Source: Thermoanaerobaculia bacterium | GTDB lineage: Bacteria > Acidobacteriota > Thermoanaerobaculia > Multivoradales > JAHEKO01 | Length of the DNA stretch: 64,000 nt | Assembly: GCA_049678185.1 (NCBI GenBank) | Contig: JBAUDS010000371.1 | Location: forward strand, 2,466 to 66,465 | Direction: 5' to 3' | Shown here: positions 1-64,000 of the stretch, one piece after another | Layout: each line of letters begins with the position of its first letter | How positions within the stretch are numbered: the stretch's first letter is position 1 | Notes under the pieces: generated by a model | What the model was told of the DNA's origin: nothing | Seen by the model: only the letters and a program-made list of their open reading frames with translations | Databases searched by the model: none | Position numbers and translations under genes: made by a program

Positions 1-30
1 GGCGGAGTCTGGTGCGCCCTCTGCTACTCT

Positions 31-2097
31 TTGTGGGACGTGCTTGCACGCGGAACAAACCCTCAGTCCTCAATCACCTGCATGGCCGCTGTGGTCGTCG
101 TCATCGTGGTCTGTCTTCTGCTTCCCACGATCGCGGTCGGGCAGGTCGAGCGGGTCGAGATCGAGACCCGCGAGCTCCTGGCGGATGGTCGCTCCTTCGG
201 GCTCGCCGGGGCCTACGAAAAGCTGGAGGGTCGTGTCTTTCTCTCGCTCGACCCCGACGATCCTCGCAACGCCCGGGTGGTCGATCTCGACAAGGCGCCC
301 CGGCGGCAGGACGGCCGGGTGGAGTATGCGGCCGATCTCTACATTTGGCGCCCGGTCGATCCCCGGCGGGGCAACGGTACCGCCCTGGTGGAAGTCCCCA
401 ACCGGGGTGGCAAGGCGATGGTGCGCTATTTCAACCGGGGCGCCACCAGAAGCCGCGACCCGGTGGCCGCCGCCGACCTCGGCGACGGCTTCCTGATGCG
501 GCGCGGATTCTCGCTGGTGTGGATCGGCTGGCAGTACGACCTGCCCCCGGATCCCGAGCTGCTGCGGCTCTACCCGCTCCGGGCCACCGCCGTCGAGAGT
601 CCCATCGAGGGATTGGTGCGTGCCGACGAGGTCTTTGCCGAGCGGCAGGTCACGATGTCCCTTGGGCACCGTGGTCACCTCGCCTATCCGGTGACCGACC
701 CGGCCGATCCGCGCAACGTGCTCACGGTCCGTGATACCCGGCTCGGGGAGCGGCGGGTGATCCCTCGCGACCGCTGGAGCTTTGCCCGGTGTGAAGATGG
801 CCAGCCGGTGCCCGATCCACGGTCTATCTGTCTGCCCACGGGTTTCGAGCCGGGGAAGATCTACGAGGCGGTCTATGTCGCCCGCGAGCCGGCGATCGTC
901 GGTCTGGGCCAGACAGCGTTGCGTGATTTCGTCTCCTATCTCAAGCACCATCCCGAGAGCCTGGTGGCGGCCGAGCGGGCGATCGGTTTTGGGGTCTCCC
1001 AGACCGGGCGCTTTCTGCGTCAGTTCCTCTATCAGGGATTCAATGGCGACCTCGAGGGGCGACCCGCTTTCGACGCTCTTCTGGTCCACACGGCGGGTGC
1101 CGGCCGGGGCAGCTTCAACCATCGGTTCGGCCAGCCGTCGCGAGATGCCCACCGCTTCTCGGCTTTCTGGTACCCCACCGACGTCTTTCCCTTTACCGGC
1201 ACGATCCAGAAAGACCCCGAGACCGGATTGGAGGACGGTCTACTCGCGCTCCTGGCGGGCTCGCCGGCCATGCCGCGGATCTTCTTCACCAACTCCGGCT
1301 ACGAGTACTGGGGGCGGGCGGCCTCGCTGATCCACATCTCGGTCGACGGAAGCCGCGACGTACCACCCGGGCCCAACGTCCGCATCTTCCATTTCGCCTC
1401 GGCCCAGCACTTCGTGGGCTCCTTCCCACCCCAACCGCGACAGTCGCTCTACAACACGAATCCGGCGAACTTCTTCTTCCTTCTGCGCGGACTGCTCGCG
1501 GCGCTCGACGATTGGGTGAGCCGCGGTGTGGAGCCCCCGGCCAGCTCGTTCCCCATGATCGGTAACGCCACGCTGGTGCCGCCGGCCGCGCTCTCGTCTC
1601 CAAAGATTCCCGGCGTTGAGTCGCCGCCCTCTCCCCACCAGGCCCATCGGGTGGACTACGGACCCCGGTTTCGCAGCCAGGGGATCGTGGATCTGCAGCC
1701 ACCGCGGGTAGGTCGTGCTTTTCCGGTGCTGGTCCCCCAGGTCGACAGCGACGGCAACGAGCTCGGCGGTCTACGCCTGCCCGAGATCACGGTGCCGCTC
1801 GCCACCTACACACCCTGGAACCTGCGCGCTCTCGAAATCGGAGCTCCACACGAGATGGCCGATTTTGTTGGAGCCTTCCTCCCCTTTCCCCTCACCCGTG
1901 CGGAGCGCGAGGCCAGTTGGGACCCCCGTCTCTCCCTGGAGGAGCGCTATGCGAGTCGCAGCGAATACCTCGGCCGCTACACCGAGGCAGCGGTCGAGCT
2001 CGTGCGCCAGCGTTATCTTCTAGCCGAAGATCTTCCGGAGATGATCGAACATGCTGAAGATCTTTGGGACCGCGTCACCACCGACGGAGGCCTCTGA
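31..2097 (+). CDS. Hypothetical secreted or membrane-anchored protein, 688 aa, no family recognised. The real start is probably the internal Met at 82, giving an MAAVVVVIVVCLLLP signal/anchor.
   Basis: Long ORF with protein-like composition and codon usage. Hydrophobic N-terminus. No recognisable motif. Confidence 0.5.
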   Translation: MWDVLARGTNPQSSITCMAAVVVVIVVCLLLPTIAVGQVERVEIETRELLADGRSFGLAGAYEKLEGRVFLSLDPDDPRNARVVDLDKAPRRQDGRVEYAADLYIWRPVDPRRGNGTALVEVPNRGGKAMVRYFNRGATRSRDPVAAADLGDGFLMRRGFSLVWIGWQYDLPPDPELLRLYPLRATAVESPIEGLVRADEVFAERQVTMSLGHRGHLAYPVTDPADPRNVLTVRDTRLGERRVIPRDRWSFARCEDGQPVPDPRSICLPTGFEPGKIYEAVYVAREPAIVGLGQTALRDFVSYLKHHPESLVAAERAIGFGVSQTGRFLRQFLYQGFNGDLEGRPAFDALLVHTAGAGRGSFNHRFGQPSRDAHRFSAFWYPTDVFPFTGTIQKDPETGLEDGLLALLAGSPAMPRIFFTNSGYEYWGRAASLIHISVDGSRDVPPGPNVRIFHFASAQHFVGSFPPQPRQSLYNTNPANFFFLLRGLLAALDDWVSRGVEPPASSFPMIGNATLVPPAALSSPKIPGVESPPSPHQAHRVDYGPRFRSQGIVDLQPPRVGRAFPVLVPQVDSDGNELGGLRLPEITVPLATYTPWNLRALEIGAPHEMADFVGAFLPFPLTRAEREASWDPRLSLEERYASRSEYLGRYTEAAVELVRQRYLLAEDLPEMIEHAEDLWDRVTTDGGL

Positions 2098-2102
2098 CAG
2101 CT

Positions 2103-2429
2103 TCACTCTTCCTCGTCTTCGACTACCACCGCGGTACCAAAGGCCAAAAGCTCGGCCGCTGCTTTCATTACCTCCGAAGTCGAGAATCTCACCTCGACCA
2201 CCGCGTTGGCCCCCAGGCTCCGCGCCTCCTCCACCATCCGGTCCATGGCCTGCTCCCGAGCCTCGGCCATCAGCTTCGTGTACTCGCTGATCTCACCGCC
2301 GACGATACCGCGGAGCTCGGCCACGATGTCGCGGCCGAGGTGGCGGGCCCGGATGGTGTTCCCCCGTACCAGGCCGAGGGTTCTGACGATGCGTTTGCCG
2401 ACGATGGTATCGGTCGTGGTCACGATCAC
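2103..2429 (-). CDS. YbjQ/DUF74 family (putative heavy-metal-binding) protein, about 108 aa
   Basis: C-terminal portion of ORF 2103..2672 matches YbjQ-type sequence (VIVTTTDTIVGKRIV...GANAVVEVRFSTSEVM). The start is a GTG at 2427-2429 overlapping the TGA stop of the upstream anti-sigma gene (GTGA), with an AGGAGG Shine-Dalgarno 8 nt upstream. Confidence 0.7.
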   Translation of the reverse strand: MIVTTTDTIVGKRIVRTLGLVRGNTIRARHLGRDIVAELRGIVGGEISEYTKLMAEAREQAMDRMVEEARSLGANAVVEVRFSTSEVMKAAAELLAFGTAVVVEDEEE

Positions 2430-2899
2430 TTTTCCACCCTCCTGTAGCGGTCGGTCTTGGCGCTGCGTAGCCGGTCGAGCAGCACCGAGACAAAGAGCAG
2501 TCCCATGCCAGCCAACCCGCTGACCACCAGCAGTTTGATCAGTGGGTGACCCGGCTCGGTGGCAAAGGTCCAGGCGGCGAATCCCAGGCTGACGGCGAAC
2601 CAGGTGATCACCAGGATCCAACCGGTACCCCGGAACAGACGGCTGGCACCGGTTCGCGGCTGCTCGTTCCACTGCTCGTCATCGGGAGTAGCAAATGGTG
2701 TGGACATGCTTGCTTTCCTCATTAGCTCGAGTTGCCCGAACACGGCCCGGCAGGTCTCGCAGTCTTCCAGATGAATACGGACCTGTTGCTCTTCGGCCTG
2801 GGTCAGCTCGTGGTCGAGGTGACCCGAAAGCAGCTGATCGTCAAAGGATTGGGGGCAGGTCTCAGACATGAAAACCTCCAAGCTCTTCTTCCAGGACAC
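2426..2899 (-). CDS. Anti-sigma factor, zf-HC2/ChrR-RsrA-like zinc finger (HLEDCETCR) with one C-terminal TM helix
   Basis: H-x3-C-x2-C motif near the N-terminus and a hydrophobic helix. It lies immediately downstream of, and overlaps, the ECF sigma gene. The real start may be the internal Met (MSETCPQS, about 2869), which would give an 8 nt overlap. Confidence 0.7.
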   Translation of the reverse strand: MSWKKSLEVFMSETCPQSFDDQLLSGHLDHELTQAEEQQVRIHLEDCETCRAVFGQLELMRKASMSTPFATPDDEQWNEQPRTGASRLFRGTGWILVITWFAVSLGFAAWTFATEPGHPLIKLLVVSGLAGMGLLFVSVLLDRLRSAKTDRYRRVEK

Positions 2900-3461
2900 T
2901 CCGGAGCTCTTTTCGTGCCCTGTGGAGCCGCGACATGACCGTACCCACGGGGATGTCCAGTATCTCGGCGATCTCGGCGTAGGAGAGATCCTGAAAGTCC
3001 CGTAGGACCAGGATCTCCCGTCGCGCCGCGTCGAGTCGGCTCAAACCCTGCCAGATCTTGCGCTGTAGCTCGCGTTGATAGGTCTCCAACTCCGGGTTCC
3101 GGCGGAGATCCGTCAGCCGTGGACTCTCCACTACCGTATCAAGCGACTCGGTCCGACGCACCCGGTGCCGTCGCTGCAGATCGCGAGCGCGGTTGCGCAC
3201 AATGGTCAATAGCCAGGGTAGAACCGGGCGTTGGCCGTCGAACCGACCCAGAGTCGTGAAAAAGCGAATCAGTGAGTCCTGGGCCACGTCGAGGGCGTCG
3301 TCGGGGTTGCCCAGGAGCTGGAGAGCCAGCAGATAGGCCGGCCGGCGAAAGCGTACAGCCAGGGCCTCACAAGCCTCCTCGTCGCCGGCCTGGGCCTGGC
3401 TGACAACTTCCGCCTCGTCCGTGGGCGATGGTACTTGGCGCAGTGCCATCTCGGTGCTCAC
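2862..3461 (-). CDS. ECF (sigma-70 family, group IV) RNA polymerase sigma factor
   Basis: Region 2 and region 4 signatures (LIRFFTTLGRFDG..., DLSYAEIAEILDIPVGTVMSRLHRARKEL). Confidence 0.85.
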   Translation of the reverse strand: MSTEMALRQVPSPTDEAEVVSQAQAGDEEACEALAVRFRRPAYLLALQLLGNPDDALDVAQDSLIRFFTTLGRFDGQRPVLPWLLTIVRNRARDLQRRHRVRRTESLDTVVESPRLTDLRRNPELETYQRELQRKIWQGLSRLDAARREILVLRDFQDLSYAEIAEILDIPVGTVMSRLHRARKELRSVLEEELGGFHV

Positions 3462-3629
3462 ACTATTCCATACGGGGCGGGGTGGTCACTTATTCACGGA
3501 TTCGAGAGAACCGGGCCCCCAGACCGGTCTGAACCCAATGCACACTACAAGGGAATCCAGGTGCTGGCCTCCCGAGACCACCGTTTGCGGCTAACATGAT
3601 GGCGGGGAATTCATCGAAGGAGGTGTCGT

Positions 3630-4406
3630 ATGAAGAGCAGGATCTTCACCCTGGTACTGCTGGTATTTGTTTTCGGTCTCGCCTCTGGCGCCGACGGCCA
3701 GATGGAGCGCATCTGGATCGTCGACAACGCCTCTCTGCCCGGCTGTGCGGAGATCCAGGGTGTCGTCATCGGCTTTCTGATCCCCGAGCAGGGGGTGCTG
3801 CTGCTGTCCACCCAACAGGTTCCGGGCACCACCAAGATCGGCGAGCTGCGGGACGAGGTCCTGAGCTTCTCGCAGCCGCCGCTCGGTCGCTTCGACTTGA
3901 ATACCCATCAGGCCCCCGACACCCCCACGACCATCTGGGGAACGTTGGACCAGGTCATCCCCGTCGGCAACCAGACCGGCTGCATCGCCTTCGACCGGGC
4001 CCTGTTCTCCGATATCGACGACTTCAGAACCTACGTCATGTGGATCCTGGACAGGTATGCGGAGTTCACCCCGGCCGATGTCACCGGTGGTTGGGCGATG
4101 CGGATTTCCGACCGCATCGTCACCCTGGACATCACCCCCGATGGTTATGGCTCGGCCCAGATCCGGGTCAAAGAGGGCGGGCTCACCGAGCTCAGGCTGA
4201 GCGGCCAGGAGTCGATGTTCGCGTTCTTGCCCGTCATCCTCGACGAGCAGACCGGACGGGTGGCTGTTCGGGTTGTCAGTGTCGAGAAGAGTGAGGAGGG
4301 GAAGAAGACATATTCGGATCTAGGGATCGTCGAGACGAGCTACGACGCACCCGCGGTGGCGCCGACACAGCCTTTGCTCGAGGTCCGGATCGTAACCATC
4401 CAATAG
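3630..4406 (+). CDS. Hypothetical secreted protein, 258 aa, divergent from the ECF sigma operon
   Basis: Strong Shine-Dalgarno (GAAGGAGG) 7 nt before the ATG. N-terminal signal peptide. No family recognised. Confidence 0.55.
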   Translation: MKSRIFTLVLLVFVFGLASGADGQMERIWIVDNASLPGCAEIQGVVIGFLIPEQGVLLLSTQQVPGTTKIGELRDEVLSFSQPPLGRFDLNTHQAPDTPTTIWGTLDQVIPVGNQTGCIAFDRALFSDIDDFRTYVMWILDRYAEFTPADVTGGWAMRISDRIVTLDITPDGYGSAQIRVKEGGLTELRLSGQESMFAFLPVILDEQTGRVAVRVVSVEKSEEGKKTYSDLGIVETSYDAPAVAPTQPLLEVRIVTIQ

Positions 4407-4447
4407 GCTCCACGCTGTCGACCCACCCGCTGCGAGCGGGTGCTCTG

Positions 4448-5434
4448 TTGATACTCTTCCCCCTCATGTTGGATCGTCGGCGCTGCTTGCTGGTATCCCT
4501 CTTTCTCGTCACCCTTGCGGGTTGCGAGCAAGAAGATTCTCCGCTTCCTATCGTCGGCACCCTCGAGCGAGATCGCCTGGAGCTAGTGGCAGAAGCCCAG
4601 GAGCAGATCGTCGAGGTGCTGGTGACCGAGGGCGATCGGGTGCAGAAGGAGCAGCTCCTGGTTCGCCTGGAAGCCGGAGTCTTCGAGGCTAAACTCGAGG
4701 AGGCCAGGGCTGCCGGCCAGAGAGCCGAGCAGCGGCACGCGGAGTTGGTGCGCGGTCCGCGCAAGGAGCGGATTCAGGAAGCTCGCGCCCGCTTGGACGG
4801 TGCTGCCGACAAGCTCGAGGCCGAGCGACGAGAGTACGAGCGTATCCAGAAACTGGTTGACGACGAATTGCTGACCGCATCCGACCTGGATCGGGCCTTT
4901 GCCACCCGACAGGTCGCCCTCGCCGAGCACGATCGCGCCGCCGCCGACCTGACTGAGCTCTTAGAGGGCACAACCCCCGAGGAGTTGGCGCAGACCCAGG
5001 CTGTCGTCGCCGAGACCGCTGCGGCCGTCAGGCGTCTGGAGGTGATCGCCGACCGGCTCCTCATACGCGCTCCCCGCGACGGCATCATCGAAGCGTTACC
5101 GTACAAACTGGGAGAGCGGCCGCCGGCCGGCGCCAGCGTGGTCGTCATGCTCGCCGACACCGCGCCCTATGCGCGGGTGCATGTGCCGGAGTCCCTACGA
5201 GCCCGGGTCGCGGCTGGACTCGAGGCGCAAGTCACCATCGACGGGCTCGACCGAGTCTATCCGGGGGCCGTGCGTTATGTGGCTGCCGAAGCCTCATTCA
5301 CTCCCTACTACTCCTTGACGCAGCGGGATCGGAGCCGCTTCAGCTACGTAGCGGAGATCACCCTCACCACCGAGGAAGCCCGCGATCTGCCCACCGGTCT
5401 GCCCGTGGAAGTGGACTTTCCGTCTCTGCGATGA
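4448..5434 (+). CDS. HlyD-family membrane fusion protein (lipoprotein, LAGC lipobox) of an ABC exporter
   Basis: Coiled-coil HlyD-like architecture. Translationally coupled to the downstream ABC ATPase (ATGA overlap at 5431-5434). Confidence 0.8.
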   Translation: MILFPLMLDRRRCLLVSLFLVTLAGCEQEDSPLPIVGTLERDRLELVAEAQEQIVEVLVTEGDRVQKEQLLVRLEAGVFEAKLEEARAAGQRAEQRHAELVRGPRKERIQEARARLDGAADKLEAERREYERIQKLVDDELLTASDLDRAFATRQVALAEHDRAAADLTELLEGTTPEELAQTQAVVAETAAAVRRLEVIADRLLIRAPRDGIIEALPYKLGERPPAGASVVVMLADTAPYARVHVPESLRARVAAGLEAQVTIDGLDRVYPGAVRYVAAEASFTPYYSLTQRDRSRFSYVAEITLTTEEARDLPTGLPVEVDFPSLR

Positions 5435-6360
5435 CCGACCTGGCGATCGTCTCCCAGGATCTCACTAGACGCTTTGGCAATCTGGTGGCGGTCGACCGGG
5501 TGAACCTGGGCATTCCCAGAGCCCGCATCTATGGATTTCTGGGGCCCAACGGCTCGGGGAAGTCCACTACCATCCGCATGCTGTGCGGGCTTCTGAAGCC
5601 CAGCGGCGGTACCGTCGACGTGCTTGGCTACGCCATGCCGAAAGGCGCCGAGAAGCTACGCCGGCGGATCGGCTACATGACGCAGAAATTCTCGTTCTAC
5701 GAGGATCTGTCGGTGCTCGAGAATCTCGAGTTCATCAGCCGCATCTACGGTCTCGACAGCCGGCAGCGAAAGGAGAGAATCAGAGAGAATCTCGACAAAT
5801 ACGATCTTGCCGATCGCCAGCGGCAGCGCGCCGGTACCCTGAGCGGGGGACAGAAACAGCGGCTCGCCCTGGCCGGCGTGACTCTTCACCAACCGGAGCT
5901 GTTGCTGCTGGACGAGCCCACCAGCGCGGTCGACCCTCAGAGCCGCAGAGATTTCTGGGAGGGCCTGTTCGAGCTCGCGGACCGCGGCACCACCATTCTG
6001 GTCTCCACTCACTTCATGGACGAGGCCGAGCGCTGCCATCGGCTGGCCATCCTCCATCGCGGTGCTCTCGTGGCGGAGGGTGTTCCCCGAGATCTCGCCG
6101 ACGAGATCGACGCGATCGTCCTGGAGGTGGAGACCGAGCGGCCCCGCAGGGCACAACACGCGCTGCGTGAGTCGGGCATTGTCAAGTCTGTCACCCAGCT
6201 CGGCACGCGGCTGCACGTGATGGTCGAGCACCAGACCAAAGATCCCGTGGCTATCGTGCGCCAGACTCTCGAAGCCGCAGGGATCCCCGCCAGCGTCGAG
6301 ATCATCCCGGCCAACCTGGAGGACGTGTTCGTGGCCGCTACCGGCTTTGCCCACGGCTGA
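5431..6360 (+). CDS. ABC transporter ATP-binding protein
   Basis: Walker A GPNGSGKST, ABC signature LSGGQKQR, Walker B LLLDEPT. Confidence 0.9.
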   Translation: MTDLAIVSQDLTRRFGNLVAVDRVNLGIPRARIYGFLGPNGSGKSTTIRMLCGLLKPSGGTVDVLGYAMPKGAEKLRRRIGYMTQKFSFYEDLSVLENLEFISRIYGLDSRQRKERIRENLDKYDLADRQRQRAGTLSGGQKQRLALAGVTLHQPELLLLDEPTSAVDPQSRRDFWEGLFELADRGTTILVSTHFMDEAERCHRLAILHRGALVAEGVPRDLADEIDAIVLEVETERPRRAQHALRESGIVKSVTQLGTRLHVMVEHQTKDPVAIVRQTLEAAGIPASVEIIPANLEDVFVAATGFAHG

Positions 6361-6363
6361 GCA

Positions 6364-7464
6364 ATGCGACAAGCGCTGCAACGAATCTTCGCCATCACCG
6401 CCAAAGAGGTGCGTCAGCTGGCGCGCGACCGGATCACCTTTGGCATGATCATCGGCATACCCCTGCTGCAGATCACCCTGTTTGGATATGCCATCAACCT
6501 CGACGTTCGCCATCTGGACGCGGCCGTGGCGGATCTCGCGGGCACCCAATTGTCTCGCCAGCTGGTCACCGACACGGCGGCCACCCAGGTGGTGGACATC
6601 GTCGCCCAAGTGCGCTCGGCCGAGGAGCTCGAAGTTCTTCTGCGCCGGGGAGAGATCACCGTCGGGATCTTCATTCCACCCGACTTTCCCCGGCGGGTGC
6701 GTGACGACTCACGGGTGTCGGCGCAACTCCTGATCGACGGTACTGACCCGAGCGTCGCCAACATCGCCACACAACTCGCCGACATGCGTTTCGACGTGAG
6801 AAAAGGGAACCCGGCGGGTCGGGCCGCTGTTTACGAGATCCGCAACTACTACAACCCGGAGCGACGCTCGGCGGTGCAGATCGTTCCGGCCCTGATCGGT
6901 GTCATCCTGACCATGACCATGATCCTGTTCACCTCGGTGGCCATCGTGCGTGAGCGCGAGCGTGGCAACCTCGAGCTACTGATCACCACCCCGATTCGCA
7001 ATCTGGAATTGATGATTGGCAAGATCGCACCCTACATCGTCATCGGTCTCATCCAGGTCACTCTCATCCTGACCGTCGGCATGCTGCTCTTCGATGTGCC
7101 GGTGCGAGGGAGTCTGACCGATCTCTATCTCGCCAGCCTGGTCTTCATCGCCGCATCGCTGAGCCTCGGGCTCATGATCTCGACTTTTGCCAAGACCCAG
7201 TTCCAGGCCATGCAGTTGACGTTTTTCGTCTTTCTACCCTCGATTCTGCTGTCGGGATTCATGTTCCCGTTTGACGGCATGCCGGCGGTAGCCCAGGGGG
7301 CAGCCATGCTGCTGCCGCTGACTCACTTTGTGGAGATGGTTCGTGGAATCGTGCTGCGGGGTGCGAGTCTCGAAGAGATGCTTCCCAGCCTACGGGCACT
7401 GATCATCTTTCTCGTCATCACCATGACCCTCGCTGTCCTGCGTTTTCGCAAACGCCTCGACTAG
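6364..7464 (+). CDS. ABC-2 type transporter permease (YhhJ/YbhR-like)
   Basis: Six predicted TM segments C-terminal to a periplasmic loop, typical ABC-2 topology. Lies in an operon with the ATPase. Confidence 0.8.
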   Translation: MRQALQRIFAITAKEVRQLARDRITFGMIIGIPLLQITLFGYAINLDVRHLDAAVADLAGTQLSRQLVTDTAATQVVDIVAQVRSAEELEVLLRRGEITVGIFIPPDFPRRVRDDSRVSAQLLIDGTDPSVANIATQLADMRFDVRKGNPAGRAAVYEIRNYYNPERRSAVQIVPALIGVILTMTMILFTSVAIVRERERGNLELLITTPIRNLELMIGKIAPYIVIGLIQVTLILTVGMLLFDVPVRGSLTDLYLASLVFIAASLSLGLMISTFAKTQFQAMQLTFFVFLPSILLSGFMFPFDGMPAVAQGAAMLLPLTHFVEMVRGIVLRGASLEEMLPSLRALIIFLVITMTLAVLRFRKRLD

Positions 7465-7531
7465 GCGCGACGTTCCTCATGCATATAATGGCGGCCGTCC
7501 CACAATCTCATTGATCGAAGGAGGCTCCAAA

Positions 7532-9421
7532 GTGAAGAGCGCTCAAATACTGGTGTTGCTGCTGTGTACGGTGATGACTGCGGGGGCCCTGACGGCACAG
7601 GGCTCGAAATGGGAGTGGGACGGAGTCTCGCGTGTCGTCGCCCTGGGCGATGTGCACGGCTCCTACGACAAGATGGTGACTCTCCTCGAGGGCACCGGCA
7701 TGGTCGACGACCAGTTGCGGTGGATCGGGGGCGATCAGCACCTCGTCTTCTGCGGCGATCTGACCGACCGGGGTGCAAACGATCGCAGTGCCATGGATCT
7801 GGCTCGCCGCCTCCAAGGTGAAGCTGAGGCGGCCGGCGGCAAGGTCCATGTCGTGCTCGGCAACCATGAGGTCATGAATCTGACCCGGGACCGACGCTAC
7901 TGGAATGCCAACCTCCTCGACGAGTTTGCCAAGGACGAGACCGCAGCACAGAGAAAAGAGGCCCTGAGAAAGTTCCGAGCGGGGCAGAGTACCCAGGTCG
8001 CAGGCGCCGACGATGCCTTCGACGAAAAGTTTCCGCCCGGCTACTTCGCGCGGGCGCGGGCCCTCGACCCAGATGGGGAATACGGCTCCTGGCTTCTCGA
8101 GCTGCCGACCGTGGTCAAGGTCAACGGCGTCCTGTTTCTGCACGGGGGCTTGACCCGAAGGGTCGCCGAGCTCGGTCTGGACGAGATCAACGCCCAAGTG
8201 ACCACCAATATCCGAGATTTTCTCGCCAGCGCCGACGAGATGGGCGACGCGGTGCCGTTTCCTGGCGACATGGCCGCCATCATGCAGACCGCCAATGCCC
8301 GCAAGGGCCGGGCAGCCAAGGCCCTGCTGGAGGCGCACGAGGGTCTGGCTTTCGATGCGGCAGGCCCGGTCTGGTATCGGGGCACCTCGGTCGAAAACGA
8401 GCGTCTGGAAAGCGGTCGAGTGACAGCTGTCCTCGCGCTGCTCGACGCCCAGGCGGAGATGATGGGTCACACGGTGACGCGAACCGGCAAGATCTCAACT
8501 CGCTTCAACGGCACCGTCTACCGCGCTGATGTGGGGATGGGTTATGGCCGGCCGCCACTGGCAGGCATACTCGAAGGCGAAAGCCTGAAGGTCTTCGATC
8601 CGGCAAAGGGCACGATTACGGCGGCGCCGGCCGAGCCACCACAGGGCGAGGGTTGGCCGGCTGGAGAAGAAGATCTCGCCGACCATGTGCTGGAGGAGTT
8701 CCTGCAGAAGGCCGAGATCAAGTCGATCTCGACTCTCGACTTCGACGGCGTGCCGGTGAAGTTCTTGAACCTCGAAAGAAAGGACATGAAGCTGCGGGCA
8801 CTCTTTGGTGCAGCACAGGAGACCGCCGAACAGGCCGCCGCCGCCGGGCGCAAGGGGCGCCGTATGTACCAGCATCAAGTCGCGGCCTACAAACTCGACC
8901 GCGAGCTGGGTCTGGACATGGTGCCCGTTACCGTCCTGCGCAAAGTAGACGGCACCGAGGGAGTGGTCCAGATCTGGATCCAGGGCGCCCTGGATATCAA
9001 GGAGCTCCAGGAGTATGACGACTTCAGCGTGCTTTCGGGTATGGATTCGCAGATCGCCAGAGCGCGGGCGTTTACCGGCCTCATTGGTCTCCATGTCCAG
9101 GACAGGGTCAGACAGGGCAAGCTGGTCTTGCCCGTCTCACGCCGCGTCATGCTCTCGGACAATGGCATCTCCTTCACCGTCGACGAGAACGTCGAGGATT
9201 ACCTGCCCGAGGGCTGCGGACCCGTGGGGCCCTCGTTCCTCCACGATCTCAAGACCCTGGAGCTCACAAAGATGAAAAAGGACCTGAGGAAGCTCCTCTC
9301 CGACACCCAGATCGAGGCGGTCCTGAGACGTAGGGACGACCTGCTCCAGCTGTGCGCGAAAGAGAATCCGGATTGGTCGGTCGAGAAGATTTTGGGACTA
9401 CAGCAGAATTCAGCGGACTGA
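7532..9421 (+). CDS. Secreted calcineurin-like metallophosphoesterase (PPP-family fold) with a roughly 300 aa uncharacterised C-terminal extension
   Basis: GDVHG, GDLTDRG and GNHE motifs. Signal peptide. Likely GTG start at 7532 with AGGAGG 7 nt upstream; the listed ORF begins at a TTG at 7511. Confidence 0.75.
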   Translation: MKSAQILVLLLCTVMTAGALTAQGSKWEWDGVSRVVALGDVHGSYDKMVTLLEGTGMVDDQLRWIGGDQHLVFCGDLTDRGANDRSAMDLARRLQGEAEAAGGKVHVVLGNHEVMNLTRDRRYWNANLLDEFAKDETAAQRKEALRKFRAGQSTQVAGADDAFDEKFPPGYFARARALDPDGEYGSWLLELPTVVKVNGVLFLHGGLTRRVAELGLDEINAQVTTNIRDFLASADEMGDAVPFPGDMAAIMQTANARKGRAAKALLEAHEGLAFDAAGPVWYRGTSVENERLESGRVTAVLALLDAQAEMMGHTVTRTGKISTRFNGTVYRADVGMGYGRPPLAGILEGESLKVFDPAKGTITAAPAEPPQGEGWPAGEEDLADHVLEEFLQKAEIKSISTLDFDGVPVKFLNLERKDMKLRALFGAAQETAEQAAAAGRKGRRMYQHQVAAYKLDRELGLDMVPVTVLRKVDGTEGVVQIWIQGALDIKELQEYDDFSVLSGMDSQIARARAFTGLIGLHVQDRVRQGKLVLPVSRRVMLSDNGISFTVDENVEDYLPEGCGPVGPSFLHDLKTLELTKMKKDLRKLLSDTQIEAVLRRRDDLLQLCAKENPDWSVEKILGLQQNSAD

Positions 9422-9611
9422 AGAATAGAGGACGCGGCGTCGATAATGAGCTCCTGTCGGAGCCCGTGCCGCTGAAACTCCAGCATTTCCCTGCCAGACC
9501 GCAGAGCGAGGTCCTTCCTGCCCAGGAGATTCCTCGGTTTTGCGGCCACTCCTCGTCGGTTGACCAGGAAATACTTGACTGCTTGGGCGCCCCAGTCCCG
9601 AGAGCCGGCGG

Positions 9612-9905
9612 TTAGCCGAGGCCCGGGATAATCGGCTCGCCAGCCAGCACCCGCTGGCCGGCGTAGATGAGACCTATCCCGACCAGGGTGAAAAGCAGCC
9701 ACTGTGGGCCGGCGAGAATCGCCTTGAGCAGAGCCGTCACGGCTTTTATCAGCTCGGCAACTCCACTGGCCTCGTCGGCGCCGGCCGAGCCTCGAGATCG
9801 GGAGAAGGCCGCGCGCGCGGCTCCGGCCACGCCGATGAGAATGAACAGGGCACCCACCACGATCAAAAACCAACCGAGCAACATCGTCGGCATCGATGAC
9901 CTCAC
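9612..9905 (-). CDS. Small hypothetical membrane protein, 97 aa, two TM helices
   Basis: Hydrophobic composition. ORF only. Confidence 0.35.
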   Translation of the reverse strand: MRSSMPTMLLGWFLIVVGALFILIGVAGAARAAFSRSRGSAGADEASGVAELIKAVTALLKAILAGPQWLLFTLVGIGLIYAGQRVLAGEPIIPGLG

Positions 9906-10208
9906 TTTCTAAAGTGCACACCCGCCGGCTTCGTCATCATCACCAGCCGCAAGCGGCTGCACTTCGCTCTGTCTTCGCAAATCCAATTATGAAGCATAAA
10001 GAGCTGTTCCGGCAGAGAGAAAATACCAAGATACCAGACTGGCGTCGGTTGGGATGATGGTGGTGGAAAGCCCACGCCTCCTGTGCGTTAGACTCTTCAG
10101 ACGGCGCGTTCTCGGAAGAATCGTTGTCATCTGCCGTGATTCTCGGGCATGACAGAGTTTCGCCTTTTGAGCCATTCCCACTATGAACGATCGGGGCGAG
10201 GGAGCTCG

Positions 10209-12634
10209 ATGGTGATGCGGACCTTTGGAGCCACTTTTCTGCTTGCCTCAATCGGGATCCTCTGTCACGGGTCCTCGGTTCCGATCTCGGCGGCCGAGCT
10301 TCCGGTCGTCAACGTCGGCATGGTCATCGATGGCCCGTGGGAAGGGAACCCATACGTCACCGAGATCACCCGCAATGAGATTGTCACTCTGACCGCGGGC
10401 GAGTTCGACATCCGCTTTCCCGACGACTACAACATCGAAAGCGACTGGACTCTCGAAGGGGCCATCGAAAACTTGAATCGGCTGCTGAAGAACCCCGGCG
10501 TCGACGTGGTCATTGCCTGGGGTGTCCTCGCCTCTCATGCGGTCGCCCGGATGGCCGAGCTCCCGAAACCGGTGATCGCACCAGTGATCCTCGATGTGGC
10601 GCTGCAGAGTGTCCCCTACCGGGACGGTGTCAGTGGGATGCACAATCTCAATTACGTAGCATTTCCCGACACCCTGGCAGACGATCTCCGGCGGTTCCAG
10701 AGGGTCGTCCCCTTCCAGAAGGTGACCATAATCTCGACCCGGCCGTTTCTCGAGGCCATCCCGGAGTTGTATGCCCAGACCGAGCGCTCTTTGGCGGGTC
10801 TCGACATCGACTTCGAGTACGTAGCAGTCGGATTCGACGTCGACGAGGCCCTGGAGGCCATCCCTGCCGATAGCGACGCCGTATTCATGTATCCCCAGTT
10901 CCAGCTCTCTCCAGAAGAGCGCTCTCGACTCATCGACGGGTTTATCGAGCGCCGACTCCCGAGCTTTACCGCCCTCGGTGGGCAGTTCGTCGAAGATGGC
11001 GTGCTGGCTGGTTTTGGGGCGGCTGACTTCTTCCCGCGAACTGCCCGTCGGATTGCGCTCAATTTGCAGAGGATCCTCCTCGGCGAAGAGGCCGGCTCGA
11101 TTCCGGTCGCGATCAGCCTGCGCGAAGAGCTGATCATCAACATGAAAACCGCTCGCGCCATAGGGGTCTCCCCCACCTACGAGGCGCTACTCGAGGCCAA
11201 GGTGCTCCACCCCTATGCGGTCGACGAGGTCCGCACCTTGACGCTGTCCGAGGCGGTCCATGAGGCGATCGCCGTCAATTTGGATCTGCTGGCTCGCGAG
11301 CGCTCGGTCGCCGCCGGGCAGGAGGACGTGCGGCGCGCAAGCTCGATCTTCTGGCCCCAGGTGGATATCGGTGCTCTGGGTCTGGTCATCGACGAGGATC
11401 GAGCCATCGCCAGCTTCGGCTCACAGCCGGAGCGCTCGCTGACCGGTTCGGTAGGTCTCACCCAGCTCCTCTTCTCGGACGATGCCCTGGCCAACAAATC
11501 GATTCAGACGAGCCTCCAGACCGGTCGGGAGTGGGACTTCGAAGTCCTGCGCCTGGACATCGCGGTCGAGGCGGGAGTCACCTATCTGAATCTGTTGCGG
11601 GCGCAGAGCCTGGAACAGGTCCAGCGCAACAACGTGGCACTCACCCGTTCCAATCTCGAGCTGGCAGAGGTGCGCCGGTCGATCGGCGCCGCCAATCCGG
11701 CGGAGGTCTTCCGCTGGGAGAGCCAGATCGCCACCGACCGCAAGGCCTTGGTGGAGGCAGAGGCCAGCGTTCAAGTGGCACAGATCGCCGTCAATCGGAT
11801 CCTCGATCGTCCCTTGGAAGAGCGTTTCCAGACCGAAGAGGTGGATCTCGAGAAGCCTTGGCGAGTCACCGGGGACCCACGCATCGGCGGCTACATTGAG
11901 ACACCAGCCCGTTTCCGGGCCTTTCAGGATTTCGCGGTCGAGGAGGGAATCGCAAACGCTCCGGAGCTCGAGATTCTGGCAGCGGCCCTCGCGGCTCGGG
12001 AGAGATCCCTGACCAACGCCAAACGCGCCTACTGGGCGCCGCTGATCGCCGCCGAGGCGTCGCTGGACGAGTTCCTATCGAAGAGCGGGGAAGGCACCGA
12101 GCCTCCAGGGCTGCCGGGTGGCGGTCTTTTCCCCACCCCGGACGACACCCTCTGGAGCGTCGGGCTGAGCGCCTCCCTGCCCCTTTTCACCGGTTTTGGG
12201 CCCGCAAGGCCGATCGGATCCAGGCAGAAGAAGGACTCGAGCGGTTACGGCTGGACTACGACGCCACCGCACAACGGATAGAGCAGCGGATCCGCTCGGG
12301 TATGGAGGTGGCTCGGGCCTCCCTAACGGGCATTGGACTGGCTCGCCAGGCTGCCGATGCCGCGGCCAAGAATCTGGAGCTGGTCACCGATGCCTACGCC
12401 CGTGGTGCGGTCTCCATCATCGATCTGCTGGACGCTCAGAACGCCGGTCTCAATGCCGAAGAGCTCGCGACAAATGCGACCTACGACTATCTCGTCGATC
12501 TGCTCGAAGTCGAGAGAGCCATCAGTAGTATCGAGCTCCTGGGCACGCCGGAGACGAGCGCGGCGTTCTTCGTGCGTCTGGAGAAGTATTTCCGGGAGCG
12601 AGGGCTTTCGCCCACGGAAGAACCGTCGGATTAA
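10209..12634 (+). pseudogene. Outer-membrane efflux protein (TolC-like OEP) carrying an N-terminal periplasmic ABC-substrate-binding-like domain (PF04392-like). Reading frame is broken by a 1-nt frameshift near 12190-12200.
   Basis: N-terminal ~330 aa resemble the ABC_sub_bind family (VVIAWGVLASHAV..., LIINMKTARAIGVSP). The C-terminal half is two TolC-like repeats. The frame 0 ORF ends at 12281 and the conserved OEP C-terminus (ARKADRIQAEEGLERLRLDYDAT...AYARGAVSIIDLLDAQ) continues in frame 2 through 12634. The shift sits at a TTTTGGG homopolymer. Confidence 0.7.
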
Positions 12635-12636
12635 GG

Positions 12637-13767
12637 ATGGCAGGGGAGGAACCGCGCATGAGAATCCTTGAGCCCAGAGGTCTGCTGATTGTTTCCCTGG
12701 CGATAACCGGCTTTCTTGCCTGCGGCCGCGAGATTCCCGAGGCCGAGCCGGTCCTGCGTCCGGTCCGCTACCAACGGGTGACGGAGGGGGGGCTCGATAC
12801 CATCCGCACCCTCGTCGGAGTGGCCAAGGCCGGAGTCGAGGCCGATTTGAGCTTTCGGGTCGGGGGCTCGGTCAGAGAGGTCAAGGTCGACCTCGGCGAT
12901 GCTGTGCGCAAGGGGGATGTGCTGGCCCGACTCGATGCCGTCGACTACGAGCTCCAGGTGGAGGAGGCCGAGGCCGGTCTGGCACAGGCCGGCGCCGCGC
13001 TCCGTAAGTCCGAGGCCGACTTCGATCGTACGCGCGCCCTTTATGAGAACAACAACGCCGCCAAGAGCGAACTGGACGCGGCCCGGGCCGCCGCCGAGTC
13101 GGCCCGGTCGCAGGTCGATGCCGCCAGCAAGCGGCTGGAGCTCGCCCGTCAGCAGCTGGCCTACACCGTGCTGCGGGCACCCACCGACGGGGCCATTGCC
13201 CTGACGGACATCGAGATCAACGAGAATGTCAAGGCTGGAGATCCGGTTTTCATGATGACCTCGGGATCGCTGGCCGAGGTGGAGTTCGCGGTACCGGAGA
13301 TCATGATCGCCGAAATCGAAGTCGGCTTCCCGGTGGCGGTTGCGCTCGATGCCCTACCCGGTCGGGAATTCCCAGCCGAGATCACCGAGGTCGGGGTCGC
13401 GGTCACCGGTGCCTCGGCCACCTTTGCGGCGACTGCCCGACTGTTGGAGGAGGTATCGGAGGTCAAGTCCGGCATGGCGGCCGAGGTGATCTTCCGCGTC
13501 GAAAGTGAGGACTCGGAAGGTAGCCTGACGGTGCCCTGGGTGGCGGTAGGTGAGGATCGGGATGGCCGCTTCGTCTTCGTGCTGCAGCCGGAGAGTGAGG
13601 GTGTCGGCACGGTACATCGGCAAACAGTTACCGTCGGCGCCTTCGGCCAGAGTATCGAGATCCTCGATGGCCTCGAGGCGGGCGACCTGGTGGTAACCGC
13701 CGGCACGCGGCGGCTTACCGATGGCATGCGCGTCAAGCTCGAAATCGAGACCGGAGGGGGCACGTGA
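12637..13767 (+). CDS. RND efflux periplasmic adaptor (membrane fusion protein, lipoprotein, LACG lipobox)
   Basis: AcrA/MdtA-like coiled-coil and beta-barrel architecture. Coupled to the downstream RND pump (overlap 13764-13767). Confidence 0.85.
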   Translation: MAGEEPRMRILEPRGLLIVSLAITGFLACGREIPEAEPVLRPVRYQRVTEGGLDTIRTLVGVAKAGVEADLSFRVGGSVREVKVDLGDAVRKGDVLARLDAVDYELQVEEAEAGLAQAGAALRKSEADFDRTRALYENNNAAKSELDAARAAAESARSQVDAASKRLELARQQLAYTVLRAPTDGAIALTDIEINENVKAGDPVFMMTSGSLAEVEFAVPEIMIAEIEVGFPVAVALDALPGREFPAEITEVGVAVTGASATFAATARLLEEVSEVKSGMAAEVIFRVESEDSEGSLTVPWVAVGEDRDGRFVFVLQPESEGVGTVHRQTVTVGAFGQSIEILDGLEAGDLVVTAGTRRLTDGMRVKLEIETGGGT

Positions 13768-16700
13768 ACCTCACCCGGCTGGCCATCGACAACAACCGGG
13801 TGACGACGGTCCTGCTCCTGGTCCTGATCATCGCCGGCCTTGCAGCCTGGTCCAAGATGCCCCAATCGGAGGATCCGGGATTCACCATACGCATCGCCAT
13901 GGTGATCACCTACTTTCCGGGGGCGAGTCCCGAACGGGTCGAGCAGCTGGTCACCGACAAGCTGGAGAAGGCCATCCAGGAGATGCCGGAGCTCGACTTC
14001 GTGCAGAGCGACTCGAAGCCCGGGGTATCGGTCATCTTCGTCACCATCAAGCAGCGCTACAAGGAGATGCGACCGATCTGGGACAACCTCCGTCGCAAGG
14101 TGGAGCGCGCTCGATCCGAGCTTCCGGATGGGATCATCGGGCCGATCGTCAACGACGAGTTCGGTGACGTCTTCGGCACCATCGTCAACCTCACCGGCGA
14201 CGGATACTCCTATGCGGAGCTCAAAGAGGTAGCCGACGAGGTCCGCGACGAGCTACTTCTCATCCCCGACGTCGCCAAGGTCGAGATCTACGGTGCCCAG
14301 GAGGAGCGGATCTTTGTCGAGTACAACAACGCCCGCCTGGCCGATCTGGGACTCTCCCCGCTCCAGCTCCGCGGCATCCTCGGGTCCCGCAACATCATCA
14401 ATCCGGGAGGCGAGGTGCGGACCGAGGACGAAGAGATCGTCCTCGAGCCCACCGGCAGCTTCGAGTCGGTACAGGATCTGAGGCGAACCCTGATCAGCAT
14501 ACCGGGAAGCGACGAGCTTCTCTATCTCGAGGACGTGGCCACGATCCGCCGGGGCTATGTCGACCCACCCTAGACCAAGATGCGCGCCACCGGCGAGCCG
14601 GGACTGGCGCTGGCGATTTCGCTGCGCGAGGGGGGAAACATCCTCACCCTGGGCGAGGAGGTCCGGGAGACCATCGCGCGGTTCCAGGCCAGTTATCCGA
14701 TCGGGATCGAGTTCGACTTCTCCGCCTTTCAAGCCGATGCCGTCAGAAAAAAGGTCGACGACTTTGTCGGCAACCTGATGCAGGCAATTCTGATCGTTCT
14801 GGTGGTGATGCTGGTGATTTTGGGAGTGCGGACCGGTCTGGTCGTGGCAACTCTGATCCCCATGGCCATCATCTCGGCCTTGTTCTTCATGTCGGTCTTC
14901 GACGTGGGGATCAACCAGATGTCGTTGGCGGCGTTGATCATTTCGCTGGGGCTGCTGGTGGACAACGCCATCGTCATGTCCGAGTCGATCATGGTCCAGA
15001 TGACCGAAGGCAAGCCCGCCGTGGAGGCGGCAGTCGACTCGGCGGCGGAGCTCCGTATGCCGCTGCTCACTTCATCGCTGACGACCATCGCAGCCTTTCT
15101 CCCGTTCTATCTGGCCAAGTCGGACACCGGTGAGTACGTGGCGCCCCTCTTTCAGGTGGTGACCATCACCCTGCTTTGTTCCTGGGTCCTCTCTCTCACC
15201 ATGATTCCCTTGCTCTGTGTGCTGTTCCTCAGGGTGAAGAAGGCCAAGCAAGAGGGCTTTGACACGCCTTTTTATCGGATGTACCGCAGGCTGCTGATGG
15301 CCGGACTGAGGCGCCGCTGGCTCACGGTCGCCGTGGTGGTCGTCATCTTCCTGGGCGTGATGCAGCTCGCCGGCTTGGTGCCGCAGATCTTCTTTCCGCC
15401 CAACGATCGTCCTACGCTGATGGTGGAGCTCTTCCTGCCCACCGGGACACCGCTGGCCAGAACCGAGCAGGTGGTACAGGAAGTGGAGGAGTTCATGGTG
15501 GAGAATCTCCTGCTCACAGCCGAGGAGACCGAAGAGGGCCGTGAAGGGGTCGTCAACTGGGCCGGCTACATTGGCGAAGGAGCGCCGCGGTTCATCCTCT
15601 CCTACGGCCCCGAGCAGGCGAGCCCCGAATACGCCATCCTGCTGGTCAATGCGACTTCCAGGGATTTTGTCGACGTGGCGATTGCCCGGCTGCGGGAGTT
15701 CTGCTCCCGATTCCCCGATCTCAAAGCCAAGATCGACCCCCTACCTCTTGGCCCACCCGCCGACAATCCGATCGAGGTCCGCATCTCGGGCCGCGAGCCG
15801 GACGAGGTCTTCCAGCTCGTAGACCGCGTCAAGGAGAAGCTGCTCCAGACTCCCGGTACCCGGGGTGTCGTCGACGACTGGGGTGCCCGCTCCAAGAAGC
15901 TCCTGATCCGCATCAACGAGGCGCGGGCCCAGCGGGCCGGAGTCTCCAACCAGGATGTCGCCATTTCGCTCCAGACCATTTTCTCGGGCTTTGACACCAC
16001 CGAGTACCGGGAAGGCGACAAGATCATCCCGGTGACCCTGCGCTCGGAACAGGCCAACCAGGTCGGGGCGATGGGCCGTGAATCGATCGCCCAACTCGGC
16101 AGCGTCAACGTCTTCTCCCAGGCCACCGGTGCCTCGGTACCCGCCGCCCAGGTGGTGGATGCCGAGCTGGTCTGGCAACCCGCCAAGATCTTGCGGCGCA
16201 ATCGGCTCAAGACGGTGACGGTGGAGTCGGATCTCGAGCCGGGCTACACCGCCGTCGAGATCAACCGGAGTGTGACGCCCTGGCTCGAAGAGGAGAGCAA
16301 GAGCTGGCCGCTGGGCTACTCCTGGGAGCTGGGGGGCGAAGAGGAGGAGGCGGCCAAGGCCAACGCCTCGATCGTGGAACAGCTACCTCTGGCCAGCCTG
16401 GTGATACTTCTTCTTCTCGTAACACAATTCAACTCGATCCGGCGGCCGCTCATCATCCTTATCACCATCCCTCTCGGTCTCATCGGCGTCGTCATTGGCC
16501 TGCTCGTCATGCGCTCCTACTTCGGCTTCATGACTTTTCTTGGAGTGATCTCCTTGGCCGGTATCGTCATCAACAACGCCATCGTGCTGTTGGACCGGAT
16601 CAAGATCGAAATCGAGCAGCATGGCCTGACGCCACAGTTCGCCATTTTGGAGGCCTCCCAGCGGCGGTTGCGACCGATCCTGTTGACCACGGTCACCACC

Positions 16701-16865
16701 CTGGGCGGACTGCTTCCCCTTTATCTCGGTGGGGGACCCATGTACCAACCGATGGCTGTAGCCATCATGTTCGGCCTGATCTTCTCCACCGTACTCACCC
16801 TCGGGGTGGTGCCGGTCCTCTACTCCCTCTTCTTCAAAGTGAGCTACAAGGATTTTCTCGTTTGA
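13764..16865 (+). pseudogene. RND (HAE1/AcrB-like) efflux pump, about 1030 aa, interrupted by an in-frame TAG at 14571-14573
   Basis: ORFs 13764..14573 and 14580..16865 are in the same frame and together align collinearly with AcrB (N-terminal TM1 and porter domain, ...RRGYVDPP*TKMRATGEPGLALAIS...). Only a single TAG codon separates them. Confidence 0.7.
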
Positions 16866-16895
16866 GTCCTTTGGGACTCTCGGCTGATCACTCCG

Positions 16896-16970
16896 GTTGA
16901 GGGCCAAAAAGCACCCTACACCGAAGTCCACAGCTTGGGCCTCGAAAGGCGAATCCCTATTCGATCCGCC
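16896..16970. repeat. Copy A of an approximately 75 bp imperfect direct repeat, about 80% identical to copy B
   Basis: ttgagggccaaaaagcaccctacaccgaagtccacagcttgggcctcgaaaggcgaatccctattcgatcc compared with the sequence at 21369. Confidence 0.7.
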
Positions 16971-17020
16971 ACCGCTGCTATTCTTCAGTCGAGGCCTGTG
17001 GCGAGATGAGGAGGTGCGAG

Positions 17021-17620
17021 ATGTTCGAGAGGATCCTGTTGGGTGTGGGGCGTCGAATGGTGCCGGTTCCCGAGTGTCTATTTCGGACGATGGTCCAGCG
17101 CGATGCGAGGAGGCTCGCCAAAAGGCCGGCCCTCGAGCCCGACGAAAGGCGCGTCCAGCACTTTGCGGTTACGGAGATCCCTCGCCGTCGCGAGGCGATC
17201 ACGCCTGAGGTTTTCGCCGCTGAGCTCGACCTGCCTCCTGATCAGGTGAGCCTGATCCTCGACAAGCTCGAACGGCGCCTGACCTTCCTCTGCCGCAGGG
17301 GAGGGGAGGACGTGGTCTGGGCCTACCCGGTGACAGCCGAGGAAACGCCTCACCAGGTCCGGATGGACGGAGGTGAAGCGTTCTCGGCCGCTTGAGCGGC
17401 CGACGCCGTGGCGACGCCCTTCGTGCAAGGGCAACTGTTGGACAAGGACCTGAGCTGCACAGTCGAGACCGAGTGCGCGATCAGCGGACGGTCCATCGTC
17501 TTCGAGCTCGAGAGTGACCTCGGCTATCGTGTCCGTCCTCCCGCCGAAAAGCCGGTGTTCTTCATTCCCATGATCGACCTACCCAACCTGGACGCGCCGT
17601 GCATCGTCGATGACTTCTGA
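17021..17620 (+). CDS. MerB-like (organomercurial lyase family) protein with an in-frame TGA at 17393-17395 at the position of catalytic Cys96. Candidate selenoprotein, about 199 aa with read-through.
   Basis: ORFs 17006..17395 and 17408..17620 share a frame and are separated only by TGA plus four sense codons. The collinear alignment to MerB places Sec, Asp and Cys at the MerB positions C96, D99 and C117. Start ATG at 17021 has AGGAGG 8 nt upstream. Confidence 0.55.
17393..17395 (+). other. In-frame UGA, putative selenocysteine recoding site
   Basis: Aligned with catalytic Cys96 of MerB. A GC-rich hairpin (cgacgcc-gu-ggcgacg) starts about 6 nt downstream. Confidence 0.45.
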
Positions 17621-17865
17621 ATGAAGAGTGTCTTCTTCTGGTCAGAAGAAGAGGCCCGCACACATCGCCGAGAGAACCCGGAGCCGAAAGGCATCTACCT
17701 CACCCTGCGGCAAGGTGCCATCGTGACCAAACCGATTCAGAGCGTCCTCTTCGGCTTTGCCCAATAGCATTGGTGCGTTGCTGAAGGGGTGTCAGAGGAT
17801 TCTCGGTCAGAGCGGAGCGTCAACTTGGTACACTTCCTCGACTTCCAGTTCAGTGCGAAGGAGCG

Positions 17866-19752
17866 ATGATGGTTGGACCTGCCCCTATGGGCTTTCTATG
17901 GCGGATGGTGGTCGGCGCCTTGCTTGCGCTTTGCCTCTGTTCTTCACCAGCTGCGCAACTGTTGTCAGCAGGGACGGGGGCACCGTCTGCCGAACGGGTT
18001 GCTATACGCCGTGTCGGAACAGTCGGCCAATACGTGGGTCTTTTTGGTTCATCCGTTTCGCCCGATGGCCGATACCTCGTTTTCACGGACTGGACGACTG
18101 GTGATCTGGCCGTCCGGGATCTCGTAACTGACGAGAATCGCCGCGTGACCAACAAAGGCCCTTTTCACAAGGTCGTTGAATGGGTGGAGTTCTTCATGCG
18201 GTTCTCCGGCGACGGGAAGCAGCTCGCGTACATCTGGGACAAGAACGGCTACGAGCTACGGGCCATCAACGTGGACGGCTCTGGCTCGCGCTTCATCTAT
18301 CGCGATGAACCCGAGCAAGGGGAGATGCTTCGCGCCTTCGACTGGTCCGCCGACGGGAAGTACGTTGCCGCCGTCGTCCCCAGGCCAGGTAGCCCGACAA
18401 CGGACAGCACACTTCAGATTGCGCTCGTTCACGTAGCTGATGGCTCGGTGCAGGGGTTGAAAGCCTTGAGCGGGCCGGTGCCGGATGAACAGAGAATGAG
18501 CTTCTCGCCGGATGGCCGCTTTTTGGCGTACGACTTCCCGGTGAATGGAAAGCTACAGAAGCGGGACATTTTCGTACTTCCTCTCGATGGCGGCGAGGAG
18601 ATATCTGGGGTTGCGCATCCGGGGAACGACCGTCTGCTCGACTGGACCCCGGATGGAAGCGCGCTTCTGTTTACCAGCGATCGGGCGGGTGCGCCCGATG
18701 CGTGGCTCCAGCCACTCGAGGACGGGAAACCGCAAGGCGTGGCTCAGAGAGTGAGGGGCAACCTGAGAGAAGACATCCGGCCGCTGGGGTTTGCGCGCAA
18801 CGGAGACTACTACTACGCCACTTCGGAGACTGGTCAACTCGAGGTCTATGCCGCGTCTCTGGACCTGGAAAAGAGCCTCGTGACGGAGTCGCCTGCACCA
18901 GTTCCACAGATTGCCAGTTCGAATCAGGGCCCCGATTGGTCCCCGGACGGAAAGTCTCTCGCCTACATCCGCAACGGCAACAGCATCGTCATCCGTCAAC
19001 TTGAGACCGGCATGGAGCGCTCCCTCACCCCAAAGGCACTGCAGAACATCTTCACGGTGGGATGGGGCGAACGCTATCTCCGCTGGTCACCGAACGGCCG
19101 GCACTTGCTCGCTCCGCAAAATCGAACCTTGTTTCTTGTCGACGTGAAGAGCGGCGAAGCTACTCCGGTGGTCACCGACAGGCGTTCGCGCTACGGGCGG
19201 TGGTCTCGGGACGGCGAGGAGGTCTTCTACGCGCGACAACTCGGACTGAACGATGCGACGGTCCAAATCGTGCGGTTGAATCTTGAGACGCAACAGAAAG
19301 AAGTGCTCTACACTTCCGAACTACCCGGCGAGAATCTCAACAGCCTCGAGGTTTCCCCAGACGGCCGGTGGCTGGCTTTCTCCGACGTGGCGCTGAACAA
19401 GACCACTGGCGACGACGAGACTGTCCTGATGGTGATGCCGGTGGACGGCGGCCGGCCGCGGTTGCTGCTCGAGGTACCAGTCTCGGAAACGGTAAAAGTG
19501 GTGGGCTGGACTCCGAACACACAGGAGATCCTGTTTGCACGGGATCCGAAGTTGGCAGCGAAGCCCTCGACCACGCTGTGGCGAATTGGGAACGACGGCG
19601 GAGAACCACGAAAGCTCGAACTGGGGTTAAACGTGCTGGGCAGCATTCGTTTCCATCCCGACGGCCGGCGCGTGGCTTTTGACTCAGGACAGCGTGGTGC
19701 TGAGATCTGGGTCATGGAAGATGTCCTGTCGCTTCTCAAAGCATCCGAGTGA
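17866..19752 (+). CDS. Secreted TolB-like / PD40 WD40-like beta-propeller repeat protein, 628 aa
   Basis: Repeated SPDG-type motifs (SPDGRYLVF, SADGKYVA, SPDGRFLAY, SPDGKSLAY, SPNGRHL, SPDGRWLAF, HPDGRRVAF). Signal peptide. Confidence 0.7.
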   Translation: MMVGPAPMGFLWRMVVGALLALCLCSSPAAQLLSAGTGAPSAERVAIRRVGTVGQYVGLFGSSVSPDGRYLVFTDWTTGDLAVRDLVTDENRRVTNKGPFHKVVEWVEFFMRFSGDGKQLAYIWDKNGYELRAINVDGSGSRFIYRDEPEQGEMLRAFDWSADGKYVAAVVPRPGSPTTDSTLQIALVHVADGSVQGLKALSGPVPDEQRMSFSPDGRFLAYDFPVNGKLQKRDIFVLPLDGGEEISGVAHPGNDRLLDWTPDGSALLFTSDRAGAPDAWLQPLEDGKPQGVAQRVRGNLREDIRPLGFARNGDYYYATSETGQLEVYAASLDLEKSLVTESPAPVPQIASSNQGPDWSPDGKSLAYIRNGNSIVIRQLETGMERSLTPKALQNIFTVGWGERYLRWSPNGRHLLAPQNRTLFLVDVKSGEATPVVTDRRSRYGRWSRDGEEVFYARQLGLNDATVQIVRLNLETQQKEVLYTSELPGENLNSLEVSPDGRWLAFSDVALNKTTGDDETVLMVMPVDGGRPRLLLEVPVSETVKVVGWTPNTQEILFARDPKLAAKPSTTLWRIGNDGGEPRKLELGLNVLGSIRFHPDGRRVAFDSGQRGAEIWVMEDVLSLLKASE

Positions 19753-19967
19753 CTTCCATCAGGCTCCGTTCGCTTTCCGCATCGCAAGTGGACAATCAGT
19801 ACCTCATCCCGGTAATGACCCGGTAAGCACGGCCTCTCAAACTGCAACAAACTCGGGGCAAGCTATCGCCACTGATCCTGAGTCAGTGGGTCGGCCCACT
19901 GAGAGACATCGGTCGCAGCTGCCCGCCAGCCAGGGGAACACGACAGTAGGTGCGGTCGAATCGACGG

Positions 19968-20098
19968 CCGTGCACCGATTACCCTGGGCGGGTTGTTACC
20001 CCTCTATTTCGGTGGGGGACCCATGTACCAACCGATGGCTGTAGCCATCATGTTCGGCCCGATCTTCTCCACCGCGCTCACCCTCGGGGTGCTACGAA
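19968..20098 (+). repeat. Roughly 130 bp duplicated fragment of the 3' end of the RND pump gene (about 93% identical to 16690-16815)
   Basis: Translates in frame as LGGLLPLYFGGGPMYQPMAVAIMFGPIFSTALTLGV, matching the RND C-terminus LGGLLPLYLGGGPMYQPMAVAIMFGLIFSTVLTLGV. No start codon. Confidence 0.8.
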
Positions 20099-20416
20099 GT
20101 GGATCCGCTCTTGTGACGGCGTGAGCTTTCCTTTCCTGGCATCCACTCCACCGCCCAAGGTGCCCAATCCCGCTGCCTCAGGCCGAGGCCAAGAAAAGCG
20201 GATTCCTACACGGCCATTGCCCCATTACCTGACCGACGCTCTGGCCGGTCTGGCGGTCTCTGCCTCCGGTCTGGCAGTTCTTTTCCTCGGGCTCCAGCTC
20301 GAAATCTTGAAACAGATCCGAATCTGGAGCCATGTCGTATCCTCCAGCATATTCACGCGTTGAACCTGGTCCGGCCGCAAGAGCTGGGTCACAAGATTGA
20401 AGAAAGGAGCCAGTAA

Positions 20417-21109
20417 ATGAGCAGAGGAATTGTATTCGGTGTAGCTATGGCCGTGTTGGCACTTGCGGTGCCGGCACAGGCCGATATCGCAGTGAAATTT
20501 GTCGGTGAGCTGACAGCAGGTAATCTAAGCCCAGAAATATCGGCGGCTGTGACCGACTTCTTTAGCAGCAATCCACAAAACCAGGCAGATTTCGCTTGCT
20601 ATGAGGGTGATCTGGTACACCTCGAGACGCGAAACGTCGTCGGGGTTGGCGTAGACTGCCTTCGACCCTCGACGCTGGTGGACACCACCTCTGGAATTCC
20701 GACACCAGTTATCACTCAACCCAACTTCAATACCCTTCCGCTGGTCAACACAGCAAACGTAAGTGTGGCGATCGAGGCGGTGACATTCTTCTTCTTCCCA
20801 GGTGGCCACATTGTGACTACCGGCTTCACCACAGTGCGACCGTTCTTCGTTGATGTAGGCGACGGTGACGGTACCACGGTCGAAACCACTGTGACCCATA
20901 TGACCGGCTCGTTTCCCGGCGCCGGCCCGACCGTGATCGAGGCCAGTGGGAGGTTTTCCAATTTGGAGGACACAGCCAGAGTTCGCCTGTCCGGCACAGT
21001 CGATCTGTCCCAATTTGCGCCGCCAGGCAGTACGCGAATCTTCTTCAGTTGCCTGTTCGTTATCGAGAATGGCAAGGGAAAGGGCCAGGGAGGCCCAGCC
21101 AACAACTAG
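20417..21109 (+). CDS. Hypothetical secreted protein, 230 aa, in a lower-GC (about 53%) segment
   Basis: Signal peptide MSRGIVFGVAMAVLALAVPAQA. Composition distinct from flanking DNA. Confidence 0.5.
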   Translation: MSRGIVFGVAMAVLALAVPAQADIAVKFVGELTAGNLSPEISAAVTDFFSSNPQNQADFACYEGDLVHLETRNVVGVGVDCLRPSTLVDTTSGIPTPVITQPNFNTLPLVNTANVSVAIEAVTFFFFPGGHIVTTGFTTVRPFFVDVGDGDGTTVETTVTHMTGSFPGAGPTVIEASGRFSNLEDTARVRLSGTVDLSQFAPPGSTRIFFSCLFVIENGKGKGQGGPANN

Positions 21110-21368
21110 ATCAGACGACACCCGCGGGTCGCCCCGGGCAGAGCCGGGGCGACCTTGTCTTACCGAACAGGGACCAGCGAGTTTTCCTGCGGCAAGGAGA
21201 ATCGTCTCGTCTGGGTGAAGCGAGCAAGGGGGTGACTCGAACCGTCGAGTACGACCCCCTACCAGCTCATCGCCAAAATGAGCAGCTCACGGCCCAAAAA
21301 GCGCGACCCATCGCCAAATTGACATCGGCTCCAGGGGTAGGAGCTGCCCCGCCGGGCTGACCACTCGA

Positions 21369-21443
21369 CTTGAAGGCCTCCAAGCAACCCACACCGAAGT
21401 GCACAGCTTGGGCCTTGAAGAGCGATTTCCTGTTCGATTCTCG
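21369..21443. repeat. Copy B of the approximately 75 bp direct repeat
   Basis: ttgaaggcctccaagcaacccacaccgaagtgcacagcttgggccttgaagagcgatttcctgttcgattc. Confidence 0.7.
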
Positions 21444-21576
21444 GCACCTTTCCCAGATTCAGACGCTGCGATTGAAACGTTTTCGCGCGCTGATCGTCTG
21501 GTAATTAGTAGCGAGGGACTACTCGTCCAAGACGACGCGCTGATCGACTTGTTCATGGGTCATTCCGGAGGTCACA

Positions 21577-23346
21577 ATGATGCCGCATTGCTGGTCACGT
21601 CAACCCGCCACAAGCAATTTGAACGGACACTCTGCCCCGGCTTCCACCCGCGCTGCTGCGCAGACCTTTGCCGGTCTCGGGCCGGCTCGATTCCGGCAAA
21701 GCGGATCAACATGGAGAGCCGCATCACTTGTGCTGCTCGCCCTGATCACAACTGCCCCGCTCCAAGCCGAAAACGAGGAGCAACTCGTCCCGCGGGCGCT
21801 CCTTGTCGAGGATGCGCGGCAGCTTCTGGATACCCTCGAGGAAGCCCACCCAGATCCGTACCTGGCCGGTGGTGGTCGAATCGCCTTTCATCGGCGCTTC
21901 CACAAGATGCTGGCCGCGATCCCCGCACAGGGCCTCCCGACCGACGAGTACTTTCGGCTCCTGCAACCGTTCGTCGCCTCGATCGGAGACTCCCACACTG
22001 GGATTCGTATGCAGAGCGGATCTCTGGACCCGCTATTCCTTCCTCTGGCGATGAGGTCCGTCGAGCACGAGTTGGTAGTAGAAAAGGTTGCAGACTCGAA
22101 GCTCGAGTCCCTACTGGGTGCGCGATTGGTGAGTATCGAAGGCGTCTCGCTGCCGGAGCTGTTGAGCCGCCAAAGCGCGACTCGAGGAATGGAGAACCTT
22201 TACGGCCACCTGGTACTTCTCAACCTTCGTACCCTGGCTACCCGCCAGGGTCTGAAACAGCTGCTTCCGGAGTGGCGAGGCGGCGACACGATCCGGGTCG
22301 AACTGAGCAGGCGTACGGGCGACTTGCTGCCGACCGAGCTCAGACTGTTGGATGAGCCGCCCGTTGTCTGGGAGACCTTGCCGACCCGTGTCCACATGCC
22401 TTCCACCGCGGCCTCGGATGTGACCTTCGCCTTCCTCGACGCCGAGCGATCGACGGCGTTGCTCGTCATCTCCAACCTCATGCGGTACCGAGAGGCGTGC
22501 GAGTTGTGGTTCGCCGAAGGGCTTGCGCCGGCCGAAGAGATGACCAAGGAGGCGTACGAGCACTTTCACGGCACACCTGTGCCCGACGACCGGGAGGAGC
22601 TACTTGCCGGGATCCCGTCGGCAACCGAGGCTATCGCCGACCTCATGCGTCAGATGGCAGCCGCCGGCACCCGCAATCTGATCGTCGATCTCAGGGGCAA
22701 CACCGGTGGCAACTCGGCCCTGCGGGAGATCCTCGTTTACCTGCTCTATGGCGACACCGCGATGCACTCGCTCGACAACGGCTACCAGATCGTCAAGCTA
22801 TCGAGGCTCCTGTTCGAACAGTACGATGGGTACTCTCTCGAGCAGGCGAACCAAGGCCAGCCGTTCCAGTTGCTGTCCACTGACTATGATTTTCGTGATG
22901 AGGTCTCTTACCGGCAGCCGCATGTCGCCGGTGAGGATTCTGGCAGCCCGTACCTGGCAGGCTCGCCGTCGTTCTGGAACGTGTACCAGACCGAGGAGTT
23001 TCACGAGGCGGGGCGGGGGCCGAGCCAGGTGCTGGTTTTGAGCTCTCCCTCTACTTTCAGCTCAGGCTTCAATGTCTTGACGGGGCTCCACGCGATGGGC
23101 GCGCGCGTCGTCGGCACGCCATCGGCTCAGCCAGGCAATAACTTCGGTGACGTGCTCCAATTTCAACTCAAGAACACCGGCCTCGAGGCATTCGTCTCGC
23201 ACAAACGCAACATCACCTTCCCGGACGACCCTGAAAAGGGCCGCTGCCTGCAACCCCACTACCCAATCACTCTGGAGAAGTTCGCAATCTATGATTTCGA
23301 CCCCAACGCCGAGATTCTCCTGGCTCTGGAGATCCTGAGCGGATGA
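21577..23346 (+). CDS. S41-family peptidase (C-terminal processing / tail-specific protease-like)
   Basis: IVDLRGNTGGNSALREIL motif typical of S41. GGAGG Shine-Dalgarno 7 nt upstream of the ATG. The N-terminal leader is unusually long before the hydrophobic segment. Confidence 0.6.
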   Translation: MMPHCWSRQPATSNLNGHSAPASTRAAAQTFAGLGPARFRQSGSTWRAASLVLLALITTAPLQAENEEQLVPRALLVEDARQLLDTLEEAHPDPYLAGGGRIAFHRRFHKMLAAIPAQGLPTDEYFRLLQPFVASIGDSHTGIRMQSGSLDPLFLPLAMRSVEHELVVEKVADSKLESLLGARLVSIEGVSLPELLSRQSATRGMENLYGHLVLLNLRTLATRQGLKQLLPEWRGGDTIRVELSRRTGDLLPTELRLLDEPPVVWETLPTRVHMPSTAASDVTFAFLDAERSTALLVISNLMRYREACELWFAEGLAPAEEMTKEAYEHFHGTPVPDDREELLAGIPSATEAIADLMRQMAAAGTRNLIVDLRGNTGGNSALREILVYLLYGDTAMHSLDNGYQIVKLSRLLFEQYDGYSLEQANQGQPFQLLSTDYDFRDEVSYRQPHVAGEDSGSPYLAGSPSFWNVYQTEEFHEAGRGPSQVLVLSSPSTFSSGFNVLTGLHAMGARVVGTPSAQPGNNFGDVLQFQLKNTGLEAFVSHKRNITFPDDPEKGRCLQPHYPITLEKFAIYDFDPNAEILLALEILSG

Positions 23347-23454
23347 CAGCGGGAGGTGGCGGGGACTATGTCTGGGTCCGGTTCCCCGACGATTGGCAAG
23401 AGCAGGTGCCCGCCGAGTGCCGGGGTCCCTCGTCTTCGCAGCGCTCGTGCGGTG

Positions 23455-23937
23455 CTACTGCCCGAAGCGATTGTCTACCAGTGGTGAGACAGCCCCTTTC
23501 GGGACATGGCAAGTGATGCAGATGTAACGCGCACCCACCACCTGGTCGCCCACGGTCTCGGGGGCGAGACGCAGGTCGGTCAGGTGGCTTTGAGGAATCG
23601 GCGTCGGCTCCCCCTCCACTTTCTCCGCTCCCGTCTCCGGCTCGTGGCAGTCCAGGCAAAGGTGCTCCTGGCGCGTTATGGGCAAGAAGTCGGCAATGCC
23701 GTGGGGAATGACGGGTGGCGAGCCGTCGAAGAACCGGGGCAAGACCGGCTGATCCCCTGGGTCACCACCGGCGGCGGGCATCGGGTCGGGGCTCGGCACG
23801 TCGAAGACGCTGGTCTTGCTGAGCCCGATCTCGGTATCGGGCGTCGACGGCGATGTCTTCTCCTCGGCCGCCAGGTAGGTGACGGGCGCAAGGACCAAGA
23901 GGGCAAGGACTAGGCTTTGTAGATTTTGACCGCGCAT
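23455..23937 (-). CDS. napB: Periplasmic nitrate reductase diheme cytochrome c subunit NapB
   Basis: Two CxxCH motifs (CLDCH, CITCH). Signal peptide from the internal Met ([17 protein letters not shown]). Immediately downstream of napA. Confidence 0.8.
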
Positions 23938-26717
23938 TTTTTGAAATCCGTTTGCTTGGAAATGGGGCAGGTGGCGTCCAGCGTCACCTTGTTGATGAAG
24001 ACTCCTTCGTCGAACCACGGCACAAAGACCAAGCCCCGGGGAACCCGGTCACGGCCATCGGTCTCGACCCGCGCCTGGATCTTGCCGCGACGGGACTCGA
24101 TCCAGGCCAGGTCGTTTCGTCGCAGTGAACGGGCCTCGGCGTCGCGTGGGTGGATGAAGATCTGGGCGGTTGGCATCGCCTGGTGGAGCTGGGGCACCCG
24201 GCGGGTCATCGAGCCCGAATGCCAGTGTTCGAGAACCCGGCCGGTACACAGCCACAGGTCGTAGACCTCATCGGGGCTCTCGGGCGGAGCGGCGTAGGGT
24301 CGGTAGAAGATCTTCGCCCGGCCGGCCAACGAGGTCGTCTCGGACTCGGTGACACCGTTCAGATCACCCTTGGGCAGGCTCTTCATCGCCGGGCCGTAGA
24401 AGTCGAAGGCGCTGCCTTTCTTGGCGTAGGGATCGTAGCGCTCATTGAACCGCCATGGGGTCTCCTTGCCGTCGACCACCGGCCAACGCAAACCCCTGAC
24501 GTCGTCTCGGTAATAGACGTCGAAGTCGGCCAGATCGTGGGCATGGTCACGACCAAACAGCACGTACTCCTGGAAGAGGGCCTTTTCGGGAAACCAATCG
24601 AGGCCGCCGTGTTCCACGGTGTGGTTCTCATGACCTTTGGCCACCGGGTCGGGCCAGGCCATCTGGCGGCTTGTCGGGGTGTCAAAAAGCACCTCGTAGA
24701 GAGAGGTCTCGGGCGAGTAGCCGAGTTCTTTGGCCTCCACGAGGACATCGGGTAGAAAACCGTCTTCGAAGCCTGCCGCGGCGAGACCCGGAATCGGCCC
24801 GCGGCCCCACACCTCCTCGAGCTTGAAGCGCTTGGAGAACTCCAGGATTTGCCAGACATCGCTGCGGGCGTCGCCGGGGGGTGGCACCTGCTCGCGCCAG
24901 GCCTGGGTGCGACGCTCCGAGTTGCCGTAGGCCCCCCACTTCTCGAAAATCATCGCCGAGGGCAAGATGAGGTCGGCTACCTTGCACGACAGGGTCGGAT
25001 AGACATCCGAGACCACGATGAAGTTGTCTTTCTCCCGAGCGGCTTCAATCCAGTGGTTGGCGTTGGCGGTGGCCTGGAAGGGATTGGTCACCTGCACCCA
25101 CAGCCATTTGAGCGAACCGTCCTCGAGGTCCCGCATCATCTTGGTGATGTGACTCCCTACCTTGGGGTTGAGGGTCTTGGCCGGGAGCTTCCACACCTCT
25201 TCGCAGCGCTCGCGGTGCTTGGGATTGGCCACCACCATGTCGGCCGGCAGGCGGTGGGCAAAGGTGCCCACCTCCCGTGCCGTGCCGCAGGCCGACGGTT
25301 GACCGGTGAGAGAGAAGGCGCCGTTGCCCGGCTTGGCCTGCTTGCCGGTCAAGAGATGGACCATGTAGGCCTGCTCGTTGACCCAGGTGCCGCGGGTGTG
25401 CTGGTTGAAACCCATGGTCCAGAAGGAGACCATCTTGCGGCCGCGGTTGGCGTAGTAGTCGGCCAGCTGTCGGAGCTTGGCCTTGTACTCCTCCAGCGGC
25501 TCGTCCGGATCGCCTTTGGAGACCTCGGCTACGAAGTCCAGGGTGTAGGGCTCGAGAGCCCTTTTGAAGTCCTCGAAACTGATCAGCCAGTGCTTGCCGG
25601 CGGTCGCGGCGTTGGCCTGCGGCACGCGGTGGGTTTGACTCGGATCTTTGCCCTGGGCGATGGCCTCCTCGCGGGTGAGCGTCACCTGTCGCTCTCGGTC
25701 CTGGGTTGGCTTTTCGCTGTCGAAGGCGTAGGCGTCGGTGGACCGCATGCCGAAGCCGATGTCGTTGGGTCCGGTGGCAAAAACACAGTGCTTGTCGATG
25801 AACTCCTTGTCGACAGCGCCGCGGGCGACGATCTCGCGGGCGATGTAGTTCAAGATGGCGAGATCGGTCTGGGGCTTGAAGACGATCTCGTGGTCGGAGA
25901 GATCCGAGGAGCGATTGTGGAAGGTGGTGAGGTTGACCACCCGATAGTCGGGGTCGGCGAGACGCTTGTCGATCACCCGCGCCCACAACATCGGGTGCAT
26001 CTCCGCCATGTTGGAGCCCCACAGCACCACCGTGTCGGTGAGCTCGATATCGTCGTAGCAGCCCGCCGGCTCGTCGATGCCAAAGGTCTGGATAAAGGCG
26101 GCGACCGCCGAGGCCATACAGTGACGTGCATTCGGATCGATGTTGTTCGAGCGCCAGCCGGCCTTGACCAGCTTCACGGCGGCGTAACCTTCCTGGACGG
26201 TGTACTGACCCGAGCCCATGATCCCGACCCCGGTGGGCCCCAGCTCGCCGTGGACACGCTTGAACTGCCGCTCCATCTCGTCGAAGGCCTGCTCCCAGCT
26301 GACGGGGACGAAGTCGCCTCGCTTCTCGAACTTGCCTTCCTTCATCCGCATCAACGGCCGCGTCAGTCGATCTTCACCGTAGAGAATCTGGGCGTTGGCG
26401 TAACCTTTGACACAGAGCAATCCGCGGTTGACCGTGTTCTCGCGGTCGCCCTGGATGGCCACGACCTTTCCCTCGTGGGTGGCGATGCGGATGCCGCAGC
26501 CAACGCCGCAAAAGCGACACACCCCCTTGTCCCAACGCCAGTCGTCCTCCTGTCCGTAGGCGGCCACCGGCAGTCCTGCCGTTGCTGCCGCAGCGGCGGC
26601 AACGCTGGCCTTGATGAAGTCGCGTCGCGACAGCCCTGAGATTCCATTCATCGAATTTGCTCTCCTACTCGGTATCCACTCCGGTAGCTTCCAACTCTTC
26701 GAAACGATGCTCGACAA
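23910..26717 (-). CDS. napA: Periplasmic nitrate reductase catalytic subunit NapA (molybdopterin, 4Fe-4S, Tat signal)
   Basis: Twin-arginine [16 protein letters not shown] cluster motif. Near full-length collinear similarity to NapA. Confidence 0.95.
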
Positions 26718-26955
26718 GGGCTGCCGCCAGCACCCCGGGTACCCGTTCGAGGCGCCTTAGACCCTCCTGTTGCTCCTCCAGGGTCTCGGTCTCGAGCACG
26801 GCAACGATCCGCCCGCCTGTCGCATCCAGATAGTGGACCTCCACCCCGGGGAGGGCTTCGACCCGCCGAGAGGTGTCGGCCAGATCCTGCGGGTGAGCGG
26901 TGACCAGGATGCCAGAAAAGTGCATGCTCAGTGTTTCCAGCTGAACTGGATCCAA
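26665..26955 (-). CDS. napD: NapD chaperone
   Basis: About 90 aa, directly upstream of and overlapping napA, with NapD-like motifs ([20 protein letters not shown]). Confidence 0.75.
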
Positions 26956-28322
26956 CCCCAGCTGCCGTTGTCGTCCACGCTGAGGATCTCTCTGGCGGCG
27001 CTGCCGCCATTGAAGAAGGCGAGGCCAGCCCCCAGCCCCAGCCCGTGTTTGAACGACCAGTTGGCCTCGATGTCGATCTCATTGCCCAGCGAGTTGGACG
27101 AGAACGAACTGCCATCGGCCGGCCGACGGACCAAGTAGCCGAGACGTTGCTCGTCGAAGGCACCCGAGCCGCCGTACCAGGCGTCCCGTCTGTCGTCGAG
27201 CGCAAAGGTGTGGAGTCCAACGCGGATATTCGTTTTGGCCCCCGGCTTCAGCAGCACCAGGGCATAGATGTCCTGCAGGTTCGAGAACGCACTGAAATCG
27301 ATTGAGCCGTAAAACTTGTGATTCGTTGGCAGCAGATTGAAAAACGAGGAATGACTGCCGGCCGCCGCGTCGCCGCCCGAGGCCTGCGCGATTCCCAGCC
27401 GGAAGCCAGGGGAGGCGATGGCATCCGGAAACATGTAGCCACCCTCGACGATAAACGCCCAGCCCTCCTGATCGACCGGTCCCCAGTCGCCACGCTGGAA
27501 CGCAGTCCACAACATCAGATCGCGGCGCTCGTTGCCCAGCAGCAGGCTCGCCCCGAGGGTGGTGATCTTGATCTCGCCACCGGCGGCCGCCACCGCGCCT
27601 GGCCGACCGTCGTCGTAGAGCAGGCCAAACAGCTGCAACTCGGCCCCGGAGATCCATTTGCCGTAGCGACCGGTGAGCGTCAGACCGTAGACATCGAGAT
27701 CACCCAGCTGCTCGAACGCGTCGTTGTAATTGACCCCGCCAGCCAGGGGCCGCAGGGCGAAACCGGCGAGATCGGAGCTGCCAAAGTCGACGCCGAAGCT
27801 GAGTCCATCGTAGCGGCGTCCGACGTTGACCCAGTCCCAGTTGCCCACCAAGCGTTCGCTCAAACGGGTTCTTTTGACCTGATCGAGATGCGGAACACCG
27901 GTCAGAATCTCCAGACCACCCTTCCAGCCCTGGCGACCGAGGATCATGCGAAAGCGCTCGGATCGATAGCCGACACTTGCCTCGGCGACCCCCACCTGGC
28001 TGGGATCGGTGTCGCCGTCGTTGGCATCAACGTACACCTTGCCGATACCAAAGGCACCGTCTTCGGGCAGATCGAAGGCGGCGGCTCCCTGTAGAACGCC
28101 GTGGAGGGTCCAGTGTTCCCAGTCGAGATCGAGCCCCACCCGAGCCCGTAGCTTCAAGTAGTCGAATTCGCTTTCCAGGTCCGCATTGCCGGAGGGCGAG
28201 CCCCAGGTCTCCCAACGTACACGGACGTCGATGGGCACGTCGATCTCCGGTCCGGCAGCAAGAGTCGACCCGCTTAGAACCAGGACGAGGCAAGTCGCGG
28301 CGAGCAGAATCCTGGTTGTCAT
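26928..28322 (-). CDS. Outer-membrane beta-barrel porin (alginate-export/AlgE-like family)
   Basis: Signal peptide, alternating amphipathic beta-strand pattern, C-terminal aromatic residues (FSWKH). Confidence 0.65.
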   Translation of the reverse strand: MTTRILLAATCLVLVLSGSTLAAGPEIDVPIDVRVRWETWGSPSGNADLESEFDYLKLRARVGLDLDWEHWTLHGVLQGAAAFDLPEDGAFGIGKVYVDANDGDTDPSQVGVAEASVGYRSERFRMILGRQGWKGGLEILTGVPHLDQVKRTRLSERLVGNWDWVNVGRRYDGLSFGVDFGSSDLAGFALRPLAGGVNYNDAFEQLGDLDVYGLTLTGRYGKWISGAELQLFGLLYDDGRPGAVAAAGGEIKITTLGASLLLGNERRDLMLWTAFQRGDWGPVDQEGWAFIVEGGYMFPDAIASPGFRLGIAQASGGDAAAGSHSSFFNLLPTNHKFYGSIDFSAFSNLQDIYALVLLKPGAKTNIRVGLHTFALDDRRDAWYGGSGAFDEQRLGYLVRRPADGSSFSSNSLGNEIDIEANWSFKHGLGLGAGLAFFNGGSAAREILSVDDNGSWGWIQFSWKH

Positions 28323-28478
28323 GCGAAAGGCTTCTCCTGTCTCTGGCGCTTGGTGGTTGGCCCGATCTTCTAGTCAGCGGATACGGTGTGTCAACTCGCG
28401 GCCCGAGGGCAATACGAGATGGGGTAGGGGGCGACTGCCCTCAGCGGGTACAATCGCGTTCCTAAGGAGGAGTATCCG

Positions 28479-28802
28479 ATGACTGAAAAGCGAGGCATCC
28501 CGAATACCTATCTTCGCTTCCGCGAGAGCTACCCCGAGGTGGCCGCCCACTACGAGGCCCTGGGCAAGAGCCTGTCCCAGCTCGGTGCCCTGGACTCGAA
28601 GACGGCCGCGTTGGTGAAGTTGGCGTTGGCGGTGGCCCAACAACGTGAGGGAGGGGTCCATTCGGCGGCGCGCAAGGGGCTCGAGGCCGGGCTCGTGGCC
28701 GACGAGATGAAGCAGGTGGCTTTGATGGCTATCACCACCATTGGTTTCTCATCGGCGATGGCAGCTTTTACGTGGGTGGAGGACATCGTCGACGGGGAGT
28801 GA
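28479..28802 (+). CDS. Carboxymuconolactone decarboxylase (AhpD-like) family protein
   Basis: CMD-family length and helix pattern. Weakly recognised. Confidence 0.5.
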   Translation: MTEKRGIPNTYLRFRESYPEVAAHYEALGKSLSQLGALDSKTAALVKLALAVAQQREGGVHSAARKGLEAGLVADEMKQVALMAITTIGFSSAMAAFTWVEDIVDGE

Positions 28803-28897
28803 GTCGGCCGGAACAAGGGCGTCCACCACCCACCCCGGCCGGCACGGAGGAGGCCGGCCGCTTCGTTCGCGCACGAAGTAGGGCAGGCAGCTCTCCC

Positions 28898-29644
28898 CTA
28901 CTGCAGGGAGAAGCTGATCGTCAGGTTGAAGAAGACGGGGACCGGCACCCCGTTGCGGGTGGCCGGCTTGAACTTCCACTTGCCGGCGGCTTCCACCGCC
29001 GTGTCGGACAGTCCCATCGGCAGTCCCTTGAGCACTTTGACGTTGGTGACGTTGCCCATGGCGTCGATGATCGCCTCGAGGATCACGATCCCCTGGATCC
29101 GGCCCTTGCGGGCATCCTCGGTGTAGGGAGGTGATGGGGCAAAGACTCGCTTTGGGGGTAACACGTCTCCCCCCACATTCATCGGTCCTGCTCCGGCACC
29201 GCCGAAGTCGTTGGCAGCCGGTCCCTCCGGAATTCCGAAGACCACGTCGAGATCACTCACCTGGATGTCGGGAACCTCCACCTCCTCCACCCGGATCGGC
29301 TCGGGATCATCCGGCGTGGGATCGGGGACGGGAATGACCCTGGTCTTCTCCTTGTGCTTCTGGATCTGTTGTTGCCGTGCCGGTGGCGGCGGCTTGAAGC
29401 GGATCTGCTGAACCACGTAGACCGGCCGCTCCTGACCTGCCCAGGTCGGCCTGGCCGCCATCTCTGGGAGTTGTAGGACGAAGAAGGCAACGTGAAATAG
29501 GACCGCCACCGTCAGCGCGATGCGCAGAGCGGATCGGTCCTCCTCGGGTCGTGGCTCGAGCTGCGGCACGTGTCCCAGATGGACACGGACGATTTTTTCT
29601 GGTTTGCCGCTATATCGCTGCCAGCTCGAGCTCTTTTCAAACAT
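28898..29644 (-). CDS. TonB-family energy transducer
   Basis: N-terminal TM anchor, Pro-rich spacer, TonB C-terminal domain (GIVILEAIIDAMGNVTNVKVLKGL...). Start chosen at the internal Met MFEKSS. Confidence 0.75.
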   Translation of the reverse strand: MFEKSSSWQRYSGKPEKIVRVHLGHVPQLEPRPEEDRSALRIALTVAVLFHVAFFVLQLPEMAARPTWAGQERPVYVVQQIRFKPPPPARQQQIQKHKEKTRVIPVPDPTPDDPEPIRVEEVEVPDIQVSDLDVVFGIPEGPAANDFGGAGAGPMNVGGDVLPPKRVFAPSPPYTEDARKGRIQGIVILEAIIDAMGNVTNVKVLKGLPMGLSDTAVEAAGKWKFKPATRNGVPVPVFFNLTISFSLQ

Positions 29645-29779
29645 CTCTCGGGGCCTCTCGCAAGTTCTTACGTGAACAAACCGGCGAGGGTTTTTCTTCC
29701 CTACATCCTCGCGGCCGATTAGCGCGTATGGAACGGCAGGCGGGATCGGGCCGGCTTTGTCACCGCTATAGTAGAGAAG

Positions 29780-31643
29780 ATGAGTCAATCTCCACCTGAA
29801 GAAACGCGAAAGCTGGTTGTCGAGGACCCCCGGCTATTGGCCTATCTGCCGATGCTCTACGTGGCCTGGGCCGATGGCGACCTGTCGGCCGACGAGATCG
29901 GATCGATCTGCTCCAGGGTAACCAGAGCCCTCGACACGGAGGCCAGCTGCCGCGAGCTTCTCGGCCGTTGGCTCGACCCGGCTCAACCACCATCCGCCCA
30001 GGAGCTACAGAGCCTTCTAGTGACCATCCGTCGGGCCGCTCGCGCCCTGGATGCCGATCAGAAGCGGTCTCTCAGCGAGCTGGGGCTGGCGTTGGCCACC
30101 GGCGGCGGGCACCAACCGTCGGCCACCGAGCGGGAGGCCTTGGTGGAGATCGAGCAGGCCCTGGGCTTGATCGGACCGGGTGTGACACGGGGTCTCCTGG
30201 TCCCCGAGCGCCCATTACCCACCTCCATCGAGCCCGAGCCGGACTTCGATGTCAGCGCCCTGGCCCGACTCCTCGACGGGGGTCAACTCCAGCTCAGGCA
30301 GCGAATCAAGGAGATCCTGGGTAGACCCGCGTTCCGCTACGAATACGATCTGGACAGACCGGCCTACAGAGAACAAGTCCTCGCTCGCTGTCGTCTATTG
30401 GCCGCCGAAGGGCTCGGCTCGCTGAGTTTTCCACCGGCCTATGGAGGAGCCGGCGACGTCAGCGCCTTTGTCGCCGCCTTCGAGACCCTTGCTCTCCACG
30501 ATCTCAGTGTGATGACCAAGTTTGGAGTCCAGTTCGGTCTTTTTGGCGGCTCCATCCTGCAGCTCGGAAATTCGAATCATCACCAGTCCCTCCCGGCGGT
30601 TCTTCACCATGCTGGGAACCCTGGTGGGTGGTCGGGTTAGTGTCGCCCTGGCCGGGCTGAGCGCCAGCAAGTCGGCCCTGACCATCGCCGTGCGCTACGG
30701 CGCCCGCCGGCGCCAGTTTGGTCCGGGTGGCGAAGCCGAGACGGTGCTCCTGGACTACCTCACCCACCAGCGGCGGCTGCTACCACGCCTCGCCACCACC
30801 TACGCGCTCAACTTCGCCCTCCACCACCTGGTCGAGCAGTACGCGGCGTCGACCGACGACGACCGACGAGAGGTGGAAGCGATGGCCGCGGGTCTCAAGG
30901 CCTATGCCACCTGGCATGCCACCGACACCATCCAGACCTGTCGCGAGACCTGTGGCGGCCAGGGGTATCTGGCGGCAAACCGGTTCGCTGCGCTCAAGGC
31001 CGACAGCGACGTCTTCACCACTTTCGAGGGCGACAATACGGTTCTGATGCAGCTGGTGGCAAAAGGGCTGCTCACCGGCTATCGCCGTCAGTTCGGCGAG
31101 ATGAAGCTGCTTGGTCTGGTCCGCTTTCTGACCGCTCGGGCTGCCACTGCCGTCGCCGAGCTCAATCCCATCGTCACCCGGATGACCGACGACGACCATC
31201 TGCGCGATCGGGAGTTCCAGCTTGGCGCCATGCGCTGGCGAGAGGAGCATCTCCTGGGGACACTCGCCCGACGGCTCAAGAAGCGGATCGACGCCGGCCA
31301 GGATGCTTTCGAGGCCCTGATCGAAGTGCAGGACCACGCGGTGGAGCTGGCCCGAGCCCACACCGAACGGATCGTTTTGGAGCGCTTTGCCGAGGTCGTC
31401 GACAGCACAGCGGATGCGGACCTCGAGCGGACCCTGGGAACCCTCTGCGACCTTTACGCCCTCCATCGGATCGAGGCCGACCGGGGTTGGTTTCTCGAGC
31501 ACGGCTACCTGGAGGCGGGGAAGGCCAAGGCGATCCGCAAGCTGGTCAACCGGCTGTGTGGGGAGGTGCGACAGCAGGCGCTGCCCCTGGTCGATGCCTT
31601 CGACATCCCGGACGAGCTACTCGCCGCGCCGATCGCGATCTGA
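29780..31643 (+). pseudogene. Acyl-CoA oxidase-like gene with an N-terminal TerB/DjlA-N-like domain. The central beta-barrel domain is missing and the frame is shifted near 30540-30610.
   Basis: ORF 29780..30640 holds a TerB-like region plus the ACOX N-terminal helical domain (...FGLFGGSILQLG). ORF 30522..31643 in a different frame holds the ACOX C-terminal domains (FTMLGTLVGGRVSVA..., CGGQGY, FEGDNTVLM). About 150 aa of middle domain are absent. Confidence 0.6.
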
Positions 31644-31649
31644 GCTCAC

Positions 31650-32057
31650 CTAGACGTCGTCGAGAGTGATCGCCGGGGTGCGGTCACCAGCCAGGTAGCG
31701 TCCGACATCGACCATGTCGATGATCGCGGAGATGCCGTCAATGACGATGACGGCCGCCACCCACTTGCCAAAGGTGGATTCGGTGCCGATGTCACCGAGG
31801 CGGCTCCCCAGCCAGAGAACGAGCGGCAGCCACAGAATGTGGCCTATCCCCAGCAGGCGGACATAGCCCTTGACGGCAAAGATCGACATCTGGAGCGTGA
31901 CACCGGCGAGAAATGCCGCCAGGACCAGCTTGCCCTCGAGGGTGTCGAGAAAGAAGACCGCCGCAATGTTGACGGCGCCCAGCAGTGCGATCCACAACCG
32001 CCAGGGTTTGCGCAATGTGGCAAGGCCCTCGAAGAACCCGCGTACGACCTTCAGCAT
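31650..32057 (-). CDS. Hypothetical membrane protein, 135 aa
   Basis: Four hydrophobic helices. No family recognised. Confidence 0.4.
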   Translation of the reverse strand: MLKVVRGFFEGLATLRKPWRLWIALLGAVNIAAVFFLDTLEGKLVLAAFLAGVTLQMSIFAVKGYVRLLGIGHILWLPLVLWLGSRLGDIGTESTFGKWVAAVIVIDGISAIIDMVDVGRYLAGDRTPAITLDDV

Positions 32058-32135
32058 CTGCAGTCCTCCTCTTTCTCCCTCGGTGGGAGTCCCTCCTTAT
32101 ACGGAGACACCCCGCGATCGGCTCGGTGAGGAGAT

Positions 32136-33425
32136 TCAGGCTGGCTCGGTCTGCGGCGACCTGCCCCGTTCGGCCGGTCGCGTCCGGGCGAACAGCTCCT
32201 CCCAGTCCACTCGTCCGGTAGCCTGCATGAGGATAAACAGCGTCAGGATCGAGCCGATGGTCACCGTCAGCCCAGTGTAGCCCTCGAAGAAGAAGGCGTA
32301 GCTGAACAGCACCAGAAAGACGAACTGGGCCAGACCGGCCTGGAGAAGCGCTTGTTGCATGCCGCTGACCAGGCGCAGATAGCTGAGTACGAGCAAGACG
32401 CTCGTTGCCGCCGCGATCAAAAAAGAAAAGTGGATGTCCAGGTGATCGACCAGGTAGGCCAAGAGCAAGTGGAAAGAGAAGAACGCCGCGCCAAGGAAGA
32501 AGTAGTTCATCGGGTGGAGGTGATGGCGACCCAGCATGCCAAGAATGACCAAGACGGTCATAAAGAACAGCAGAGAGACGGGGGCAAAGAAGGTGATCCG
32601 CGCCGCCACCGGGCCCGGGTTGAGACGGTTGGGAAGATCCAGACCGACGTTCTGATCGGTGACCAGGTTGTTGAAGCTCCAGACCAGCTTCCAACCCTCG
32701 GCCTCCGCGCTCTTTGACGACGGTGACAGGGTGCCGGCCGGAAAGTCGATCTCCTCGAAGTCGGTGGTCACCGACATGTCAAAGTCTCTTACCTGGGCGA
32801 CACCGGCGGGGACAAAGAGGTATCGCCAATCATCCAGACCGCGAGAGCGATACCCCACCTCGACCAGCGACTCCCGGTTCTCGGTCAACTCGACCGCGGC
32901 GGTTATGCCCGCGGTCAGATCGTCCTGCGGCGGGATCTCCTCGCCATCGACCCGGAAGACGAAATCGTCGTAGATGGCCTCGGCCGATGGAAATGTGAAG
33001 TACAGATGCAGCGGACCGTCGGCCCCGTCCGGCCATCTCAACCGATAGCGTCCGTCGAAGGTGACCGCATAGGTGTCGTACCAGAGCAGCCCTTTGCGGC
33101 GCTGCTCGAGATCCAGGTCTACCTCGATGCGACTCGACGCCAGCGGCACCGGCACCCGGTCCACAACCTCGCTGCTCACCTGGCGGGTGACGGCGCCGCC
33201 GTCGGCCTGCTGCTCGGTGATCTCCTCGCGCACCACTCGTGTCACCTCGTACCAGGCAGACAGAGCCACCTGGCCGTGCCGTCCACCCCACAGTTGGGCC
33301 ACCGCCGGCGACAGCCGATCGTCCGACGCCTCGGTGCGATAGGTCAAAGAGAAACCAAGGACAAACCAGGCAACAGAGCAGCAGAGAAAGATGAAGATGA
33401 CCGCAACTAGCCGTGATGCCGTCAT
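32136..33425 (-). CDS. CreD-like inner-membrane protein
   Basis: N-terminal TM, large periplasmic domain, C-terminal cluster of TM helices. Start taken at MTASRL to avoid overlap with uppS. Confidence 0.6.
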   Translation of the reverse strand: MTASRLVAVIFIFLCCSVAWFVLGFSLTYRTEASDDRLSPAVAQLWGGRHGQVALSAWYEVTRVVREEITEQQADGGAVTRQVSSEVVDRVPVPLASSRIEVDLDLEQRRKGLLWYDTYAVTFDGRYRLRWPDGADGPLHLYFTFPSAEAIYDDFVFRVDGEEIPPQDDLTAGITAAVELTENRESLVEVGYRSRGLDDWRYLFVPAGVAQVRDFDMSVTTDFEEIDFPAGTLSPSSKSAEAEGWKLVWSFNNLVTDQNVGLDLPNRLNPGPVAARITFFAPVSLLFFMTVLVILGMLGRHHLHPMNYFFLGAAFFSFHLLLAYLVDHLDIHFSFLIAAATSVLLVLSYLRLVSGMQQALLQAGLAQFVFLVLFSYAFFFEGYTGLTVTIGSILTLFILMQATGRVDWEELFARTRPAERGRSPQTEPA

Positions 33426-33432
33426 GATGCCG

Positions 33433-34188
33433 TCATGATGCCAACTCCCGCGCTTCGACGACGCGGCCAAAGCGACGCTCACGCCGCCGGAACTCCCCTA
33501 CGGCCCGTTCGAGCTCGTCGCCATTGAAGTCGGGCCACAGACAGTCGGTAAACATCAGCTCGGCGTAGGCGCACTCCCAGAGCAGAAAGTCGCTCAAGCG
33601 TTGCTCGCCACTGGTACGGATGAGCAGATCGACGTCGGGCGCCACCGGCCGTGAGTTGACCGCCTGGTTGAGGAGCTCCGAGTACGAATCGAAGTCCAGC
33701 GGCTCCACCGATGAGTGAAGCTCGGCGGCATCGATGAGCGCCTGGCGTGCCGAGTAGTCGACGGCGATCCGCAGGTGCAGGGTGCGGCCCTCGGCGGTCG
33801 CCGCCTCCGCCCGGCGGATCGCCCGCAGCAGTCGCGGCTCGAACCGGTCCCGGCGACCAATGATGTTGAGCAGGACGCCGTTCTCTATGCACTTCTCGCG
33901 CTCGCTGTGGAGGAAGCGCTCGAATAGCTCCATCAGCGCCCGCACCTCTGCCGCCGGCCGCTGCCAGTTGTCGGCGGAAAAGGCATAGAGGGTAAGGGTT
34001 CCGATACCGAGATCGGGTGCAGCCTCGACGACACTGCGGACCGCTTTGGCGCCCTCTCGGTGGCCGACCGTTCGCGGCAATCCTCTTGCCCGCGCCCACC
34101 GGCCGTTGCCGTCCATGATGACGGCTATATGCAGGCCGTGCGCTCGATCTTGACCAATAGTACTTTGCAACACAAAGCTTCCCTCCAA
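33433..34188 (-). CDS. uppS: Undecaprenyl-diphosphate synthase (cis-isoprenyl transferase)
   Basis: HIAVIMDGNGRWA and TLYAFSADNWQRP motifs. Confidence 0.9.
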   Translation of the reverse strand: MEGSFVLQSTIGQDRAHGLHIAVIMDGNGRWARARGLPRTVGHREGAKAVRSVVEAAPDLGIGTLTLYAFSADNWQRPAAEVRALMELFERFLHSEREKCIENGVLLNIIGRRDRFEPRLLRAIRRAEAATAEGRTLHLRIAVDYSARQALIDAAELHSSVEPLDFDSYSELLNQAVNSRPVAPDVDLLIRTSGEQRLSDFLLWECAYAELMFTDCLWPDFNGDELERAVGEFRRRERRFGRVVEARELAS

Positions 34189-34195
34189 AAAAATT

Positions 34196-34636
34196 TCACT
34201 CTTCGCGAGTGGCGTGGATCAACGCCTCCATGTGATCCAGATACCGCTCGAGGGCTCGCCGCCCCTTCGGAGTAAGGCGATACTCGGTGCGTGGGAACCG
34301 TCCTGCAAAGCTCTTCTTGCAGGCCACGTACCCCGCATCCTCGAGCTTGCGTGCGTGGACACTCAGGTTCCCATCCGTCGTCTGCAAGAGATCTTTGAGA
34401 TCGGAGAACGTCAACGAGCGATTTACCGTCAGGGCGCTCATCATGCCGAGCCGGACACGCTCGTACACCAGGCGATCGAAGTCCCGAGCCCCTGGATCCG
34501 CCAGATACCCGGTCAGCCCCTCGAGTTTCTTGCGTTTGTTATCGGAGCTCACTTGGCGGCGCTCCGTCGCCTCTTGTCTCTTAGCCACCGTAACGCCTCG
34601 CGATGATGGCGCCGAAGACGATATGCAACCCGCCAA
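34196..34636 (-). CDS. Winged-helix transcriptional regulator (PadR/HTH_34-like)
   Basis: NLSVHARKLEDAGYV...RTEYRLTPKGRRAL recognition-helix and wing pattern. The start codon is uncertain. Confidence 0.5.
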   Translation of the reverse strand: MAGCISSSAPSSRGVTVAKRQEATERRQVSSDNKRKKLEGLTGYLADPGARDFDRLVYERVRLGMMSALTVNRSLTFSDLKDLLQTTDGNLSVHARKLEDAGYVACKKSFAGRFPRTEYRLTPKGRRALERYLDHMEALIHATREE

Positions 34637-35192
34637 AACCCGCGGCCAGCAGCGCGTTCGACCAAGTGGGTGGTGCCAGCAACGCCACTATTCCGAGGAT
34701 CATGAAGCTCACCCCCATCACCGGGACCGGACGCACCGAAAAGGTGCCGCCGGTCACCACCCCGGCGCCATAGAGGAGAAGCCAGGTCCCCGGAATGGCC
34801 GCGCTGGCGCCCATCCTCTGGAGGACCACCGTCAATACGACGGCCGCCACCAGTGGCGGGCTGAGGCTGAAGAGGAACCGGCGCCCGACTCCGCGCGACA
34901 ACGGCATCCCCTCGCCGCGGGCCTTGTGCGTCATCGCCCAGCCGCCAAAGGCCAGGGCAAAGACGGCGTCCGCTACCCACACCGCCAGCCACTGATCGGC
35001 AAATCGCGTCTGTGCCAAGACAGCGGCTACGAGCGCGGTCGCGCCGATCACGATTCCCGCCAACCCCGGCACCGAGGTAAATGACGCCGACGATTCCATC
35101 GCCCGTCGGATATAGCGCAGGTTGTCCATGGCATGAGAGTGAAGCGCCACGGGCTCCTGTCGTCCCTTGTTGACCGGTTCCGTCGCAGGCAT
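34581..35192 (-). CDS. Hypothetical integral membrane protein, 203 aa, upstream of and overlapping the regulator
   Basis: Five to six TM helices. Confidence 0.45.
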   Translation of the reverse strand: MPATEPVNKGRQEPVALHSHAMDNLRYIRRAMESSASFTSVPGLAGIVIGATALVAAVLAQTRFADQWLAVWVADAVFALAFGGWAMTHKARGEGMPLSRGVGRRFLFSLSPPLVAAVVLTVVLQRMGASAAIPGTWLLLYGAGVVTGGTFSVRPVPVMGVSFMILGIVALLAPPTWSNALLAAGFGGLHIVFGAIIARRYGG

Positions 35193-35272
35193 GCAGCTAC
35201 ACTAGACCAGGGCAGTTGTCGCTGTCAAGTACTTTGTATCACAAAGGTAGTCAAGGCCTATGGATCTCGTAG

Positions 35273-37474
35273 TCAATTCTGAACCACGAACGCAGAGGTG
35301 TTGCTCCCCAGGATCTCACCGCCTTTGAGCGACGCCGTGATCTCCAGGCGGTACTCGCCAGCCGCCAGTCCGCTCGGCCGGAAGGTCCCCACCACCCGAT
35401 CCAGTCCATCCGGGTCGTCGACCAGTCGCTCCATGACATCGAGTGCGCCGCCGCTTGCCACCTCCCCCGCTGTGGTGAGGACACGAGAGCCGATGACCAG
35501 ATCGGGTTGGCTCAAGTCGCTGCCGAGCAGGAAAAACCCGATCGCCTCGTCCCCGCCGAGCGTCGGACGAACGGCAGGTACAAAAGACAAGCCTCCTATG
35601 TGAAACGGCAGGGCCTCGGTGGATCCGACCGTGAAGCTCGCAGCGTCTCTCACCACCAGCCAACCATCGGCGAGGCTGAAGAAAACCGGTGTCAAAAAGC
35701 CGGGAGCACCTCCATCTTCCACGCCCATCGACACCGGAGTCGTCGACAGGAAGAGACCCCCGTTCTCCTGGTAGCGCACCAGAACCCTGATCCTGTACTC
35801 ACCCCCCTCGAGCTCCAACCTGCCGACAATCCGCAACCCGCCCTTCTCGAGAGTGGAGGCGACCTTCCTCATGTCGAGCTGTACACCAATCACCATCAGA
35901 TCGAGGACTGCGCCTTTGCTATCGACTGCGTAGACGTGAACCTCGACCAACGTCTTCCGACGGCGCCGCCCCTCGTCCATCGGCACCAGGTTGTCGCCGG
36001 GGATCTCTACCACCACAGGGACAGACCAGCGGCCGGATGACCCCGGAATGGGCGCCGCCAGCACCGAGACCTCCATCTCGGCGATCTCCTCGTTGGTCAG
36101 GATCATCTCGGCCGCGTCGACACGACGCTCGATCTGTCCCTTCGCCGAGAAGGGGCTGGGGGCCTGATAGCCGGGACGATGACTCAGCCGCGCCTTGGCG
36201 GGTCCCTGTTTCAGCTTGACCTCGACCTTGTGGAAGCTACCGTCGAGAGCCAGGTCGGTCGGTTGAAAGGTGAGCACATAGGTGACGCTGGTGCGTTCGA
36301 GCAGACGCTCTGTCGCCGCGGCCAGATTGTTGTAGTTCTCGAACAGCTCGCCTCCCGTCTCCTTGGCCATGAAGAGCAGCGATTCGGCGTCGAAGGCCGG
36401 ACGACCGATATCGGGTATGCCCTCCACATCGACGGCGTTGAGCGTCCAACCCGTCTGGCGAAAGGCCTTGAACATGTTCTGGAGGTGGTAGAGGACAGCC
36501 GAATCGGCCAGCAGCCCGCCGGCAAAGCCCTCCGACAGCAACACCACCTGCTTCTGCCCGCCCAACTCGCGCAACAGGGTCACCGTGTCGCCCAGGGTCA
36601 ATGCCAGAGCCCGCACCGCGCTGATTACCGAGCTCACCGCCATCTCCTCGGAAAACTCGTCCGGACTGTCTCTCACCAGCTGTGCCAGGGTTGGATCGAG
36701 TGCCGCGCCGGTTCCCGGCAGGTCGATTCCACCCCTCTGTCCGACGCCAAAAATCGACACCGCGCCCAGACCGGCATCCAGACCGGCGGCGCCTTTGCTC
36801 GTGCCCTGGAGCGCTACCGCCGCCGTCGGTCCGACCGCCGCGACCATGCGATCGAAATGTCGCAGCCTCGGATCCGCCTCTTCGTCTCCGAGCTGCTGGT
36901 CGGTCAACTGGAAAAGGGCCCTATGGGCCTCCTCTAGCCCCTTCCGATCGGAGCTCAGAATCGCTTCGACAACATCCAAGGCCAGGGTGATCCGCTCCCG
37001 CTCGACGGTAAAGCCCTCGACCAGATTCAACCCCGAGGCGGCGTTGTAGACGGCGATCGCCACCCGATCGGTCGGGTGGATCTGGGAATCCACCATCGCC
37101 CGCACGCCCCGCAGCGCCCGCAGCAGATAGTGCCGGCGAGAAAAGTTGCTGTCGAAGACCACCAGCAGCTTGCGTCCTTCACTCGACTCCGGATCCGGCT
37201 CGTACTCGGCCGCAGGACTCTCGGGAGACGACACCCGTAGCGACAGATCACGCTCTTCACAGGAGAGGATCTGCTGCTGGACACCCCGATCGAAAAGCTC
37301 GAAATGTTCGGCCGCAAGACCACGCACGGGTTGACCGTCGATGAGCACCCGCACGGGGATCTCGACCTCGGTGACCGTTATCCGCTCGGCGAACCGGGAG
37401 TCCGCGGCCGCGGCCAGGTGCCCGCAGGCGAGAAGAGAGCAGACGGCGAGCAGTCGCACGGTCTTCATCCGCAA
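35273..37474 (-). CDS. Secreted von Willebrand factor type A domain protein (VWFA-related, TIGR03436-like)
   Basis: Signal peptide, VWA region (LLVVFDSNFS...), long beta-rich C-terminus. Confidence 0.6.
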   Translation of the reverse strand: MRMKTVRLLAVCSLLACGHLAAAADSRFAERITVTEVEIPVRVLIDGQPVRGLAAEHFELFDRGVQQQILSCEERDLSLRVSSPESPAAEYEPDPESSEGRKLLVVFDSNFSRRHYLLRALRGVRAMVDSQIHPTDRVAIAVYNAASGLNLVEGFTVERERITLALDVVEAILSSDRKGLEEAHRALFQLTDQQLGDEEADPRLRHFDRMVAAVGPTAAVALQGTSKGAAGLDAGLGAVSIFGVGQRGGIDLPGTGAALDPTLAQLVRDSPDEFSEEMAVSSVISAVRALALTLGDTVTLLRELGGQKQVVLLSEGFAGGLLADSAVLYHLQNMFKAFRQTGWTLNAVDVEGIPDIGRPAFDAESLLFMAKETGGELFENYNNLAAATERLLERTSVTYVLTFQPTDLALDGSFHKVEVKLKQGPAKARLSHRPGYQAPSPFSAKGQIERRVDAAEMILTNEEIAEMEVSVLAAPIPGSSGRWSVPVVVEIPGDNLVPMDEGRRRRKTLVEVHVYAVDSKGAVLDLMVIGVQLDMRKVASTLEKGGLRIVGRLELEGGEYRIRVLVRYQENGGLFLSTTPVSMGVEDGGAPGFLTPVFFSLADGWLVVRDAASFTVGSTEALPFHIGGLSFVPAVRPTLGGDEAIGFFLLGSDLSQPDLVIGSRVLTTAGEVASGGALDVMERLVDDPDGLDRVVGTFRPSGLAAGEYRLEITASLKGGEILGSNTSAFVVQN

Positions 37475-37790
37475 ACGATTCCATCGGGACTACGCCCGGA
37501 GATGATAGCCCGGATGGAAAAAGGGTCACCGGCCAGAGCCGGTGACCCGAGTCAGCGACCAGAACGACCGCACCGGGGTTCGACGCCGGATCACCACCCG
37601 CCGAACAGGGACCCCGTTGACGAATCTGTGATGCCGGGGATGGGCGTCATGGTGCCTCCTCGTCTGTCTTCACTCCACGAACCGTGCCAGCGGCCAGAGA
37701 ACTGAAATCGGGTGCAGGCAGAGCCAGCGGACCGACAGCGGGACATTTCGGCCGCGCGCGAGCGTCCCCTGAAGAGGACGCGGAGGTTGG

Positions 37791-39014
37791 TTAGACGAGC
37801 TCCTGGATGTACTTCTCTCTGGCCAGGCGCCAGAAGACCACCAGAAAGGCGGTCAGCGGGATGGCGAGGATCATCCCCATGATCCCCTGGAGAGCCGTGC
37901 CCCAGAAGAAGATGGCCACGATGATGGCCATGGGGTGGAGCCCGGTTTGATCACCCATGATCTTGGGGGTCAGCAGATAGCTCTCGATGAGCTGCACCAC
38001 TGTAAAGACCACCACCACCCAGAAGGCCAAGGCCAGACCGCCACCCTCCTGGAAAAAGGCCAACGGGATGCTGACTCCCAAGCCGACGATGCTCCCCAGA
38101 TAAGGGATGATGTTGAGGAAACCGAGGGTAAGACCGATGACGAAGCCGTACTTGAGACCCACCAGCGAGAAACCCACGGCGTAGAGGATGCCTTGCAGGA
38201 AGGCGATGACCAGCTGGCCCCGAAAGAAGGCGACGACGATGGTGACGAACTCGGTGGCCAGGTAGACCACGTCGTTGCGGGTCTCCTCCTTGAGGAACGG
38301 TAGCTGCTTGCCAAGATCCCCCATCCGGGAGGGCTCGGCCATGAGAAAGAAGGCAAAGTAGATCGGCAGCACCGCCCATGACAGCAGCGAGCCCAGTGCC
38401 CCAAAAAGACCCATCCCCGCCGACAGGGCCTTGCCCCCCAGGATCTGCAGCCCCTCCAACAGGGTCTCCTGTTGGCCCTCGACCGCGTCCTTGAGCCGCT
38501 GACCCCAGGGGTCCTCTTCGAAAAACAGGAGCACCCTCGGCCATCTGTCTTCGACGAAGGTCAGCATGTGGCCCCACCACTGCGGCACTTTCGAGATCAG
38601 GTCCGTAAGCTGCTCGACCACCAGAGCCCCAAAGAACCACACAAAGGCCACCACCGGGAGGACCATCGAAAAGACCACCGCCAACAGTGCCAGCGGCTTG
38701 GGAAGTCGGAGTCGCTCGCGCAGCCAGTCGTACCAGGGCTTGGTGACCAGGGCGGCCACCGCACCTACGGCCAGCGGCATAAAGACCGACGAGAACTTTC
38801 CAAAGAAGGCCGAGATCAGCCAGATCAGCATCCCCACCGCCCCGACAATCACCACCACCGCGAGAATGGTGATGGCCGCCGCCACGGCTGCCTGCTGACG
38901 CTCACTGAGCATCAGCAAGCCTTTGCGCTGCTCCTCCCCCCCTGCAGAATCGGTCATCGAGACCTCGGAGGATAACACCATCCCGGCAGCCCGTGGCGGT
39001 GCCGGAGAGGTCAC
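37791..39014 (-). CDS. AI-2E family transporter (UPF0118/PerM-like)
   Basis: Eight TM segments with family-typical conserved stretches (NIIPYLGSIVG, LIESYLLTPKIMG). Confidence 0.8.
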   Translation of the reverse strand: MTSPAPPRAAGMVLSSEVSMTDSAGGEEQRKGLLMLSERQQAAVAAAITILAVVVIVGAVGMLIWLISAFFGKFSSVFMPLAVGAVAALVTKPWYDWLRERLRLPKPLALLAVVFSMVLPVVAFVWFFGALVVEQLTDLISKVPQWWGHMLTFVEDRWPRVLLFFEEDPWGQRLKDAVEGQQETLLEGLQILGGKALSAGMGLFGALGSLLSWAVLPIYFAFFLMAEPSRMGDLGKQLPFLKEETRNDVVYLATEFVTIVVAFFRGQLVIAFLQGILYAVGFSLVGLKYGFVIGLTLGFLNIIPYLGSIVGLGVSIPLAFFQEGGGLALAFWVVVVFTVVQLIESYLLTPKIMGDQTGLHPMAIIVAIFFWGTALQGIMGMILAIPLTAFLVVFWRLAREKYIQELV

Positions 39015-39136
39015 CGGTCGCCTCTTGAGCTGGCCTGAAATGTCCCCTCATTGTCCTTTTTGTCCCTTCTCAAGATACATTTTTCGACATAGGCTCCTGG
39101 CTAGCTAGGACCGCATCCCATTTCGAGAGGTGTCCG

Positions 39137-40120
39137 ATGACCGACCCGACAAACCAGCGCTCCGTCACCCGGCCCAGAAGGCTCCACTTCCTGATGCTGC
39201 CCCACGTCCATCTGCTCGATCTGGCTGGTCCCGCTCAGGTCTTCTACGAAGCCAACGGTTTTGGCGCCGACTACAGGATCCAGTTTTGCAGTGTCGACCC
39301 CAAGGTGCCGACCGCGCAAGGACTCTGGCTGGCCGACCTCGAGCCCCTGCCCGTGGTTGGTCCCGACGACATGGTGCTCGTCCCGGGACTGGACTCCGAG
39401 ACCCTCGACGACTTCGATCGCCTGCCCGCTGCCTGGCTGCGCGAAGCCTATTCGGTAGGAGCCCAGATCGGCTCCGTCTGCAGTGGTGCCTTCGCTCTGG
39501 CGCGGGCCGGTCTGCTTCACGGCCGGCGCTGTACAACCCATTGGAAGGTGGCCGACCGGCTGCAGCGCGATTATCCAGACGTCAAGGTGGTCAGAAACCG
39601 GCTCTTCGTTCGCCACGGCCGGATCGTCACCAGCGCCGGGGTGGCCTCGGGCATCGACATGGCGCTGTCGCTGCTGGAAGAGGAGCACGGACCCCTGATG
39701 GTGGCGAAGGTTGCCCGCGAGCTCGTCGTCTATCTTCGTCGCAACGGTGGCAGCGACCAGCAGAGCATCTATTTGGACTATCGCACCCACGTTCATCCGG
39801 GTGTCCACCGCGTCCAGGACTGGCTCATTGCCCACCCCGAGCAGCGGCCGACCCTGGAGGAGCTGGCCAAGGTCGCCGGCATGAGCCCGCGAAACCTGAC
39901 GAGATCGTTTCGTCAGGCCACCGGTGTCACGCTCAAGGCCTTTGCCAACAAGCTCAAGCTCGAGGTCGCCGGCAACCTGCTCCACAATCCCGATCTCACT
40001 CTCGAGGGAATCGCCTCGCATTGCGGGTTTCAGGATCCCCGCCAGCTGCGGCGGTTGTGGAAGGAGAGCTACGGTGTCAGCCCCTCCGCCTGGCGATCTC
40101 GACAGGAAGCGAGAACCTAG
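39137..40120 (+). CDS. GlxA-family transcriptional regulator (DJ-1/PfpI domain + AraC-type HTH)
   Basis: Nucleophile-elbow-like SVCSGAF and a C-terminal AraC helix-turn-helix. Confidence 0.85.
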   Translation: MTDPTNQRSVTRPRRLHFLMLPHVHLLDLAGPAQVFYEANGFGADYRIQFCSVDPKVPTAQGLWLADLEPLPVVGPDDMVLVPGLDSETLDDFDRLPAAWLREAYSVGAQIGSVCSGAFALARAGLLHGRRCTTHWKVADRLQRDYPDVKVVRNRLFVRHGRIVTSAGVASGIDMALSLLEEEHGPLMVAKVARELVVYLRRNGGSDQQSIYLDYRTHVHPGVHRVQDWLIAHPEQRPTLEELAKVAGMSPRNLTRSFRQATGVTLKAFANKLKLEVAGNLLHNPDLTLEGIASHCGFQDPRQLRRLWKESYGVSPSAWRSRQEART

Positions 40121-40171
40121 AGCCGATTCGGTACAATCACGACGAGACCATCACTGTCAGGAGGGCTCGAC

Positions 40172-40414
40172 GTGAAGATTGTTGTCAACAAGACGAATGC
40201 ACCGATCAAGGTTCCCCTGCCCCGGGGCAAAGTGCTCCATCTGGGGCCGAAGAAGAGCGGCAAGATCGCCCATCAGGACCTCGAGCATCCACCCCTCAAG
40301 CTGCTGATCGAAGAGCAGACGATCGAGGTGGAGGACGACGGCTCCGCCGGCTCTACCGAACGCGCACCCTACGACCTCCCGGGTAAGCCTTCTCGATACA
40401 CCGGTGACCGCTGA
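40172..40414 (+). CDS. Small hypothetical protein, 80 aa
   Basis: GTG start with AGGAGG upstream. No family recognised. Confidence 0.3.
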   Translation: MKIVVNKTNAPIKVPLPRGKVLHLGPKKSGKIAHQDLEHPPLKLLIEEQTIEVEDDGSAGSTERAPYDLPGKPSRYTGDR

Positions 40415-41330
40415 TCCCGCCCGCTTCGCCGCCGGACCGGCGCTGCCCGAGTTTCTGGTCCCGCTCCTTCCCTTTGATCGACGTGTTCTGACCCTGGCGG
40501 GAGACAGCAACGCGGGTCGCCGGCTCCACTTTGTCGAGACCGGGCCGAGTGACGCGCGCCCCGTGCTACTGCTCCATGGCAACCCCACCTGGAGCTTCCT
40601 CTGGCGGCGCGTCATCCAAGACCTCGACGAGCTTCGATGTATCGCTCCCGATCTCCTCGGTCTGGGTCTCTCCGATAGATTGCCCCACCTCGGTGACCAC
40701 ACCGTCGATCGCCACGCGGAGTCGATCGCGGAGCTGGCCGAGAGCCTCGATCTGCGCGAGGTGATCCTTGTGGGTCAGGACTGGGGTGGCCCGATCATTG
40801 CCGCGGCGGCGGCCCGGATGCCCGAGCGCATCGCCGGCGTGGTGCTGGCCAACACCGCCGTTGTTCTCCCCCGACATCCGAGGGGAACGGCGTTCCACCG
40901 CTTCTCACGCCTGCCGATTCTGAGCGATATCGTCTTTCGCGTCTTCGGGTTCCCACTCAAGAGCCTGCACCGTGCCCAGGGTGATCCCGACTCGATCAGC
41001 GGGGTCGTGGCACGCGCCTATCTCTGGCCCTTGCGGCGGGTCTCGGACCGGGTGGCACCGTTGGCGCTGGCGCGAATGGTTCCCAATGGACCAAGCCACC
41101 CGAGCGTTCCCGCCCTCGAGCGGGGTCAGGAATGGCTGCTCGGGTTTCGCGGACCGACGGCGCTTGTCTGGGGTACCCGCGATCCGATCCTGGGCCGTGC
41201 GCTCTCTCGCCACCAGAAGCAGCTCCCCGATGCCATTGTGCGCACAACCGAGGCCGGACACTTCCTCCAGGAAGAGGTTCCCGAGGTGCTGGCACAGGCC
41301 ATCCGCGAGGTCGCCCACCGCGCAAGCTGA
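40404..41330 (+). CDS. Alpha/beta hydrolase, haloalkane-dehalogenase-like
   Basis: HGNPTWSFLWR and GQDWGG nucleophile-elbow motifs. Confidence 0.8.
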   Translation: MTADPARFAAGPALPEFLVPLLPFDRRVLTLAGDSNAGRRLHFVETGPSDARPVLLLHGNPTWSFLWRRVIQDLDELRCIAPDLLGLGLSDRLPHLGDHTVDRHAESIAELAESLDLREVILVGQDWGGPIIAAAAARMPERIAGVVLANTAVVLPRHPRGTAFHRFSRLPILSDIVFRVFGFPLKSLHRAQGDPDSISGVVARAYLWPLRRVSDRVAPLALARMVPNGPSHPSVPALERGQEWLLGFRGPTALVWGTRDPILGRALSRHQKQLPDAIVRTTEAGHFLQEEVPEVLAQAIREVAHRAS

Positions 41331-41401
41331 TACCCTCCGCCCCGGCCGCCACCCTTTTCGGGGAGGGATTGAACCGGAGGCCGACAGCACCGAGAGGCTC
41401 G

Positions 41402-42175
41402 ATGGTAAAGAAGTCGATAGTTGTTCTGATTGTCGCCGCTCTGCTGGCACTGGGGCTGTTCATCTTTGGGTGGTCGCGGGCCACGGCCTTGCCCGACTGG
41501 TACCAAGTCGGCGCCGGGGAGGGCAGCGACGGGGTTGGCGTCTCTCCCCAGGGTCTCGGCAAAGAAGGAGCGGCTATCCAGATCACCCACGAGATTCTGG
41601 GCGACATCTCGGAAGAGGACGGCGAGGAGTCGGGGTCACTGTTGGACACCATCAAACGGCGGGGCAGTGCCTTTATCAAGGGTCTCAGGGAGGGTCGGGA
41701 AATCGAGCTGTTGCAACCCGAGCTCGAGCTGCTGCTCGTCGGGCGACTGGCAGCGTCGGACGAAGGGCGCAAATTCCTGCGCTACGCCAGGGTCGTCCAC
41801 GTCTTTCTCGAGCAGGATGAGATCGAGATCGGCGCCATCCTCAGCCTCTCGGAAGTACCTCTAGAGACCCTCGACAGCGCCAGATGGAGCCGGGTGCGGC
41901 AGCTGACCCGGGTCTTCCCCTCACTCGCCACCCGTGATCTGTACGTGGCCTTTCGGGGTCAGCCCTCTGTGCGCTATGGCAATCTCTACTTTGATTCGAC
42001 CTCCCGGCTCAAGGTCGGCAAGCTGACCCTGCCCTTTGCCACCACCGTCAGCCTGCTGCTGCCGGAAGGCGACCGTTTCCAGGACGGGCTCGAGATCGAT
42101 CTCGGCCGCTTCGACCTCGAGGAGATCGAAGTTCTCGACGGCTCCGTGCGGATGGTAGTGGTGGCGAAAATCTAG
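41402..42175 (+). CDS. Hypothetical membrane-anchored protein, 258 aa
   Basis: N-terminal TM MVKKSIVVLIVAALLALGLFIF. Start taken at the internal ATG at 41402. Confidence 0.45.
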   Translation: MVKKSIVVLIVAALLALGLFIFGWSRATALPDWYQVGAGEGSDGVGVSPQGLGKEGAAIQITHEILGDISEEDGEESGSLLDTIKRRGSAFIKGLREGREIELLQPELELLLVGRLAASDEGRKFLRYARVVHVFLEQDEIEIGAILSLSEVPLETLDSARWSRVRQLTRVFPSLATRDLYVAFRGQPSVRYGNLYFDSTSRLKVGKLTLPFATTVSLLLPEGDRFQDGLEIDLGRFDLEEIEVLDGSVRMVVVAKI

Positions 42176-42186
42176 CCCGGGTTCGG

Positions 42187-43134
42187 TTAGACAGCTTCAA
42201 TATCGTGGATCCTGCCCACATCGATAGCCAGTGAAGCATCCGCCGAGGGACGCTCGAAGATGTTGGTGAATGCGGCGCTCCAGACGATCTCCTCCGCCCT
42301 GTAGGAGGAGCGGGCGTGGACCGTCTGCGAGAAGGTCTCGTCGATCCCGGTCAGCAGGACCAGGATCTCGGCATTGCTGGCCGCCAGCTGCTCCCGGGTC
42401 ACGCCATAGAGCGGGCTCTCCTTGTCGATCGGGTGGACGATGGTCCAGCTCAGCGGGAAGAAGGCGACCTTGTGGCGCTCGAGCGGTAGCACATGGAACC
42501 GACGCTTCAGGCGTCCATCACTCTCCTCCAGCCAGGCGAGGTGTACCTTGGCTTCCAGCTCCATGATCTGGTTGCGACGGCGGTTGACGATGCGGAACTC
42601 GAAGGCGGTGATGCCGCGGTAGGGAGCAACGACGGCCTTCTCGCTGAAGATGATCTCTGCCAGCGGGCGTGAGAAGCGCGCGAAGATGAGACCGGTTCCC
42701 AATGCCAGGCCAAAAAGCCCCACCATCGCCTCGATGGTGACCAGCACGTTGGCTCCTACGCTCACCGGGACGATGTGCCCATAGCCGATCGTTGACAGCG
42801 TATGAACGCTGAAAAAGAACGCTCGGGACAGCTGCCCGCCACCGGTCGCAGCCAGATCCCCTCGCAGAGCGTCTGGTCCACACAAAAGATATGCCACTGC
42901 GAAAAGCGCATTTGCGACCAGATACCCCACTATCGCCAACAAGGCAAAACGAGGCCAGGACATGGTCAGCAGGGAGTAGTAGAGGCTCAACGCCGATCGG
43001 ATCCCTTGCCCCTTGCGCACGACGTTGAAACTCCCGTCCCGGTTGAGCAGTCGGCGATGGCTGTCGCGCGCCACCACCGACCCGAAACCGAGATCACGAT
43101 CCTCCTCGCGTACGAACTCCTGGCCCTCGCTCAT
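42187..43134 (-). CDS. Inward-rectifier-type potassium channel (KirBac-like)
   Basis: Two-TM pore with a TIGYG selectivity filter and a cytoplasmic Kir beta-domain. Start at the internal Met MSEGQEF. Confidence 0.85.
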   Translation of the reverse strand: MSEGQEFVREEDRDLGFGSVVARDSHRRLLNRDGSFNVVRKGQGIRSALSLYYSLLTMSWPRFALLAIVGYLVANALFAVAYLLCGPDALRGDLAATGGGQLSRAFFFSVHTLSTIGYGHIVPVSVGANVLVTIEAMVGLFGLALGTGLIFARFSRPLAEIIFSEKAVVAPYRGITAFEFRIVNRRRNQIMELEAKVHLAWLEESDGRLKRRFHVLPLERHKVAFFPLSWTIVHPIDKESPLYGVTREQLAASNAEILVLLTGIDETFSQTVHARSSYRAEEIVWSAAFTNIFERPSADASLAIDVGRIHDIEAV

Positions 43135-43273
43135 GCGTAGACTCCTTCGTCGGACAACTTCTCGTGGAAGTCGGTGACTCTCCAGATCTCTTTTCTCTGG
43201 GCTCAGGATACAAAAAACCGCCGGCCGTGATGGCCGGCGGTTCTTGTGTGGGCCTCCTGGAGTCCCGGATCGA

Positions 43274-44248
43274 CTACTGGAGGAGCTTGGAGCCCTCGTT
43301 GACCGCGATCCAACTGTACCAGAAGGTATCGAATCCGGTGAAGGTTTCGATGCCGTCGCTTGCGGTCGTCTTGGCCCGCGCCACCAGCTCGGCGGCATCG
43401 GCGCCCGCGGCCTGCTCGGCGGCGACGAGATAGGCCTTGGTGGATTCGAACAGGGACGCCCCCGGGGTCCGATAGAGAAGAACCAGCTTGCCGTCGAGAC
43501 CCTCCACCTCGAACAGACGACCCCCCTCGTAGGCGGCGTGTGGCACGGCCCAGGGTTGGTCACCTACCCAAAAGGTGAAGATGGCCTCTTTGGGCTCGAG
43601 GCGGTGATCGGTGATCTTCAGGTCGCGGAAAGTCTCATCCGACGAGAAGTAGTTGTCATAAGGGTTGCGCTCGATGTGCTCCACCCCACCTACCGAGAGG
43701 ACCCGGGTGTCGGGGTAACGAGCCACCCAGTCCTTCCAGGTGCTCTTCTCGCCATAGGGGAGCTCCACCAGGTCCGCGCCCTCCATCTTGCCGCCGATGG
43801 CGTCGGAGGTCATGATCGACCACCAGCTATCGGTCTCCCGGTCACGCATGACGAGCGATGCGTCCATGAGGGCACCAGAGGCTTCGAAGTTCAGCTCCTT
43901 GTTGTCGAGATCGCGGTCGTAGACTACGGCCGTGTTGGCCAGCGGTCACCACACGGCGGCAAACTTCTGCCCGCCGATCTGGTCGTTGACCACTTCGTGC
44001 CGATTGAGAAGGTTGAGGCTGTAGGCCCGCGCCTGCCCATCGATCACCACCCCCAGCACCCAGGCGTCGTCGGAGATCTCCGCCTCCGCCGCGGGCACGA
44101 ACCGCGGCTCGAACACCGCGGCGATTCGACCCCGTGGCAGAATCTGCTCCACCCCCGGTGGTAGCTCCTCGGCGGCCGCCGCACAGGCCGCTCCCCATGC
44201 GGCGCCGGCAAGGATGGCTAGAGTGTAGAGGGTTCTTGTCGTCTTCAT
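43274..44248 (-). CDS. DUF3179-like secreted protein with an in-frame TGA at 43946-43948 (candidate selenoprotein), about 324 aa with read-through
   Basis: ORFs 43946..44248 (signal peptide, ...HEVVNDQIGGQKFAAVW) and 43274..43867 (LVMRDRETDSWWS...) are in the same frame. TGA is followed by PLANTAVVYDRD. Homologues carry Y-C-P-L-C at this position, so TGA aligns with the first Cys. Confidence 0.5.
43946..43948 (-). other. In-frame UGA, putative selenocysteine recoding site
   Basis: Aligned to the conserved Cys of a CPLC-type motif. A possible hairpin (cggccguagucuacgaccg) lies about 13 nt downstream in the mRNA. Confidence 0.4.
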
Positions 44249-44313
44249 GGTAGCTCCCTGGAGAAGTCTACCCCGGTGATACGTAGCTGTGGTCGGTAGA
44301 GATTGACTCTTAT

Positions 44314-44796
44314 CTAGTCGCCTTCGGCTGCGGTCTCTTCAGCCGGGTGGTACTCGAGCATATGCTTGCCGACCCACTGAGCAACGATGTAGTCGGGGAT
44401 CTCCCCGATCGTGACCTCGATCTCGAGCCGCTGGCCGTCACGCTCGATCTCATAGGTCATCGTGCCCCCCGGTCGCATCCCCTTGTAGGCCTCCATCAGG
44501 GCCTGCTTGTTTTCGTCGGTATAGGCGATGCCGTTGAGGACCAGCAGAATGTCGCCTGGCTCGAGGCCCGCGGCTTCGGCGGGGCTCCCTTTGAATACCT
44601 CATCGAGGACGACGTGGCCTGCGTCTTTGTCGTAGTCGAAGTAGACACCTATCCAGCCCTTCTTCTTCAACGCCGCGGCCATGTCACGGGCGCAGACGGT
44701 CGCATCCCCTTTGCATTTCTCGTCCTCAGCGCTTGCGAGCGCCGGAAACTGAGCCAGGAGCACAAGAGCCATCGAGCCGAGTATCCATTTCTTCAT
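44314..44796 (-). CDS. Secreted PDZ-domain protein
   Basis: Signal peptide and a PDZ-like GLEPGDILLVLNG motif. Confidence 0.6.
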   Translation of the reverse strand: MKKWILGSMALVLLAQFPALASAEDEKCKGDATVCARDMAAALKKKGWIGVYFDYDKDAGHVVLDEVFKGSPAEAAGLEPGDILLVLNGIAYTDENKQALMEAYKGMRPGGTMTYEIERDGQRLEIEVTIGEIPDYIVAQWVGKHMLEYHPAEETAAEGD

Positions 44797-44809
44797 TGCC
44801 TTCTTCCTC

Positions 44810-45118
44810 TCAAATACATGAGCTGTAGGGGTCTCCGCTCAGATCGCAGTCGGCCGCCCGGGCGTCCGGTCCCATCGCTGGCACAAAAAAAGGTAGGACC
44901 GAGAATTCGTCGATGTCGGAGAGATCCGACCCCGCACTGCGCTCGACCGGTGTGGTCCGCTCCTCGCTGGAAACCGGCAGACTACTGAGCTCGGGCTGGC
45001 GACAACCGAGCCCAAAGGCCAGGACTACCGCAACGGCGGCAACAGTAACAACACTTCTCCCTACGCGCATCACACTCACCATGAAGGTACGAAGGATACC
45101 GTAGGAGGGTTGCACCAT
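44810..45118 (-). CDS. Small hypothetical lipoprotein-like protein
   Basis: Hydrophobic N-terminus with a GLGC lipobox-like motif. Confidence 0.3.
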   Translation of the reverse strand: MVQPSYGILRTFMVSVMRVGRSVVTVAAVAVVLAFGLGCRQPELSSLPVSSEERTTPVERSAGSDLSDIDEFSVLPFFVPAMGPDARAADCDLSGDPYSSCI

Positions 45119-45119
45119 T

Positions 45120-46835
45120 TCACTGAGCCCAGGCGGGAACGGTGGTCAGGTCGATCCCCAGGAGCGAGGAGGAGACGAAGTAGAAGATCAGGGTGATGAG
45201 CACCACCCCCACGAGGTTGAGAAGGATTCCGGCCCGCACCATCTCTCGAATCTCGAGCTCTCCCGAACCAAAGACGATGGCGTTGGGAGGGGTGGCAATC
45301 GGCAGCATGAAGGCACAGCTGGCCGACAGCGTGGCCGGGATCATGAGCAGCAGCGGGTTGACCCCCATGGCCGCGGCGGTACCGGCCAGTACCGGCAACA
45401 TCACCTCGGTGGTGGCGGTGTTGGAGGTGACTTCGGTGAGAAAGGTGAGCAGCAAACAGGTGGCGGCGATCAGCAAGATCGGACTGAGCCCTTGGACCTG
45501 GCCGGCGTAGGACTCACCCAGATACTGGGAGAGTCCCGACTCCTTGAAGGCCATGGCCAAAGCAAACCCGCCACCAAACAGCAGCAAAATCCCCCAGGGC
45601 AGCCTGACAGCCGTCTCCCAGTCCATGAGGGCCCGCCGACGGCCTTGCGGATCGGGCTCACCCGGAATCAGAAAAGTCAGCACCGCCATACAAACCGCCA
45701 CTGTGGCATCGTGGAGATTCTCGCCGGCAAAGGGCTCACCGACCCAACGCTCGAGCAGGCTCGCCCAACCGGGAAGGTGCACCGCCCCAAGAACGAGATC
45801 TCCCCGGGCCATCCACAAGACGGCGGTCGCTGCGAAGACCCACAGCATCCGTCTCTCGGCCGTTCCCATCTTGCCCAGCCGTTCGAGCTCGCGCCGGATC
45901 ACCTCGCCTGCCGCCGGGATGGGCTCGCGCCCTAGCCGGTGGGCTATCCGGGTCAAATACAACCAGGCAAGAGGTAGGAAGATCGCCACCAGCGGCAGAA
46001 AAGCCATGGTCCAGCGGCCAAAGGTGATGGTCGGTGCGTCGGGGTAGAAGATCTCGACAATGCGCAGGAAGGACATGTTGGGCGGGGTACCGATGGGTGT
46101 GGCGAGGCCGCCGATGGAGGCGGAGTAGGCGATACCCAGAAGCAGAGCCGGGCCAAAACCACCGAGCCTTTTGTCACCGCTCATCTCGCGCACCGCGCCG
46201 ATCACCGCCAGGGCGATGGGGAGCATCATCAGGGTCGTTGCGGTGTTCGATATCCACATCGAGAGAAAGGCCGTGGCCACCATGAAGCCCAGCACCATGC
46301 GCGAGGGGTGGGTGCCGAGTGTGCGGACAACGTGCAGAGCCATCCGCCGGTGCAGGCCCCAGCGTTCCACCCCCAGGGCCAGGATAAAGCCGCCCATGAA
46401 CAGGAAGGTGATGTTGTTGGCGTAGTTGGCGGCGGTGGTGCCACTGGGCAGAACACCCAGCACCGGAAAGAGAACCAGTGGCAAGAGCGAAGTCGCTGGT
46501 ATGGGGATTGCCACCGTCATCCACCAGGCCGCCATGAGGACGGCCACGGCCAGCGTGCTGCGGGCATCTCGCGGCATCTCGAGCAGAAACGGGGCCAGCA
46601 GGAGGGCGACAGAGAGAGTGAGGAGGACGGTAGCGGTCACCGCCAGACGGCGACGCGAGCGGGCGGCGGGGATCAAACCCAGACCGACGACCAGCAGTGC
46701 TCCCCCCACCCAGCGCAGCTGGTGCAGGGGAGCGGCCGCCAGCAGCGGCATCGCCAGAATGGCGAGGAAACCGACCACGCCGGTCACCAGCCCGACCAGC
46801 TGGCTCGTGCCCCGCTGTTGCGGCTCTCCCCTCAC
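45120..46835 (-). CDS. DASS/SLC13-family anion:sodium symporter-like permease
   Basis: Many TM helices with family-like hairpin motifs (WISNTATT, SN...). The N-terminal extent is uncertain. Confidence 0.65.
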   Translation of the reverse strand: MRGEPQQRGTSQLVGLVTGVVGFLAILAMPLLAAAPLHQLRWVGGALLVVGLGLIPAARSRRRLAVTATVLLTLSVALLLAPFLLEMPRDARSTLAVAVLMAAWWMTVAIPIPATSLLPLVLFPVLGVLPSGTTAANYANNITFLFMGGFILALGVERWGLHRRMALHVVRTLGTHPSRMVLGFMVATAFLSMWISNTATTLMMLPIALAVIGAVREMSGDKRLGGFGPALLLGIAYSASIGGLATPIGTPPNMSFLRIVEIFYPDAPTITFGRWTMAFLPLVAIFLPLAWLYLTRIAHRLGREPIPAAGEVIRRELERLGKMGTAERRMLWVFAATAVLWMARGDLVLGAVHLPGWASLLERWVGEPFAGENLHDATVAVCMAVLTFLIPGEPDPQGRRRALMDWETAVRLPWGILLLFGGGFALAMAFKESGLSQYLGESYAGQVQGLSPILLIAATCLLLTFLTEVTSNTATTEVMLPVLAGTAAAMGVNPLLLMIPATLSASCAFMLPIATPPNAIVFGSGELEIREMVRAGILLNLVGVVLITLIFYFVSSSLLGIDLTTVPAWAQ

Positions 46836-46969
46836 AGCGCAAGAATATTCGAATTCCCTGGCTCTCAGGCACCGGAGGTCTTGACGGATACAGAAATTTT
46901 GGGTAGTCTAAAAGTGGCTTTCGGGGCCGTGAACGGAATAATGACTCCGGACCTCGAAAGACATAGTCG

Positions 46970-47998
46970 GTGTCGCTCATGACGGATCCCGCCATAGCCC
47001 TCCTCGGGGCCCTCCTCCTGGTCGCCGGTCTTGTGGCGCTGCTCTGGCCCGACAGAGGCCTGCTGTGGCGTGGCCTGCGTGCTGTCCGCGCCACCGAACG
47101 AGTCCTCATCGAGGACGCGCTCAAACATCTCTTCGACTGCGAGTACAAGGGACGGATCGCCAATCTGCAGAGCCTCTCGGGAGCACTTTCGGTGTCGGGC
47201 AACCGGGCCGCCGAGATCCTCGGACGTCTCGAAGAGCAGGTGCTGGTCGCTCCTACCCAGGCCGGCTATCAGCTCACCCCGGAAGGTCGCCGCTACGCCC
47301 TGCGGGTGGTCCGCATCCACCGTCTCTGGGAGCGGTATCTGTCGGATGAGACCGGTCTCGACCCGGAAGCCTGGCACGACGCCGCCGAGCTGCGCGAGCA
47401 CACCATCAGCGCCGAAGAGGCCGAGCTGCTGTCGGCCAGCATGGGGCATCCCCGCTACGACCCTCACGGCGACCCCATACCCACGGCCGGCGGTGAGATC
47501 GTGCCGCCCCAAGGGCGCCCATTGACCGAGCTGCCGCCGGGAGAGTTGGCCGAGATCGTCCATGTCGAGGACGAGCCGCCGGCGATCTATGCCCAGCTGG
47601 TGGCGGAGGGACTCCACCCCGGTATGAGGGTGCGGGTCAACGAAGCCTCACCGCAGCGCCTCCGCTTCGAGGCCGACGCCCAGGAGCACGTCCTGGCGCC
47701 GATTCTGGCGGCAAACCTCTCGGTGCTGCCGCTGCCCAAGGAGGAGCGGATGGAGGGCCCCTTCGAGCGGCTGTCGGGCCTCGACCTCGGCCAGCAGGGC
47801 ACGGTTGTCGCCATCTCGCCGGTGCTGCGTGGTCCCGAGCGCCGTCGGATGCTGGATCTCGGGCTCATCCCGGGCACCGTGGTGACGGCCGAGATTCGAA
47901 GCCCTGGTGGCGACCCCACCGGTTACCGCATCCGCGGAGCGGTGATCGCGCTGCGCCAGGAGCAGGCCGACCAGATCCAGATCGAACGCGTTGCCTGA
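46970..47998 (+). CDS. DtxR/MntR-family metal-dependent regulator fused to two FeoA-like domains, with an N-terminal hydrophobic helix
   Basis: HRLWERYL and HPRYDPHGDPIP DtxR metal-site motifs, followed by two SH3-like FeoA repeats. Lies directly upstream of feoB. Confidence 0.7.
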   Translation: MSLMTDPAIALLGALLLVAGLVALLWPDRGLLWRGLRAVRATERVLIEDALKHLFDCEYKGRIANLQSLSGALSVSGNRAAEILGRLEEQVLVAPTQAGYQLTPEGRRYALRVVRIHRLWERYLSDETGLDPEAWHDAAELREHTISAEEAELLSASMGHPRYDPHGDPIPTAGGEIVPPQGRPLTELPPGELAEIVHVEDEPPAIYAQLVAEGLHPGMRVRVNEASPQRLRFEADAQEHVLAPILAANLSVLPLPKEERMEGPFERLSGLDLGQQGTVVAISPVLRGPERRRMLDLGLIPGTVVTAEIRSPGGDPTGYRIRGAVIALRQEQADQIQIERVA

Positions 47999-48010
47999 CC
48001 AGGATCAACC

Positions 48011-50269
48011 ATGAGTCAACCCTCTCCCGCTGCCTGCGCCGCCTGTCCCGCCCACAACGTGGCCAACCTGGTCAAGCTGGGTGTGGACATGGAGAACTAC
48101 GACTACGTGGTGGCGCTGGCCGGCAACCCCAACACCGGCAAAAGCACGGTCTTCAACTCGCTGACCGGGCTGCGGCAGCACACCGGCAACTGGCCCGGCA
48201 AGACGGTGGCGCGCGCCGAGGGCGGGTTCTCCTCCGGCGACAACCGCTACAAGTTGGTGGATCTTCCCGGTACCTACTCGTTGCTGTCGGCCAGTCTCGA
48301 CGAGGAGATCGCCCGCAATTTCATCCTCTTCGGCCAGCCCGATGTCACCGTCATCGTGGTCGACGCCACTCGTCTCGAGCGCAACCTCAATCTGGTGCTC
48401 CAGGTCCTCGAGATCACCGACCGGGTCGTCGTCTGCCTCAACCTAATGGACGAAGCGCGACGACGGGGGCTCCAGATCGACGACCGTCGGCTGGCTCGTG
48501 ATCTCGGGGTGCCTGTGGTGCCGACCGCAGCCCGCTATGGCGAAGGGCTCGAGGAGCTCAACCGCGCCATCAGCGAGGTGGCGTCGGGACAGGTCGTCTG
48601 TAAGCCCCGTCGGGTCGGAGGCCAATCAGCGGTCCTCAAACGGGCTGTCAGTCGCCTCGCCGACGAGATCTCGAAGGTCTACCCGAATCTTCCCAACTCC
48701 CAATGGGTCGCCCTGCGTCTGTTGGATGGTGACGCCGATATCGCCGAGGCGGTGCTGAATGGGGGTCTGGGAGAGCTTCAGGACGACCTCACGGCCCTCG
48801 ACACCACGGCTGAGGAGAAGATCCCCGGGGCGGTCACGGACGAGGACCGTCTGGACCCCGAGTCCATCTTCGCCGTCGCCTCGCAGCTTCGCTGGCAGGT
48901 AGGCAAGGACTTCCACCAGAAGCTGATGGAGGTCATCTACACCGAAGCGGCCCGTCTGGCCGATCGGGCCACGACCCGGAGCGGCGAGAAGCCCCGCTTC
49001 GATTGGGACCGCGCCGTGGACCGCCTGGTCACCAGCCGCACCTTTGGCTTTCCGCTCATGCTGCTGATGTTGACGGTGGTCTTCTGGATCACCATCGCCG
49101 GCGCCAACGTCCCTTCCGCCCTGCTGGCAGATCTCCTGATCGACACCCTCCACCCGCTGCTCAAGTCGGGTGCCGCGGCCATCGGGTTACCCTGGTGGCT
49201 GAGCGGTCTGCTGATCGATGGTATGTACCTGGCCACCGCCTGGGTGGTGAGCGTCATGCTTCCCCCCATGGCCATCTTCTTCCCGCTCTTTACCCTGCTC
49301 GAGGACTTTGGTTACCTGCCACGGGTAGCCTTCAACATGGACCGGGCCTTCAAACGGGTGGGGGCCCACGGTAAACAGGCCCTCACCATGGCCATGGGCT
49401 GGGGGTGCAATGCGGCGGCAATCATTTCGACCCGGATCATCGACAGCCCCCGGGAGCGGCTGATCGCCATTATCACCAACAACTTTGCCCTCTGTAACGG
49501 TCGCTGGCCGACCCAGATCTTGATCGCCTCGATCTTTGTCGGTGCCCTGGCGCCGGCCTATCTGGGTGGGCTCATCTCGGCCCTGGCGGTGGTGTCGGTG
49601 GCCGTGCTGGGCGTGTTCTTGACCTTCGCCACCTCCTGGCTGCTCTCGCGCACGGTCCTGCGCGGCGAGGTGTCGACCTTCAACCTCGAGCTGCCCCCCT
49701 ATCGGCCGCCCCGTATCCTCCAGACCATCTACACCTCGATCATCGACCGTACCCTCATCGTGCTGTGGCGAGCGGTGGTTTTTGCGCTGCCGGCGGGTGC
49801 GGTCATCTGGCTGGTCTCCAACATCCAAGTGGGCGGAGCAAGCCTTGCCCAGCACATCATCAACGGCCTCGACCCCTTTGGTGTGCTCCTGGGCTTGAGC
49901 GGTCTGATCCTGCTGGCCTACATCATCGCCATACCCGCGAACGAGATCGTCATCCCCACCATCCTCATGCTGACGGTGCTGGTGACGGGATTCGAAGGCG
50001 TCGGGGGCGGCAGCGGGGTGATGTTCGAGCTCGACTCCGCGACGGCCACCGCCGAGTTGCTGGCGGCCGGGGGCTGGACACTGTTGATGGCGGTGAACTT
50101 GATGCTCTTCAGCCTCGTCCACAACCCCTGCTCGACGACGATCTACACCATCTGGAAGGAAACCCGCAGCGCCAAGTGGACCGCGGTGTCGGCGCTGCTA
50201 CCCGTCGCCATGGGCTTCTTCCTCTGCTTTCTGGTTGCCCAGGTCTGGCGACTCGTTGCTGCCGGTTGA
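48011..50269 (+). CDS. feoB: Ferrous iron transport protein B
   Basis: N-terminal G-domain (GNPNTGKST) and a polytopic membrane domain. Confidence 0.9.
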
Positions 50270-51232
50270 TCTAGAGCTCACCAGTGGGGTATTCGAATCC
50301 CCATACAGATGAGATAGACCCAGGTAGTCAACGACGGACAGGACTCGCTCGATCTGGGTCGGCGACAGGGTGTTTTGCCACTGGCGAAGGGGGTCACCGC
50401 CGGTCACCACGGCACTCTTGCGGCTGGCTCGCGCCGAAGGTTCTCTGAGACTCCTGAATACGCTGTCGTCATAGGGCTGCGAGATGGCGCCGAAGATTCT
50501 CGGCAGCTCCTCTTCAGGGCGAAGCAGAAGATCTTCGTAGAACAAGACCTGGCCTCGACCCCCAGCCAGATGCTCGAGCGCAACCATGTTGTGCAGACCC
50601 CACAGTGCGGCATGCTGTTCTTCGCTGTGCCCTAGCCCCGCGAGATACTCGAGCTTGCCCCCCAGGTAATCCTCACCCAACTTCTCCTGCTGCAGGCAGG
50701 GCGCAAAGTCCTCGGTCCCCCAATCGTTCTCCATCCTCGACGCCACCACCGCGCACGGGTGCCTGACAAGAAACAGAATCGGCACCTGCGGAAATCTCTG
50801 GTGGATCCATCCCAGGAGAAAGCTCGCCCTTACCGCCTTGACGAGACGAATCTGCGGGCGATACACGTCGACCAGCGTGTCGACCCACGGATTCCTGATT
50901 TCTCCTTTGAACAGCCGTTGACAGTACTCGAACAGTTGCTGGTGATCTTCTGACGGCCGAACATACTGGTAGTAGTCGAACTCGCGGTAGGCCTCGATCT
51001 TCCCCGGATGAAAGGGTTCGAACATGATGCGGCAGGGGGTCTGCGACCTGATGGCCTGGGCGAGCCAGGTGGTGCCGCTGCGAGCAGCTCCGGCAACCAG
51101 AATGCTCTTGTTGCCGTTTCCGTGGACGTCCCGATAGAACTGCCTGGCGATCGCACAAGCGATGCGCAAACGAATCCTCGCGACTCGCCACCGGAAATAG
51201 CGAAAAGTGTTGGGCATGACCACCTGGCCCAA
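50198..51232 (-). CDS. Sulfotransferase-family protein
   Basis: PAPS-binding 5'PSB-like motif [11 protein letters not shown]. Its 3' end overlaps feoB by 72 bp in a convergent arrangement. Confidence 0.55.
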
Positions 51233-51282
51233 TGGTATTGCTTTTGGGCAGGCAGCGGGTGACCAGCCGAGTCCCTACCGCG

Positions 51283-52299
51283 CTAGGCCCGGGCGGTCTT
51301 GGTGCTGCGGAAGGAGACGAGCTGGTGCCGGTCCTCGTCCCAGAGCTTGTAGCGCAGACACTCCAGGCTCCTAATCAGGCTCAGACGGGTAACGTGGTGG
51401 AGCTCCGGGTTATCCCTGAAGCACTCCTTGAGCCGATAGTTGGGAATCAGGCTCGAAAGGTGATGGACGTGGTGGTAGCCGATATTCCCCGTTAGCCAGT
51501 GCAAGACAGCCGGCAGATCGTAGAAGGAGCTGCCCTCGATGCCGGCGGCAAAAAAACTCCAATCTTGGTGATGCTCCCAGTAGGTGTCTTCGAACTGGTG
51601 CTGCACATAGAACATCCAGACGCCCAGGGTCCCGGCGATAATGGTAATCGGCAGCTGGACCATCAGAAATCGTGGCACACCGATGGTCAGCCCCATGACG
51701 ATGATGATGGCCAGCAGCGCCAGGTTGGTCCACAAGATGCCTCGCCACTCCCTTTTCCAGGAACGGGGAGTGTCTATCGGGTACCGGTGTTTGATGACGA
51801 ATTGCCAGACCGGGCCGATGACCAAGAGGACGAATGGGTTTCTATAGACACGGTAGCCGAGCCGCCCGAGCCGAGATCGCTCCCGGTACTCCTGTACCGT
51901 GATTGTGTCCACCTCGCCGAATTCCCGCCGGTCGAGGTCGCCGGAGCTGGCGTGGTGGATGGCATGGGTCCGTTTCCAGTAGCGATAGGGAGTCAGTGTC
52001 AGCACACCCAGCCAGAAGCCGACCGTGTTGTTTGCGGTCCGGGACCTGAAGAACGAGGCGTGACCGCAATCGTGCTGGATGATGAACAACCGCACGAGAA
52101 AAAAGGCGGCTGGAACGGCCAGAGCCAGCGTCAGCCAGTAGGAAACCTCGAGGCTGCGGAGCATCAGATACCAGGTGCCGACAAAGAACAGCGCGGTGCT
52201 CGACAGCTGGTAGACGCTCTTGCCCAGGTTCGGTTTGGCGTAGGGCTTCAGGATCTGGTTCCAAAACCGCGCGGCGGTCTGATTCTCTTGTGCTTCCAC
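51283..52299 (-). CDS. Membrane fatty-acid desaturase
   Basis: Three His boxes (HDCGH, HAIHH, HHVHH) and TM helices. Confidence 0.85.
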
Positions 52300-52417
52300 T
52301 GATCGTCCTCGTCTTCTTTGATAGAAAGTGGTGCCGACTGGCTGATATTATCCGAACTTTGTACCGAAGAGCATATCGCTGTCAACCCGGACAGTCACCC
52401 GCCTACCCACGCTCGAC

Positions 52418-53806
52418 TCAGCGTGAGGCCCAGTCCTCCACCTCTGCCACCGCTCTGGGTATCGGCCGGCCGAGAATGCGGTTGCCCTCCTCGAGGACCA
52501 CCACGTCGTCCTCGATGCGGACACCGCCGAAATCCCGGTAGGTCTCGACGCGCTCATAGTCGATGAACTCTTCGTGCTTGCCTTCGGTCCGCCAGCGGTC
52601 GATGAGTTGTGGAATGAAATAGATTCCCGGCTCCACGGTGATGACAAACCCCGGCTGCAACTCCCGGGCGAGACGCAGGTAGCCGAGACCGAACTTCGAG
52701 CTTCTTTCCGTGGTGTCGTCGTAGCCTACATCGTCCTCGCCCAGGCCCTCCATGTCATGGACGTCGAGGCCCATCATGTGCCCCAGACCGTGGGGAAAGA
52801 AGAGGGCATGGGCACCGGCCTCCACCGCCTCGTCCACGTCGCCGCGCATCAGCCCCAGCTCGCCGAGCCCGACAGCGATGCGATGCGAGGCGAGAAGGTG
52901 GATGTCCCGGAACGGCACACCCGGTGCGACGGCCTCGATCGCCTCCTCGAGAGCCGAGTGAACGATCGCGTAGATCTCCTTCTGTCGATCGCTGAACCGG
53001 CCACCGATCGGGATGGTGCGGGTGATGTCCCCGGCGTAGTGGCCGGGCGACTCGCCTCCCGAGTCGTGGATCGCCAGATCCCCCTCCTGCATGATGTTGC
53101 CGTGGCTGTGGTTGTGGAGGACCTCGCCCCGCACCGAGAAGATCACCGGGAAGGCCAGTGCACCCCCACGCGCGACCGCGATCCCTTCCACCGCGCCGGC
53201 GACTTCCTGCTCGCGCACCCCGGGTCTCGCCATCTTCATCGCCTCGGTATGCATCCCCCAGGTGATCTCCAGCGCCCCTTCGATCTCGGCAATCTCTTCG
53301 TTGGATTTGATCGCGCGTTGGGCAATCACGGCTCGCACCAGCTGGCGCGAGACCTGCTGCTCGATCGCCTCGGGACCGAGCTCGAGCAAGCGCTGGAGCT
53401 CGAGGACGCTCTGTGGCCTCAACGGCGGCAGCAGGTGGATCGTCCGGCCCTGATCGCGGGCCGCGGCCAGCACTTCGGCCAGCTGCGACGTAGGCCCCGT
53501 CTCGCTAACCCCCACCGCCTCCGCCTGCTCGGCGAAGGGTGTACGTGGTCCGGTCCAGACGATCTCGTCAACCGTGGGATCATCGCCAAACAGCACCTCA
53601 CGCCCCTCGTCCAGATCGATCACAGCCGCCAGACCCGGACTGTCGAGGCCCAGAAAATAGAGAAAGGAGCTGTCCTGGCGAAATCGGTAGGGGTTGTCCT
53701 TGAAGTTCATCGGGCTCTCGTCGTGACCCAGAAAGAGGATCAAGCCGGAGTCGAGTGAGCTTCTGAGTCGCGATCTTCGGTCACTGTAGGTCTCGGTATC
53801 GAACAT
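52418..53806 (-). CDS. Xaa-Pro aminopeptidase/dipeptidase (M24B family)
   Basis: M24 pita-bread metal ligand pattern (HGLGHMMGLDVHD, EPGIY). Confidence 0.85.
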   Translation of the reverse strand: MFDTETYSDRRSRLRSSLDSGLILFLGHDESPMNFKDNPYRFRQDSSFLYFLGLDSPGLAAVIDLDEGREVLFGDDPTVDEIVWTGPRTPFAEQAEAVGVSETGPTSQLAEVLAAARDQGRTIHLLPPLRPQSVLELQRLLELGPEAIEQQVSRQLVRAVIAQRAIKSNEEIAEIEGALEITWGMHTEAMKMARPGVREQEVAGAVEGIAVARGGALAFPVIFSVRGEVLHNHSHGNIMQEGDLAIHDSGGESPGHYAGDITRTIPIGGRFSDRQKEIYAIVHSALEEAIEAVAPGVPFRDIHLLASHRIAVGLGELGLMRGDVDEAVEAGAHALFFPHGLGHMMGLDVHDMEGLGEDDVGYDDTTERSSKFGLGYLRLARELQPGFVITVEPGIYFIPQLIDRWRTEGKHEEFIDYERVETYRDFGGVRIEDDVVVLEEGNRILGRPIPRAVAEVEDWASR

Positions 53807-53827
53807 AGCAGCGAAATCTTATCCGAT

Positions 53828-54847
53828 GTGGCGATGGTGGTCCGGGTGTCGATTGCTTATGATGCAGCAGTTCCCGAGTCTCCAACCGTGACCGATCAGC
53901 AGATCCCCGCGACTCTCGAGGTCGTCGACTCCCACACCGAAGGGGAGCCGACGCGGGTGGTGATCGGTGGCTGGCCGCAGCTCGCGAGTCTCTCCATGGC
54001 CGAGCGCCGGGACGAGCTCCGGGAGACCTACGACCACTTGCGACAAGCGGTGGTGCTCGAGCCCCGCGGTCACTCGGCGGTGGTCGGCGCCCTGCTCACC
54101 CCAGCGGTGGAATCGGGATCGGAGGCCGGTGTGATCTTCTTCAACAACGTCGGCTATCTGGGGATGTGTGGACACGGTCTGATCGGCGTCGTCCGCACCC
54201 TGGAGCACCTCGGTCGGATCGGCCCAGGCAGACTCACAATCGACACCCCGGTGGGCGCCGTCGGCGCCGAGCTGGCCGCCGACGGCGCGGTCACCATCGA
54301 GAACGTCCCCTGTCATGCCCACGCCCTGGATGTGGAGCTGGAGGTGGAAGGGCTGGGCAAGGTCGTCGGCGATGTGGCCTGGGGGGGCAACTGGTTCTTT
54401 CTCACACGTCTGCCCGACGAGCCGCTCGAGCTCGCCAATCTCGACCGGCTCCTCGCCCTCACCCAGAGTATCCGTCGCGCCACCGATGCCGCGGGACTGG
54501 TGCCGACCGGCGAAGGGGAGATCGACCATATCGAGATCTTCTCTCGACCCACCCGACCCGACGCCGACAGCCGCAATTTTGTCCTCTGCCCAGGTGGGGA
54601 GTACGATCGCTCCCCCTGTGGGACCGGCACCTCGGCCAAGCTGGCCGTGCTCCATGCCCGGGGCGAGCTGGAGCTGGACGAGCCCTGGCATCAGGAGAGC
54701 ATTACGGGGAGTCTCTTCACCGGCTGGCTCAGCCGCGAGGGTGATCGGCTCATTCCCCACATTCGCGGCCGCGCCTTTGTCACCGCCCACAGCACTCTCC
54801 ACTTTCACCCCGACGATCCCTTCCGCAGAGGTTTTGCCACCCCGTGA
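53828..54847 (+). CDS. Proline-racemase-family enzyme, probably 4-hydroxyproline 2-epimerase (Cys/Cys catalytic pair)
   Basis: DSHTEGEPTRVV, GMCGHG and SPCGTGTSA motifs. Both catalytic positions are Cys. Confidence 0.75.
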   Translation: MAMVVRVSIAYDAAVPESPTVTDQQIPATLEVVDSHTEGEPTRVVIGGWPQLASLSMAERRDELRETYDHLRQAVVLEPRGHSAVVGALLTPAVESGSEAGVIFFNNVGYLGMCGHGLIGVVRTLEHLGRIGPGRLTIDTPVGAVGAELAADGAVTIENVPCHAHALDVELEVEGLGKVVGDVAWGGNWFFLTRLPDEPLELANLDRLLALTQSIRRATDAAGLVPTGEGEIDHIEIFSRPTRPDADSRNFVLCPGGEYDRSPCGTGTSAKLAVLHARGELELDEPWHQESITGSLFTGWLSREGDRLIPHIRGRAFVTAHSTLHFHPDDPFRRGFATP

Positions 54848-55962
54848 CCCGGCGCTCCCACCCGGATGTCGTGGTGGTGGGTGGTGGCATCGTCGGTGCC
54901 GCCTGTGCCTGGTATCTCGCCGACGAGGGCCTCGATGTGCTCGTTCTCGATGCCGGGTTTCCGGGCGGCGGTGCCACCGGTGCCGGCATGGGGCACCTGG
55001 TGGTGATGGACGAGACCGAAGCCCAGTTCGCCCTGACCTCCTATTCGCTCGACCTCTGGACCGAGCTGGCCCCCGAGCTTTCGGCCGACTGCCAGGACGA
55101 GCCCCGCAGCACGCTGTGGATAGCGGCCGACGAGGAGGAGCTGGCCCTGATCGAGGCCAAGGCCACGTTCTATCGCCACCGCGGTGTGGCGGCCGAGGTG
55201 CTGAGCTCCGCCGAGCTCGCCGGCGAGGAATCGGAGCTCCGCCCGGGTCTCGCCGGTGCGCTCCATGTCCCGGGTGACCGGGTGATCTACCCCCCGGCGG
55301 CCGCCTGCTGGCTCTTGGAGCGAGCGGTGGAGAAGGGGACCGCCGTCCAAACCGCCTGCCCGGTGGAGGAGATCGGATCCCACTGGGTGCGGACCGCAAG
55401 CGGGGAGAAGATCTCCTGCGATCTGGTGATCAACGCCGCGGGGCCCGAGGCCCCCCGTCTCACCCCAGGGCTCCCCGTCGAGCCCCGCAAGGGTCATCTG
55501 GCGATCACCGAGCGCTACCCGGACTTCTGCCGTCATCAACTGGTAGAGCTCGGTTATCTCAAGAGCGCCCACACGAAGGCCGCCGAGTCGGTGGCCTTCA
55601 ACATCCAACCCCGGGCCACGGGTCAGCAGCTGATCGGCTCCTCACGCGAGCTCGTCGGCTGGGACCTCGCCATCAACCGTCGGCTGCTGGGAGCGATGCT
55701 CCGGCGGGCATTCGACTATCTGCCGCGGCTGGCCGACTTGCAGGTCATCCGGGTCTGGACCGGCTTCCGACCGGCTACCCCCGACGGGCTGCCCCTGATC
55801 GGTCCCTGGCCCCGGATCGACGGGCTGTGGATCGCGGCCGGGCACGAGGGGCTGGGGATCACCATGGCGCTGGGCACCGGCCGGCTGCTCGCCGAGCGCA
55901 TCGTCGGGCGGCAACCGTCACTCGACCCGGCGCCATACGAGCCGGCGAGACTGGAGAGCTGA
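54844..55962 (+). CDS. FAD-dependent oxidoreductase (D-hydroxyproline dehydrogenase beta-like / HcnC-like)
   Basis: GGGIVGAACA dinucleotide-binding motif. Coupled to the epimerase (overlap 54844-54847). Confidence 0.75.
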   Translation: MTRRSHPDVVVVGGGIVGAACAWYLADEGLDVLVLDAGFPGGGATGAGMGHLVVMDETEAQFALTSYSLDLWTELAPELSADCQDEPRSTLWIAADEEELALIEAKATFYRHRGVAAEVLSSAELAGEESELRPGLAGALHVPGDRVIYPPAAACWLLERAVEKGTAVQTACPVEEIGSHWVRTASGEKISCDLVINAAGPEAPRLTPGLPVEPRKGHLAITERYPDFCRHQLVELGYLKSAHTKAAESVAFNIQPRATGQQLIGSSRELVGWDLAINRRLLGAMLRRAFDYLPRLADLQVIRVWTGFRPATPDGLPLIGPWPRIDGLWIAAGHEGLGITMALGTGRLLAERIVGRQPSLDPAPYEPARLES

Positions 55963-55966
55963 CACC

Positions 55967-56212
55967 GTGACCCGCATCCCCATCGTCATCGACGGGCGAA
56001 CAGTCGAGGCCGAGCCGGAGACCACCGTCGCCGCCGCCCTGCTCAATGAAGGGATCTGGGGGTTCCGCTCCTCCGTGCAAAGCGAGCCCCGGGGGCCGGT
56101 CTGTGCCATGGGTATCTGCTTCGAATGCCGGGTGACGATCGACGGCATTCGCCATCGCCGAGCCTGTATGGAGCTCTGCCGACCGGGCATGGAGATCGAG
56201 ACCGGTGGTTGA
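55967..56212 (+). CDS. Small (2Fe-2S)-binding subunit (HcnA/OoxA-like)
   Basis: CAMGICFECRVTIDG Cys cluster. Confidence 0.7.
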   Translation: MTRIPIVIDGRTVEAEPETTVAAALLNEGIWGFRSSVQSEPRGPVCAMGICFECRVTIDGIRHRRACMELCRPGMEIETGG

Positions 56213-57464
56213 GAAGCTTGTGGCCGAGGTGGCCGTGGTCGGTGCCGGACCGGCCGGGATCGCCGCTGCCTGCCGGGCGGCGGAATCGGGGGCACGGGTC
56301 CTGCTGCTCGACGAAAACCCCCGGGTGGGGGGGCAGATCTGGCGGGGTGCGAGCCGTGGGCGTGGCCCGACCGCCGCCCGGCGCTGGCTCGCGCGGCTGG
56401 CAGACTCTTCGGTCCACCTCCTCGACACAACGGCGGTCGTCGATGCCCTCGGGGAGGGTGTGCTGTTGGCCGAGCGCAGGGGGGAGGCGCTGGTCGTCGA
56501 GAGCGAGCGTCTGGTCATCGCCAGCGGCGCCCGTGAGCTCTTTCTCCCCTTCCCCGGTTGGACCCTACCCAACGTGCTCGGTGTGGGGGGCGGTCAGGCG
56601 CTCCTTAAATCGGGGACCTCCTTCCGCGACCGGACGATCGTCATCGCCGGGTCGGGTCCGTTGCTGCTGCCGGTGGCGGCCGGTCTGGCTGGAACAGGGG
56701 CCCGTCTCGGCCTCGTCGCCGAACAGGCACCACCCCACTGGGTGCATCGTTTTGCCTTTTCTTGCTGGCGCTTTCCGGGCAAGCTGATCGAGGCGGCCCG
56801 CTATCGCGCCGCCTTCCTGAGCACCGCCTATCGCACCGGCGTCTGGGCGACCGCAGCCCGGGGTAACGACCGCGTGGAGGAGGTGATTCTCACCGATGGT
56901 CGCCGGAGCTGGACCGAGCCCTGCGACTATCTGCTGTCGTCCTACGGGCTGGTGCCCAACCTCGAGCTACCCCGACTGCTGGGTTGCGCCGTCGAGGACG
57001 ACCGGGTGACGGTCGACGACTTTCAGCTGACCACAGTCGGCGACGTCTACTGTGCCGGTGAGCCCACCGGCATCGGCGGAGTCGAGCTGGCGTTGGTCGA
57101 AGGGGAGATCGCCGGGTTGGCCGCCACCGGTCGCCACCGCCAGGCGGCGGCACTCGCCGGCCGGCGACGCCGGCTGGAGCGGTTTGCGGCGGCACTCGCA
57201 GAGGCCTTTGCCCCTCGGCAAGAGTTGGTGAAGAGAGTAGAAACCGATACCACCATCTGCCGTTGCGAAGACGTCGCCTGGCAGCAGCTCGAGCCCGCCG
57301 GGAGCTTCCGCCAGGCAAAGCTCGCCACCCGGGTGGGGATGGGGCCCTGTCAGGGGAGGGTCTGTGGACCCGCTCTGGCCCATCTGCGCGGCTGGGAATC
57401 CGACCGCGTGCGGCCACCGCTCAGGGTCGCCACTCTCGGTGTCCTTGCCACCCGGGATCGCTGA
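56205..57464 (+). CDS. FAD/NAD(P)-binding oxidoreductase large subunit (HcnB-like, D-Hyp dehydrogenase alpha-like)
   Basis: GAGPAG Rossmann motif. CRCEDV...GMGPCQGRVCG BFD-like Cys motif. Confidence 0.7.
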   Translation: MVEKLVAEVAVVGAGPAGIAAACRAAESGARVLLLDENPRVGGQIWRGASRGRGPTAARRWLARLADSSVHLLDTTAVVDALGEGVLLAERRGEALVVESERLVIASGARELFLPFPGWTLPNVLGVGGGQALLKSGTSFRDRTIVIAGSGPLLLPVAAGLAGTGARLGLVAEQAPPHWVHRFAFSCWRFPGKLIEAARYRAAFLSTAYRTGVWATAARGNDRVEEVILTDGRRSWTEPCDYLLSSYGLVPNLELPRLLGCAVEDDRVTVDDFQLTTVGDVYCAGEPTGIGGVELALVEGEIAGLAATGRHRQAAALAGRRRRLERFAAALAEAFAPRQELVKRVETDTTICRCEDVAWQQLEPAGSFRQAKLATRVGMGPCQGRVCGPALAHLRGWESDRVRPPLRVATLGVLATRDR

Positions 57465-57826
57465 GAAACCAGCAGCAAAAGAGCTGCCATTCAAAAACAA
57501 AAAAGTGGTGTGCAGTGTCCTGAAACCGGACACGCTCTCCCGACTGCCGCCACGCCCTTTGAGTATCGCGGATGTGGGCAGGTAGCCCGGTCCGGATGTT
57601 CGATTATCGCACACTTCGGAGGGAGCGCCGAGCTCAAAGACGGCGCTCTTGGGCACCGTTGAGGGATTTTCATTTCGATCCTCTATATGTAGCTAAATCA
57701 ATGCTTTAGCCCTCGTTGGGCAGCCATCGGCCGCCCCTGCGAAGCCCTCTTTCGGGTGTCTCTCGGAACCTGGTCCGACTCTTGCTCCTGGTAATGGACG
57801 TAGAACCCTTCGGAGCGAGGAAAACG

Positions 57827-58426
57827 ATGATGAAAAACCCAGATCCCCGGAAGACGGCAACGAGGAGCAGCAAGAGCCGGCGGCTCGAATCCAACCAGCG
57901 GATGTCGGGTATCACCCTGATGGAGATCCTGCTGGCGGTGGCGGTTATCGGCGTTCTGGCTACGTTTATCGTGCCGCGGATGCTCTGTGCCCTCGAGCGA
58001 AGCCACCTGACCAAGACCATCAAAGAGATCGAGTACGCGCGCGACGTCGTCGAGACCTACATGGTCGACAGCGCCTGGCCCCCCGAAACCCTCGAGCAGG
58101 CCTACGAGCAGGTCACGGCCGGCTCGCGACTACCCTCGGGCGTCTTCTACTGCAGCGGCTGGTACAGCGACCCCAACTCCGGTCACGGCAACGACTGCGA
58201 CTTCTACGACGAGGACAACCTCGGCGAGTCGAACCCCGGCGAAAAGCAGGGGACCACCGGAGTCAAGTACATCATGCGCACCGACACCGACCTCGCCCCC
58301 CGCTGCTCCAAGGTCGACTTCGTCTGGCTGCGCTGCTGCGACGCCGCCCCCGAGGTAGTGAAGACCGGTGACTGGCACGGCCCGCTGCCGGGCAGAGATA
58401 ATGGCAATGGGCAGGGAGGCAAGTAG
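57827..58426 (+). CDS. Type IV pilin / pseudopilin-like protein with a prepilin-type N-terminal cleavage-methylation motif
   Basis: G|ITLMEILLAVAVIGVLA class III signal after an unusually long (about 27 aa), basic leader. GAGG Shine-Dalgarno before ATGATG. Cys-rich C-terminus. Confidence 0.6.
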   Translation: MMKNPDPRKTATRSSKSRRLESNQRMSGITLMEILLAVAVIGVLATFIVPRMLCALERSHLTKTIKEIEYARDVVETYMVDSAWPPETLEQAYEQVTAGSRLPSGVFYCSGWYSDPNSGHGNDCDFYDEDNLGESNPGEKQGTTGVKYIMRTDTDLAPRCSKVDFVWLRCCDAAPEVVKTGDWHGPLPGRDNGNGQGGK

Positions 58427-58469
58427 GAGAGCGCCTCGAGCCCCAAGACGCATCAACCCCTCACCGAGT

Positions 58470-58499
58470 CCCACCCAGTGATCTGGGTGGGGCTTTTTT
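58470..58499 (+). terminator. Rho-independent terminator after the pilin-like gene
   Basis: cccaccca-gtgatc-tgggtggg stem-loop followed by GCTTTTTTC. Confidence 0.7.
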
Positions 58500-58520
58500 C
58501 TTGCTCCAGAGCAGTGAGGA

Positions 58521-60512
58521 TTATCCGGCCGCCAGCGCGATCTGGGCCAGCAGCGCGCCCTCGTACTCTTCGACCGATGCATAGGTGGCAAACGGTTGTG
58601 CCTGGAAGGGGTGGAGGTCCTCGGGGTAGAGCGGCGCGCTGCTGCCGGCGAGAATCCGACCCACGATGGTGAGAAAGGCCCGATTGGGGTCGGTCTCGGA
58701 GAGCAGCAGATGGCGGGGATCGAAGGTCCGGGTCGAGCAGCGGAAAGCCCGCAGCCGTCCGACCTTCGGGTCGGGCCGATCGACAAAGAGGTCGAGGACG
58801 AAGTAGGGCTCCTGTCCAGGCTCACGGATCTCGGCCGCCCCCACCGCCTGCAGCCGTTCATCCTTCAGCACCATCGGCCCACGGCCCACCAGATGGAGGG
58901 TCAGACTGTCCTCTTCCATGCTGACCGGAATGGTAATAACCGACTGAAGTGAAAGATCCGGCCCCGGTGCGTCGTTCACTGACTCCTCCTCACTGGTCAA
59001 CGCTATCAGTTCTTTGCTCTCTTTTCGTCCCCCGGGTCCAGCAGACGGCCGATCTTCATCCGCAGCTGAGACCCCGGCTTCCTCGGCGACAAGACTCCTG
59101 AGCTCGGACTCTGTCTCTGGCCCGAGATCGGGATGAGAAAGACCCGCTACCGCCAGGCGCCGCGCCAGCCCGCCATCGCAGGTTGCGGCCGACCGCACAA
59201 CGCGGAGGACCAGCATTGGCGGGAGCTCGGCCGTTTTGGAGACGAGCCCGCGGAGTAGCGTGCACGCCTCCTCCTCTTCATTCCTGTCCAAGAGAGCGAG
59301 ACCCATCAACGCGCACAGCCGTGGGGGAACCGAAGCCTCGGAGACCCATCCCTTGAGCTCGTCCCAGTGCTGCAGAGCCAGGTCGGCTTCCCCATCGCGC
59401 AGCTCCTGCTGGATCAGGTTCATCATCCGTGGTGCCGCCTTTGCCGGTTGATTCAGCTCCAGCGCGACATCCCACAGCGCCAGCGCGGCGTCGCGGTTGC
59501 CGCCGTTGCGGGAGAGCTCCTCGTCGAGGATTCTCCAGGCCTCCTCGAGATTGCCCTGCTTGCGCGCCGCCGCCGCCTGATCCAGGACCGGGTTCTCCTC
59601 CAGCCCGATCTTGGAGTGGATCTTGGGGGCCACCCACCGCTCTTCGAGATTCAGCGCCTTGACACCCAGAGCAAAGAGGGCGCCAAACATAAAGCCGCCC
59701 ACGTGCGCCAGGTAGGCGACGCCAGCGCTCTCACCCGGCATGACCTGGCTGATGTAGTGCGAGACGTGGGCCCAGTAGATTTCGTTGGCCAGCCAGAGCG
59801 GGAGCATGATCCAGGCCGCGGCCTCGAAGGTGCCGGTGTAGATCCTAAAAAAGAACAGAAAATAGAAGAAGCGGATCTTCACCTTCCAGAAGCGGATCAG
59901 AAAAGCCCCGACCACACCCGAAACGGCGCCCGAGGCCCCCACCATCGGCAGGGTGGAGTGAGGGTAGGCCGCGACGAAGAAGAGACCGGCAAAGATGCCC
60001 GCCGACAGGAAAAAGACGGTAAACAGCGGGCGGCCCCAGACGTCTTCGATGGGACCTGCGCCAAGATAGAAGATAAACAGATTGCCGAGCAGGTGGAACC
60101 AGCCGATGTGGAGAAACATGTGGCTGAAGAGCTGATGCAGACCGAGGTCGGCTGGAGTCAGACCCCAGCGCCGCACCGGGTGGTGGTCCGCCGCCTCGCG
60201 CCAGACCCGCACTTTGGCGTCGAGAATCGCCTGTTCTTCCTCCACGATGGCGGGGTCGGGCTCGTCGCCCCCCCTGTCCCCGAACAGATCGACAAAGGTC
60301 GACAGGTCCGGAACCTCCTCGAGAATCTCCTCGGCGCCCAGCTCGAGGTAGGGGTGCTCCATGTAGTACTGGACCGCGTCGCGGAAGAGCCCCGACCCAT
60401 CCTCCGCCATGCTCGTCAGCAGATGCACCACCAGGCAGACGGCGATGATGGTCAGCGACACCACCGGCCAGCGCAGCAGGGTGTCCCGCTCATGTGAGAT
60501 GGGCAGGAGCAT
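58521..60512 (-). CDS. Rhomboid-family intramembrane serine protease fused to a TPR-repeat domain and a C-terminal extension, 663 aa
   Basis: GASGAVSG (catalytic Ser) and AHVGG (His) motifs. TPR-like helical repeats follow. Confidence 0.7.
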   Translation of the reverse strand: MLLPISHERDTLLRWPVVSLTIIAVCLVVHLLTSMAEDGSGLFRDAVQYYMEHPYLELGAEEILEEVPDLSTFVDLFGDRGGDEPDPAIVEEEQAILDAKVRVWREAADHHPVRRWGLTPADLGLHQLFSHMFLHIGWFHLLGNLFIFYLGAGPIEDVWGRPLFTVFFLSAGIFAGLFFVAAYPHSTLPMVGASGAVSGVVGAFLIRFWKVKIRFFYFLFFFRIYTGTFEAAAWIMLPLWLANEIYWAHVSHYISQVMPGESAGVAYLAHVGGFMFGALFALGVKALNLEERWVAPKIHSKIGLEENPVLDQAAAARKQGNLEEAWRILDEELSRNGGNRDAALALWDVALELNQPAKAAPRMMNLIQQELRDGEADLALQHWDELKGWVSEASVPPRLCALMGLALLDRNEEEEACTLLRGLVSKTAELPPMLVLRVVRSAATCDGGLARRLAVAGLSHPDLGPETESELRSLVAEEAGVSAADEDRPSAGPGGRKESKELIALTSEEESVNDAPGPDLSLQSVITIPVSMEEDSLTLHLVGRGPMVLKDERLQAVGAAEIREPGQEPYFVLDLFVDRPDPKVGRLRAFRCSTRTFDPRHLLLSETDPNRAFLTIVGRILAGSSAPLYPEDLHPFQAQPFATYASVEEYEGALLAQIALAAG

Positions 60513-60653
60513 GAATTCAATGTGGCAGAGCCCCGAACTTCAGGCTAGGGAAGAGATCACAACTCGTTCGGAGCGCGATCGAAAGGGGGCTCTGGTGGGC
60601 TACCATTAGCCACGAGCACCAGCTGCAGTCAACCGATCAACGGTCGATCGCTG

Positions 60654-62105
60654 GTGTTCCCGCTCGCGGATCAGCGCTCGGAGGCGATGTTGTCGATTTT
60701 GGCCAGGTTCAGGCAGTTCCGGAAGCAGCTCACCCCGCAGCTTGCCTGGGACATCTTCATGGTCTACCTGGCGATCATCAACGTCTCGCTGATCCTCTTC
60801 GACCTCTCCTATCTCTGGCTCCGGCCGCAGTACTTCCGTTTGATACCGATCGTCACCGAGACCTACGACCCGGTAAAGGGGATCGAGCCGCATCCGCTCA
60901 CCGAGCGCTACCTCGAGGTCGCCGACGAGACCTATGCCCTGCTGGCTGCGGGGGTGTCACCCGTAGAGCTGGAGCCCCAACTCGCCGAGCTGCGCGAGCT
61001 GTCCACCCAGATCGTCGATGAAAACCCGTTCGAGCGCTCGGGACAGACGCGAAGCCTCATCCGTCTCCAGGTCGGTGTCAGGGACTATCTCTACCGCGAG
61101 GGAAGCCTGACGCCAGCGTCGCGTCCCACCGGAGAAGAGGCGCTGGAGCTGTTCTGGTCTCTCGAGCCGAGCTCCGGTCTGTTACCCGCCCGATCGAGCT
61201 TTTTCGACGGCGAGCTCCGGCCCTTGCTGGCGGTCAACTACCACCGGCGCTACGACCTGGATGGTGAGTTGGTCGACAAGTTCTGGATCATCGACCTTCC
61301 CTTTCTCCTCATCTTCGCCTTCGAGTTCGGGATCCGCTGGTATCTGTCGATACGCCGCTCCGACCTCTCCAAGTGGTTTCTCTTTCCGATCCTCAACTGG
61401 TACGACCTGCTGGGCATTATCCCGGTCAAAGAGATGCGTCTCTTCCGCTTGTTCCGGATCGCGTCTATTTATGTGCGACTCAGGCGCAGTGATCACTCCG
61501 CTGTTGGCGACGACTTCGTCAGCCGGACGATTAAGTACTTCACCAATATCGTCAGCGAAGAGATCTCCGATATGGTGGCGCTCCGCATCCTGACCGAGAC
61601 CCAGGGAGAGCTCAGAGACGGCACCCACCGGCGGATCATCCGTGCCGTGGCCGAGCCCCACCGCGACGCGCTGGCCGCCGAGCTCACCCAGCAGGTCCAA
61701 GGGCTTTTTTCCAACCAGGAGATCAGGGATCAGGCCCGGGAGTTTCTGGATGCCAATCTCGAGCAGGCGGTGGAGAGCGCGGCGGCTCTGCGCCGGATAC
61801 CGCTGCCCGATGCCTTGCTGCGCGCGCTGGTGACCACCATCGGCCAGGCGCTTTTCGACTCGTTCGCCGATACCGTGGCGGCGACTCTCTCCTCGAGCGA
61901 CGGGCAGGAGACGCTGGAGAGAATCATCGGGGACGTCATCGACGGTGTTGTCGTCGGGCTGACCGAAGGCGAGCTCGAGGCGCTGGTGCAGGAGATCTCG
62001 GTCGACGTCATCGATCACGTCAAGCAAGCCGTTGCGGTGCGCAAGTGGGCGCTACCCGACAAGCCCGCCCGAGTCCTGTTTACAGAAGATCTCGGTGGAG
62101 AATGA
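60654..62105 (+). CDS. Voltage-sensor-domain (S1-S4-like) membrane protein with no pore domain, plus an approximately 200 aa cytoplasmic C-terminal domain
   Basis: S4-like helix RLFRLFRIASIYVRLRR (Arg every third residue), preceded by helices carrying the acidic countercharges (FAFEFGIRW, NWYDLLGIIP). No selectivity filter or pore helices. Confidence 0.55.
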   Translation: MFPLADQRSEAMLSILARFRQFRKQLTPQLAWDIFMVYLAIINVSLILFDLSYLWLRPQYFRLIPIVTETYDPVKGIEPHPLTERYLEVADETYALLAAGVSPVELEPQLAELRELSTQIVDENPFERSGQTRSLIRLQVGVRDYLYREGSLTPASRPTGEEALELFWSLEPSSGLLPARSSFFDGELRPLLAVNYHRRYDLDGELVDKFWIIDLPFLLIFAFEFGIRWYLSIRRSDLSKWFLFPILNWYDLLGIIPVKEMRLFRLFRIASIYVRLRRSDHSAVGDDFVSRTIKYFTNIVSEEISDMVALRILTETQGELRDGTHRRIIRAVAEPHRDALAAELTQQVQGLFSNQEIRDQAREFLDANLEQAVESAAALRRIPLPDALLRALVTTIGQALFDSFADTVAATLSSSDGQETLERIIGDVIDGVVVGLTEGELEALVQEISVDVIDHVKQAVAVRKWALPDKPARVLFTEDLGGE

Positions 62106-63319
62106 TGGGGTTGTCGATACATCACGGCTCTCGCACTTGCAGGTGGCTGGTCTTCGCGGCGGCCGCGGCATTTTTCTGGGTATCGCCAGCCGGCGGCGTG
62201 GACAGGCCGGGACCAACTCTTACGCGCGAGATTCTCGACCGCTCGCTGGCCGTGGGACGGGACTACCTGCTGAACAACCAGAAACCGGAGGGCAACTTCA
62301 ACTACCAGTACCAGGTGATGGGCAAGCGCTTGTTACCCGGCGACAGTGAGGTGCGTCAGGCCGGCGCCCTGTGGGGTCTCGCCCTCATCCATCAGGACGC
62401 CCCCACACCCGAGACCAGCCAGGCGATTGTGAAGGGACTGTCCTATTTCCGCCGGCACTCGCTGGTTACCGAGGATGGCAGGCGTTACGTGGTCTATCCG
62501 GGCTCGCTGTCGGGAGGGACCGGTACCGTGGCTCTGGTCACCCTCACGCTGATCGATTTTCTGCGAGCCAAGGGCAAGATCGAGGGACGAGACGATCTCG
62601 AGGCCGAGCTCGACCAGTATCTCGCTTTTCTCCTTTCCCTGAGGAGAGCCGACGGCCACTTTCACAGCGGCTATGGGCACACCGAAGGTGAGCCGATGGG
62701 CGAGCCCTCACCCTATTTCGATGGTGAGACCCTGTTGGCCCTGGTCAAAGCCGCGAAATACCTCGATCGTTCTGCCCTGCGTCCCAAGATTCTGGAATCG
62801 GCGGCGGCCACGTACGAGCGCTGGGTGGACTACGCCCTCATCGAAGATCCCGACAGCCCGTTGACCAAGGGCTTTTTCCAGTGGGGCTCGATGTCCTACT
62901 ACGAGCTCCACACCTCGAAGTGGCCCGGGACCGAGGTGTGGGCCGACCGTGTCATCGAAATGGCCTACTGGATGATCGATGTCCATCGAACGCTCGACCG
63001 GCGTCGCAACACCGCCTATGCCTACGAGGGGATCATCTCGGCCTGGGAGCTGGCCCGTCTCACCGGCAACCACGAGGCGCAGAAAAAGCTCGGTGAGGTC
63101 ATCGCGGTGGGGCTCGCCAAGCTGACAACGTGGCAGATCGGCGGTCCGCTGGAGAACCCGTTTTTCGGCACCCGGGCGGTCACCGACCGCTTGGCGCTAG
63201 GTGGTGTCATGAACGCCGCCGACGATCCGCTGCTGCGCATCGATGTCACCCAGCATCAGATGCACGCGGTTCTGCTGGCGCGGCGGTTCGTCTACACGGC
63301 CCAGACCGCCCGCGAGTAG
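62102..63319 (+). CDS. Hypothetical secreted protein, possibly an alpha/alpha-toroid fold. Translationally coupled to the voltage-sensor gene.
   Basis: ATGA start/stop overlap at 62102-62105. Signal-peptide-like N-terminus. The fold assignment is speculative. Confidence 0.45.
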   Translation: MMGLSIHHGSRTCRWLVFAAAAAFFWVSPAGGVDRPGPTLTREILDRSLAVGRDYLLNNQKPEGNFNYQYQVMGKRLLPGDSEVRQAGALWGLALIHQDAPTPETSQAIVKGLSYFRRHSLVTEDGRRYVVYPGSLSGGTGTVALVTLTLIDFLRAKGKIEGRDDLEAELDQYLAFLLSLRRADGHFHSGYGHTEGEPMGEPSPYFDGETLLALVKAAKYLDRSALRPKILESAAATYERWVDYALIEDPDSPLTKGFFQWGSMSYYELHTSKWPGTEVWADRVIEMAYWMIDVHRTLDRRRNTAYAYEGIISAWELARLTGNHEAQKKLGEVIAVGLAKLTTWQIGGPLENPFFGTRAVTDRLALGGVMNAADDPLLRIDVTQHQMHAVLLARRFVYTAQTARE

Positions 63320-63401
63320 CTTCACCAACCCACCAAAAAAGACGGCGGGGCCCGAGGACCCCGCCGGATGGCGAAGAGAGTTGAAGGGTTAAAACACGCG
63401 A

Positions 63402-63980
63402 TCAGTCGTCCTTACAAACCACCAGACCCTCCACGTCGGGGTGACCCGCGGTGCTGAGCATCTTGACTACGGCGCCGGAATCCACAGCCCAGTAGTAGAG
63501 GTAGTCATCGCTGTGGGCACCCAGGATCAGCACATCCTGATTCAAAGCGATGTGCTCGAGCTCGCGTGAGGTCTCCATCCCCTCGATCTCGCCTGGCAAC
63601 TGGTCGGTGACCAGTTGCCAACCACCACCGCTGCAGGTGAAATCGACGAGGCTGCCGGAGTCGCACTCGTAGGTGTAGAGGCTGCTGTCACCGGCACCGT
63701 AGAGGGTGGTGCCATCGAGACTCCAGCTCAGAGCCTCGATCTTGGTGTCCGACGACTCCCTCAGTGTGCTCGCTGCGGTCTCCAGATTGTCGATGGTAAA
63801 CAGCCCGTCATCCTCGCTAAAACCCCACATAATAGTGGTGTCGTTGGGGTGGACCGCCAGGGCCTCCACATCGAAACCGGTCGAACCGATGAACTCCACG
63901 TCACAGGTATCGGCAGCGACCTTGTAGAAGCCCCCATCGGGCCCGAAGTCGTCGGTCGTCGTACTCGAGGCGGCATACAA
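63402..63980 (-). CDS. Hypothetical protein (beta-rich, Cys-containing). It may extend beyond the window edge.
   Basis: ORF with good coding composition. No family recognised. Confidence 0.4.
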   Translation of the reverse strand: MYAASSTTTDDFGPDGGFYKVAADTCDVEFIGSTGFDVEALAVHPNDTTIMWGFSEDDGLFTIDNLETAASTLRESSDTKIEALSWSLDGTTLYGAGDSSLYTYECDSGSLVDFTCSGGGWQLVTDQLPGEIEGMETSRELEHIALNQDVLILGAHSDDYLYYWAVDSGAVVKMLSTAGHPDVEGLVVCKDD

Positions 63981-64000
63981 GATGCCCCCGATGCTCTCCA

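Follow-up and report, generated by a model that had tools for sequence, protein, structure and literature searches.

How can unrelated genes accumulate beside an efflux operon, in a region which contains no mobility genes? This question is raised by a stretch of 64 kb (the window) in a MAG from the Thermoanaerobaculia (Acidobacteriota), an uncultured bacterium. An OEP-MFP-RND operon (10149–16865) is followed there by an islet of four genes, all in one orientation: MerB-like, PD40, 230-aa secreted protein and S41 peptidase. The islet also has a second copy of the 3' end of the RND gene and a repeated spacer. The features which we will discuss are the following, in positions of the window; L056 is the contig of a relative without the islet.

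13764–16865, + strand: RND transporter gene (AcrB/CzcA-type; Pfam ACR_tran, E 8e-122)
16698–16808, + strand: D1a, the duplicated 111 nt within the intact RND gene, codons for TLGGLLPLYLGGGPMYQPMAVAIMFGLIFSTVLTLGV
16809–16881, + strand: RND tail and flank, with 19 codons, the stop (16863–16865) and 16 nt of conserved flank which contain a 6-bp hairpin (16864–16879)
16882–16965, + strand: D2a, 84-nt spacer unit, the first islet sequence relative to L056; it ends at the start of the MerB module
16968–17779, + strand: MerB-like module, gene at 17006–17767 (Pfam MerB, E 6e-14)
17866–19752, + strand: PD40 beta-propeller gene, secreted product (Pfam PD40)
19753–19980, no strand: spacer of 228 nt from PD40 to D1b; its last 18 nt are patchily similar to RND just upstream of D1a
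19981–20091, + strand: D1b, orphaned RND 3' fragment with sharp edges
20092–21354, + strand: p230 segment of 1263 nt, which stands in for the 73-nt tail in copy b
21355–21438, + strand: D2b, second copy of the 84-nt spacer unit
21536–23346, + strand: S41 peptidase module, a foreign-gene relic (21536–21596) plus the S41 gene (21577–23346; Pfam Peptidase_S41)
23347–23446, no strand: right border zone of the islet, where homology with L056 resumes
23455–26717, − strand: napB (23455–23937) and napA (23910–26717), with their Pfam domains

Two pairs of repeats

The RND gene is the last one of an operon conserved in 37 loci, 12 from genomes and 25 from metagenomes. It is the left flank of the region and would be its homology anchor; the 600 nt downstream of it are unrelated in most of 11 relatives. 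The hairpin that follows its stop codon shows compensatory changes between its two arms in L034 c1 (alignments A2/A3). The gene has an in-frame TAG at 14571–14573, where relatives have Glu (GAA/GAG). The part of the gene found again in the islet is the conserved TM12 region of the AcrB-type pump. In D1a the reading frame is intact and runs on into the conserved RND tail.

The first pair of repeats, D1, has 111 nt with 91.9% identity (16698–16808 and 19981–20091; blastn E 2e-41), including an exact run of 51 nt. A patchy extension of D1b to position 19963 brings it to about 129 nt. A reading made from the sequence only had described a near-identical copy of 130 bp: it is indeed a copy of the 3' end of the adjacent gene, but length and identity were overstated. 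The second pair, D2, has 84 nt with 79.8% identity (16882–16965 and 21355–21438; blastn E 6e-16 within the window) and a weak gapped extension which reaches 16991/21465. These are the direct repeats of 75 bp and about 80% identity that had been noted before: the pair is real, although longer, and its first coordinates (16896–16970 and 21369–21443) were about 14 nt off. Each pair has exactly two copies in the window, and D1 and D2 are collinear, with the same order and orientation in both. Since they are collinear, the two pairs are parts of one duplicated block, which consists of the 3' end of RND and the spacer that follows it. Copy b lacks the 73-nt gene tail and has in its place 1263 nt with the gene of a small secreted protein. 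The 84-nt repeats do not mark the limits of an element, and the block in copy b would later have been split by the 1263-nt insertion. The earlier proposal of a segment which arrived or was rearranged by recombination is maintained: it is accessory DNA without a recombinase of its own.

The two copies of D1 differ with dS 0.19 and dN 0.05, a dN/dS of 0.27 which rests on 9 differences (Fisher P 0.06). This dS is near the divergence of the non-coding D2, 0.24; taken as a whole, D1 has diverged much less than D2 (binomial P 4e-4). These comparisons would favour an allelic origin of the two gene ends. Two changes in D1b, Leu-to-Phe and Leu-to-Pro, are derived with respect to all relatives, as polarised in alignment A3. 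D1b has 92% identity with the resident D1a, and 86% at most with any relative. The one observation which points to D2 as the native flank of the RND gene is its coupling to D1, and its homologs are confined to this population; the RND flanks of relatives contain nothing significantly similar to D2a.

Extent of the islet and sources of its genes

The contig L056, with about 89% nucleotide identity, is the only empty site that we have found, in a short metagenome contig. In this contig about 100 nt separate the RND stop from the convergent napB/napA. Its positions 1–207 match window positions 16675–16881 with 89.4% identity and the homology stops exactly at 16881, so that 16809–16881, which is absent from copy b, is the last sequence common to both. 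Homology starts again somewhere from about 23421 to 23447, immediately ahead of the napB stop. NapB and NapA are 86.5% and 97.6% identical in amino acids. The spacer of about 100 nt belongs to L056 itself, thus the contig is not a chimera of window-like pieces. Given this junction, about 6.5 kb of accessory DNA, from 16882 to about 23420 and including the S41 peptidase, would form the islet, a wider segment than first noted. The convergent napB/napA form the right flank. An ancestral order RND-[repeat]-S41, which the sequence-only reading had put forward for comparison, is not the one found in this empty site.

The islet has a mild compositional dip. Positions 16896–21443 have 59.7% GC, and only 2.7% of equal-sized windows reach a value as low; the contrast is with a window mean of 63.2% and not with the 65% assumed before. 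The lowest 1-kb windows are found at 19.8–21.2 kb. The dip is due to two genes, PD40 and the 230-aa gene, plus the spacers. The reference GC3 of the 26 other genes of the window is 0.788 ± 0.034: PD40 (0.695, z −2.7) and the 230-aa gene (0.615, z −5.0, the most atypical of the window) are outliers, while the MerB-like (0.772) and S41 (0.746) genes are ordinary.

The gene content noted before is borne out by Pfam: a MerB fold, a PD40 beta-propeller, a 230-aa protein with no Pfam match and an S41 peptidase. The MerB module starts 3 nt past the end of D2a and has 90.5% nucleotide identity with L060 over exactly 16968–17779, in an unrelated context; its homologs in L058, L059 and L061 have unrelated contexts too. 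The gene carries in-frame TGA codons at 17393 and 17618. The PD40 product had been called TolB-like: it is a propeller but not TolB, whose model gives 94 bits against a cut-off of 343. Its homologs, with 68–69% amino acid identity, are also found in unrelated contexts. The p230 segment has its gene at 20417–21109, with its own RBS and a palindrome/hairpin at 21127–21154; a search of 443 kb of related loci gave no relative of it. On the right the segment ends at the point which corresponds to the break of L056 (16881|16882); this might indicate a preferred site. The S41 module keeps the last 14 codons or so of a different upstream gene, as seen in the closest relative, L027, whose homology begins at 21537. 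The true start of the S41 gene is probably further downstream than 21577, and its homologs in relatives also have unrelated contexts. The cargo is of mosaic origin, made of single-gene modules. In about 35 other relatives whose RND flank is sequenced, no gene of the window cargo is found beside RND.

As the sequence-only reading had stated, there is no integrase or transposase in the segment: a Pfam scan which covered the islet genes and a further 30 large ORFs of the window (35+ in all) gave no recombinase domain, and the interval has no prophage or conjugation genes. No tRNA was found either. We also searched 16866–23460 for attC-like sites with the consensus R'' RYYYAAC ... R' GTTRRRY at 55–150 nt and found 0 on either strand, against 0.8 expected by chance in this consensus test.

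Orphaned gene ends in relatives

Two other relatives carry orphaned RND 3' ends, each beside different cargo. In L034 the RND gene is followed by a GSDH/CHRD gene, in the opposite orientation to the window cargo, and then by an orphan RND tail; the repeat has 130 nt with 80% identity. In L057, a short metagenome contig with a scaffold gap, a FadL-type gene precedes the orphan 3' end. The left edges of the three orphans differ: in window-equivalent coordinates they are 16666, 16698 and 16786. We found no terminal sequence common to the window and L034 cargo.

Over 96 aligned positions (alignment A3), the L034 orphan shows about 4 differences from the L056 allele and about 16, or 17%, from the tail of its own gene. 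It is near the allele of another lineage and far from its own tail, therefore the divergence predates the event. The 3' third of the intact RND gene in L034 itself appears to be a mosaic: among the few genomes compared it switches from window-like to L011-like at about 16380–16830, with 30 versus 15 informative sites in 16530–16829 (best breakpoint P 1e-4, uncorrected).

Origin of the islet

Our preferred explanation, to which we would give about an even chance, is an integrase-free hotspot of horizontal gene transfer in the interval which separates the 3' end of the RND operon from the nap operon that converges on it, where about 6.5 kb would have accumulated as single-gene modules. A related strain would have supplied DNA which, with RND as its anchor, pushed aside the old gene end with a new one and added cargo. 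We infer the following donor allele, pathway of recombination and sequence of events. The ancestor may have had the order RND-tail-D2-...-S41-napBA. DNA of a related strain, with RND 3' end-D2-MerB-PD40, would then have entered by homologous recombination within the RND gene; the far end of this DNA may have been fixed by illegitimate joining, or a circularised fragment may have entered by a single crossover. The pump gene would gain a new 3' end and cargo, and the resident end (D1b-tail-D2b) would be pushed downstream as an orphan. The 1263-nt p230 segment would have replaced the 73-nt tail of the orphan at a later stage. We found no genome with either the donor arrangement (RND-D2-MerB-PD40) or the recipient arrangement (RND-D2-S41).

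The duplication might also have arisen in situ, without a donor allele. Tandem duplication is the commonest spontaneous rearrangement in bacteria; one of about 3.3 kb (16698–19980), or a similar intragenomic rearrangement, could have left a second copy, later degraded and in part replaced by p230 and S41. The closeness of D1b to D1a and its two derived non-synonymous changes, expected of a decaying fragment, are in its favour. However D2b is followed by no trace of a second MerB/PD40 copy, the low divergence of D1 and its synonymous bias are unlike a lifelong free drift of D1b, and a duplication cannot give the L034 orphan, so that we consider it unlikely. The polarity might also be reversed: L056 could be a deletion derivative which lost 6.5 kb, in which case the window arrangement would be ancestral in the clade and the islet a decaying old neighbourhood. 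A single short contig represents the empty site, and its own spacer indicates that more than a simple gain or loss separates L056 and the window. Nevertheless each cargo gene has a different context in its nearest relatives, two of them are compositional outliers, the islet holds fragments orphaned from two genes, RND (its 3' end) and gene X (its tail), and the cargo is found beside RND in none of the about 35 other relatives; we see only a slight probability for such a loss.

Direct repeats, one of them within the 3' end of a target gene, give the classic picture of attL/attR. A recombinase encoded elsewhere might target the RND 3' end or the hairpin after its stop and serially insert small integrase-less elements, leaving att-like repeats. 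The same end of the gene has received insertions in three lineages, 16881|16882 is a break point twice, independently, and the cargo genes of the window are single and have the same orientation. Such cassettes are quite improbable: there is no integrase in the islet or in the whole window, no attC-like sites, variable orphan edges, no terminal sequence shared with the reversed L034 cargo, S41 and MerB brought arbitrary pieces of their flanks with them, and D2 is not found elsewhere in the loci and collections scanned. As a dispersed intergenic repeat, REP- or MITE-like and close to D1b by coincidence, D2 would be short, intergenic and 80% conserved as observed, and the search of its own genome covered the 64-kb window. 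But the two copies in 64 kb, with no third one, are always coupled to D1 and collinear with it. There are none in 443 kb of related loci, and scans of JGI metagenomes and viral contigs with exact-core patterns gave 0 matches. The two copies share no common fold (z-scores −1.9 to +0.9 on three of four strand folds), their ends have no inverted repeat and there is no Rfam match. The idea of a REP-like family, raised from the sequence only, is thus very improbable. Finally, the 51-nt exact repeat might have misled assembly or binning: the Logan contigs of at least 8 runs all break at window position 20030, within the exact run. Yet three separate MAG assemblies (L001, L002 at 99.8%, and L004) read through D1b and D2b, and since they cross the junctions the structure of the islet is not an assembly artefact. 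Moreover a read can span the exact run together with the mismatches that flank it, the RND frame passes intact from D1a into the conserved tail and nine further similar places are on record; an artefact is hardly credible.

A transfer hotspot without integrase, the explanation that we prefer, has known parallels. [quoted passage not shown] 2017, PMC5635113). The region resembles them: conserved genes enclose it, almost every relative has a different content there, L056 shows an empty state, the islet is without integrase, transposase or tRNA, the flanking core gene appears mosaic, and the cargo consists of unrelated accessory genes, some of them compositionally atypical. Their model is a double homologous recombination, one event in each flank, without any scar, whereas here one end would be non-homologous, or a single crossover, and an orphaned gene end is left. 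The lineage of the islet is known from MAGs alone.

[quoted passage not shown] 2017, PMC5361080). At rhs, cdiA and T6SS effector loci, displacement affects the C-terminal (3') ends (PMC5361080; Jackson et al. 2009, PMC2935791, cited therein). The likeness lies in the recurrent presence (D1b, L034 c2 and L057) of orphaned 3' ends behind an intact copy of the gene which they match, and in incoming DNA which would be anchored by a conserved gene part and bring a new 3' end plus downstream genes. Unlike those loci, the islet has no polymorphic toxin tip or immunity gene: the cargo is MerB-like, PD40, S41 and, in L034, GSDH/CHRD. The displaced part corresponds to the last, conserved transmembrane segments of an efflux pump, and both ends encode essentially the same protein. 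The toxin/immunity diversification which drives rhs/cdiA/T6SS loci is absent, so the orphan would be a by-product.

Islands inserted by an integrase in the 3' end of a gene, or their integrase-less derivatives (cis-mobilisable elements), also have direct repeats, one in the intact target, which bracket foreign genes; the islet differs from them by its lack of integrase, by repeat edges which vary among independent events and by the absence of conserved element ends. Integron cassette arrays and CALIN are similar in their single-gene modules with one orientation and no recombinase nearby, but here there are no attC-type sites and the module borders hold arbitrary pieces of neighbour genes. Unlike REP or MITE-like repeats, D2 is neither many-copied in the data scanned nor palindromic, and has no terminal inverted repeats.

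The region is a common kind of genome scar, an ordinary feature and not a new mobile element. The D1 and D2 repeats have no function of their own, but recombination between their copies could mediate the loss of MerB-PD40.

The repeated end of the RND gene

The RND gene (13764-16865, forward strand), which codes for an AcrB/CzcA-type transporter and closes an OEP-MFP-RND operon, is followed by a group of accessory genes. Two pairs of direct repeats lie in its last part and downstream of it.

Direct repeats, copy a and copy b
D1: 16698-16808 (within the last part of the RND gene) and 19981-20091; 111 nt, 91.9% identity, blastn E 2e-41
D2: 16882-16965 and 21355-21438 (spacer); 84 nt, 79.8% identity, blastn E 6e-16

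In the 64 kb window blastn finds two copies of each repeat and no more. Copies a and b keep the same order and orientation: in copy a the gap between D1 and D2 is 73 nt, formed by the last 19 RND codons, the stop codon and 16 nt with a small hairpin, D2a starting 17 nt past the stop codon; in copy b the gap is 1263 nt (20092-21354) and carries a strong hairpin and the gene of p230, a secreted protein, which has a ribosome-binding site of its own. This collinearity led us to reject two separate repeat families. The simplest description is a single duplicated block of at least 268 nt, the RND 3' end plus its downstream spacer, whose copy b was interrupted later. The translated frame, read directly, shows no extension of the RND reading frame upstream of D1b, and a scan for promoters and terminators gave no signal above chance.

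Immediately 3' of the RND stop codon there is a 6-bp hairpin, GAGTCC-TTTG-GGACTC (16864-16879). It is retained in relatives with both arms changed, for example ATTCC...GGAAT in copy c1 of locus L034 (alignments A2 and A3, which include L056 and L034). Just past it, at 16881|16882, the conserved RND flank runs out. D2 itself has no match in Rfam and its two copies share no fold, so that a structured RNA was discarded. It was also considered as the native flank of relatives: the MAFFT alignment A2 hinted at a likeness to the L034 flank, but shuffling gave P values of 0.05-0.99.

The sequence-only reading had described a low-GC islet at 16896-21443, bounded by 75 bp repeats and containing a near-identical 130 bp copy of the RND end. 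Both pairs of copies exist, but D2 is 84 nt long with coordinates shifted by about 14 nt, and the RND copy has 111 nt at 92%; it reaches about 129 nt only with a patchy, gapped extension of 18 nt. The depression in GC is real but modest: 59.7% in that segment against a window mean of 63.2%, within the lowest 2.7% of equal-sized windows. It is carried by the PD40 beta-propeller gene (GC3 0.695, z -2.7), p230 (GC3 0.615, z -5.0) and the spacers, while the MerB-like and S41 peptidase genes have a typical GC3. We agree with the gene identities proposed and with the lack of an integrase or transposase: such a domain is absent from the genes of the islet and from 30 further large ORFs in the window. 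No tRNA was found.

An assembly artefact is extremely improbable. A contig of GCA_049679045.1 (L001, a Thermoanaerobaculia MAG of the Acidobacteriota) is 100% identical to the window over 13000-24000, and the D1b and D2b junctions are read through in two other MAG assemblies (L002, 99.8% identity, and L004). In at least eight sequencing runs the Logan contigs (L003, L005-L010, L023) start at 20030, within 51 nt that are exactly alike in D1a and D1b, which is how a k=31 assembler behaves at a true repeat; in population data this break can serve as a practical marker. Look-ups of p230 and S41 gave matches solely from the same population, with the arrangement unchanged. Exact-protein matches to the PD40 and RND ORFs were none, owing to start-codon or pseudogene calls.

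The site in related genomes

Scanning metagenomes with the C-terminal region of RND gave 25 related loci. One of them, L056, has the RND end joined directly to the genes of the right flank, napB and napA.

Locus L056 compared with the window
L056 1-207: RND 3' end, window 16675-16881; 89.4% nt identity
L056 about 208-312: own spacer of about 100 nt, no window match
L056 313-1153: convergent napB and napA, window 23447-24287; 89.2% nt identity (NapB 86.5% aa, NapA 97.6% aa)

Homology with L056 ends exactly at 16881|16882, the left end of D2a, and returns between about 23421 and 23447, past the S41 stop codon. The spacer of L056 was compared with the sequence that follows S41, and its similarity is not significant (P 0.09). 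The window has about 6.5 kb more than L056: the MerB-like gene, PD40, the RND fragment, p230, D2b and the S41 peptidase. Since S41 belongs to this excess, the arrangement RND-[repeat]-S41, which had been proposed as ancestral, finds no support. The earlier suggestion of insertion or rearrangement by recombination is partly right: the segment is accessory DNA built by recombination, with no recombinase of its own, but its extent and its ancestral state were wrong; the repeats appear to be a product of insertion and not the ends of an element. The RND relatives in the genome collection (58-91% aa) have no synteny outside the operon, so the ancestral state is not obtainable from them.

None of the cargo genes is found downstream of RND in about 35 relatives with sequence there, and the first 600 nt past RND are mutually unrelated in most relatives compared. 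The interval after the operon is therefore a variable spot across the clade.

Orphaned RND ends are found in two other loci. The same architecture, with other cargo, is seen in L034 (RND 89% aa): downstream of an intact RND gene comes a secreted GSDH/CHRD gene in the reverse orientation, and then a further copy of the tail and flank of RND, 130 nt long and 80% identical to the first. Over 96 aligned positions in alignment A3, this orphan has about 4 differences from the L056 allele and about 16 from the tail of its own gene, which indicates that the divergence of the copies predates the event. The L034 gene would then have gained a foreign 3' end, with its old end displaced downstream. At informative sites most of this gene resembles the window, and the part at about 16380-16830 resembles L011; the sites in 16530-16829 divide 30 vs 15, with an uncorrected P of 1e-4 for the best breakpoint. 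In L057, the third case, a FadL-type outer-membrane gene and a 300-nt spacer are followed by an RND 3' end with a sharp start at the position corresponding to window 16666. No two of the three orphans share a left edge; in window equivalents these edges lie at 16666, 16698 and 16786.

In the window, D1a and D1b have five synonymous and four non-synonymous differences (dS 0.19, dN 0.05, dN/dS 0.27). Their dS is close to the corrected divergence of the non-coding D2 pair (0.24), their amino-acid divergence is about four times lower, and over its full length D1 has diverged far less than D2 (P 4e-4). With such small numbers (Fisher P 0.06), this pattern fits alleles that diverged as working genes in separate lineages, and fits less well a copy drifting freely in situ. 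Polarised against relatives, both D1 copies have derived changes; those of D1b include Leu-to-Pro and Leu-to-Phe, consistent with some decay after the event.

A peculiarity of the otherwise intact RND gene is an in-frame TAG at 14571-14573, where relatives have Glu (GAA/GAG). The TAG is also present in the matching NCBI contig, in which RND has no protein listed. A recent nonsense mutation is the probable explanation, and the efflux operon beside the islet may therefore be inactive.

The cargo genes

The closest homolog of the MerB-like gene, in L060, has 90.5% nt identity and matches the window over exactly 16968-17779, from 3 nt past the end of D2a to 12 nt past the MerB stop. There its neighbours are a HAD hydrolase gene on one side and other small genes on the other, and neither RND nor PD40 is nearby; in three more relatives the context is different again. 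Homologs of PD40 (68-69% aa) and S41 (65-78% aa) also have unrelated neighbourhoods, and none of the contexts of S41, PD40 and MerB homologs has a donor-type or recipient-type arrangement. In the closest S41 relative, L027, homology starts at window position 21537 and includes the last 14 codons or so of a different upstream gene, of which only a relic is left in the window. Judged from these matches, the cargo is evidently a mosaic of single-gene modules.

The p230 gene (20417-21109) codes for 230 amino acids with a signal peptide and no match in Pfam or NCBIfam; its GC3 is the most atypical of the window. At least 24 contigs of the window's population code for the identical protein. A 48-nt stretch (20169-20216), which lies after the orphan RND fragment and before p230, resembles an intergenic sequence of L060 (1053-1100; 79%, E 2e-5 against 443 kb). 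It lies about 830 nt upstream of MerB in L060 and 2.4 kb downstream of it in the window; it may be a trace of a donor locus common with L060.

Peptidase family S41 takes in the tricorn protease core. The PD40 protein (17866-19752) has precomputed Pfam matches to Tricorn_N and Tricorn_2nd, and the S41 peptidase (21577-23346) is 1.8 kb away. This closeness is probably fortuitous, since PD40 and S41 homologs are not neighbours in any relative examined.

The MerB-fold gene (17006-17767) has two in-frame TGA codons, at 17393-17395 and 17618-17620, which we take to be the positions of the MerB catalytic cysteines Cys96 and Cys159. Both are kept in four relatives (L058, L059, L060 and L061; 78-90% nt), each followed on its 3' side by a hairpin whose nucleotide sequence does not vary. 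In the second hairpin there is a 9-bp stem and a GGUC loop 10-11 nt past the UGA, like bacterial SECIS elements. SaoL is a known MerB-like selenoprotein with one Sec, whereas here two TGA are in frame. Scored against SaoL the protein reaches 41 bits (cut-off 140), and against MerB 35 bits (cut-off 200); with values so far below the cut-offs, it looks like a separate two-Sec family and not SaoL.

Origin and meaning of the islet

The islet may be a transfer hotspot without integrase, in which the RND gene serves as homology anchor for DNA from related strains; we give this reading an even chance. Such DNA would have integrated through homology in the conserved RND gene, its other end being joined illegitimately, or else a circularised fragment would have entered through a single crossover. 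The incoming piece would have brought a new RND 3' end, the spacer D2a, the MerB-like gene and PD40. The 3' end and spacer already in place (D1b ... D2b) would have been pushed downstream, and this orphan split later by the p230 segment; S41 and the relic of its former neighbour would be an older acquisition at the same spot. Donor, pathway and order of events are all what we infer. Hotspots of horizontal transfer without mobile elements, which diversify by recombination at flanking core genes, have been described (PMC5635113), and the islet matches them. It also matches the published cases of sequential displacement in which orphaned 3' ends are left behind.

A tandem duplication in situ followed by decay is unlikely: it is disfavoured by the divergence pattern of D1 and D2, and no second remnant of MerB or PD40 is present. 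We give little credit to a site-specific system acting in trans. It would account for the recurrence of the orphans and for the coincidence of two break points at 16881|16882, but the orphan edges vary, the module borders are arbitrary, and neither a recombinase nor attC-like sites were found. A narrower form of this idea has a smaller chance still: the RND end and its post-stop hairpin would be a specific docking site, with its break point at 16881|16882, where cassettes lacking an integrase are inserted serially by a recombinase encoded elsewhere; D2 would be the cassette end, and the system would be distinct from integrons.

The opposite polarity, with L056 as a derived state produced by deletion, is about as doubtful as a system acting in trans; the empty site is known from one short contig, L056, but a deletion fits poorly with a mosaic cargo which is partly atypical in composition. 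That D2 is a dispersed repeat, as had been offered for the 75 bp unit, is very improbable. It has no copy in 443 kb of related loci and no fold common to its two copies; a core-pattern scan found none in JGI metagenomes and none in viral contigs, a weak result as the window population is absent from both collections.

On the homology-anchor reading, the islet adds another example to a known type of genome scar and is of low general interest. It gives a well-bounded case, in an uncultured lineage of Acidobacteriota, of the entry of accessory genes without mobile-element machinery: the conserved end of an operon would act as homology anchor, and the old gene end, once displaced, would stay as a datable scar. 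For annotation, repeat-bounded islets of this type should not be called mobile elements, and exact gene-fragment repeats of 50 nt split k-mer assemblies at predictable points. The MerB-fold cargo gene, with its two predicted Sec codons, is biologically more notable than the scar itself.

Follow-up and report, generated by a model that had tools for sequence, protein, structure and literature searches.

The question raised by this locus is whether a gene of the organomercurial lyase (MerB) type, whose reading frame is interrupted by TGA at the position of a catalytic cysteine, is a broken gene or codes for a selenoprotein. The locus lies in a 64,000-nucleotide stretch of DNA from a Thermoanaerobaculia bacterium and it is this whole stretch that is called the window here. 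In the preliminary description two ORFs in the same frame, parted by a single TGA, were read as one MerB-like protein that carries a candidate selenocysteine (Sec) and ends at 17620. Both ORFs are present in the sequence and the ATG from which they were read is the right start, with AGGAGG upstream of it and with the homologues of the protein starting at the equivalent Met. The gene is therefore real, but it had been cut short and its second Sec codon had been missed, because the last three nucleotides assigned to it are a second in-frame TGA beyond which the same open frame runs on to a TAG. The features of the gene are given in Table 1. The first TGA is referred to as site 1 (U125) and the second as site 2 (U200). 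The residues around site 1 read AAUAAD and those around site 2 read DDFUMKS, and neither site has an adjacent Cys.

Table 1. Coordinates of the features discussed, counted from the first nucleotide of the window
Feature	Position	Strand	Remarks
Shine-Dalgarno-like AGGAGG	17009..17014	+	6 nt before the ATG; read from the sequence
Predicted MerB-fold selenoprotein gene	17021..17767	+	248 codons/residues, two predicted Sec; ATG at 17021, TAG stop at 17765-17767
Predicted Sec codon 1 (site 1), U125 = MerB Cys96	17393..17395	+	HMMER alignment; TGA in 78/80 gene copies
Asp128 codon = MerB Asp99 (proton donor)	17402..17404	+	Asp in 80/80; profile alignment
SECIS-like hairpin 1	17416..17432	+	6-bp stem GCCCUU/AAGGGC, loop CGUGC (17422-17426)
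Cys152 codon (U+27) = MerB Cys117	17474..17476	+	family-invariant Cys; aligned to MerB and MerB2
Predicted Sec codon 2 (site 2), U200 = MerB Cys159	17618..17620	+	HMMER alignment; TGA in 79/80 gene copies
SECIS-like hairpin 2	17631..17652	+	9-bp stem UCUUCUUCU/AGAAGAAGA, GGUC tetraloop (17640-17643); MFE fold
Second gene with an in-frame TGA, DUF3179	43274-44248	-	TGA at 43946-43948 ('AAVW-U-PLANT')

In MerB, Cys96 and Cys159 are the metal ligands and Asp99 is the proton donor, and to our knowledge MerB is the only enzyme that cleaves Hg-C bonds. When U was replaced by C, the window protein matched the Pfam MerB family PF03243 with an E-value of 6.3e-14 and a score of 52.5 bits, the gathering threshold being 27. 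The match extends from residue 110 to residue 238, against profile positions 2 to 118 of 126, and spans both TGAs, which bears out the collinear alignment with MerB across the TGA that had been made by eye. Residues were mapped with a profile built from the family, to which E. coli MerB (3f2g/1s6l) and MerB2 (5c17) were aligned. In this profile alignment the positions of the MerB triad Cys96/Asp99/Cys159 are occupied in the window protein, collinearly, by predicted Sec, Asp, and predicted Sec, which is an analogue of the triad in chemical terms although the Cys that define it are replaced. The earlier placement of the UGA on Cys96 and of Asp99 on the Asp at +3 is the same as that given by the profile, and this Asp is invariant in the family. 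A phmmer search against PDB sequences likewise put the first TGA on the Cys of 'FAWCA' in MerB2 and the second on the Cys of 'GGTCKQIHYF'. The Cys at U+21, on the other hand, varies within the family; it had been matched to Cys117, which pairs instead with the invariant Cys at U+27. The fold was assessed with an AF2 model of a homologue (P0016) that is 45% identical to the window protein, and the model has a pLDDT of 87 and a pTM of 0.85. In a Foldseek search of this model against the PDB the best 11 hits were all MerB or MerB2, with E-values of 3e-11 to 7e-7 and TM-scores of 0.6-0.8, and the hits that come after this set have E-values above 0.07. Judged by this model, the three-dimensional fold of MerB is common to the family.

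A protein search showed how the family is represented in databases. The close relatives, with 75-90% identity, all stop at '...SAA', that is, at the first TGA, and the full-length relatives, which are about 250 aa long and have 35-45% identity, carry Trp at both sites. Examination of the DNA of two full-length relatives (L002 and L003) revealed that their 'Trp' codons are TGA, translated with code 4 by the gene caller, and it is only for this reason that Trp stands at both sites in the full-length database proteins. A search of 1.84 billion cluster representatives gave about 790 clusters (50% identity) at E-values up to 1e-3, most of which are 125-residue fragments that end exactly at site 1. 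The DNA was then compared in a scan of one genome per species, where 365 stretches encode a relative, and 80 loci were retained. The 80 gene copies compared include that of the window and a tandem pair in one locus (L016), and 79 loci are represented. The closest relatives, with 75-91% identity, are in Acidobacteriota MAGs labelled Thermoanaerobaculia, Holophagae or Sulfomarinibacteraceae, and those with 41-50% identity are in Desulfobacterales, Syntrophales, Anaerolineae, Dehalococcoidia, and Spirochaetota as well as in Binatia, Rokubacteria, Gemmatimonadota, Acidimicrobiia, Margulisbacteria, and the SAR324 cluster. In all, the family is spread over about ten phyla, among them Acidobacteriota, Desulfobacterota, Chloroflexota, Spirochaetota, Binatota, Rokubacteria, and Gemmatimonadota.

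Of the 80 gene copies, 77 carry TGA at site 1 and site 2 alike. At site 1 the codon is TGA in 78/80, the others being TGC (L025) and GGT (L001), and at site 2 it is TGA in 79/80, the other being TTA (L001). Three copies thus depart from the pattern: L025 encodes Cys (TGC) at site 1, with TGA kept at site 2; L001 no longer has either TGA; and in L021 a local disruption of the frame upstream puts site 1 out of frame while site 2 is TGA. Since both TGAs occur together in 77/80 copies, in 79 loci of many phyla, a chance origin is excluded. The search for orthologues with Cys at the UGA position found, at site 1, L025 and six sister clusters (P0048, P0049, P0053, P0058, P0059, and P0072), the latter truncated at site 2. 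In two other sister clusters (P0046 and P0051) it is site 2 that has Cys, site 1 being occupied by Ser, and more divergent sister forms are without the site-1 nucleophile. Cys homologues are therefore found at both UGA columns, which is the classical signature of Sec.

The same comparison bears on whether the TGAs are real stops, which would make the locus a pseudogene or a set of three small ORFs, or are read as Trp or Gly by an alternative code. It is true that gene callers split the gene or use code 4, and that the window holds other disruptions, namely, a TAG in its RND pump gene and split OEP and acyl-CoA oxidase genes. However, the frame, the length, and the sequence after the TGAs are kept without indels in 79 other loci at 41-91% identity, and what follows the TGAs shows homology to the C-terminal half of MerB. 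A change of the code meets with a further difficulty. In the window, whose G+C content is 63%, TGA is the commonest terminator and closes 29 of 52 greedy ORFs, including that at 31-2097, so TGA is an ordinary stop there as had been stated at the outset. It is also the commonest terminator of the family gene itself, in 37 of 79 homologues, and from this it follows that the genetic code is not reassigned. Two invariant Trp columns of the family are encoded by TGG in 80/80 and 79/79 and never by TGA, and TGG in turn occurs at neither Sec column in any of the 80 gene copies. Reassignment according to code 4 or 25 was considered and judged unlikely, with TGA a real stop and the Trp columns TGG. The comparative data have, in our judgment, already refuted the stop, pseudogene, and alternative-code readings, and the chance that any of them is right is negligible.

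If the UGAs are decoded as Sec, a SECIS element is expected after each, and the preliminary description had called for a search for one after the first UGA. A SECIS-like hairpin is found after both. Hairpin 1 overlaps the codons T-P-F-V-Q-G-Q and its loop lies at +30 to +34 relative to the first UGA; hairpin 2 overlaps the codons V-F-F-W-S-E-E-E and its GGUC lies at +23 to +26, with the U of the second UGA as the reference. Within hairpin 1, Pro is CCC in 78/79, Phe is TTC in 78/78, Val is GTG in 79/80, Gln is CAA in 75/80, and Gly is GGG in 77/80. Within hairpin 2, the two Phe are TTC in 80/80 and 79/79, Ser is TCA in 77/80, and the two Glu are GAA in 78/80 and 73/77. Invariant residues outside the hairpins, by comparison, show a codon entropy of 1-2 bits at four- and six-fold sites among the 80 homologues. 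Gln columns outside the hairpins favour CAG, GGG is the rarest Gly codon in the other Gly columns, and a Ser column near the hairpins uses six different codons. The peptide motifs TPFVQG and FFWSEE would be frozen to the nucleotide because the hairpins lie in the coding sequence.

Covariation points the same way. For site 2, RNAalifold gave a consensus with a 7-bp core and GGUC, and compensatory changes are seen in L018 (CUC with GAG) and in L056 (CGG with UCG). In hairpin 1, 65 sequences have G-C and 6 have U-A at pair 24-40, and at pair 23-41 there are 35 with C-G and 10 with U-A. The expected number of hairpin 1 cells changed on both sides is 8.3; the number observed is 17, which was not attained in any of 500 shuffles. 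Thus the first UGA is followed by a hairpin with both invariance at synonymous sites and covariation, in keeping with the element that had been looked for. Folding of the single sequence after each UGA gave structures no more stable than those of shuffled sequences (z = 0.14 and -1.17), and for this reason the case for SECIS elements rests on the comparative data. In L001 both TGAs are lost and yet both hairpin sequences are present. L001 is nearest to members with two TGAs, such as L076, and hence it looks like a recent loss; the presence of its hairpins without TGAs also means that nucleotide conservation alone is no proof of current function. In the SECIS of E. coli fdhF, GGUC is at +22 to +25, and bacterial SECIS predictors use a range of 16-37 nt. 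The elements described here resemble the fdhF SECIS in being in-frame hairpins just 3' of the UGA and, in hairpin 2, in the GGUC loop; hairpin 1 has G-U in its loop and falls within the range of 16-37 nt. They differ from SECIS elements of the fdhF type in that the hairpins are small, with stems of 6-9 bp and no evident bulged U, and in that two separate elements are present in one small gene. Taken together, these data indicate that the hairpin after each UGA is under selection at the RNA level and is a candidate target of SelB. The comparison across loci shows that, so far as sequences can speak, the two UGAs are sense codons kept by selection and that each is coupled to an RNA hairpin.

Sec decoding also needs its machinery. 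In the 64-kb window, selA, selB, and selD are not among the annotated genes, ARAGORN found no tRNA, tRNA-Sec included, and Rfam gave no match at gathering thresholds. Scans of all the loci compared for the SelB G1 motif, the SelA PLP motif, and the HgcA cap helix did not find them. There is, though, indirect support for the Sec trait, in the first place from a second gene in the window with an in-frame TGA. With U replaced by C this gene matches the Pfam family DUF3179 with an E-value of 1.3e-57 across the TGA, over profile positions 3-288 of 292, and the ORF before the TGA by itself reaches only positions 3-61. Published lists of selenoprotein families include DUF3179 (PMC13188914, PMC9312934). 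In a scan of the whole window for in-frame TGAs with coding-like flanks, only the MerB-like gene and the DUF3179 gene were credible. A CMD-family ORF at 28479-28802 that ends in TGA was looked at as a possible AhpD-like selenoprotein and was rejected; its domain is complete, it has no CxxC or CxxU, and no coding continuation follows. Among the relatives, ARAGORN found a tRNA-SeC with anticodon tca at positions 1942-2039 on the minus strand of L038, which is likewise indirect support. On this Holophagae contig a C-terminal copy of the family gene (residues 114-248, 85% identity) lies at a distance of 8 kb from the tRNA.

These findings allow one further reading of the UGAs to be weighed, which is that they are recoded to Cys and not to Sec. 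SelB-dependent tRNAs with Cys identity reportedly exist in some bacteria. Homologues tolerate Cys in either column, and no tRNA-Sec of the window's own genome was found in the 64 kb analysed. Nevertheless, such tRNAs are rare and the trait occurs in about ten phyla; the tRNA-SeC of the relative L038 is a normal one; and decoding as Cys would give no reason for keeping two costly UGA/SECIS pairs, with hardly any reversion to TGC or TGT (TGA in 78/80 and 79/80). We consider recoding to Cys very improbable. Sec decoding of both UGAs is very likely, and the original proposal of a selenocysteine at the Cys96 position is upheld by UGA across phyla, by the Cys homologues, by the hairpin, and by the other evidence for Sec.

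It had been thought that a MerB selenoprotein may be new, but this is not the case. A MerB-like 'selenocysteine-assisted organometallic lyase', SaoL, with the model NF040728, has been published (Haft & Gwadz, bioRxiv 10.1101/2022.07.06.499078), and the same mapping of Cys96/Asp99/Cys159 was applied to it there. An 'alkylmercury lyase MerB-like protein', which Haft & Gwadz named SaoL, is among the selenoproteins listed in PMC9312934 and PMC13188914, and in a 2026 review SaoL is the sole MerB-like entry and has one Sec. SaoL and the window family are alike in having the MerB fold, a match to PF03243, Sec at the Cys159 position of MerB (predicted in the window family), and the equivalent of Asp99, and both are found in anaerobes and are truncated at UGA in databases. 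They differ in the number of Sec and in where these are placed. The single Sec of SaoL belongs to a CU dipeptide at the Cys159 position, and the Cys96 position of SaoL holds Cys (Cys99 in C. difficile), whereas the window family would have two, at the Cys96 and Cys159 positions. In the window protein the sites read A-U-A (site 1) and F-U-M (site 2) without a CU, and this is so in 77/80 homologues. SaoL is about 213 aa long and occurs mostly in Firmicutes, whereas proteins of the window family are about 248 aa long with an extra N-terminal segment, are closest in Acidobacteriota, and are widespread in Chloroflexota and Desulfobacterota. SaoL also marks a nine-gene SAO operon (saoTECXLBPAD) of anaerobes, unlike the window family, which has no conserved context; no ABC transporter, SaoC, or other SAO-type neighbour is near the window gene. 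The window protein scored 41.2 bits with the SaoL model NF040728, whose curated cut-off is 140, and with the MerB models it scored 35.0 bits (NF033555, cut-off 200) and 28.4 bits (NF009710, cut-off 193). No model in NCBIfam release 20.0 captures the window family. Compared to canonical MerB (EC 4.99.1.2; 3F0O/3F0P, and MerB2 5C17), the window family has the same fold and collinear Cys96/Asp99/Cys117/Cys159 positions, but the identity is 14-20%, both ligand Cys are replaced by predicted Sec, there are about 45 extra N-terminal residues, and there is no mer operon. A search of the literature that links MerB or the organomercurial and alkylmercury lyases with selenocysteine or selenoproteins yielded no description of a MerB with two Sec. 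Thus a selenocysteine homologue of MerB is already known, and the features that appear to be undescribed are a Sec in the place of Cys96, the diselenol site that would result, a pair of SECIS elements specific to the family, and the broad occurrence of the gene on its own.

The stand-alone character is seen from the gene neighbourhood. In the window the gene is preceded by genes for an outer-membrane factor, a membrane-fusion protein, and an RND pump (OEP-MFP-RND efflux, 10149-16865) and is followed by a gene for a PD40 beta-propeller protein (17866-19752). When ORFs within 7 kb of the gene were clustered in the 79 loci no conserved neighbour was found, which is why we regard the gene as stand-alone. 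The largest cluster of neighbours, that of the beta-propeller protein, comprised 8 of the 79 loci, and the RND pump was found in 4. No mer genes (merA/R/T/P), SAO genes, hgcA or HgcA motif were found near the gene or across the loci compared, and the gene context lends no support to mercury, or to any other metal, as the substrate.

Based on these findings we propose that the gene codes for a 248-residue selenoenzyme of the MerB fold in which U125 and U200 are metal ligands, and that this protein probably carries out the chemistry of an organometal lyase. According to this proposal the protein would be cytosolic, with U125 and U200 in place of Cys96 and Cys159 and with D128 and the structural C152 kept. 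Each UGA would be recoded by its own in-frame SECIS hairpin, which SelB would read together with Sec-tRNA(Sec). By homology to MerB, the two selenolates would be the ligands for the metal in an organometal(loid) cation, the most plausible substrate being an organomercurial such as methylmercury. Asp128 would then protonate the carbon, the hydrocarbon would leave, and the metal would be held between the two Se atoms. The low pKa of the selenols and the very strong Hg-Se bond could allow the substrate to be captured from anoxic media rich in thiols and sulfide. Two Hg-Se bonds would also hinder the release of the product, and this makes turnover as a lyase uncertain.

This last point raises the possibility that the double-Sec protein of MerB fold is not a turnover lyase at all but a binder of soft metals (Hg, Cd, Cu, Ag), a metal-transfer chaperone, or a selenenyl-selenide redox protein. 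The evidence for Sec decoding would be the same in either case. The affinity of Hg for Se is extremely high, by established chemistry and also according to 10.1101/2022.07.06.499078, and in that preprint work is cited in which MerB binds other metals and a single change turns it into a copper binder. The scores of the window protein, moreover, are far under the curated MerB cut-offs, and neither mer nor other partner genes that could receive a bound metal are present. Against this, the proton-donor Asp, which a pure binder would not need, is found in 80/80 copies at +3 from U125 as in MerB, and the modelled structure indicates that the whole catalytic core fold of MerB is kept. We therefore consider a role without lyase turnover unlikely and prefer the lyase as the function of the diselenol protein.

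If the protein is such an enzyme, the replacement of both MerB thiolates by selenolates would be a change in active-site chemistry that has been conserved across many anaerobic phyla, and the family becomes a candidate for organometal metabolism, including the demethylation of methylmercury, in organisms that are without mer operons. It is possible, though rather doubtful, that in anoxic sediments and groundwater this stand-alone diselenol enzyme supplies the missing mer-independent demethylation of methylmercury, or that it is a detoxifier that turns MeHg into Hg-selenide. Were this true, the carriers would be Acidobacteriota, Desulfobacterota, Chloroflexota, Spirochaetota, and others without mer operons, and the two selenolates would enable the enzyme to take MeHg, at the concentrations met in the environment, away from its thiol and sulfide ligands. 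Apart from function, the MerB-like selenoproteins would gain a two-Sec family and their first Sec at the Cys96 position, and the family would offer a clear case of two in-frame SECIS elements that dictate invariant peptides (PFVQG and FFWSEE). In public databases the family consists almost wholly of 125-residue fragments or of code-4 mistranslations with Trp in the active site, and surveys of merB diversity will consequently have missed or misread it. As for the other interrupted genes of the window, tblastn found no relatives of the RND pump gene with the in-frame TAG in the loci compared, and the genes for the OEP and for an acyl-CoA oxidase are each split.

The MerB-like gene is not the only candidate for selenocysteine (Sec) insertion in the window, and the DUF3179 (PF11376) gene listed in the table is a second, predicted selenoprotein gene. 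When its translation was searched with U replaced by C, the DUF3179 Pfam match crossed the in-frame TGA (E=1.3e-57, profile positions 3-288/292), and a weak hairpin lies directly 3' of this UGA. DUF3179 is among the listed Sec families (PMC13188914, PMC9312934), but the motif in the window protein is UPLA whereas that listed for the Sec family DUF3179 is UxxC/T.

Features in the window and in loci carrying homologues of the MerB-like two-Sec protein
Feature	Location	Position	Strand	Details
YbjQ_1 domain protein	window	2103-2672	-	adjoins ECF-type sigma factor
ECF-type sigma factor	window	2862-3461	-	
Outer-membrane efflux protein (OEP)	window	10149-12634	+	apparently split; other frame past 12281
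AcrB-type RND transporter	window	13764-16865	+	one frame, ~1034 codons; directly upstream of MerB-like gene
In-frame TAG interrupting RND transporter	window	14571-14573	+	context YVDPP*TKMRATGEPG
TAT-signal molybdopterin oxidoreductase	window	23910-26717	-	935 aa; Fe4S4, Molybdopterin, Molydop_binding domains
Alginate-export-like outer-membrane protein	window	26928-28322	-	next after molybdopterin oxidoreductase
Acyl-CoA oxidase	window	29780-31643	+	apparently split; ORF 30522-31643 has C-terminal domains only
DUF3179 protein	window	43274-44248	-	signal peptide; in-frame TGA
In-frame TGA of DUF3179 gene	window	43946-43948	-	context AAVW-U-PLANT
Family member	L001 (Logan SRR28984798 contig)	2030-2782		GGT at site 1 (MerB Cys96), TTA at site 2 (MerB Cys159)
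Double-Sec gene, tandem copies	L016 (Sulfomarinibacteraceae MAG)	9033-9305; 10367-10639		~1.3 kb apart
tRNA-SeC	L038	1942-2039	-	anticodon tca; 8 kb from family copy
Partial family copy	L038	10001-10405	+	residues 114-248 only

Among the relatives of the MerB-like gene, each of the two L016 copies has both TGAs and both hairpins. The L001 member has kept both hairpin sequences despite the loss of both Sec codons, and it is adjoined by genes for a TehB/TPMT-type and an LCM-type methyltransferase (407-1897, minus strand). TehB/TPMT enzymes are linked to the methylation of tellurite and selenium compounds. Directly upstream of the family copy on L038, the contig that also carries the tRNA-SeC gene, are two FMN-reductase-like genes; since the N-terminal half of this copy is not present on the contig, either the copy itself is truncated or the assembly is at fault.

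In public protein databases the full-length entries of the family (P0007-P0035 and similar) stem from short contigs to which genetic code 4 was applied, which puts a Trp in each of the two active-site positions; most of the remaining entries are 125-residue fragments. Thus, the family is systematically mis-annotated.

The TAG in the RND transporter could mean that the gene is a pseudogene, that the assembly contains an error here, or that the TAG is read through. The Pfam ACR_tran match covers positions 2-264 ahead of the TAG and 274-1020 past it, and no relatives of the interrupted transporter were found by tblastn in the loci gathered for the MerB-like family. Two other genes in the window are apparently split: the end of the OEP domain is carried by ORF 12302-12634, and the acyl-CoA oxidase ORF is overlapped by an upstream ORF in a different frame. 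Taken with the TAG, these two split genes suggest that the assembly contains indel or base errors, or that the genes are decaying.

The molybdopterin oxidoreductase gene has no in-frame TGA. The YbjQ_1 domain of the protein encoded next to the ECF-type sigma factor is described as putatively heavy-metal-binding.

Follow-up and report, generated by a model that had tools for sequence, protein, structure and literature searches.

An in-frame UGA that almost certainly encodes selenocysteine in a DUF3179 gene of a Thermoanaerobaculia bacterium

Layout of the gene and its domain

Two minus-strand open reading frames, 43946..44248 and 43274..43867, lie in a common frame with one TGA (43948-43946) between them: is this codon an ordinary stop, or is it read as selenocysteine (Sec) within a single gene? 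The question was raised by a sequence-only reading of the window (the whole stretch of 64,000 nucleotides that was analysed). The shared frame with its single TGA, which that reading had claimed, was seen on the minus strand: from the ATG at 44248 the frame runs through 100 codons to the TGA and is then open to TAG 43276-43274. The read-through peptide that had been given, ...HEVVNDQIGGQKFAAVW-U-PLANTAVVYDRD...LVMRDRETDSWWS..., was reproduced exactly. The first ATG of the downstream frame is 43867, 26 codons past the UGA; the sole nearby AAGGAG is placed about 30 nt 5' of it, too distant for a ribosome-binding site, in agreement with the claim that the downstream piece has no such site of its own. 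Coordinates of the features are collected in Table 1.

Table 1. Features of the DUF3179 locus (positions in the window).
Feature	Position	Strand	Remarks
DUF3179 selenoprotein gene (very probable)	43274..44248	(-)	single frame, 324 codons + TAG; Sec = codon 101
Likely ribosome-binding site GGGAG	44254..44258	(-)	5 nt 5' of ATG 44248; read from sequence
Putative signal peptide MKTTRTLYTLAILAGAAWGAACAAAA	44171..44248	(-)	cleavage-like site between A-A-A and EE; basic N-terminus, hydrophobic core, AxA motif
In-frame UGA, almost certainly read as selenocysteine, W-U-P-L-A-N	43946..43948	(-)	codon conservation, Cys-form alignment, pN/pS
SECIS-like hairpin	43914..43932	(-)	+14..+32 after UGA; pairing, covariation, synonymous-site constraint
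Intrinsic-terminator-like hairpin CCGCCGGCC-AUCAC-GGCCGGCGG then UUUUUU	43212..43240	(-)	33 nt past TAG

The N-terminus (MKTTRTLYTLAILAGAAWGAACAAAA followed by EE) resembles a signal peptide and the DUF3179 protein is probably exported; hydrophobic leaders also begin its homologues. The terminator-like hairpin behind the TAG (-34.9 kcal/mol, z -5.2; none of 200 shuffles equally stable) was absent from the list of the consensus scan. Neighbouring genes code for FeoB, a FeoA/DtxR-type protein, a Na/sulfate-type symporter, a small hypothetical protein, a secreted PDZ protein and a K+ channel; the Na/sulfate symporter, the PDZ protein, FeoAB and the K+ channel were met in 3-8 of 80 loci, in the closest relatives only, and no operon clue to function was obtained from them.

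The read-through protein (324 residues, Cys in place of the stop) was compared with the profile PF11376 (DUF3179), a check that had been proposed with the sequence-only reading. The match (E 1.3e-57, 196 bits, cutoff 27) runs without a break over the UGA, from residue 41 to 316 and from profile position 3 to 288 of 292; it lies above the gathering score and covers most of the model, which places the read-through product in the family. The claim of one gene was thus borne out by the single frame, by the unbroken PF11376 match across the UGA and by orthologues with the same layout.

Matches in a large protein database were of two kinds. Fragments of 190-223 residues covered the part after the UGA only; one of them (P0001) was 100% identical and occurred on 16 contigs. 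The full-length proteins (292-349 residues, 43-59% identity) read V-W-C-P-L-A-N at the junction, and the column of the UGA was an invariant Cys; three of these Cys homologues (P0004, P0059 and P0094) carry the NCBI name "DUF3179 domain-containing (seleno)protein". The UGA hence aligns with the conserved Cys of the Cys homologues, the pairing looked for in a Sec/Cys family and the placement that had been claimed for Sec; the proposed search for Cys-containing orthologues gave 10 distinct sequences. The CPLC motif given in the sequence-only reading was not found in this clade, whose homologues have W-C-P-L-A-N and thus a U-x-x-A motif. Ala occupies the fourth position in the window protein and, with a single exception (Thr in L133), in the 140 sequences. 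With U-P-L-A, the window protein departs from the U-x-x-C/T motif given in reviews of selenoproteins; this is taken as a clade variant and not as an exclusion, since the Sec position itself is that of the DUF3179 family.

Conservation across the UGA and the candidate SECIS hairpin

The aligned codon was collected from 151 distinct orthologous sequences (distinct 105-nt sequences from genome loci and from a metagenome scan seeded with Cys forms only): 140 TGA, 9 TGC, 1 TGT and 1 TGG. The arrangement of frame and TGA is far beyond chance: 140 of the 151 share this TGA at the aligned position. A scan of species representatives (one genome per species, 80 loci) gave TGA in 78 (L072 among them), TGC in one (L043) and TGG in one (L069); these loci came from bins labelled Acidobacteriota (Thermoanaerobaculia, Vicinamibacteria, Holophagae), Krumholzibacteriota, KSB1, Calditrichota, Gemmatimonadota, Planctomycetota, Polyangiaceae and others. 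Three orthologues of 60% identity were split identically at the TGA, each with an N-terminal DUF3179 frame of 95-97 aa, the TGA and, in frame behind it, the remainder of the domain; two of their contigs are about 5 Mb long.

Selection was followed as pN/pS over random pairs of TGA-containing sequences. In frame, the ten codons preceding the UGA gave 0.35, and codons +1..+11, all before any possible restart codon, gave 0.146; in the other two frames codons +1..+11 gave 1.59 and 1.72, and out-of-frame values overall ran from 1.6 to 2.0. In-frame coding constraint directly past the UGA, as looked for in a selenoprotein gene, was thus found, and the low in-frame pN/pS at this place argues that the ribosome reads through the UGA in frame.

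Of 26 Pfam-supported window genes, 17 have TGA as their stop, the commonest ordinary one in the window, so that recoding of this UGA would be local and site-specific, and the code standard. Other coding-looking in-frame TGAs in the window, beyond the two of a MerB-like gene (see below), were gene junctions only.

A stem-loop about 13 nt past the UGA had also been claimed; it is present, kept in the family, and shows compensatory changes. In the window it is CGGCCGUAGUCUACGACCG at 43932-43914, starting 13 nt past the UGA; its stem has 3 bp and 4 bp parted by a C·A mismatch, and its loop is GUC. The family form has 7 pairs (14:32 to 20:26) and an N-G-U-N-U loop with the G-U 22-23 nt past the UGA. 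Pairing was measured over 131 distinct Sec-form sequences, aligned without gaps: the seven pairs were formed in 89.7% of cells vs 24-57% with the 3' arm slid by 1-3 columns; two-sided changes were found on 3 pairs in 14 cells (GC<->UA at 15:31, CG<->UA/AU at 18:28, CG<->GC at 17:29); and 0 of 500 shuffles came up to the real alignment in pairing, in covariation score or in the number of pair types.

The coordinated changes of the stem sometimes alter amino acids (Gly GGC together with Ala GCC, GGA together with TCC), and the constraint on synonymous sites runs in the direction needed by the stem: the stem Tyr codon is TAC in 139 of 140 sequences, and the Tyr four codons further on is TAC in 28 and TAT in 15 (79 Sec-form sequences); the stem Ala is GCC or GCT and never GCG, which is frequent in Ala codons just upstream; the stem Thr is ACG in 90 vs ACC in 12. 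Pair 15:31 is formed in 88% of Sec forms vs 10% of Cys forms (ten Cys sequences), the latter because the +15 base is C in 9 of the 10. Amino-acid conservation could explain much of the conservation of the stem, and the contrast with Cys forms is one of 10 sequences only.

The isolated 27-nt piece folds into the hairpin (-6.7 kcal/mol, z -1.2) and is not thermodynamically exceptional; since the minimum free energy (MFE) is alike for Sec and Cys forms, folding energy alone does not discriminate between them. RNAalifold (131 sequences) kept the three inner pairs only, and Rfam at gathering thresholds gave 0 matches in the window. A stem-loop directly 3' of the UGA with a conserved G(U) in its apical loop is present, weak thermodynamically and recovered in part by RNAalifold. 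In the bSECISearch consensus of Zhang and Gladyshev 2005, a stem-loop is said to stand right after the UGA, with a conserved apical-loop G 16-37 nt downstream; the +14..+32 hairpin fits this description.

An alternative hairpin at +6..+18, favoured by the 45-nt single-sequence MFE and involving the UGA, was considered as the SECIS element and dropped: it is without covariation (55 of 500 and 118 of 500 shuffles reached the observed values) and would sit inside the ribosome.

Selenocysteine machinery, a second UGA gene and the explanations weighed

Genes selA, selB, selC and selD were looked for within the 64-kb window and none was found: ARAGORN gave no tRNA and no tRNA-Sec, and Pfam scans of about 38 window ORFs gave no SelA, SelB or SelD domain. 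Three ORFs of the size of Sec-machinery proteins (628, 663 and 464 aa) turned out to be a beta-propeller, a rhomboid and an alginate-export protein, respectively. In orthologous loci ARAGORN gave a tRNA-SeC (anticodon TCA) behind the TGA-type orthologue, at a distance of 93 nt in L072 and of 2 kb in L076; the genes beside it in these two loci are not selA or selB (M1 peptidase, ECF sigma factor, PDZ protein). Sec decoding in this organism is indirectly supported by these tRNA-Sec genes and by the second UGA gene of the window.

The second Cys-aligned UGA case to which the sequence-only reading had referred is probably a MerB-like gene. Its frame (ca. 17021-17765, plus strand) contains in-frame TGAs at 17393-17395 and 17618-17620. 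The read-through product matched Pfam MerB (E 6e-14) across both UGAs. By comparison of the family profile with E. coli MerB (91% probability; sequence confirmed against PDB 1S6L), UGA 1 corresponds to the catalytic Cys96 and UGA 2 to Cys159, and the equivalent of Asp99 is kept in the family. Both positions are likewise TGA in a homologue of 43% identity; past the second UGA of the window gene stands a strong hairpin, CUUCUUCU-GGUC-AGAAGAAG, which is kept in the homologue. The "W" at the UGA positions of JGI products is an artefact of translation with table 4. With both catalytic cysteines UGA-encoded, this gene may be a more interesting lead than the DUF3179 gene.

For the DUF3179 locus, the in-frame UGA almost certainly encodes selenocysteine, as judged from the sequence comparisons above, and 43274-44248 of the minus strand is very probably one gene for an exported 324-residue selenoprotein in which the UGA is read as Sec by way of a SECIS hairpin. 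The ribosome would pass the UGA at codon 101 without stopping; the mRNA hairpin 13 nt downstream, with its apical G-U about 22 nt past the UGA, would serve as a bacterial SECIS element and recruit SelB·GTP·Sec-tRNA(Sec), and Sec would enter at W-U-P-L-A-N; SelB-dependent insertion is what we infer. Databases store pieces of 100 aa and 197 aa because gene callers take the UGA as a stop. In the literature, Sec insertion was found as a prediction only for any DUF3179 protein, with no report of 75Se labelling or mass spectrometry.

Four other explanations were weighed, and even taken together they are improbable. A pseudogene, or a TGA produced by a sequencing or assembly error (e.g., a mutated TGC or TGG), from which at most a truncated N-terminal peptide would be made, is hardly credible: that gene callers split the gene, and that the codon is TGG in one orthologue and TGC/TGT in ten, all of them one base from TGA, can be put on its side, but the same TGA is met in 140 distinct sequences from many phyla and independent assemblies, it recurs in 16 independent contigs with identical protein, purifying selection is strong directly past it, and an intact terminator follows the full-length frame. 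Termination at the UGA with re-initiation downstream, giving two polypeptides that assemble, is highly improbable as well. The most constrained codons of the region (+1..+11, pN/pS 0.146) come before any start codon; the in-frame ATG at 43867, which this explanation could use, has no ribosome-binding site at a working distance; and the C-terminal piece, entered as a protein of its own in public annotations, has called starts that vary among orthologues, as artefacts would, with products of 190-223 aa. Both the Pfam domain and the fold modelled with high confidence are moreover continuous across the junction, and the 197-aa C-terminal ORF alone gave a model of pLDDT 66 in which the first 76 residues are disordered.

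An altered genetic code with UGA as a sense codon (Trp or Gly) throughout can be given scarcely any weight: the W shown at the UGA positions in JGI products of MerB-like homologues would speak for it, but it comes from table-4 translation of DNA that has TGA, at a locus marked "does not translate to query", and TGA ends 17 of the 26 Pfam-supported window genes. Selenium-free read-through, by a near-cognate Trp- or Cys-tRNA or by a suppressor, the hairpin merely slowing termination, is very unlikely and yet less remote than the other three. The TGG of L069 indicates that the fold may tolerate Trp, and Sec machinery was not seen in the window; against this, Cys stands in 10 of the 11 non-TGA sequences, the signature of a Sec/Cys pair, the position and G-U loop of the hairpin are typical of a bacterial SECIS, tRNA-Sec genes adjoin the orthologue in two genome bins, the MerB-like gene of the window has UGA at both catalytic Cys positions, and DUF3179 proteins are treated as selenoproteins by NCBI and by two reviews.

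Possible function and comparison with known systems

No function was found for DUF3179 in the literature, and no solved structure was related by sequence to the read-through product. A structure model was obtained with the 59%-identical Cys homologue P0004 as stand-in (36-sequence alignment; full-length model with pLDDT 95, pTM 0.91). Foldseek of the model against PDB gave nothing significant, and hhalign against the Rieske ferredoxin T4moC gave a probability of 0.3%, i.e., no profile similarity. In the model, the domain around Sec was judged to have the Rieske beta-fold. The Rieske ligand pattern C-x-H ... C-x-x-H is absent, N-R-H84 ... U101-P-L-A104 standing in its place. On manual comparison, T4moC VLIVNSEEHGVKAYQAM-C45-P-H47-x16-C64-R-A-H67 (sequence confirmed against PDB 1SJG) corresponds to window WVLGVVIDGQARAYSLNLL-N82-R-H84-x16-U101-P-L-A104: His84 precedes Sec101 by 17 residues, as in the Rieske His-to-Cys spacing, and an equivalent beta-hairpin is seen in the DSSP string of the model; in L072 His84 is replaced by Tyr. 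This residue mapping onto T4moC is one that we infer from sequence and model. It suggests that Sec lies in an N-terminal Rieske-like beta-domain, at the end of a hairpin whose Rieske counterpart holds the second cluster-ligand Cys.

Two tentative proposals follow. The N-terminal domain of DUF3179 might be a degenerate Rieske fold without the [2Fe-2S] cluster, keeping one His and the second ligand Cys, the latter changed to Sec almost universally in this clade; this is offered as a conjecture. It is likewise possible, though doubtful, that the exported Sec would provide the reactive atom, or a ligand, in a periplasmic site for redox chemistry or metal/metalloid binding on the Rieske-like scaffold of the model. 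If true, a Rieske scaffold would here bear an exported Sec-His site, which could be a mononuclear metal, metalloid, chalcogen-binding or redox site, of a kind undescribed for the DUF3179 or Rieske families, and a first mechanistic hypothesis for DUF3179 would be at hand; the Rieske-like domain around Sec is a starting point for the function of this uncharacterised family. A Rieske-like fold of DUF3179 was not found mentioned in the literature searched.

DUF3179 is listed as a selenoprotein family with the motif UxxC/T in two reviews (PMC9312934, PMC13188914). Both cite for it the work of Zhang & Gladyshev 2007 on Olavius symbionts (PMC1976440); the name DUF3179 was not found in the portions read of that paper. 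As DUF3179 is a catalogued selenoprotein family, the finding is correct but already known, and it adds little to the list of such families. For annotation it means that this gene and most of its relatives, now stored as two fragments (about 100 aa and 190-223 aa), should be merged as one selenoprotein each; for the W-U-P-L-A-N clade it means that selenocysteine is the rule, in Acidobacteriota as in several other phyla.

Compared with Rieske domains (T4moC, PDB 1VM9/1SJG; naphthalene dioxygenase ferredoxin, 2QPZ), DUF3179 has no detectable sequence or profile similarity; Asn82 replaces the first Cys and Ala104 the second His. With no more than two Rieske ligands out of four left, a [2Fe-2S] cluster is not to be expected. 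DUF3179 is not a member of the Rieske family; the resemblance is one of fold only.

The hairpin is like a bacterial SECIS (E. coli fdhF type) in being a stem-loop inside the coding sequence directly 3' of the UGA, with a 13-nt spacer, an apical G-U about 22-23 nt past the UGA and compensatory changes in the stem; it differs in being short (7 pairs), with a frequent central mismatch and marginal stability (-6.7 kcal/mol), and in lacking a bulged U and a detectable lower stem.

The MerB-like protein of the window can be set beside SaoL (NF040728), a known MerB-like selenoprotein whose only Sec, part of a C-U motif, is at the Cys159 position (bioRxiv 10.1101/2022.07.06.499078): both are MerB-related with Sec, or the second UGA, at the position of MerB Cys159, but the window protein scored 41 bits vs a cutoff of 140, has F-U-M instead of C-U, and carries an extra UGA at the Cys96 position.

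With the known DUF3179 selenoproteins the window protein shares the domain, the placement of Sec at the conserved Cys that starts U/C-x-x-X, and the N-terminal leader; it differs from them in that its clade has U-P-L-A, without the second Cys/Thr of the UxxC/T of the reviews, and in that the Sec form is the rule in this clade (140 vs 10 Cys) and not the exception.

Gene calls and downstream hairpin of the DUF3179 clade

Public gene calls for the DUF3179 clade (entries P0001–P0120; in the window, 43274-43867 and 43946-44248) were mostly split into an N-terminal ORF of 95–100 aa and a C-terminal ORF of 190–223 aa, the start codons of the latter being inconsistent; the split calls are a systematically mis-annotated selenoprotein. 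The window gene is followed by a very stable terminator-like hairpin (Table), of which there was no report in the consensus terminator scan.

Features of the window and of orthologue-bearing loci (L) from other genome bins
Feature	Location	Strand	Remarks
MerB-like gene	window 17021-17765	+	in-frame TGAs at 17393-17395 and 17618-17620
Molybdopterin oxidoreductase	window 23910-26717	-	935 aa, TAT signal; intact
Alginate-export-like outer-membrane protein	window 26928-28322	-	adjoins the molybdopterin oxidoreductase gene
Terminator-like hairpin, U6 tail	window 43212-43240	-	3' of the DUF3179 gene; z -5.2 at -34.9 kcal/mol
tRNA-SeC gene, anticodon TCA	L072 6867-6961	-	93 nt downstream of TGA-type DUF3179 gene
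tRNA-SeC gene, anticodon TCA	L076 9086-9182	-	~2 kb downstream of TGA-type DUF3179 gene
'tRNA-Pro (cgg)', 98 nt	L030 8125-8222	+	ARAGORN call, ~1.3 kb downstream of DUF3179 gene

tRNA genes and deviating orthologues

The two tRNA-SeC genes were located in related genome bins (L072 and L076); the surrounding ORFs encode an ECF sigma factor, an anti-sigma-like zinc-finger protein, a PDZ protein and an M1 peptidase, and neither selA nor selB was found among these neighbours. The length of the L030 'tRNA-Pro' is atypical of tRNA-Pro and typical of long-arm tRNAs, e.g., tRNA-Sec.

Deviations were observed in three orthologues. At the Sec/Cys position of L069 (CBDDCF010000036.1, Acidobacteriota bin; DUF3179 match 6001-6915) TGG (Trp) was read, AAVW-W-PLAN, which is either a true Sec-to-Trp replacement, one base off TGA, or a base-calling error. 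In L072 (5716-6780) the His of the H-E-V-V-N-D motif is replaced by Tyr (LNLLNAYEVVND) and the UGA is retained; this His (His84 of the window protein) is invariant apart from L072, and the replacement is relevant to any His-Sec active-site model. The translation of L026 departs at ~6235-6300 after PLANTAVVYDRDVSS and reads NETGSEAAADAARV vs the conserved ELNFEASGAL, suggesting a frameshift or assembly error.

MerB-like gene with two UGAs

The sequence-only reading had proposed two Cys-aligned UGA candidates in the window, the other of which is probably the MerB-like gene. Its two UGAs fall on the two catalytic cysteines of E. coli MerB, Cys96 and Cys159 (hhalign, probability 91%), and Asp99 is conserved in the same alignment; a strong GGUC-loop hairpin lies downstream of the second UGA, and a homologue of 43% identity (L167) carries TGA at both sites. 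No in-frame TGA was present in the molybdopterin oxidoreductase gene of the window.

In JGI products of this family (P0127–P0144, L167) Trp stands at both TGA positions. Genetic code 4 had evidently been applied to these contigs, because the DNA does not translate to the listed product. A short metagenome contig bearing a selenoprotein gene can be wrongly assigned a Mycoplasma-type code.

SaoL, a known MerB-like selenoprotein, contains only one Sec, in a C-U motif, whereas the window gene has two UGAs, and the score of its protein falls short of the SaoL cutoff. This gene may represent an uncatalogued double-Sec clade.

Follow-up and report, generated by a model that had tools for sequence, protein, structure and literature searches.

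Layout of the locus

The locus lies in a 64,000-nucleotide stretch of a Thermoanaerobaculia bacterium contig (the window, for short) and comprises a gene for a protein with a voltage-sensor-like domain, a downstream gene that overlaps it, and a rhomboid protease gene that is oriented divergently. Features at the level of genes were as follows, with coordinates counted from the first letter of the window.

58521–60512, − strand: rhomboid protease gene in divergent orientation, product of 663 aa including a long C-terminal extension (PF01694, E = 7.6e-23)
60654–62105, + strand: gene for the putative pore-less voltage-sensor-domain protein, from the list of open reading frames (maximal frame 483 aa, GTG start)
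60680–60689, + strand: GGAGG (60680–60684) followed by the probable start codon ATG (60687–60689), from the sequence and the alignment of relatives at Met12
62102–62105, + strand: ATGA in which the sensor gene's stop codon (TGA, 62103–62105) overlaps the downstream start codon (ATG, 62102–62104)
62102–63319, + strand: downstream gene, 405 aa, with an N-terminal hydrophobic, signal-like segment; found beside the sensor gene only in locus L001
63343–63366, − strand: GC-rich hairpin (10-bp stem, 9 GC) followed by a T-run, between two convergent genes

The number of full-length homologues of the sensor protein was 307. Since the N-termini of homologues aligned to Met12, the true start of the gene is likely the ATG at 60687, giving a protein of 472 aa; because the spacing between GGAGG and this ATG is short (2 nt), we only infer it. 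The downstream 405-aa protein had zero matches in Pfam, NCBIfam, PADLOC, and PDB. Judged by a consensus match only, the hairpin at 63343–63366 resembles a terminator and is probably the end of the two-gene unit.

A previous interpretation of this DNA, made from its letters without database searches (the sequence-only reading), had described the sensor gene as translationally coupled to a secreted protein, with a rhomboid-TPR protease gene divergently upstream. The rhomboid assignment stood, while the TPR matches in the gene at 58521–60512 were weak. The ATGA overlap is real, and an identical junction is present in L001, but the functional coupling was not borne out. When the pairing with the downstream gene was checked in other genomes, as had been suggested, the secreted-protein and rhomboid genes turned out to be confined to three loci of approximately 86% identical relatives (L001, L002, and L055, the only loci in which the rhomboid gene adjoins the sensor gene), and they were missing from the other 68 related loci. 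Eight further, properly called contexts had zero neighbours in common, and there was no conserved neighbour in either of the two subfamilies described below. Where the sensor gene overlaps the downstream secreted-protein gene, the arrangement is that of a local operon and lies outside the system. Among upstream candidates that we rejected, an apparent cluster of "paralogues" consisted of low-GC3 shadow open reading frames, and a 346-aa gene upstream in L072 was unrelated. In one other lineage, the sensor gene and an unrelated gene for an Fe-S protein overlap by 4 nt.

Helices, charges, and domain forms of the putative sensor protein

The sensor protein is predicted to have four transmembrane helices, with the N- and C-termini both cytoplasmic. 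Its parts, all encoded on the + strand, were delimited as follows.

60741–60821, + strand: S1 helix, residues 30–56, with N43 and D50 (translation; hydropathy maximum 2.16)
60822–61280, + strand: insert between S1 and S2, about 150 aa, residues 57–209, helical (AlphaFold2 pLDDT 88–97) and predicted to lie outside
61281–61352, + strand: S2 helix, residues 210–233, with D214 and then F221-x-x-E224-x-x-x-R228 (translation)
61380–61424, + strand: S3 helix, residues 243–257, with the motif NWYD251LLGIIP (translation)
61437–61487, + strand: S4 helix RLFRLFRIASIYVRLRR, residues 262–278 (translation)
61488–62102, + strand: cytoplasmic C-terminal domain, residues 279–483, about 205 aa, with six long helices predicted (AlphaFold2)

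Hydropathy was strong for S1 and S2 and moderate for S3 and S4, and AlphaFold2 placed helices at residues 28–63, 210–235, 243–255, and 259–278. The charge distribution matched a topology with the N-terminus inside, the insert outside, and the C-terminus inside: a positive bias was seen at the N-terminus, in the S2–S3 loop, and after S4, and the insert contained more acidic (26) than basic (16) residues. That the protein has no pore, as had been claimed, agreed with our results. No hydrophobic segment followed residue 285, where the Kyte–Doolittle maximum was 1.19, motifs of the GYG, TVGYG, or LESW type were absent from the protein, and the S5-P-S6 pore domain with selectivity filter that marks 6TM channels was not found in it.

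The S4-like helix with arginine at every third residue, described in the sequence-only reading, proved to be real. It carries R262, R265, and R268, spaced three residues apart, followed by Ser271 at the position of the fourth charge and then by R275, so that arginines in register number three only. Each of the three was conserved in at least 89% of 419 relatives (R262 in 374, or 89%; R265 in 410; R268 in 419), and position 271 was mostly Ser, Ala, Gly, or Thr. The acidic countercharges described for S2 and S3 were likewise recovered, both being conserved in >97% of relatives: the position of E224 was Glu or Asp in 417 of 419, and that of D251, which aligned with the acidic position in S3 of known sensors, was Asp or Glu in all 419. 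Together with F221 (Phe or Tyr in 418 of 419), these residues form the signature of a gating-charge transfer centre (F-x-x-E in S2, an acidic residue in S3) and aligned to the corresponding columns of known sensors. Other signature residues were N43 (Asn in 379 of 385 relatives), D50 (Asp or Glu in 380 of 385), D214 (conserved in 416 of 419), and P257 (Pro in 414 of 419). Across approximately 420 sequences, all signature residues were >97% conserved except R262 and R228 (79%), the latter being replaced in about 20% of relatives. This pattern in S1–S4 is far beyond chance.

Covariation exceeded noise for five pairs of positions, all of which fit an up-down arrangement of S1/S2/S3/S4. It favoured the hairpins S1–S2, S2–S3, and S3–S4, with the pair G254–F264 connecting S3 with S4; the S1–S4 covariation needed to close the bundle was within noise. 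Some of the S2–S4 pairs below the noise level showed an unexpected register.

An insertion after the first transmembrane helix is present as described, at about 150 aa rather than the claimed 170. It contains the invariant motifs YDPVKGI and NPFERSG and had no match in Pfam or PDB. The cytoplasmic C-terminal domain, claimed to span roughly 200 aa, was found at nearly that length; its pLDDT was about 75–85, it is preceded by a weaker linker, and a conserved EE(I/V)SD motif lies immediately past S4. Sub-threshold matches to DUF445 were detected in 20 of 35 family members (best E = 4.6e-4). For the window protein, the DUF445 (PF04286) match covered residues 326–457 at 17 bits (E = 0.0058), below the gathering threshold of 33.8.

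The unannotated superfamily around the sensor gene comprised 567 representatives. Its culturable carriers include Leptospira ognonensis and a flavobacterium that has the short form described next. One subfamily of approximately 340 aa is without the insert, has the same C-terminal domain, and keeps all charge-transfer-centre residues as well as the S4 arginines. In the fusion protein P0221 of locus L078, an N-terminal TIR domain is joined to an S1-insert-S2-S4 cassette and takes the place of the C-terminal domain; PADLOC matched the TIR part to ThsB-like models, and PADLOC anti-phage models yielded zero matches for the window protein and the short relatives. Our literature search did not find a description of the family, which is invisible to routine annotation because neither Pfam nor NCBIfam has a model for it and its members are nearly always labelled "hypothetical protein".

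Relationship to known voltage sensors

Because the KvAP voltage sensor, although its sequence was exact, retrieved nothing from the database when used as query, a reference profile was built from nine sequences of known voltage sensors. Only the KvAP row was checked residue by residue, and it was exact; the nine-sensor profile was validated as a whole against PDB, where it retrieved 245 channel chains. The HMM-to-sequence score of this profile on the family was weak (≤15 bits), and thus only profile-profile comparison was informative. Comparison of the family with the nine-sensor profile by hhalign gave a probability of 81.8% (E = 1.1e-5). The value was 91% (P = 1e-6) for the transmembrane core minus the insert, with S1, S2, S3, and S4 all in register, and 93–95% (P = 3.6e-7 to 3e-8) for the merged superfamily core. 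S4 aligned to the S4 of known sensors once the hhalign alignment was extended. Overall, the statistical profile similarity to known voltage sensors was in the range of 82–95% (P = 1e-5 to 3e-8).

Negative controls gave P = 0.004–0.017 for the reversed alignment and P = 0.0046 for the best of 100 column shuffles. Two calibrations were made with genuine sensors: Hv1 compared with the same channels-only profile scored 94.6% (P = 7.4e-8), and KvAP, when left out of the profile and then compared with it, scored 93.8% (P = 1.7e-7).

When 114 superfamily representatives were scanned with Pfam, Ion_trans (PF00520) was the sole family to recur (11 members matched, best E = 6.1e-5), and all seven matches with listed coordinates covered only model positions of about 3–118 of 241, which is the S1–S4 half. 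Ion_trans matches at E ≤ 10 were found in five of 35 family members, and the window sensor protein had no match at E ≤ 1. The Ion_trans gathering threshold of 25 bits was not reached, the best listed score being 17.7 bits (short relatives). When the short-subfamily profile was compared with PDB, the sole membrane-protein match was the voltage-sensor region of NaChBac (E = 1.8–5.7). A few relatives had been named "ion transporter" by NCBI. Scans of the sensor protein against Pfam and NCBIfam yielded nothing significant, and the same was true of PDB when its sequences were searched with the protein itself and with the family profile.

A Foldseek comparison of an AlphaFold model with PDB, proposed in the sequence-only reading as a check, did not retrieve a voltage-sensor structure, either with the full AlphaFold2 model (pLDDT 80) or with a weaker model (pLDDT 67) of a construct that lacked the insert and had been aligned with full-length homologues. 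Matches of the full model were insignificant and to long helices only (chemoreceptors, HAMP bundles, and alpha-pore-forming toxins, E ≥ 0.7). The best channel match was AKT1 (E = 9.7, TM-score 0.20).

Sequence evidence of this kind supports the window protein as a pore-less relative of the S1–S4 voltage-sensor domain. This part of the earlier interpretation stood; a functional link with the secreted protein or with the rhomboid was not supported.

Proposed function and comparison with known systems

The most likely function, to which we assign a probability of about 0.55, is that of a stand-alone membrane-potential sensor with output via the cytoplasmic domain. The S4 arginines would face a charge-transfer centre formed by F221 and E224 of S2 and D251 of S3, with D50 and D214 as the outer acidic residues. 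A change in membrane potential would shift S4 through this centre, as it does in channels, Hv1, and voltage-sensing phosphatases. S4 is predicted to run via a short linker into the cytoplasmic bundle of about 200 aa, with no S5-P-S6, and its movement would be passed to this helical domain as the output. The output itself might be a changed conformation, oligomeric state, or partner binding, with a possible modulatory role for the outer domain.

A different function, which we regard as unlikely, is that the sensor domain itself conducts, as an Hv1-like voltage-gated channel for protons or small ions whose C-terminal helices serve in assembly or regulation. The pore-less layout, with S4 leading straight into cytoplasmic helices, would suit such a channel, and so would a stand-alone gene without a conserved partner, as expected of a self-sufficient function. 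The same holds for the three arginines in register and for the small uncharged residue after them, Ser271, which occupies the position of Asn214 in Hv1. However, the position of Hv1 Asp112 is occupied by Asn in nearly all relatives (379/385), like in sodium channels, and the hydrophobic plug Phe221 is nearly invariant. Moreover, the S4 string RLFRLFR has no counterpart of the Trp that Hv channels conserve fully, and Hv channels have not been found in prokaryotes (PMC10377628).

It is also unlikely that the protein retains a voltage-sensor fold that is no longer sensing, with the arginines assigned to structure or lipid binding, and acts as an anchor, a scaffold, or a receptor for an outside ligand that signals inward like a chemoreceptor. 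The large, highly conserved outer domain with its invariant motifs suggests binding, and the long helical cytoplasmic bundle had chemoreceptor and HAMP bundles as its (insignificant) Foldseek neighbours. There is also a precedent: TRP channels have voltage-sensor-like domains without a voltage function. Against this, the subfamily of approximately 340 aa keeps the charge-transfer centre and the S4 arginines without having the outer domain, and if no charge moved, it would be difficult to see why different phyla conserve the complete gating-charge apparatus so strictly.

That the protein is an unrelated four-helix membrane protein, resembling S1–S4 by convergence or composition, is improbable. 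Such an origin would agree with the Foldseek result, with HMM-to-sequence matches that all remained under curated thresholds, and with hhalign probabilities of 82–95% rather than >99%. Yet those probabilities equal the ones obtained for genuine remote sensors and are far above the reversed and shuffled controls, the four helices are in register, and the spacing of N43, D50, D214, F221, E224, and R228 is that of NavAb. The recurrence of a single Pfam family, always by its S1–S4 half, also argues for relatedness. Finally, a single functional system of the sensor and its translationally coupled secreted protein, perhaps with the rhomboid, is very improbable: both the ATGA overlap and the divergent rhomboid do exist and are shared by the closest relatives, but these neighbours accompany the sensor only in the three approximately 86% identical loci and not in the other 68, and flanking genes are quite different in other lineages.

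Stand-alone voltage sensors have so far been described in eukaryotes only, and according to a 2023 review, neither an Hv channel nor a pore-less voltage sensor has been found in prokaryotes (PMC10377628). We tentatively propose, at slightly less than even odds, that the superfamily is the first prokaryotic stand-alone voltage-sensor family, an ancient and widespread S1–S4 cassette that passes membrane potential to interchangeable cytoplasmic outputs. The cassette was found in Acidobacteriota, Bacteroidota, Spirochaetota, Cyanobacteriota, and Myxococcota. Its usual attachment is the novel helical domain; at least once it is a TIR immune-type domain, with a SLOG/SLATT conflict-system context. 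If true, this would contradict the view that all prokaryotic voltage sensors are attached to pores, and bacteria alive today would still have the kind of free module out of which 6TM channels are presumed to have been put together. It would bear on the origin of voltage-gated channels, in particular on whether an independent sensor module preceded its union with a pore. It would also suggest that bacteria read out membrane potential directly by a protein other than a channel, and small, possibly robust sensor domains would become available for biophysics and voltage-indicator engineering.

Among known systems, the bacterial membrane proteins of family DUF445 (PF04286) resemble the sensor family only in the C-terminal domain, which weakly matches their helical middle part; they have no voltage sensor, and as a domain of unknown function DUF445 offers no explanation of the C-terminal domain so far. 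The previous comparison with Hv1- or VSP-type proteins was apt only with respect to architecture, and the window protein is without the S1 Asp and S4 Trp of Hv1 and without a phosphatase domain. As in Ci-VSP, the sensor would drive an attached cytoplasmic domain instead of a pore. In Ci-VSP, however, this domain is a PTEN-like phosphatase plus C2, neither of which was found in the window protein by Pfam or NCBIfam, and the C-terminal domain of the window protein has no catalytic signature or characterised relative. TMEM266 likewise combines a voltage sensor with a helical cytoplasmic extension and has no known conductance (PMC13095418), but it is vertebrate-only and without the outer insert, and a specific sequence relationship to the window protein was not detectable.

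Hv1 shares with the window protein the absence of a pore, an S4 that continues into cytoplasmic helices, and three arginines in S4 with an uncharged residue after them, and in hhalign both lie at the same distance from the voltage sensors of channels. Hv1 differs in having its selectivity Asp in S1 (D112 in human) where the window protein has N43, and an S4 of the form RxWRxxR with Trp (PMC10377628). It also has a short C-terminal coiled coil and is eukaryotic, whereas the bacterial window protein has a multi-helix bundle of approximately 200 aa. Compared with 6TM channels, the window protein is without the S4–S5 linker and S5-P-S6, has three rather than four in-register arginines, and carries the 150-aa outer insert and the cytoplasmic helical domain; the similarity is below the Pfam threshold. 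Even so, the sensors of NavAb, NaChBac, and KvAP gave the best profile-profile match, sharing the S1–S4 topology, the S3 Asp, and S4 Arg at every third position. In S1, N43 and D50 fall on N25 and E32 of NavAb in the hhalign alignment, both pairs being seven residues apart, and in S2, D214, F221, E224, and R228 are spaced as N49, F56, E59, and R63 of NavAb (+7, +3, +4).

The putative sensor gene and its neighbours

The gene for the pore-less voltage-sensor-domain protein (the sensor; residues are numbered on the 483-aa ORF) has the following surroundings:

58521-60512, minus strand: rhomboid gene, 663 aa, divergent and upstream of the sensor (PF01694, E 7.6e-23)
60654..62105, plus strand: sensor ORF, 483 aa, GTG start at maximal extent
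60687, plus strand: probable sensor start ATG, giving 472 aa; GGAGG upstream at 60680-60684
62102..63319, plus strand: 405-aa ORF with an N-terminal basic stretch, then a hydrophobic signal-like segment
62102-62105, plus strand: sensor stop TGA (62103-62105) on the ATG (62102-62104) of the 405-aa ORF
63343-63366: GC-rich hairpin of 10 bp between the two-gene unit and a convergent gene, with an A-run and a T-run on opposite sides

The ATG at 60687 is the likely start because the N-termini of relatives line up with Met12 when 35 full-length homologues are aligned. The hairpin could be a bidirectional terminator. The 483-aa ORF and its ATGA junction were found as the sequence-only reading had described them. 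The divergent rhomboid-TPR gene stood in its rhomboid part, which covers only residues 125-282; the remaining ~380 C-terminal residues gave only weak TPR matches. The downstream 405-aa protein, predicted to be an orphan secreted protein, matched no family in Pfam, NCBIfam, PADLOC or PDB. Its sole traces were a pectate-lyase model (E 0.042) and penicillin acylase (E 0.15), and its gene was seen only in the closest relative, locus L001. Further upstream, a 236-aa ORF (57716-58426, plus strand; conserved in L001 and L055) with a weak match to PF07963, the prokaryotic N-terminal methylation motif (E 0.0034), probably encodes a type IV pilin-like or pseudopilin protein. At the window edge, a 192-aa ORF (63402-63980, minus strand) gave weak beta-propeller/WD40-like matches (best E 0.0015).

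The proposed coupling of the sensor to the secreted protein and the rhomboid was not borne out across genomes. Only L001, L002 and L055, three loci from relatives ~86% identical, have the downstream gene and the rhomboid beside the sensor gene; both are absent from the other 68 related loci. Where the genes around it were properly called, its contexts were wholly different from lineage to lineage: DUF4097 and an Fe-S oxidoreductase (once with a 4-nt overlap) or a two-component system with phosphoglucomutase and enolase for insert-bearing relatives (long form), and ATP synthase and ammonium transporter genes, an amidohydrolase, NadA or Fic/HipA genes for insert-less ones (short form). The sensor gene thus stands alone, and its overlap with the 405-aa ORF is a matter of local arrangement. 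At locus L075, there is a 4-nt overlap between the sensor gene and an unrelated gene for a 684-aa Fe-S protein. A CLC chloride channel gene with TrkA_C lies ~4.4 kb upstream on the opposite strand in one acidobacterial lineage (L075:1-1636, L076:1-1456), which is probably lineage synteny only.

Protein anatomy and comparison with voltage sensors

Hydropathy analysis gave two strongly hydrophobic segments, S1 (residues 30-56) and S2 (210-233), and two moderately hydrophobic ones, S3 (243-257) and S4 (262-278). Basic residues are concentrated at the N-terminus, between S2 and S3 and just past S4; both the insert (57-209) and the last 205 residues are acidic. An N-in, insert-out, C-in topology fits this pattern. 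The absence of a pore was upheld: nothing membrane-spanning was found beyond residue 285, and a K+ or Na+ filter motif is absent. S4 reads R262-LF-R265-LF-R268-IA-S271-IYV-R275-LRR, with the claimed arginine at every third residue. A soluble insertion does follow S1, of ~150 aa (residues 57-209) rather than the ~170 aa first estimated, and the expected cytoplasmic domain of ~200 aa corresponds to the acidic C-terminal 205 residues. An AlphaFold2 model from the family alignment (mean pLDDT 80; S1 87-91, insert 88-97, S2-S4 78-91, linker weak at 55-59) predicted six long helices in this domain.

Pfam and NCBIfam gave no significant match for the sensor protein, and PDB sequence searches gave none, whether the query was the protein alone or the family profile; profile-profile comparison was therefore made. 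The reference alignment held nine voltage sensors (KvAP, NavAb, NaChBac, NavMs, Kv1.2, Shaker, KCNQ1, Hv1, Ci-VSP). The KvAP row matches PDB entries exactly, and the alignment used as a profile retrieved 245 PDB sequences, the 60 listed all being voltage-gated channels. With hhalign, the family matched this reference at 81.8% probability (E 1.1e-5), at 91% (P 1e-6) with the insert removed and S1, S2, S3 and S4 in register, and at 93-95% (P 3.6e-7 to 3e-8) when merged with the short subfamily. Reversed alignments gave P 0.004-0.017, and the best of 100 column shuffles P 0.0046. Against the same channels-only profile Hv1 scored 94.6% (P 7.4e-8), and KvAP, when left out, 93.8% (P 1.7e-7). On this calibration, the family and Hv1, an accepted pore-less sensor, lie equally close to channel voltage sensors. 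An exact KvAP voltage-sensor query found no match in a 5.8-billion-protein collection; apparently, the word-index prefilter can miss such queries.

Ion_trans was the sole recurrent Pfam family over 114 superfamily representatives (11 members, best E 6.1e-5). Seven of 18 short relatives scanned singly matched it (E 0.002-0.29, six at E <= 0.04), each match being confined to the S1-S4 half of the model (positions ~3-118 of 241). The sensor family scores below the thresholds of both Ion_trans and DUF445. The sole membrane-protein match of the short-subfamily profile in the PDB was the NaChBac voltage-sensor region, which was non-significant (E 1.8-5.7).

Register with NavAb (from the hhalign alignment) and conservation among ~420 relatives (denominator 385 for N43 and D50, 419 for the rest)
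S1: N43 = NavAb N25; Asn 379/385
S1: D50 = NavAb E32; Asp or Glu 380/385
S2: D214 = NavAb N49; Asp 416/419
S2: F221 = NavAb F56; Phe or Tyr 418/419
S2: E224 = NavAb E59; Glu or Asp 417/419
S2: R228 = NavAb R63; Arg 331/419
S3: D251 = NavAb D80; Asp or Glu 419/419
S4: R262, R265, R268 = NavAb R1-R3; Arg 374/419, 410/419, 419/419
S4: position 271; mostly Ser, Lys in eight relatives, Leptospira among them

Spacings from N43 to R228 are the same in both proteins, and the acidic countercharges proposed for S2 and S3 would include the conserved E224 and D251. Mean-field covariation (375 sequences, effective number 177, noise level from column permutation) gave five pairs above noise (R228-F244, G254-F264, D50-L206, F225-L252, L46-I213), all compatible with an up-down S1/S2/S3/S4 arrangement. 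S1-S4 pairs were in antiparallel register but within noise. Five sub-noise pairs between S2 and S4 had constant i+j (488-494), a signature of antiparallel, not parallel, helices; these may reflect noise, a contact between subunits or another cause.

The wider family

A search of 1.84 billion representative proteins recovered 567 relatives with E <= 1e-3, and 248 with E <= 1e-30. The long form was seen in Acidobacteriota (Thermoanaerobaculia, Holophagae, Sulfomarinibacteraceae), Leptospira and Myxococcales; cyanobacteria carry a variant form. The large short subfamily (~335-365 aa; at least 755 clusters at 90% identity), from sources including Bacteroidota, Spirochaetes and Pseudomonadales, goes from S1 through a short loop into S2-S4, followed by the same C-terminal domain, and so is a natural insert-less version. 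Its members nearly all carry the name "hypothetical"; NCBI labels a few "ion transporter".

In one relative, P0221 (507 aa, L078:444-1967; a single case, on two contigs), the S1-insert-S2-S4 cassette is fused behind an N-terminal TIR domain (PF13676, E 2.4e-28), and the helical domain of the C-terminus is missing. The variant S4 of P0221, WLRLLRIIPYSIRMYQ, has two Arg and a Pro, like the cyanobacterial relatives P0215 and P0195. With a SLOG/LSDAT gene and a SLATT 2TM gene (L078:2045-2836, plus strand; L078:3299-3850, minus strand), neighbours typical of conflict systems, the locus looks like a conflict or defence locus. The fusion shows that the membrane cassette pairs with different cytoplasmic domains, as a sensor module would.

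Proposed mechanism and known systems

At the level of sequence, the protein has a full S1-S4 module that includes a charge-transfer centre and three gating arginines, has no pore, and runs from S4 straight into a predicted cytoplasmic helical bundle. We propose, with a probability of about 0.55, that membrane potential would move S4 and that this movement would be passed to the C-terminal domain as output. Hv1-like conduction through the sensor domain itself is unlikely: an uncharged residue where the fourth charge would sit and the absence of partners would suit it, but the selectivity-Asp position is Asn, S4 has no Trp and the Phe plug is nearly invariant. That the fold no longer senses voltage is a shade less probable again, and that the protein is not a voltage-sensor homologue at all is less probable still.

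No description of the family was found in the literature, our coverage of which was incomplete. According to a 2023 review (PMC10377628), every prokaryotic voltage-sensing domain known through database searching is joined to a pore domain, and prokaryotes have no Hv channel; a 2024 review (PMC13095418) lists no bacterial pore-less sensor. By sequence, prokaryotic channel voltage sensors are closest to the family. In architecture the closest are Hv1, VSP and TMEM266; the family fails both Hv1 signature residues and is without the phosphatase of VSP.
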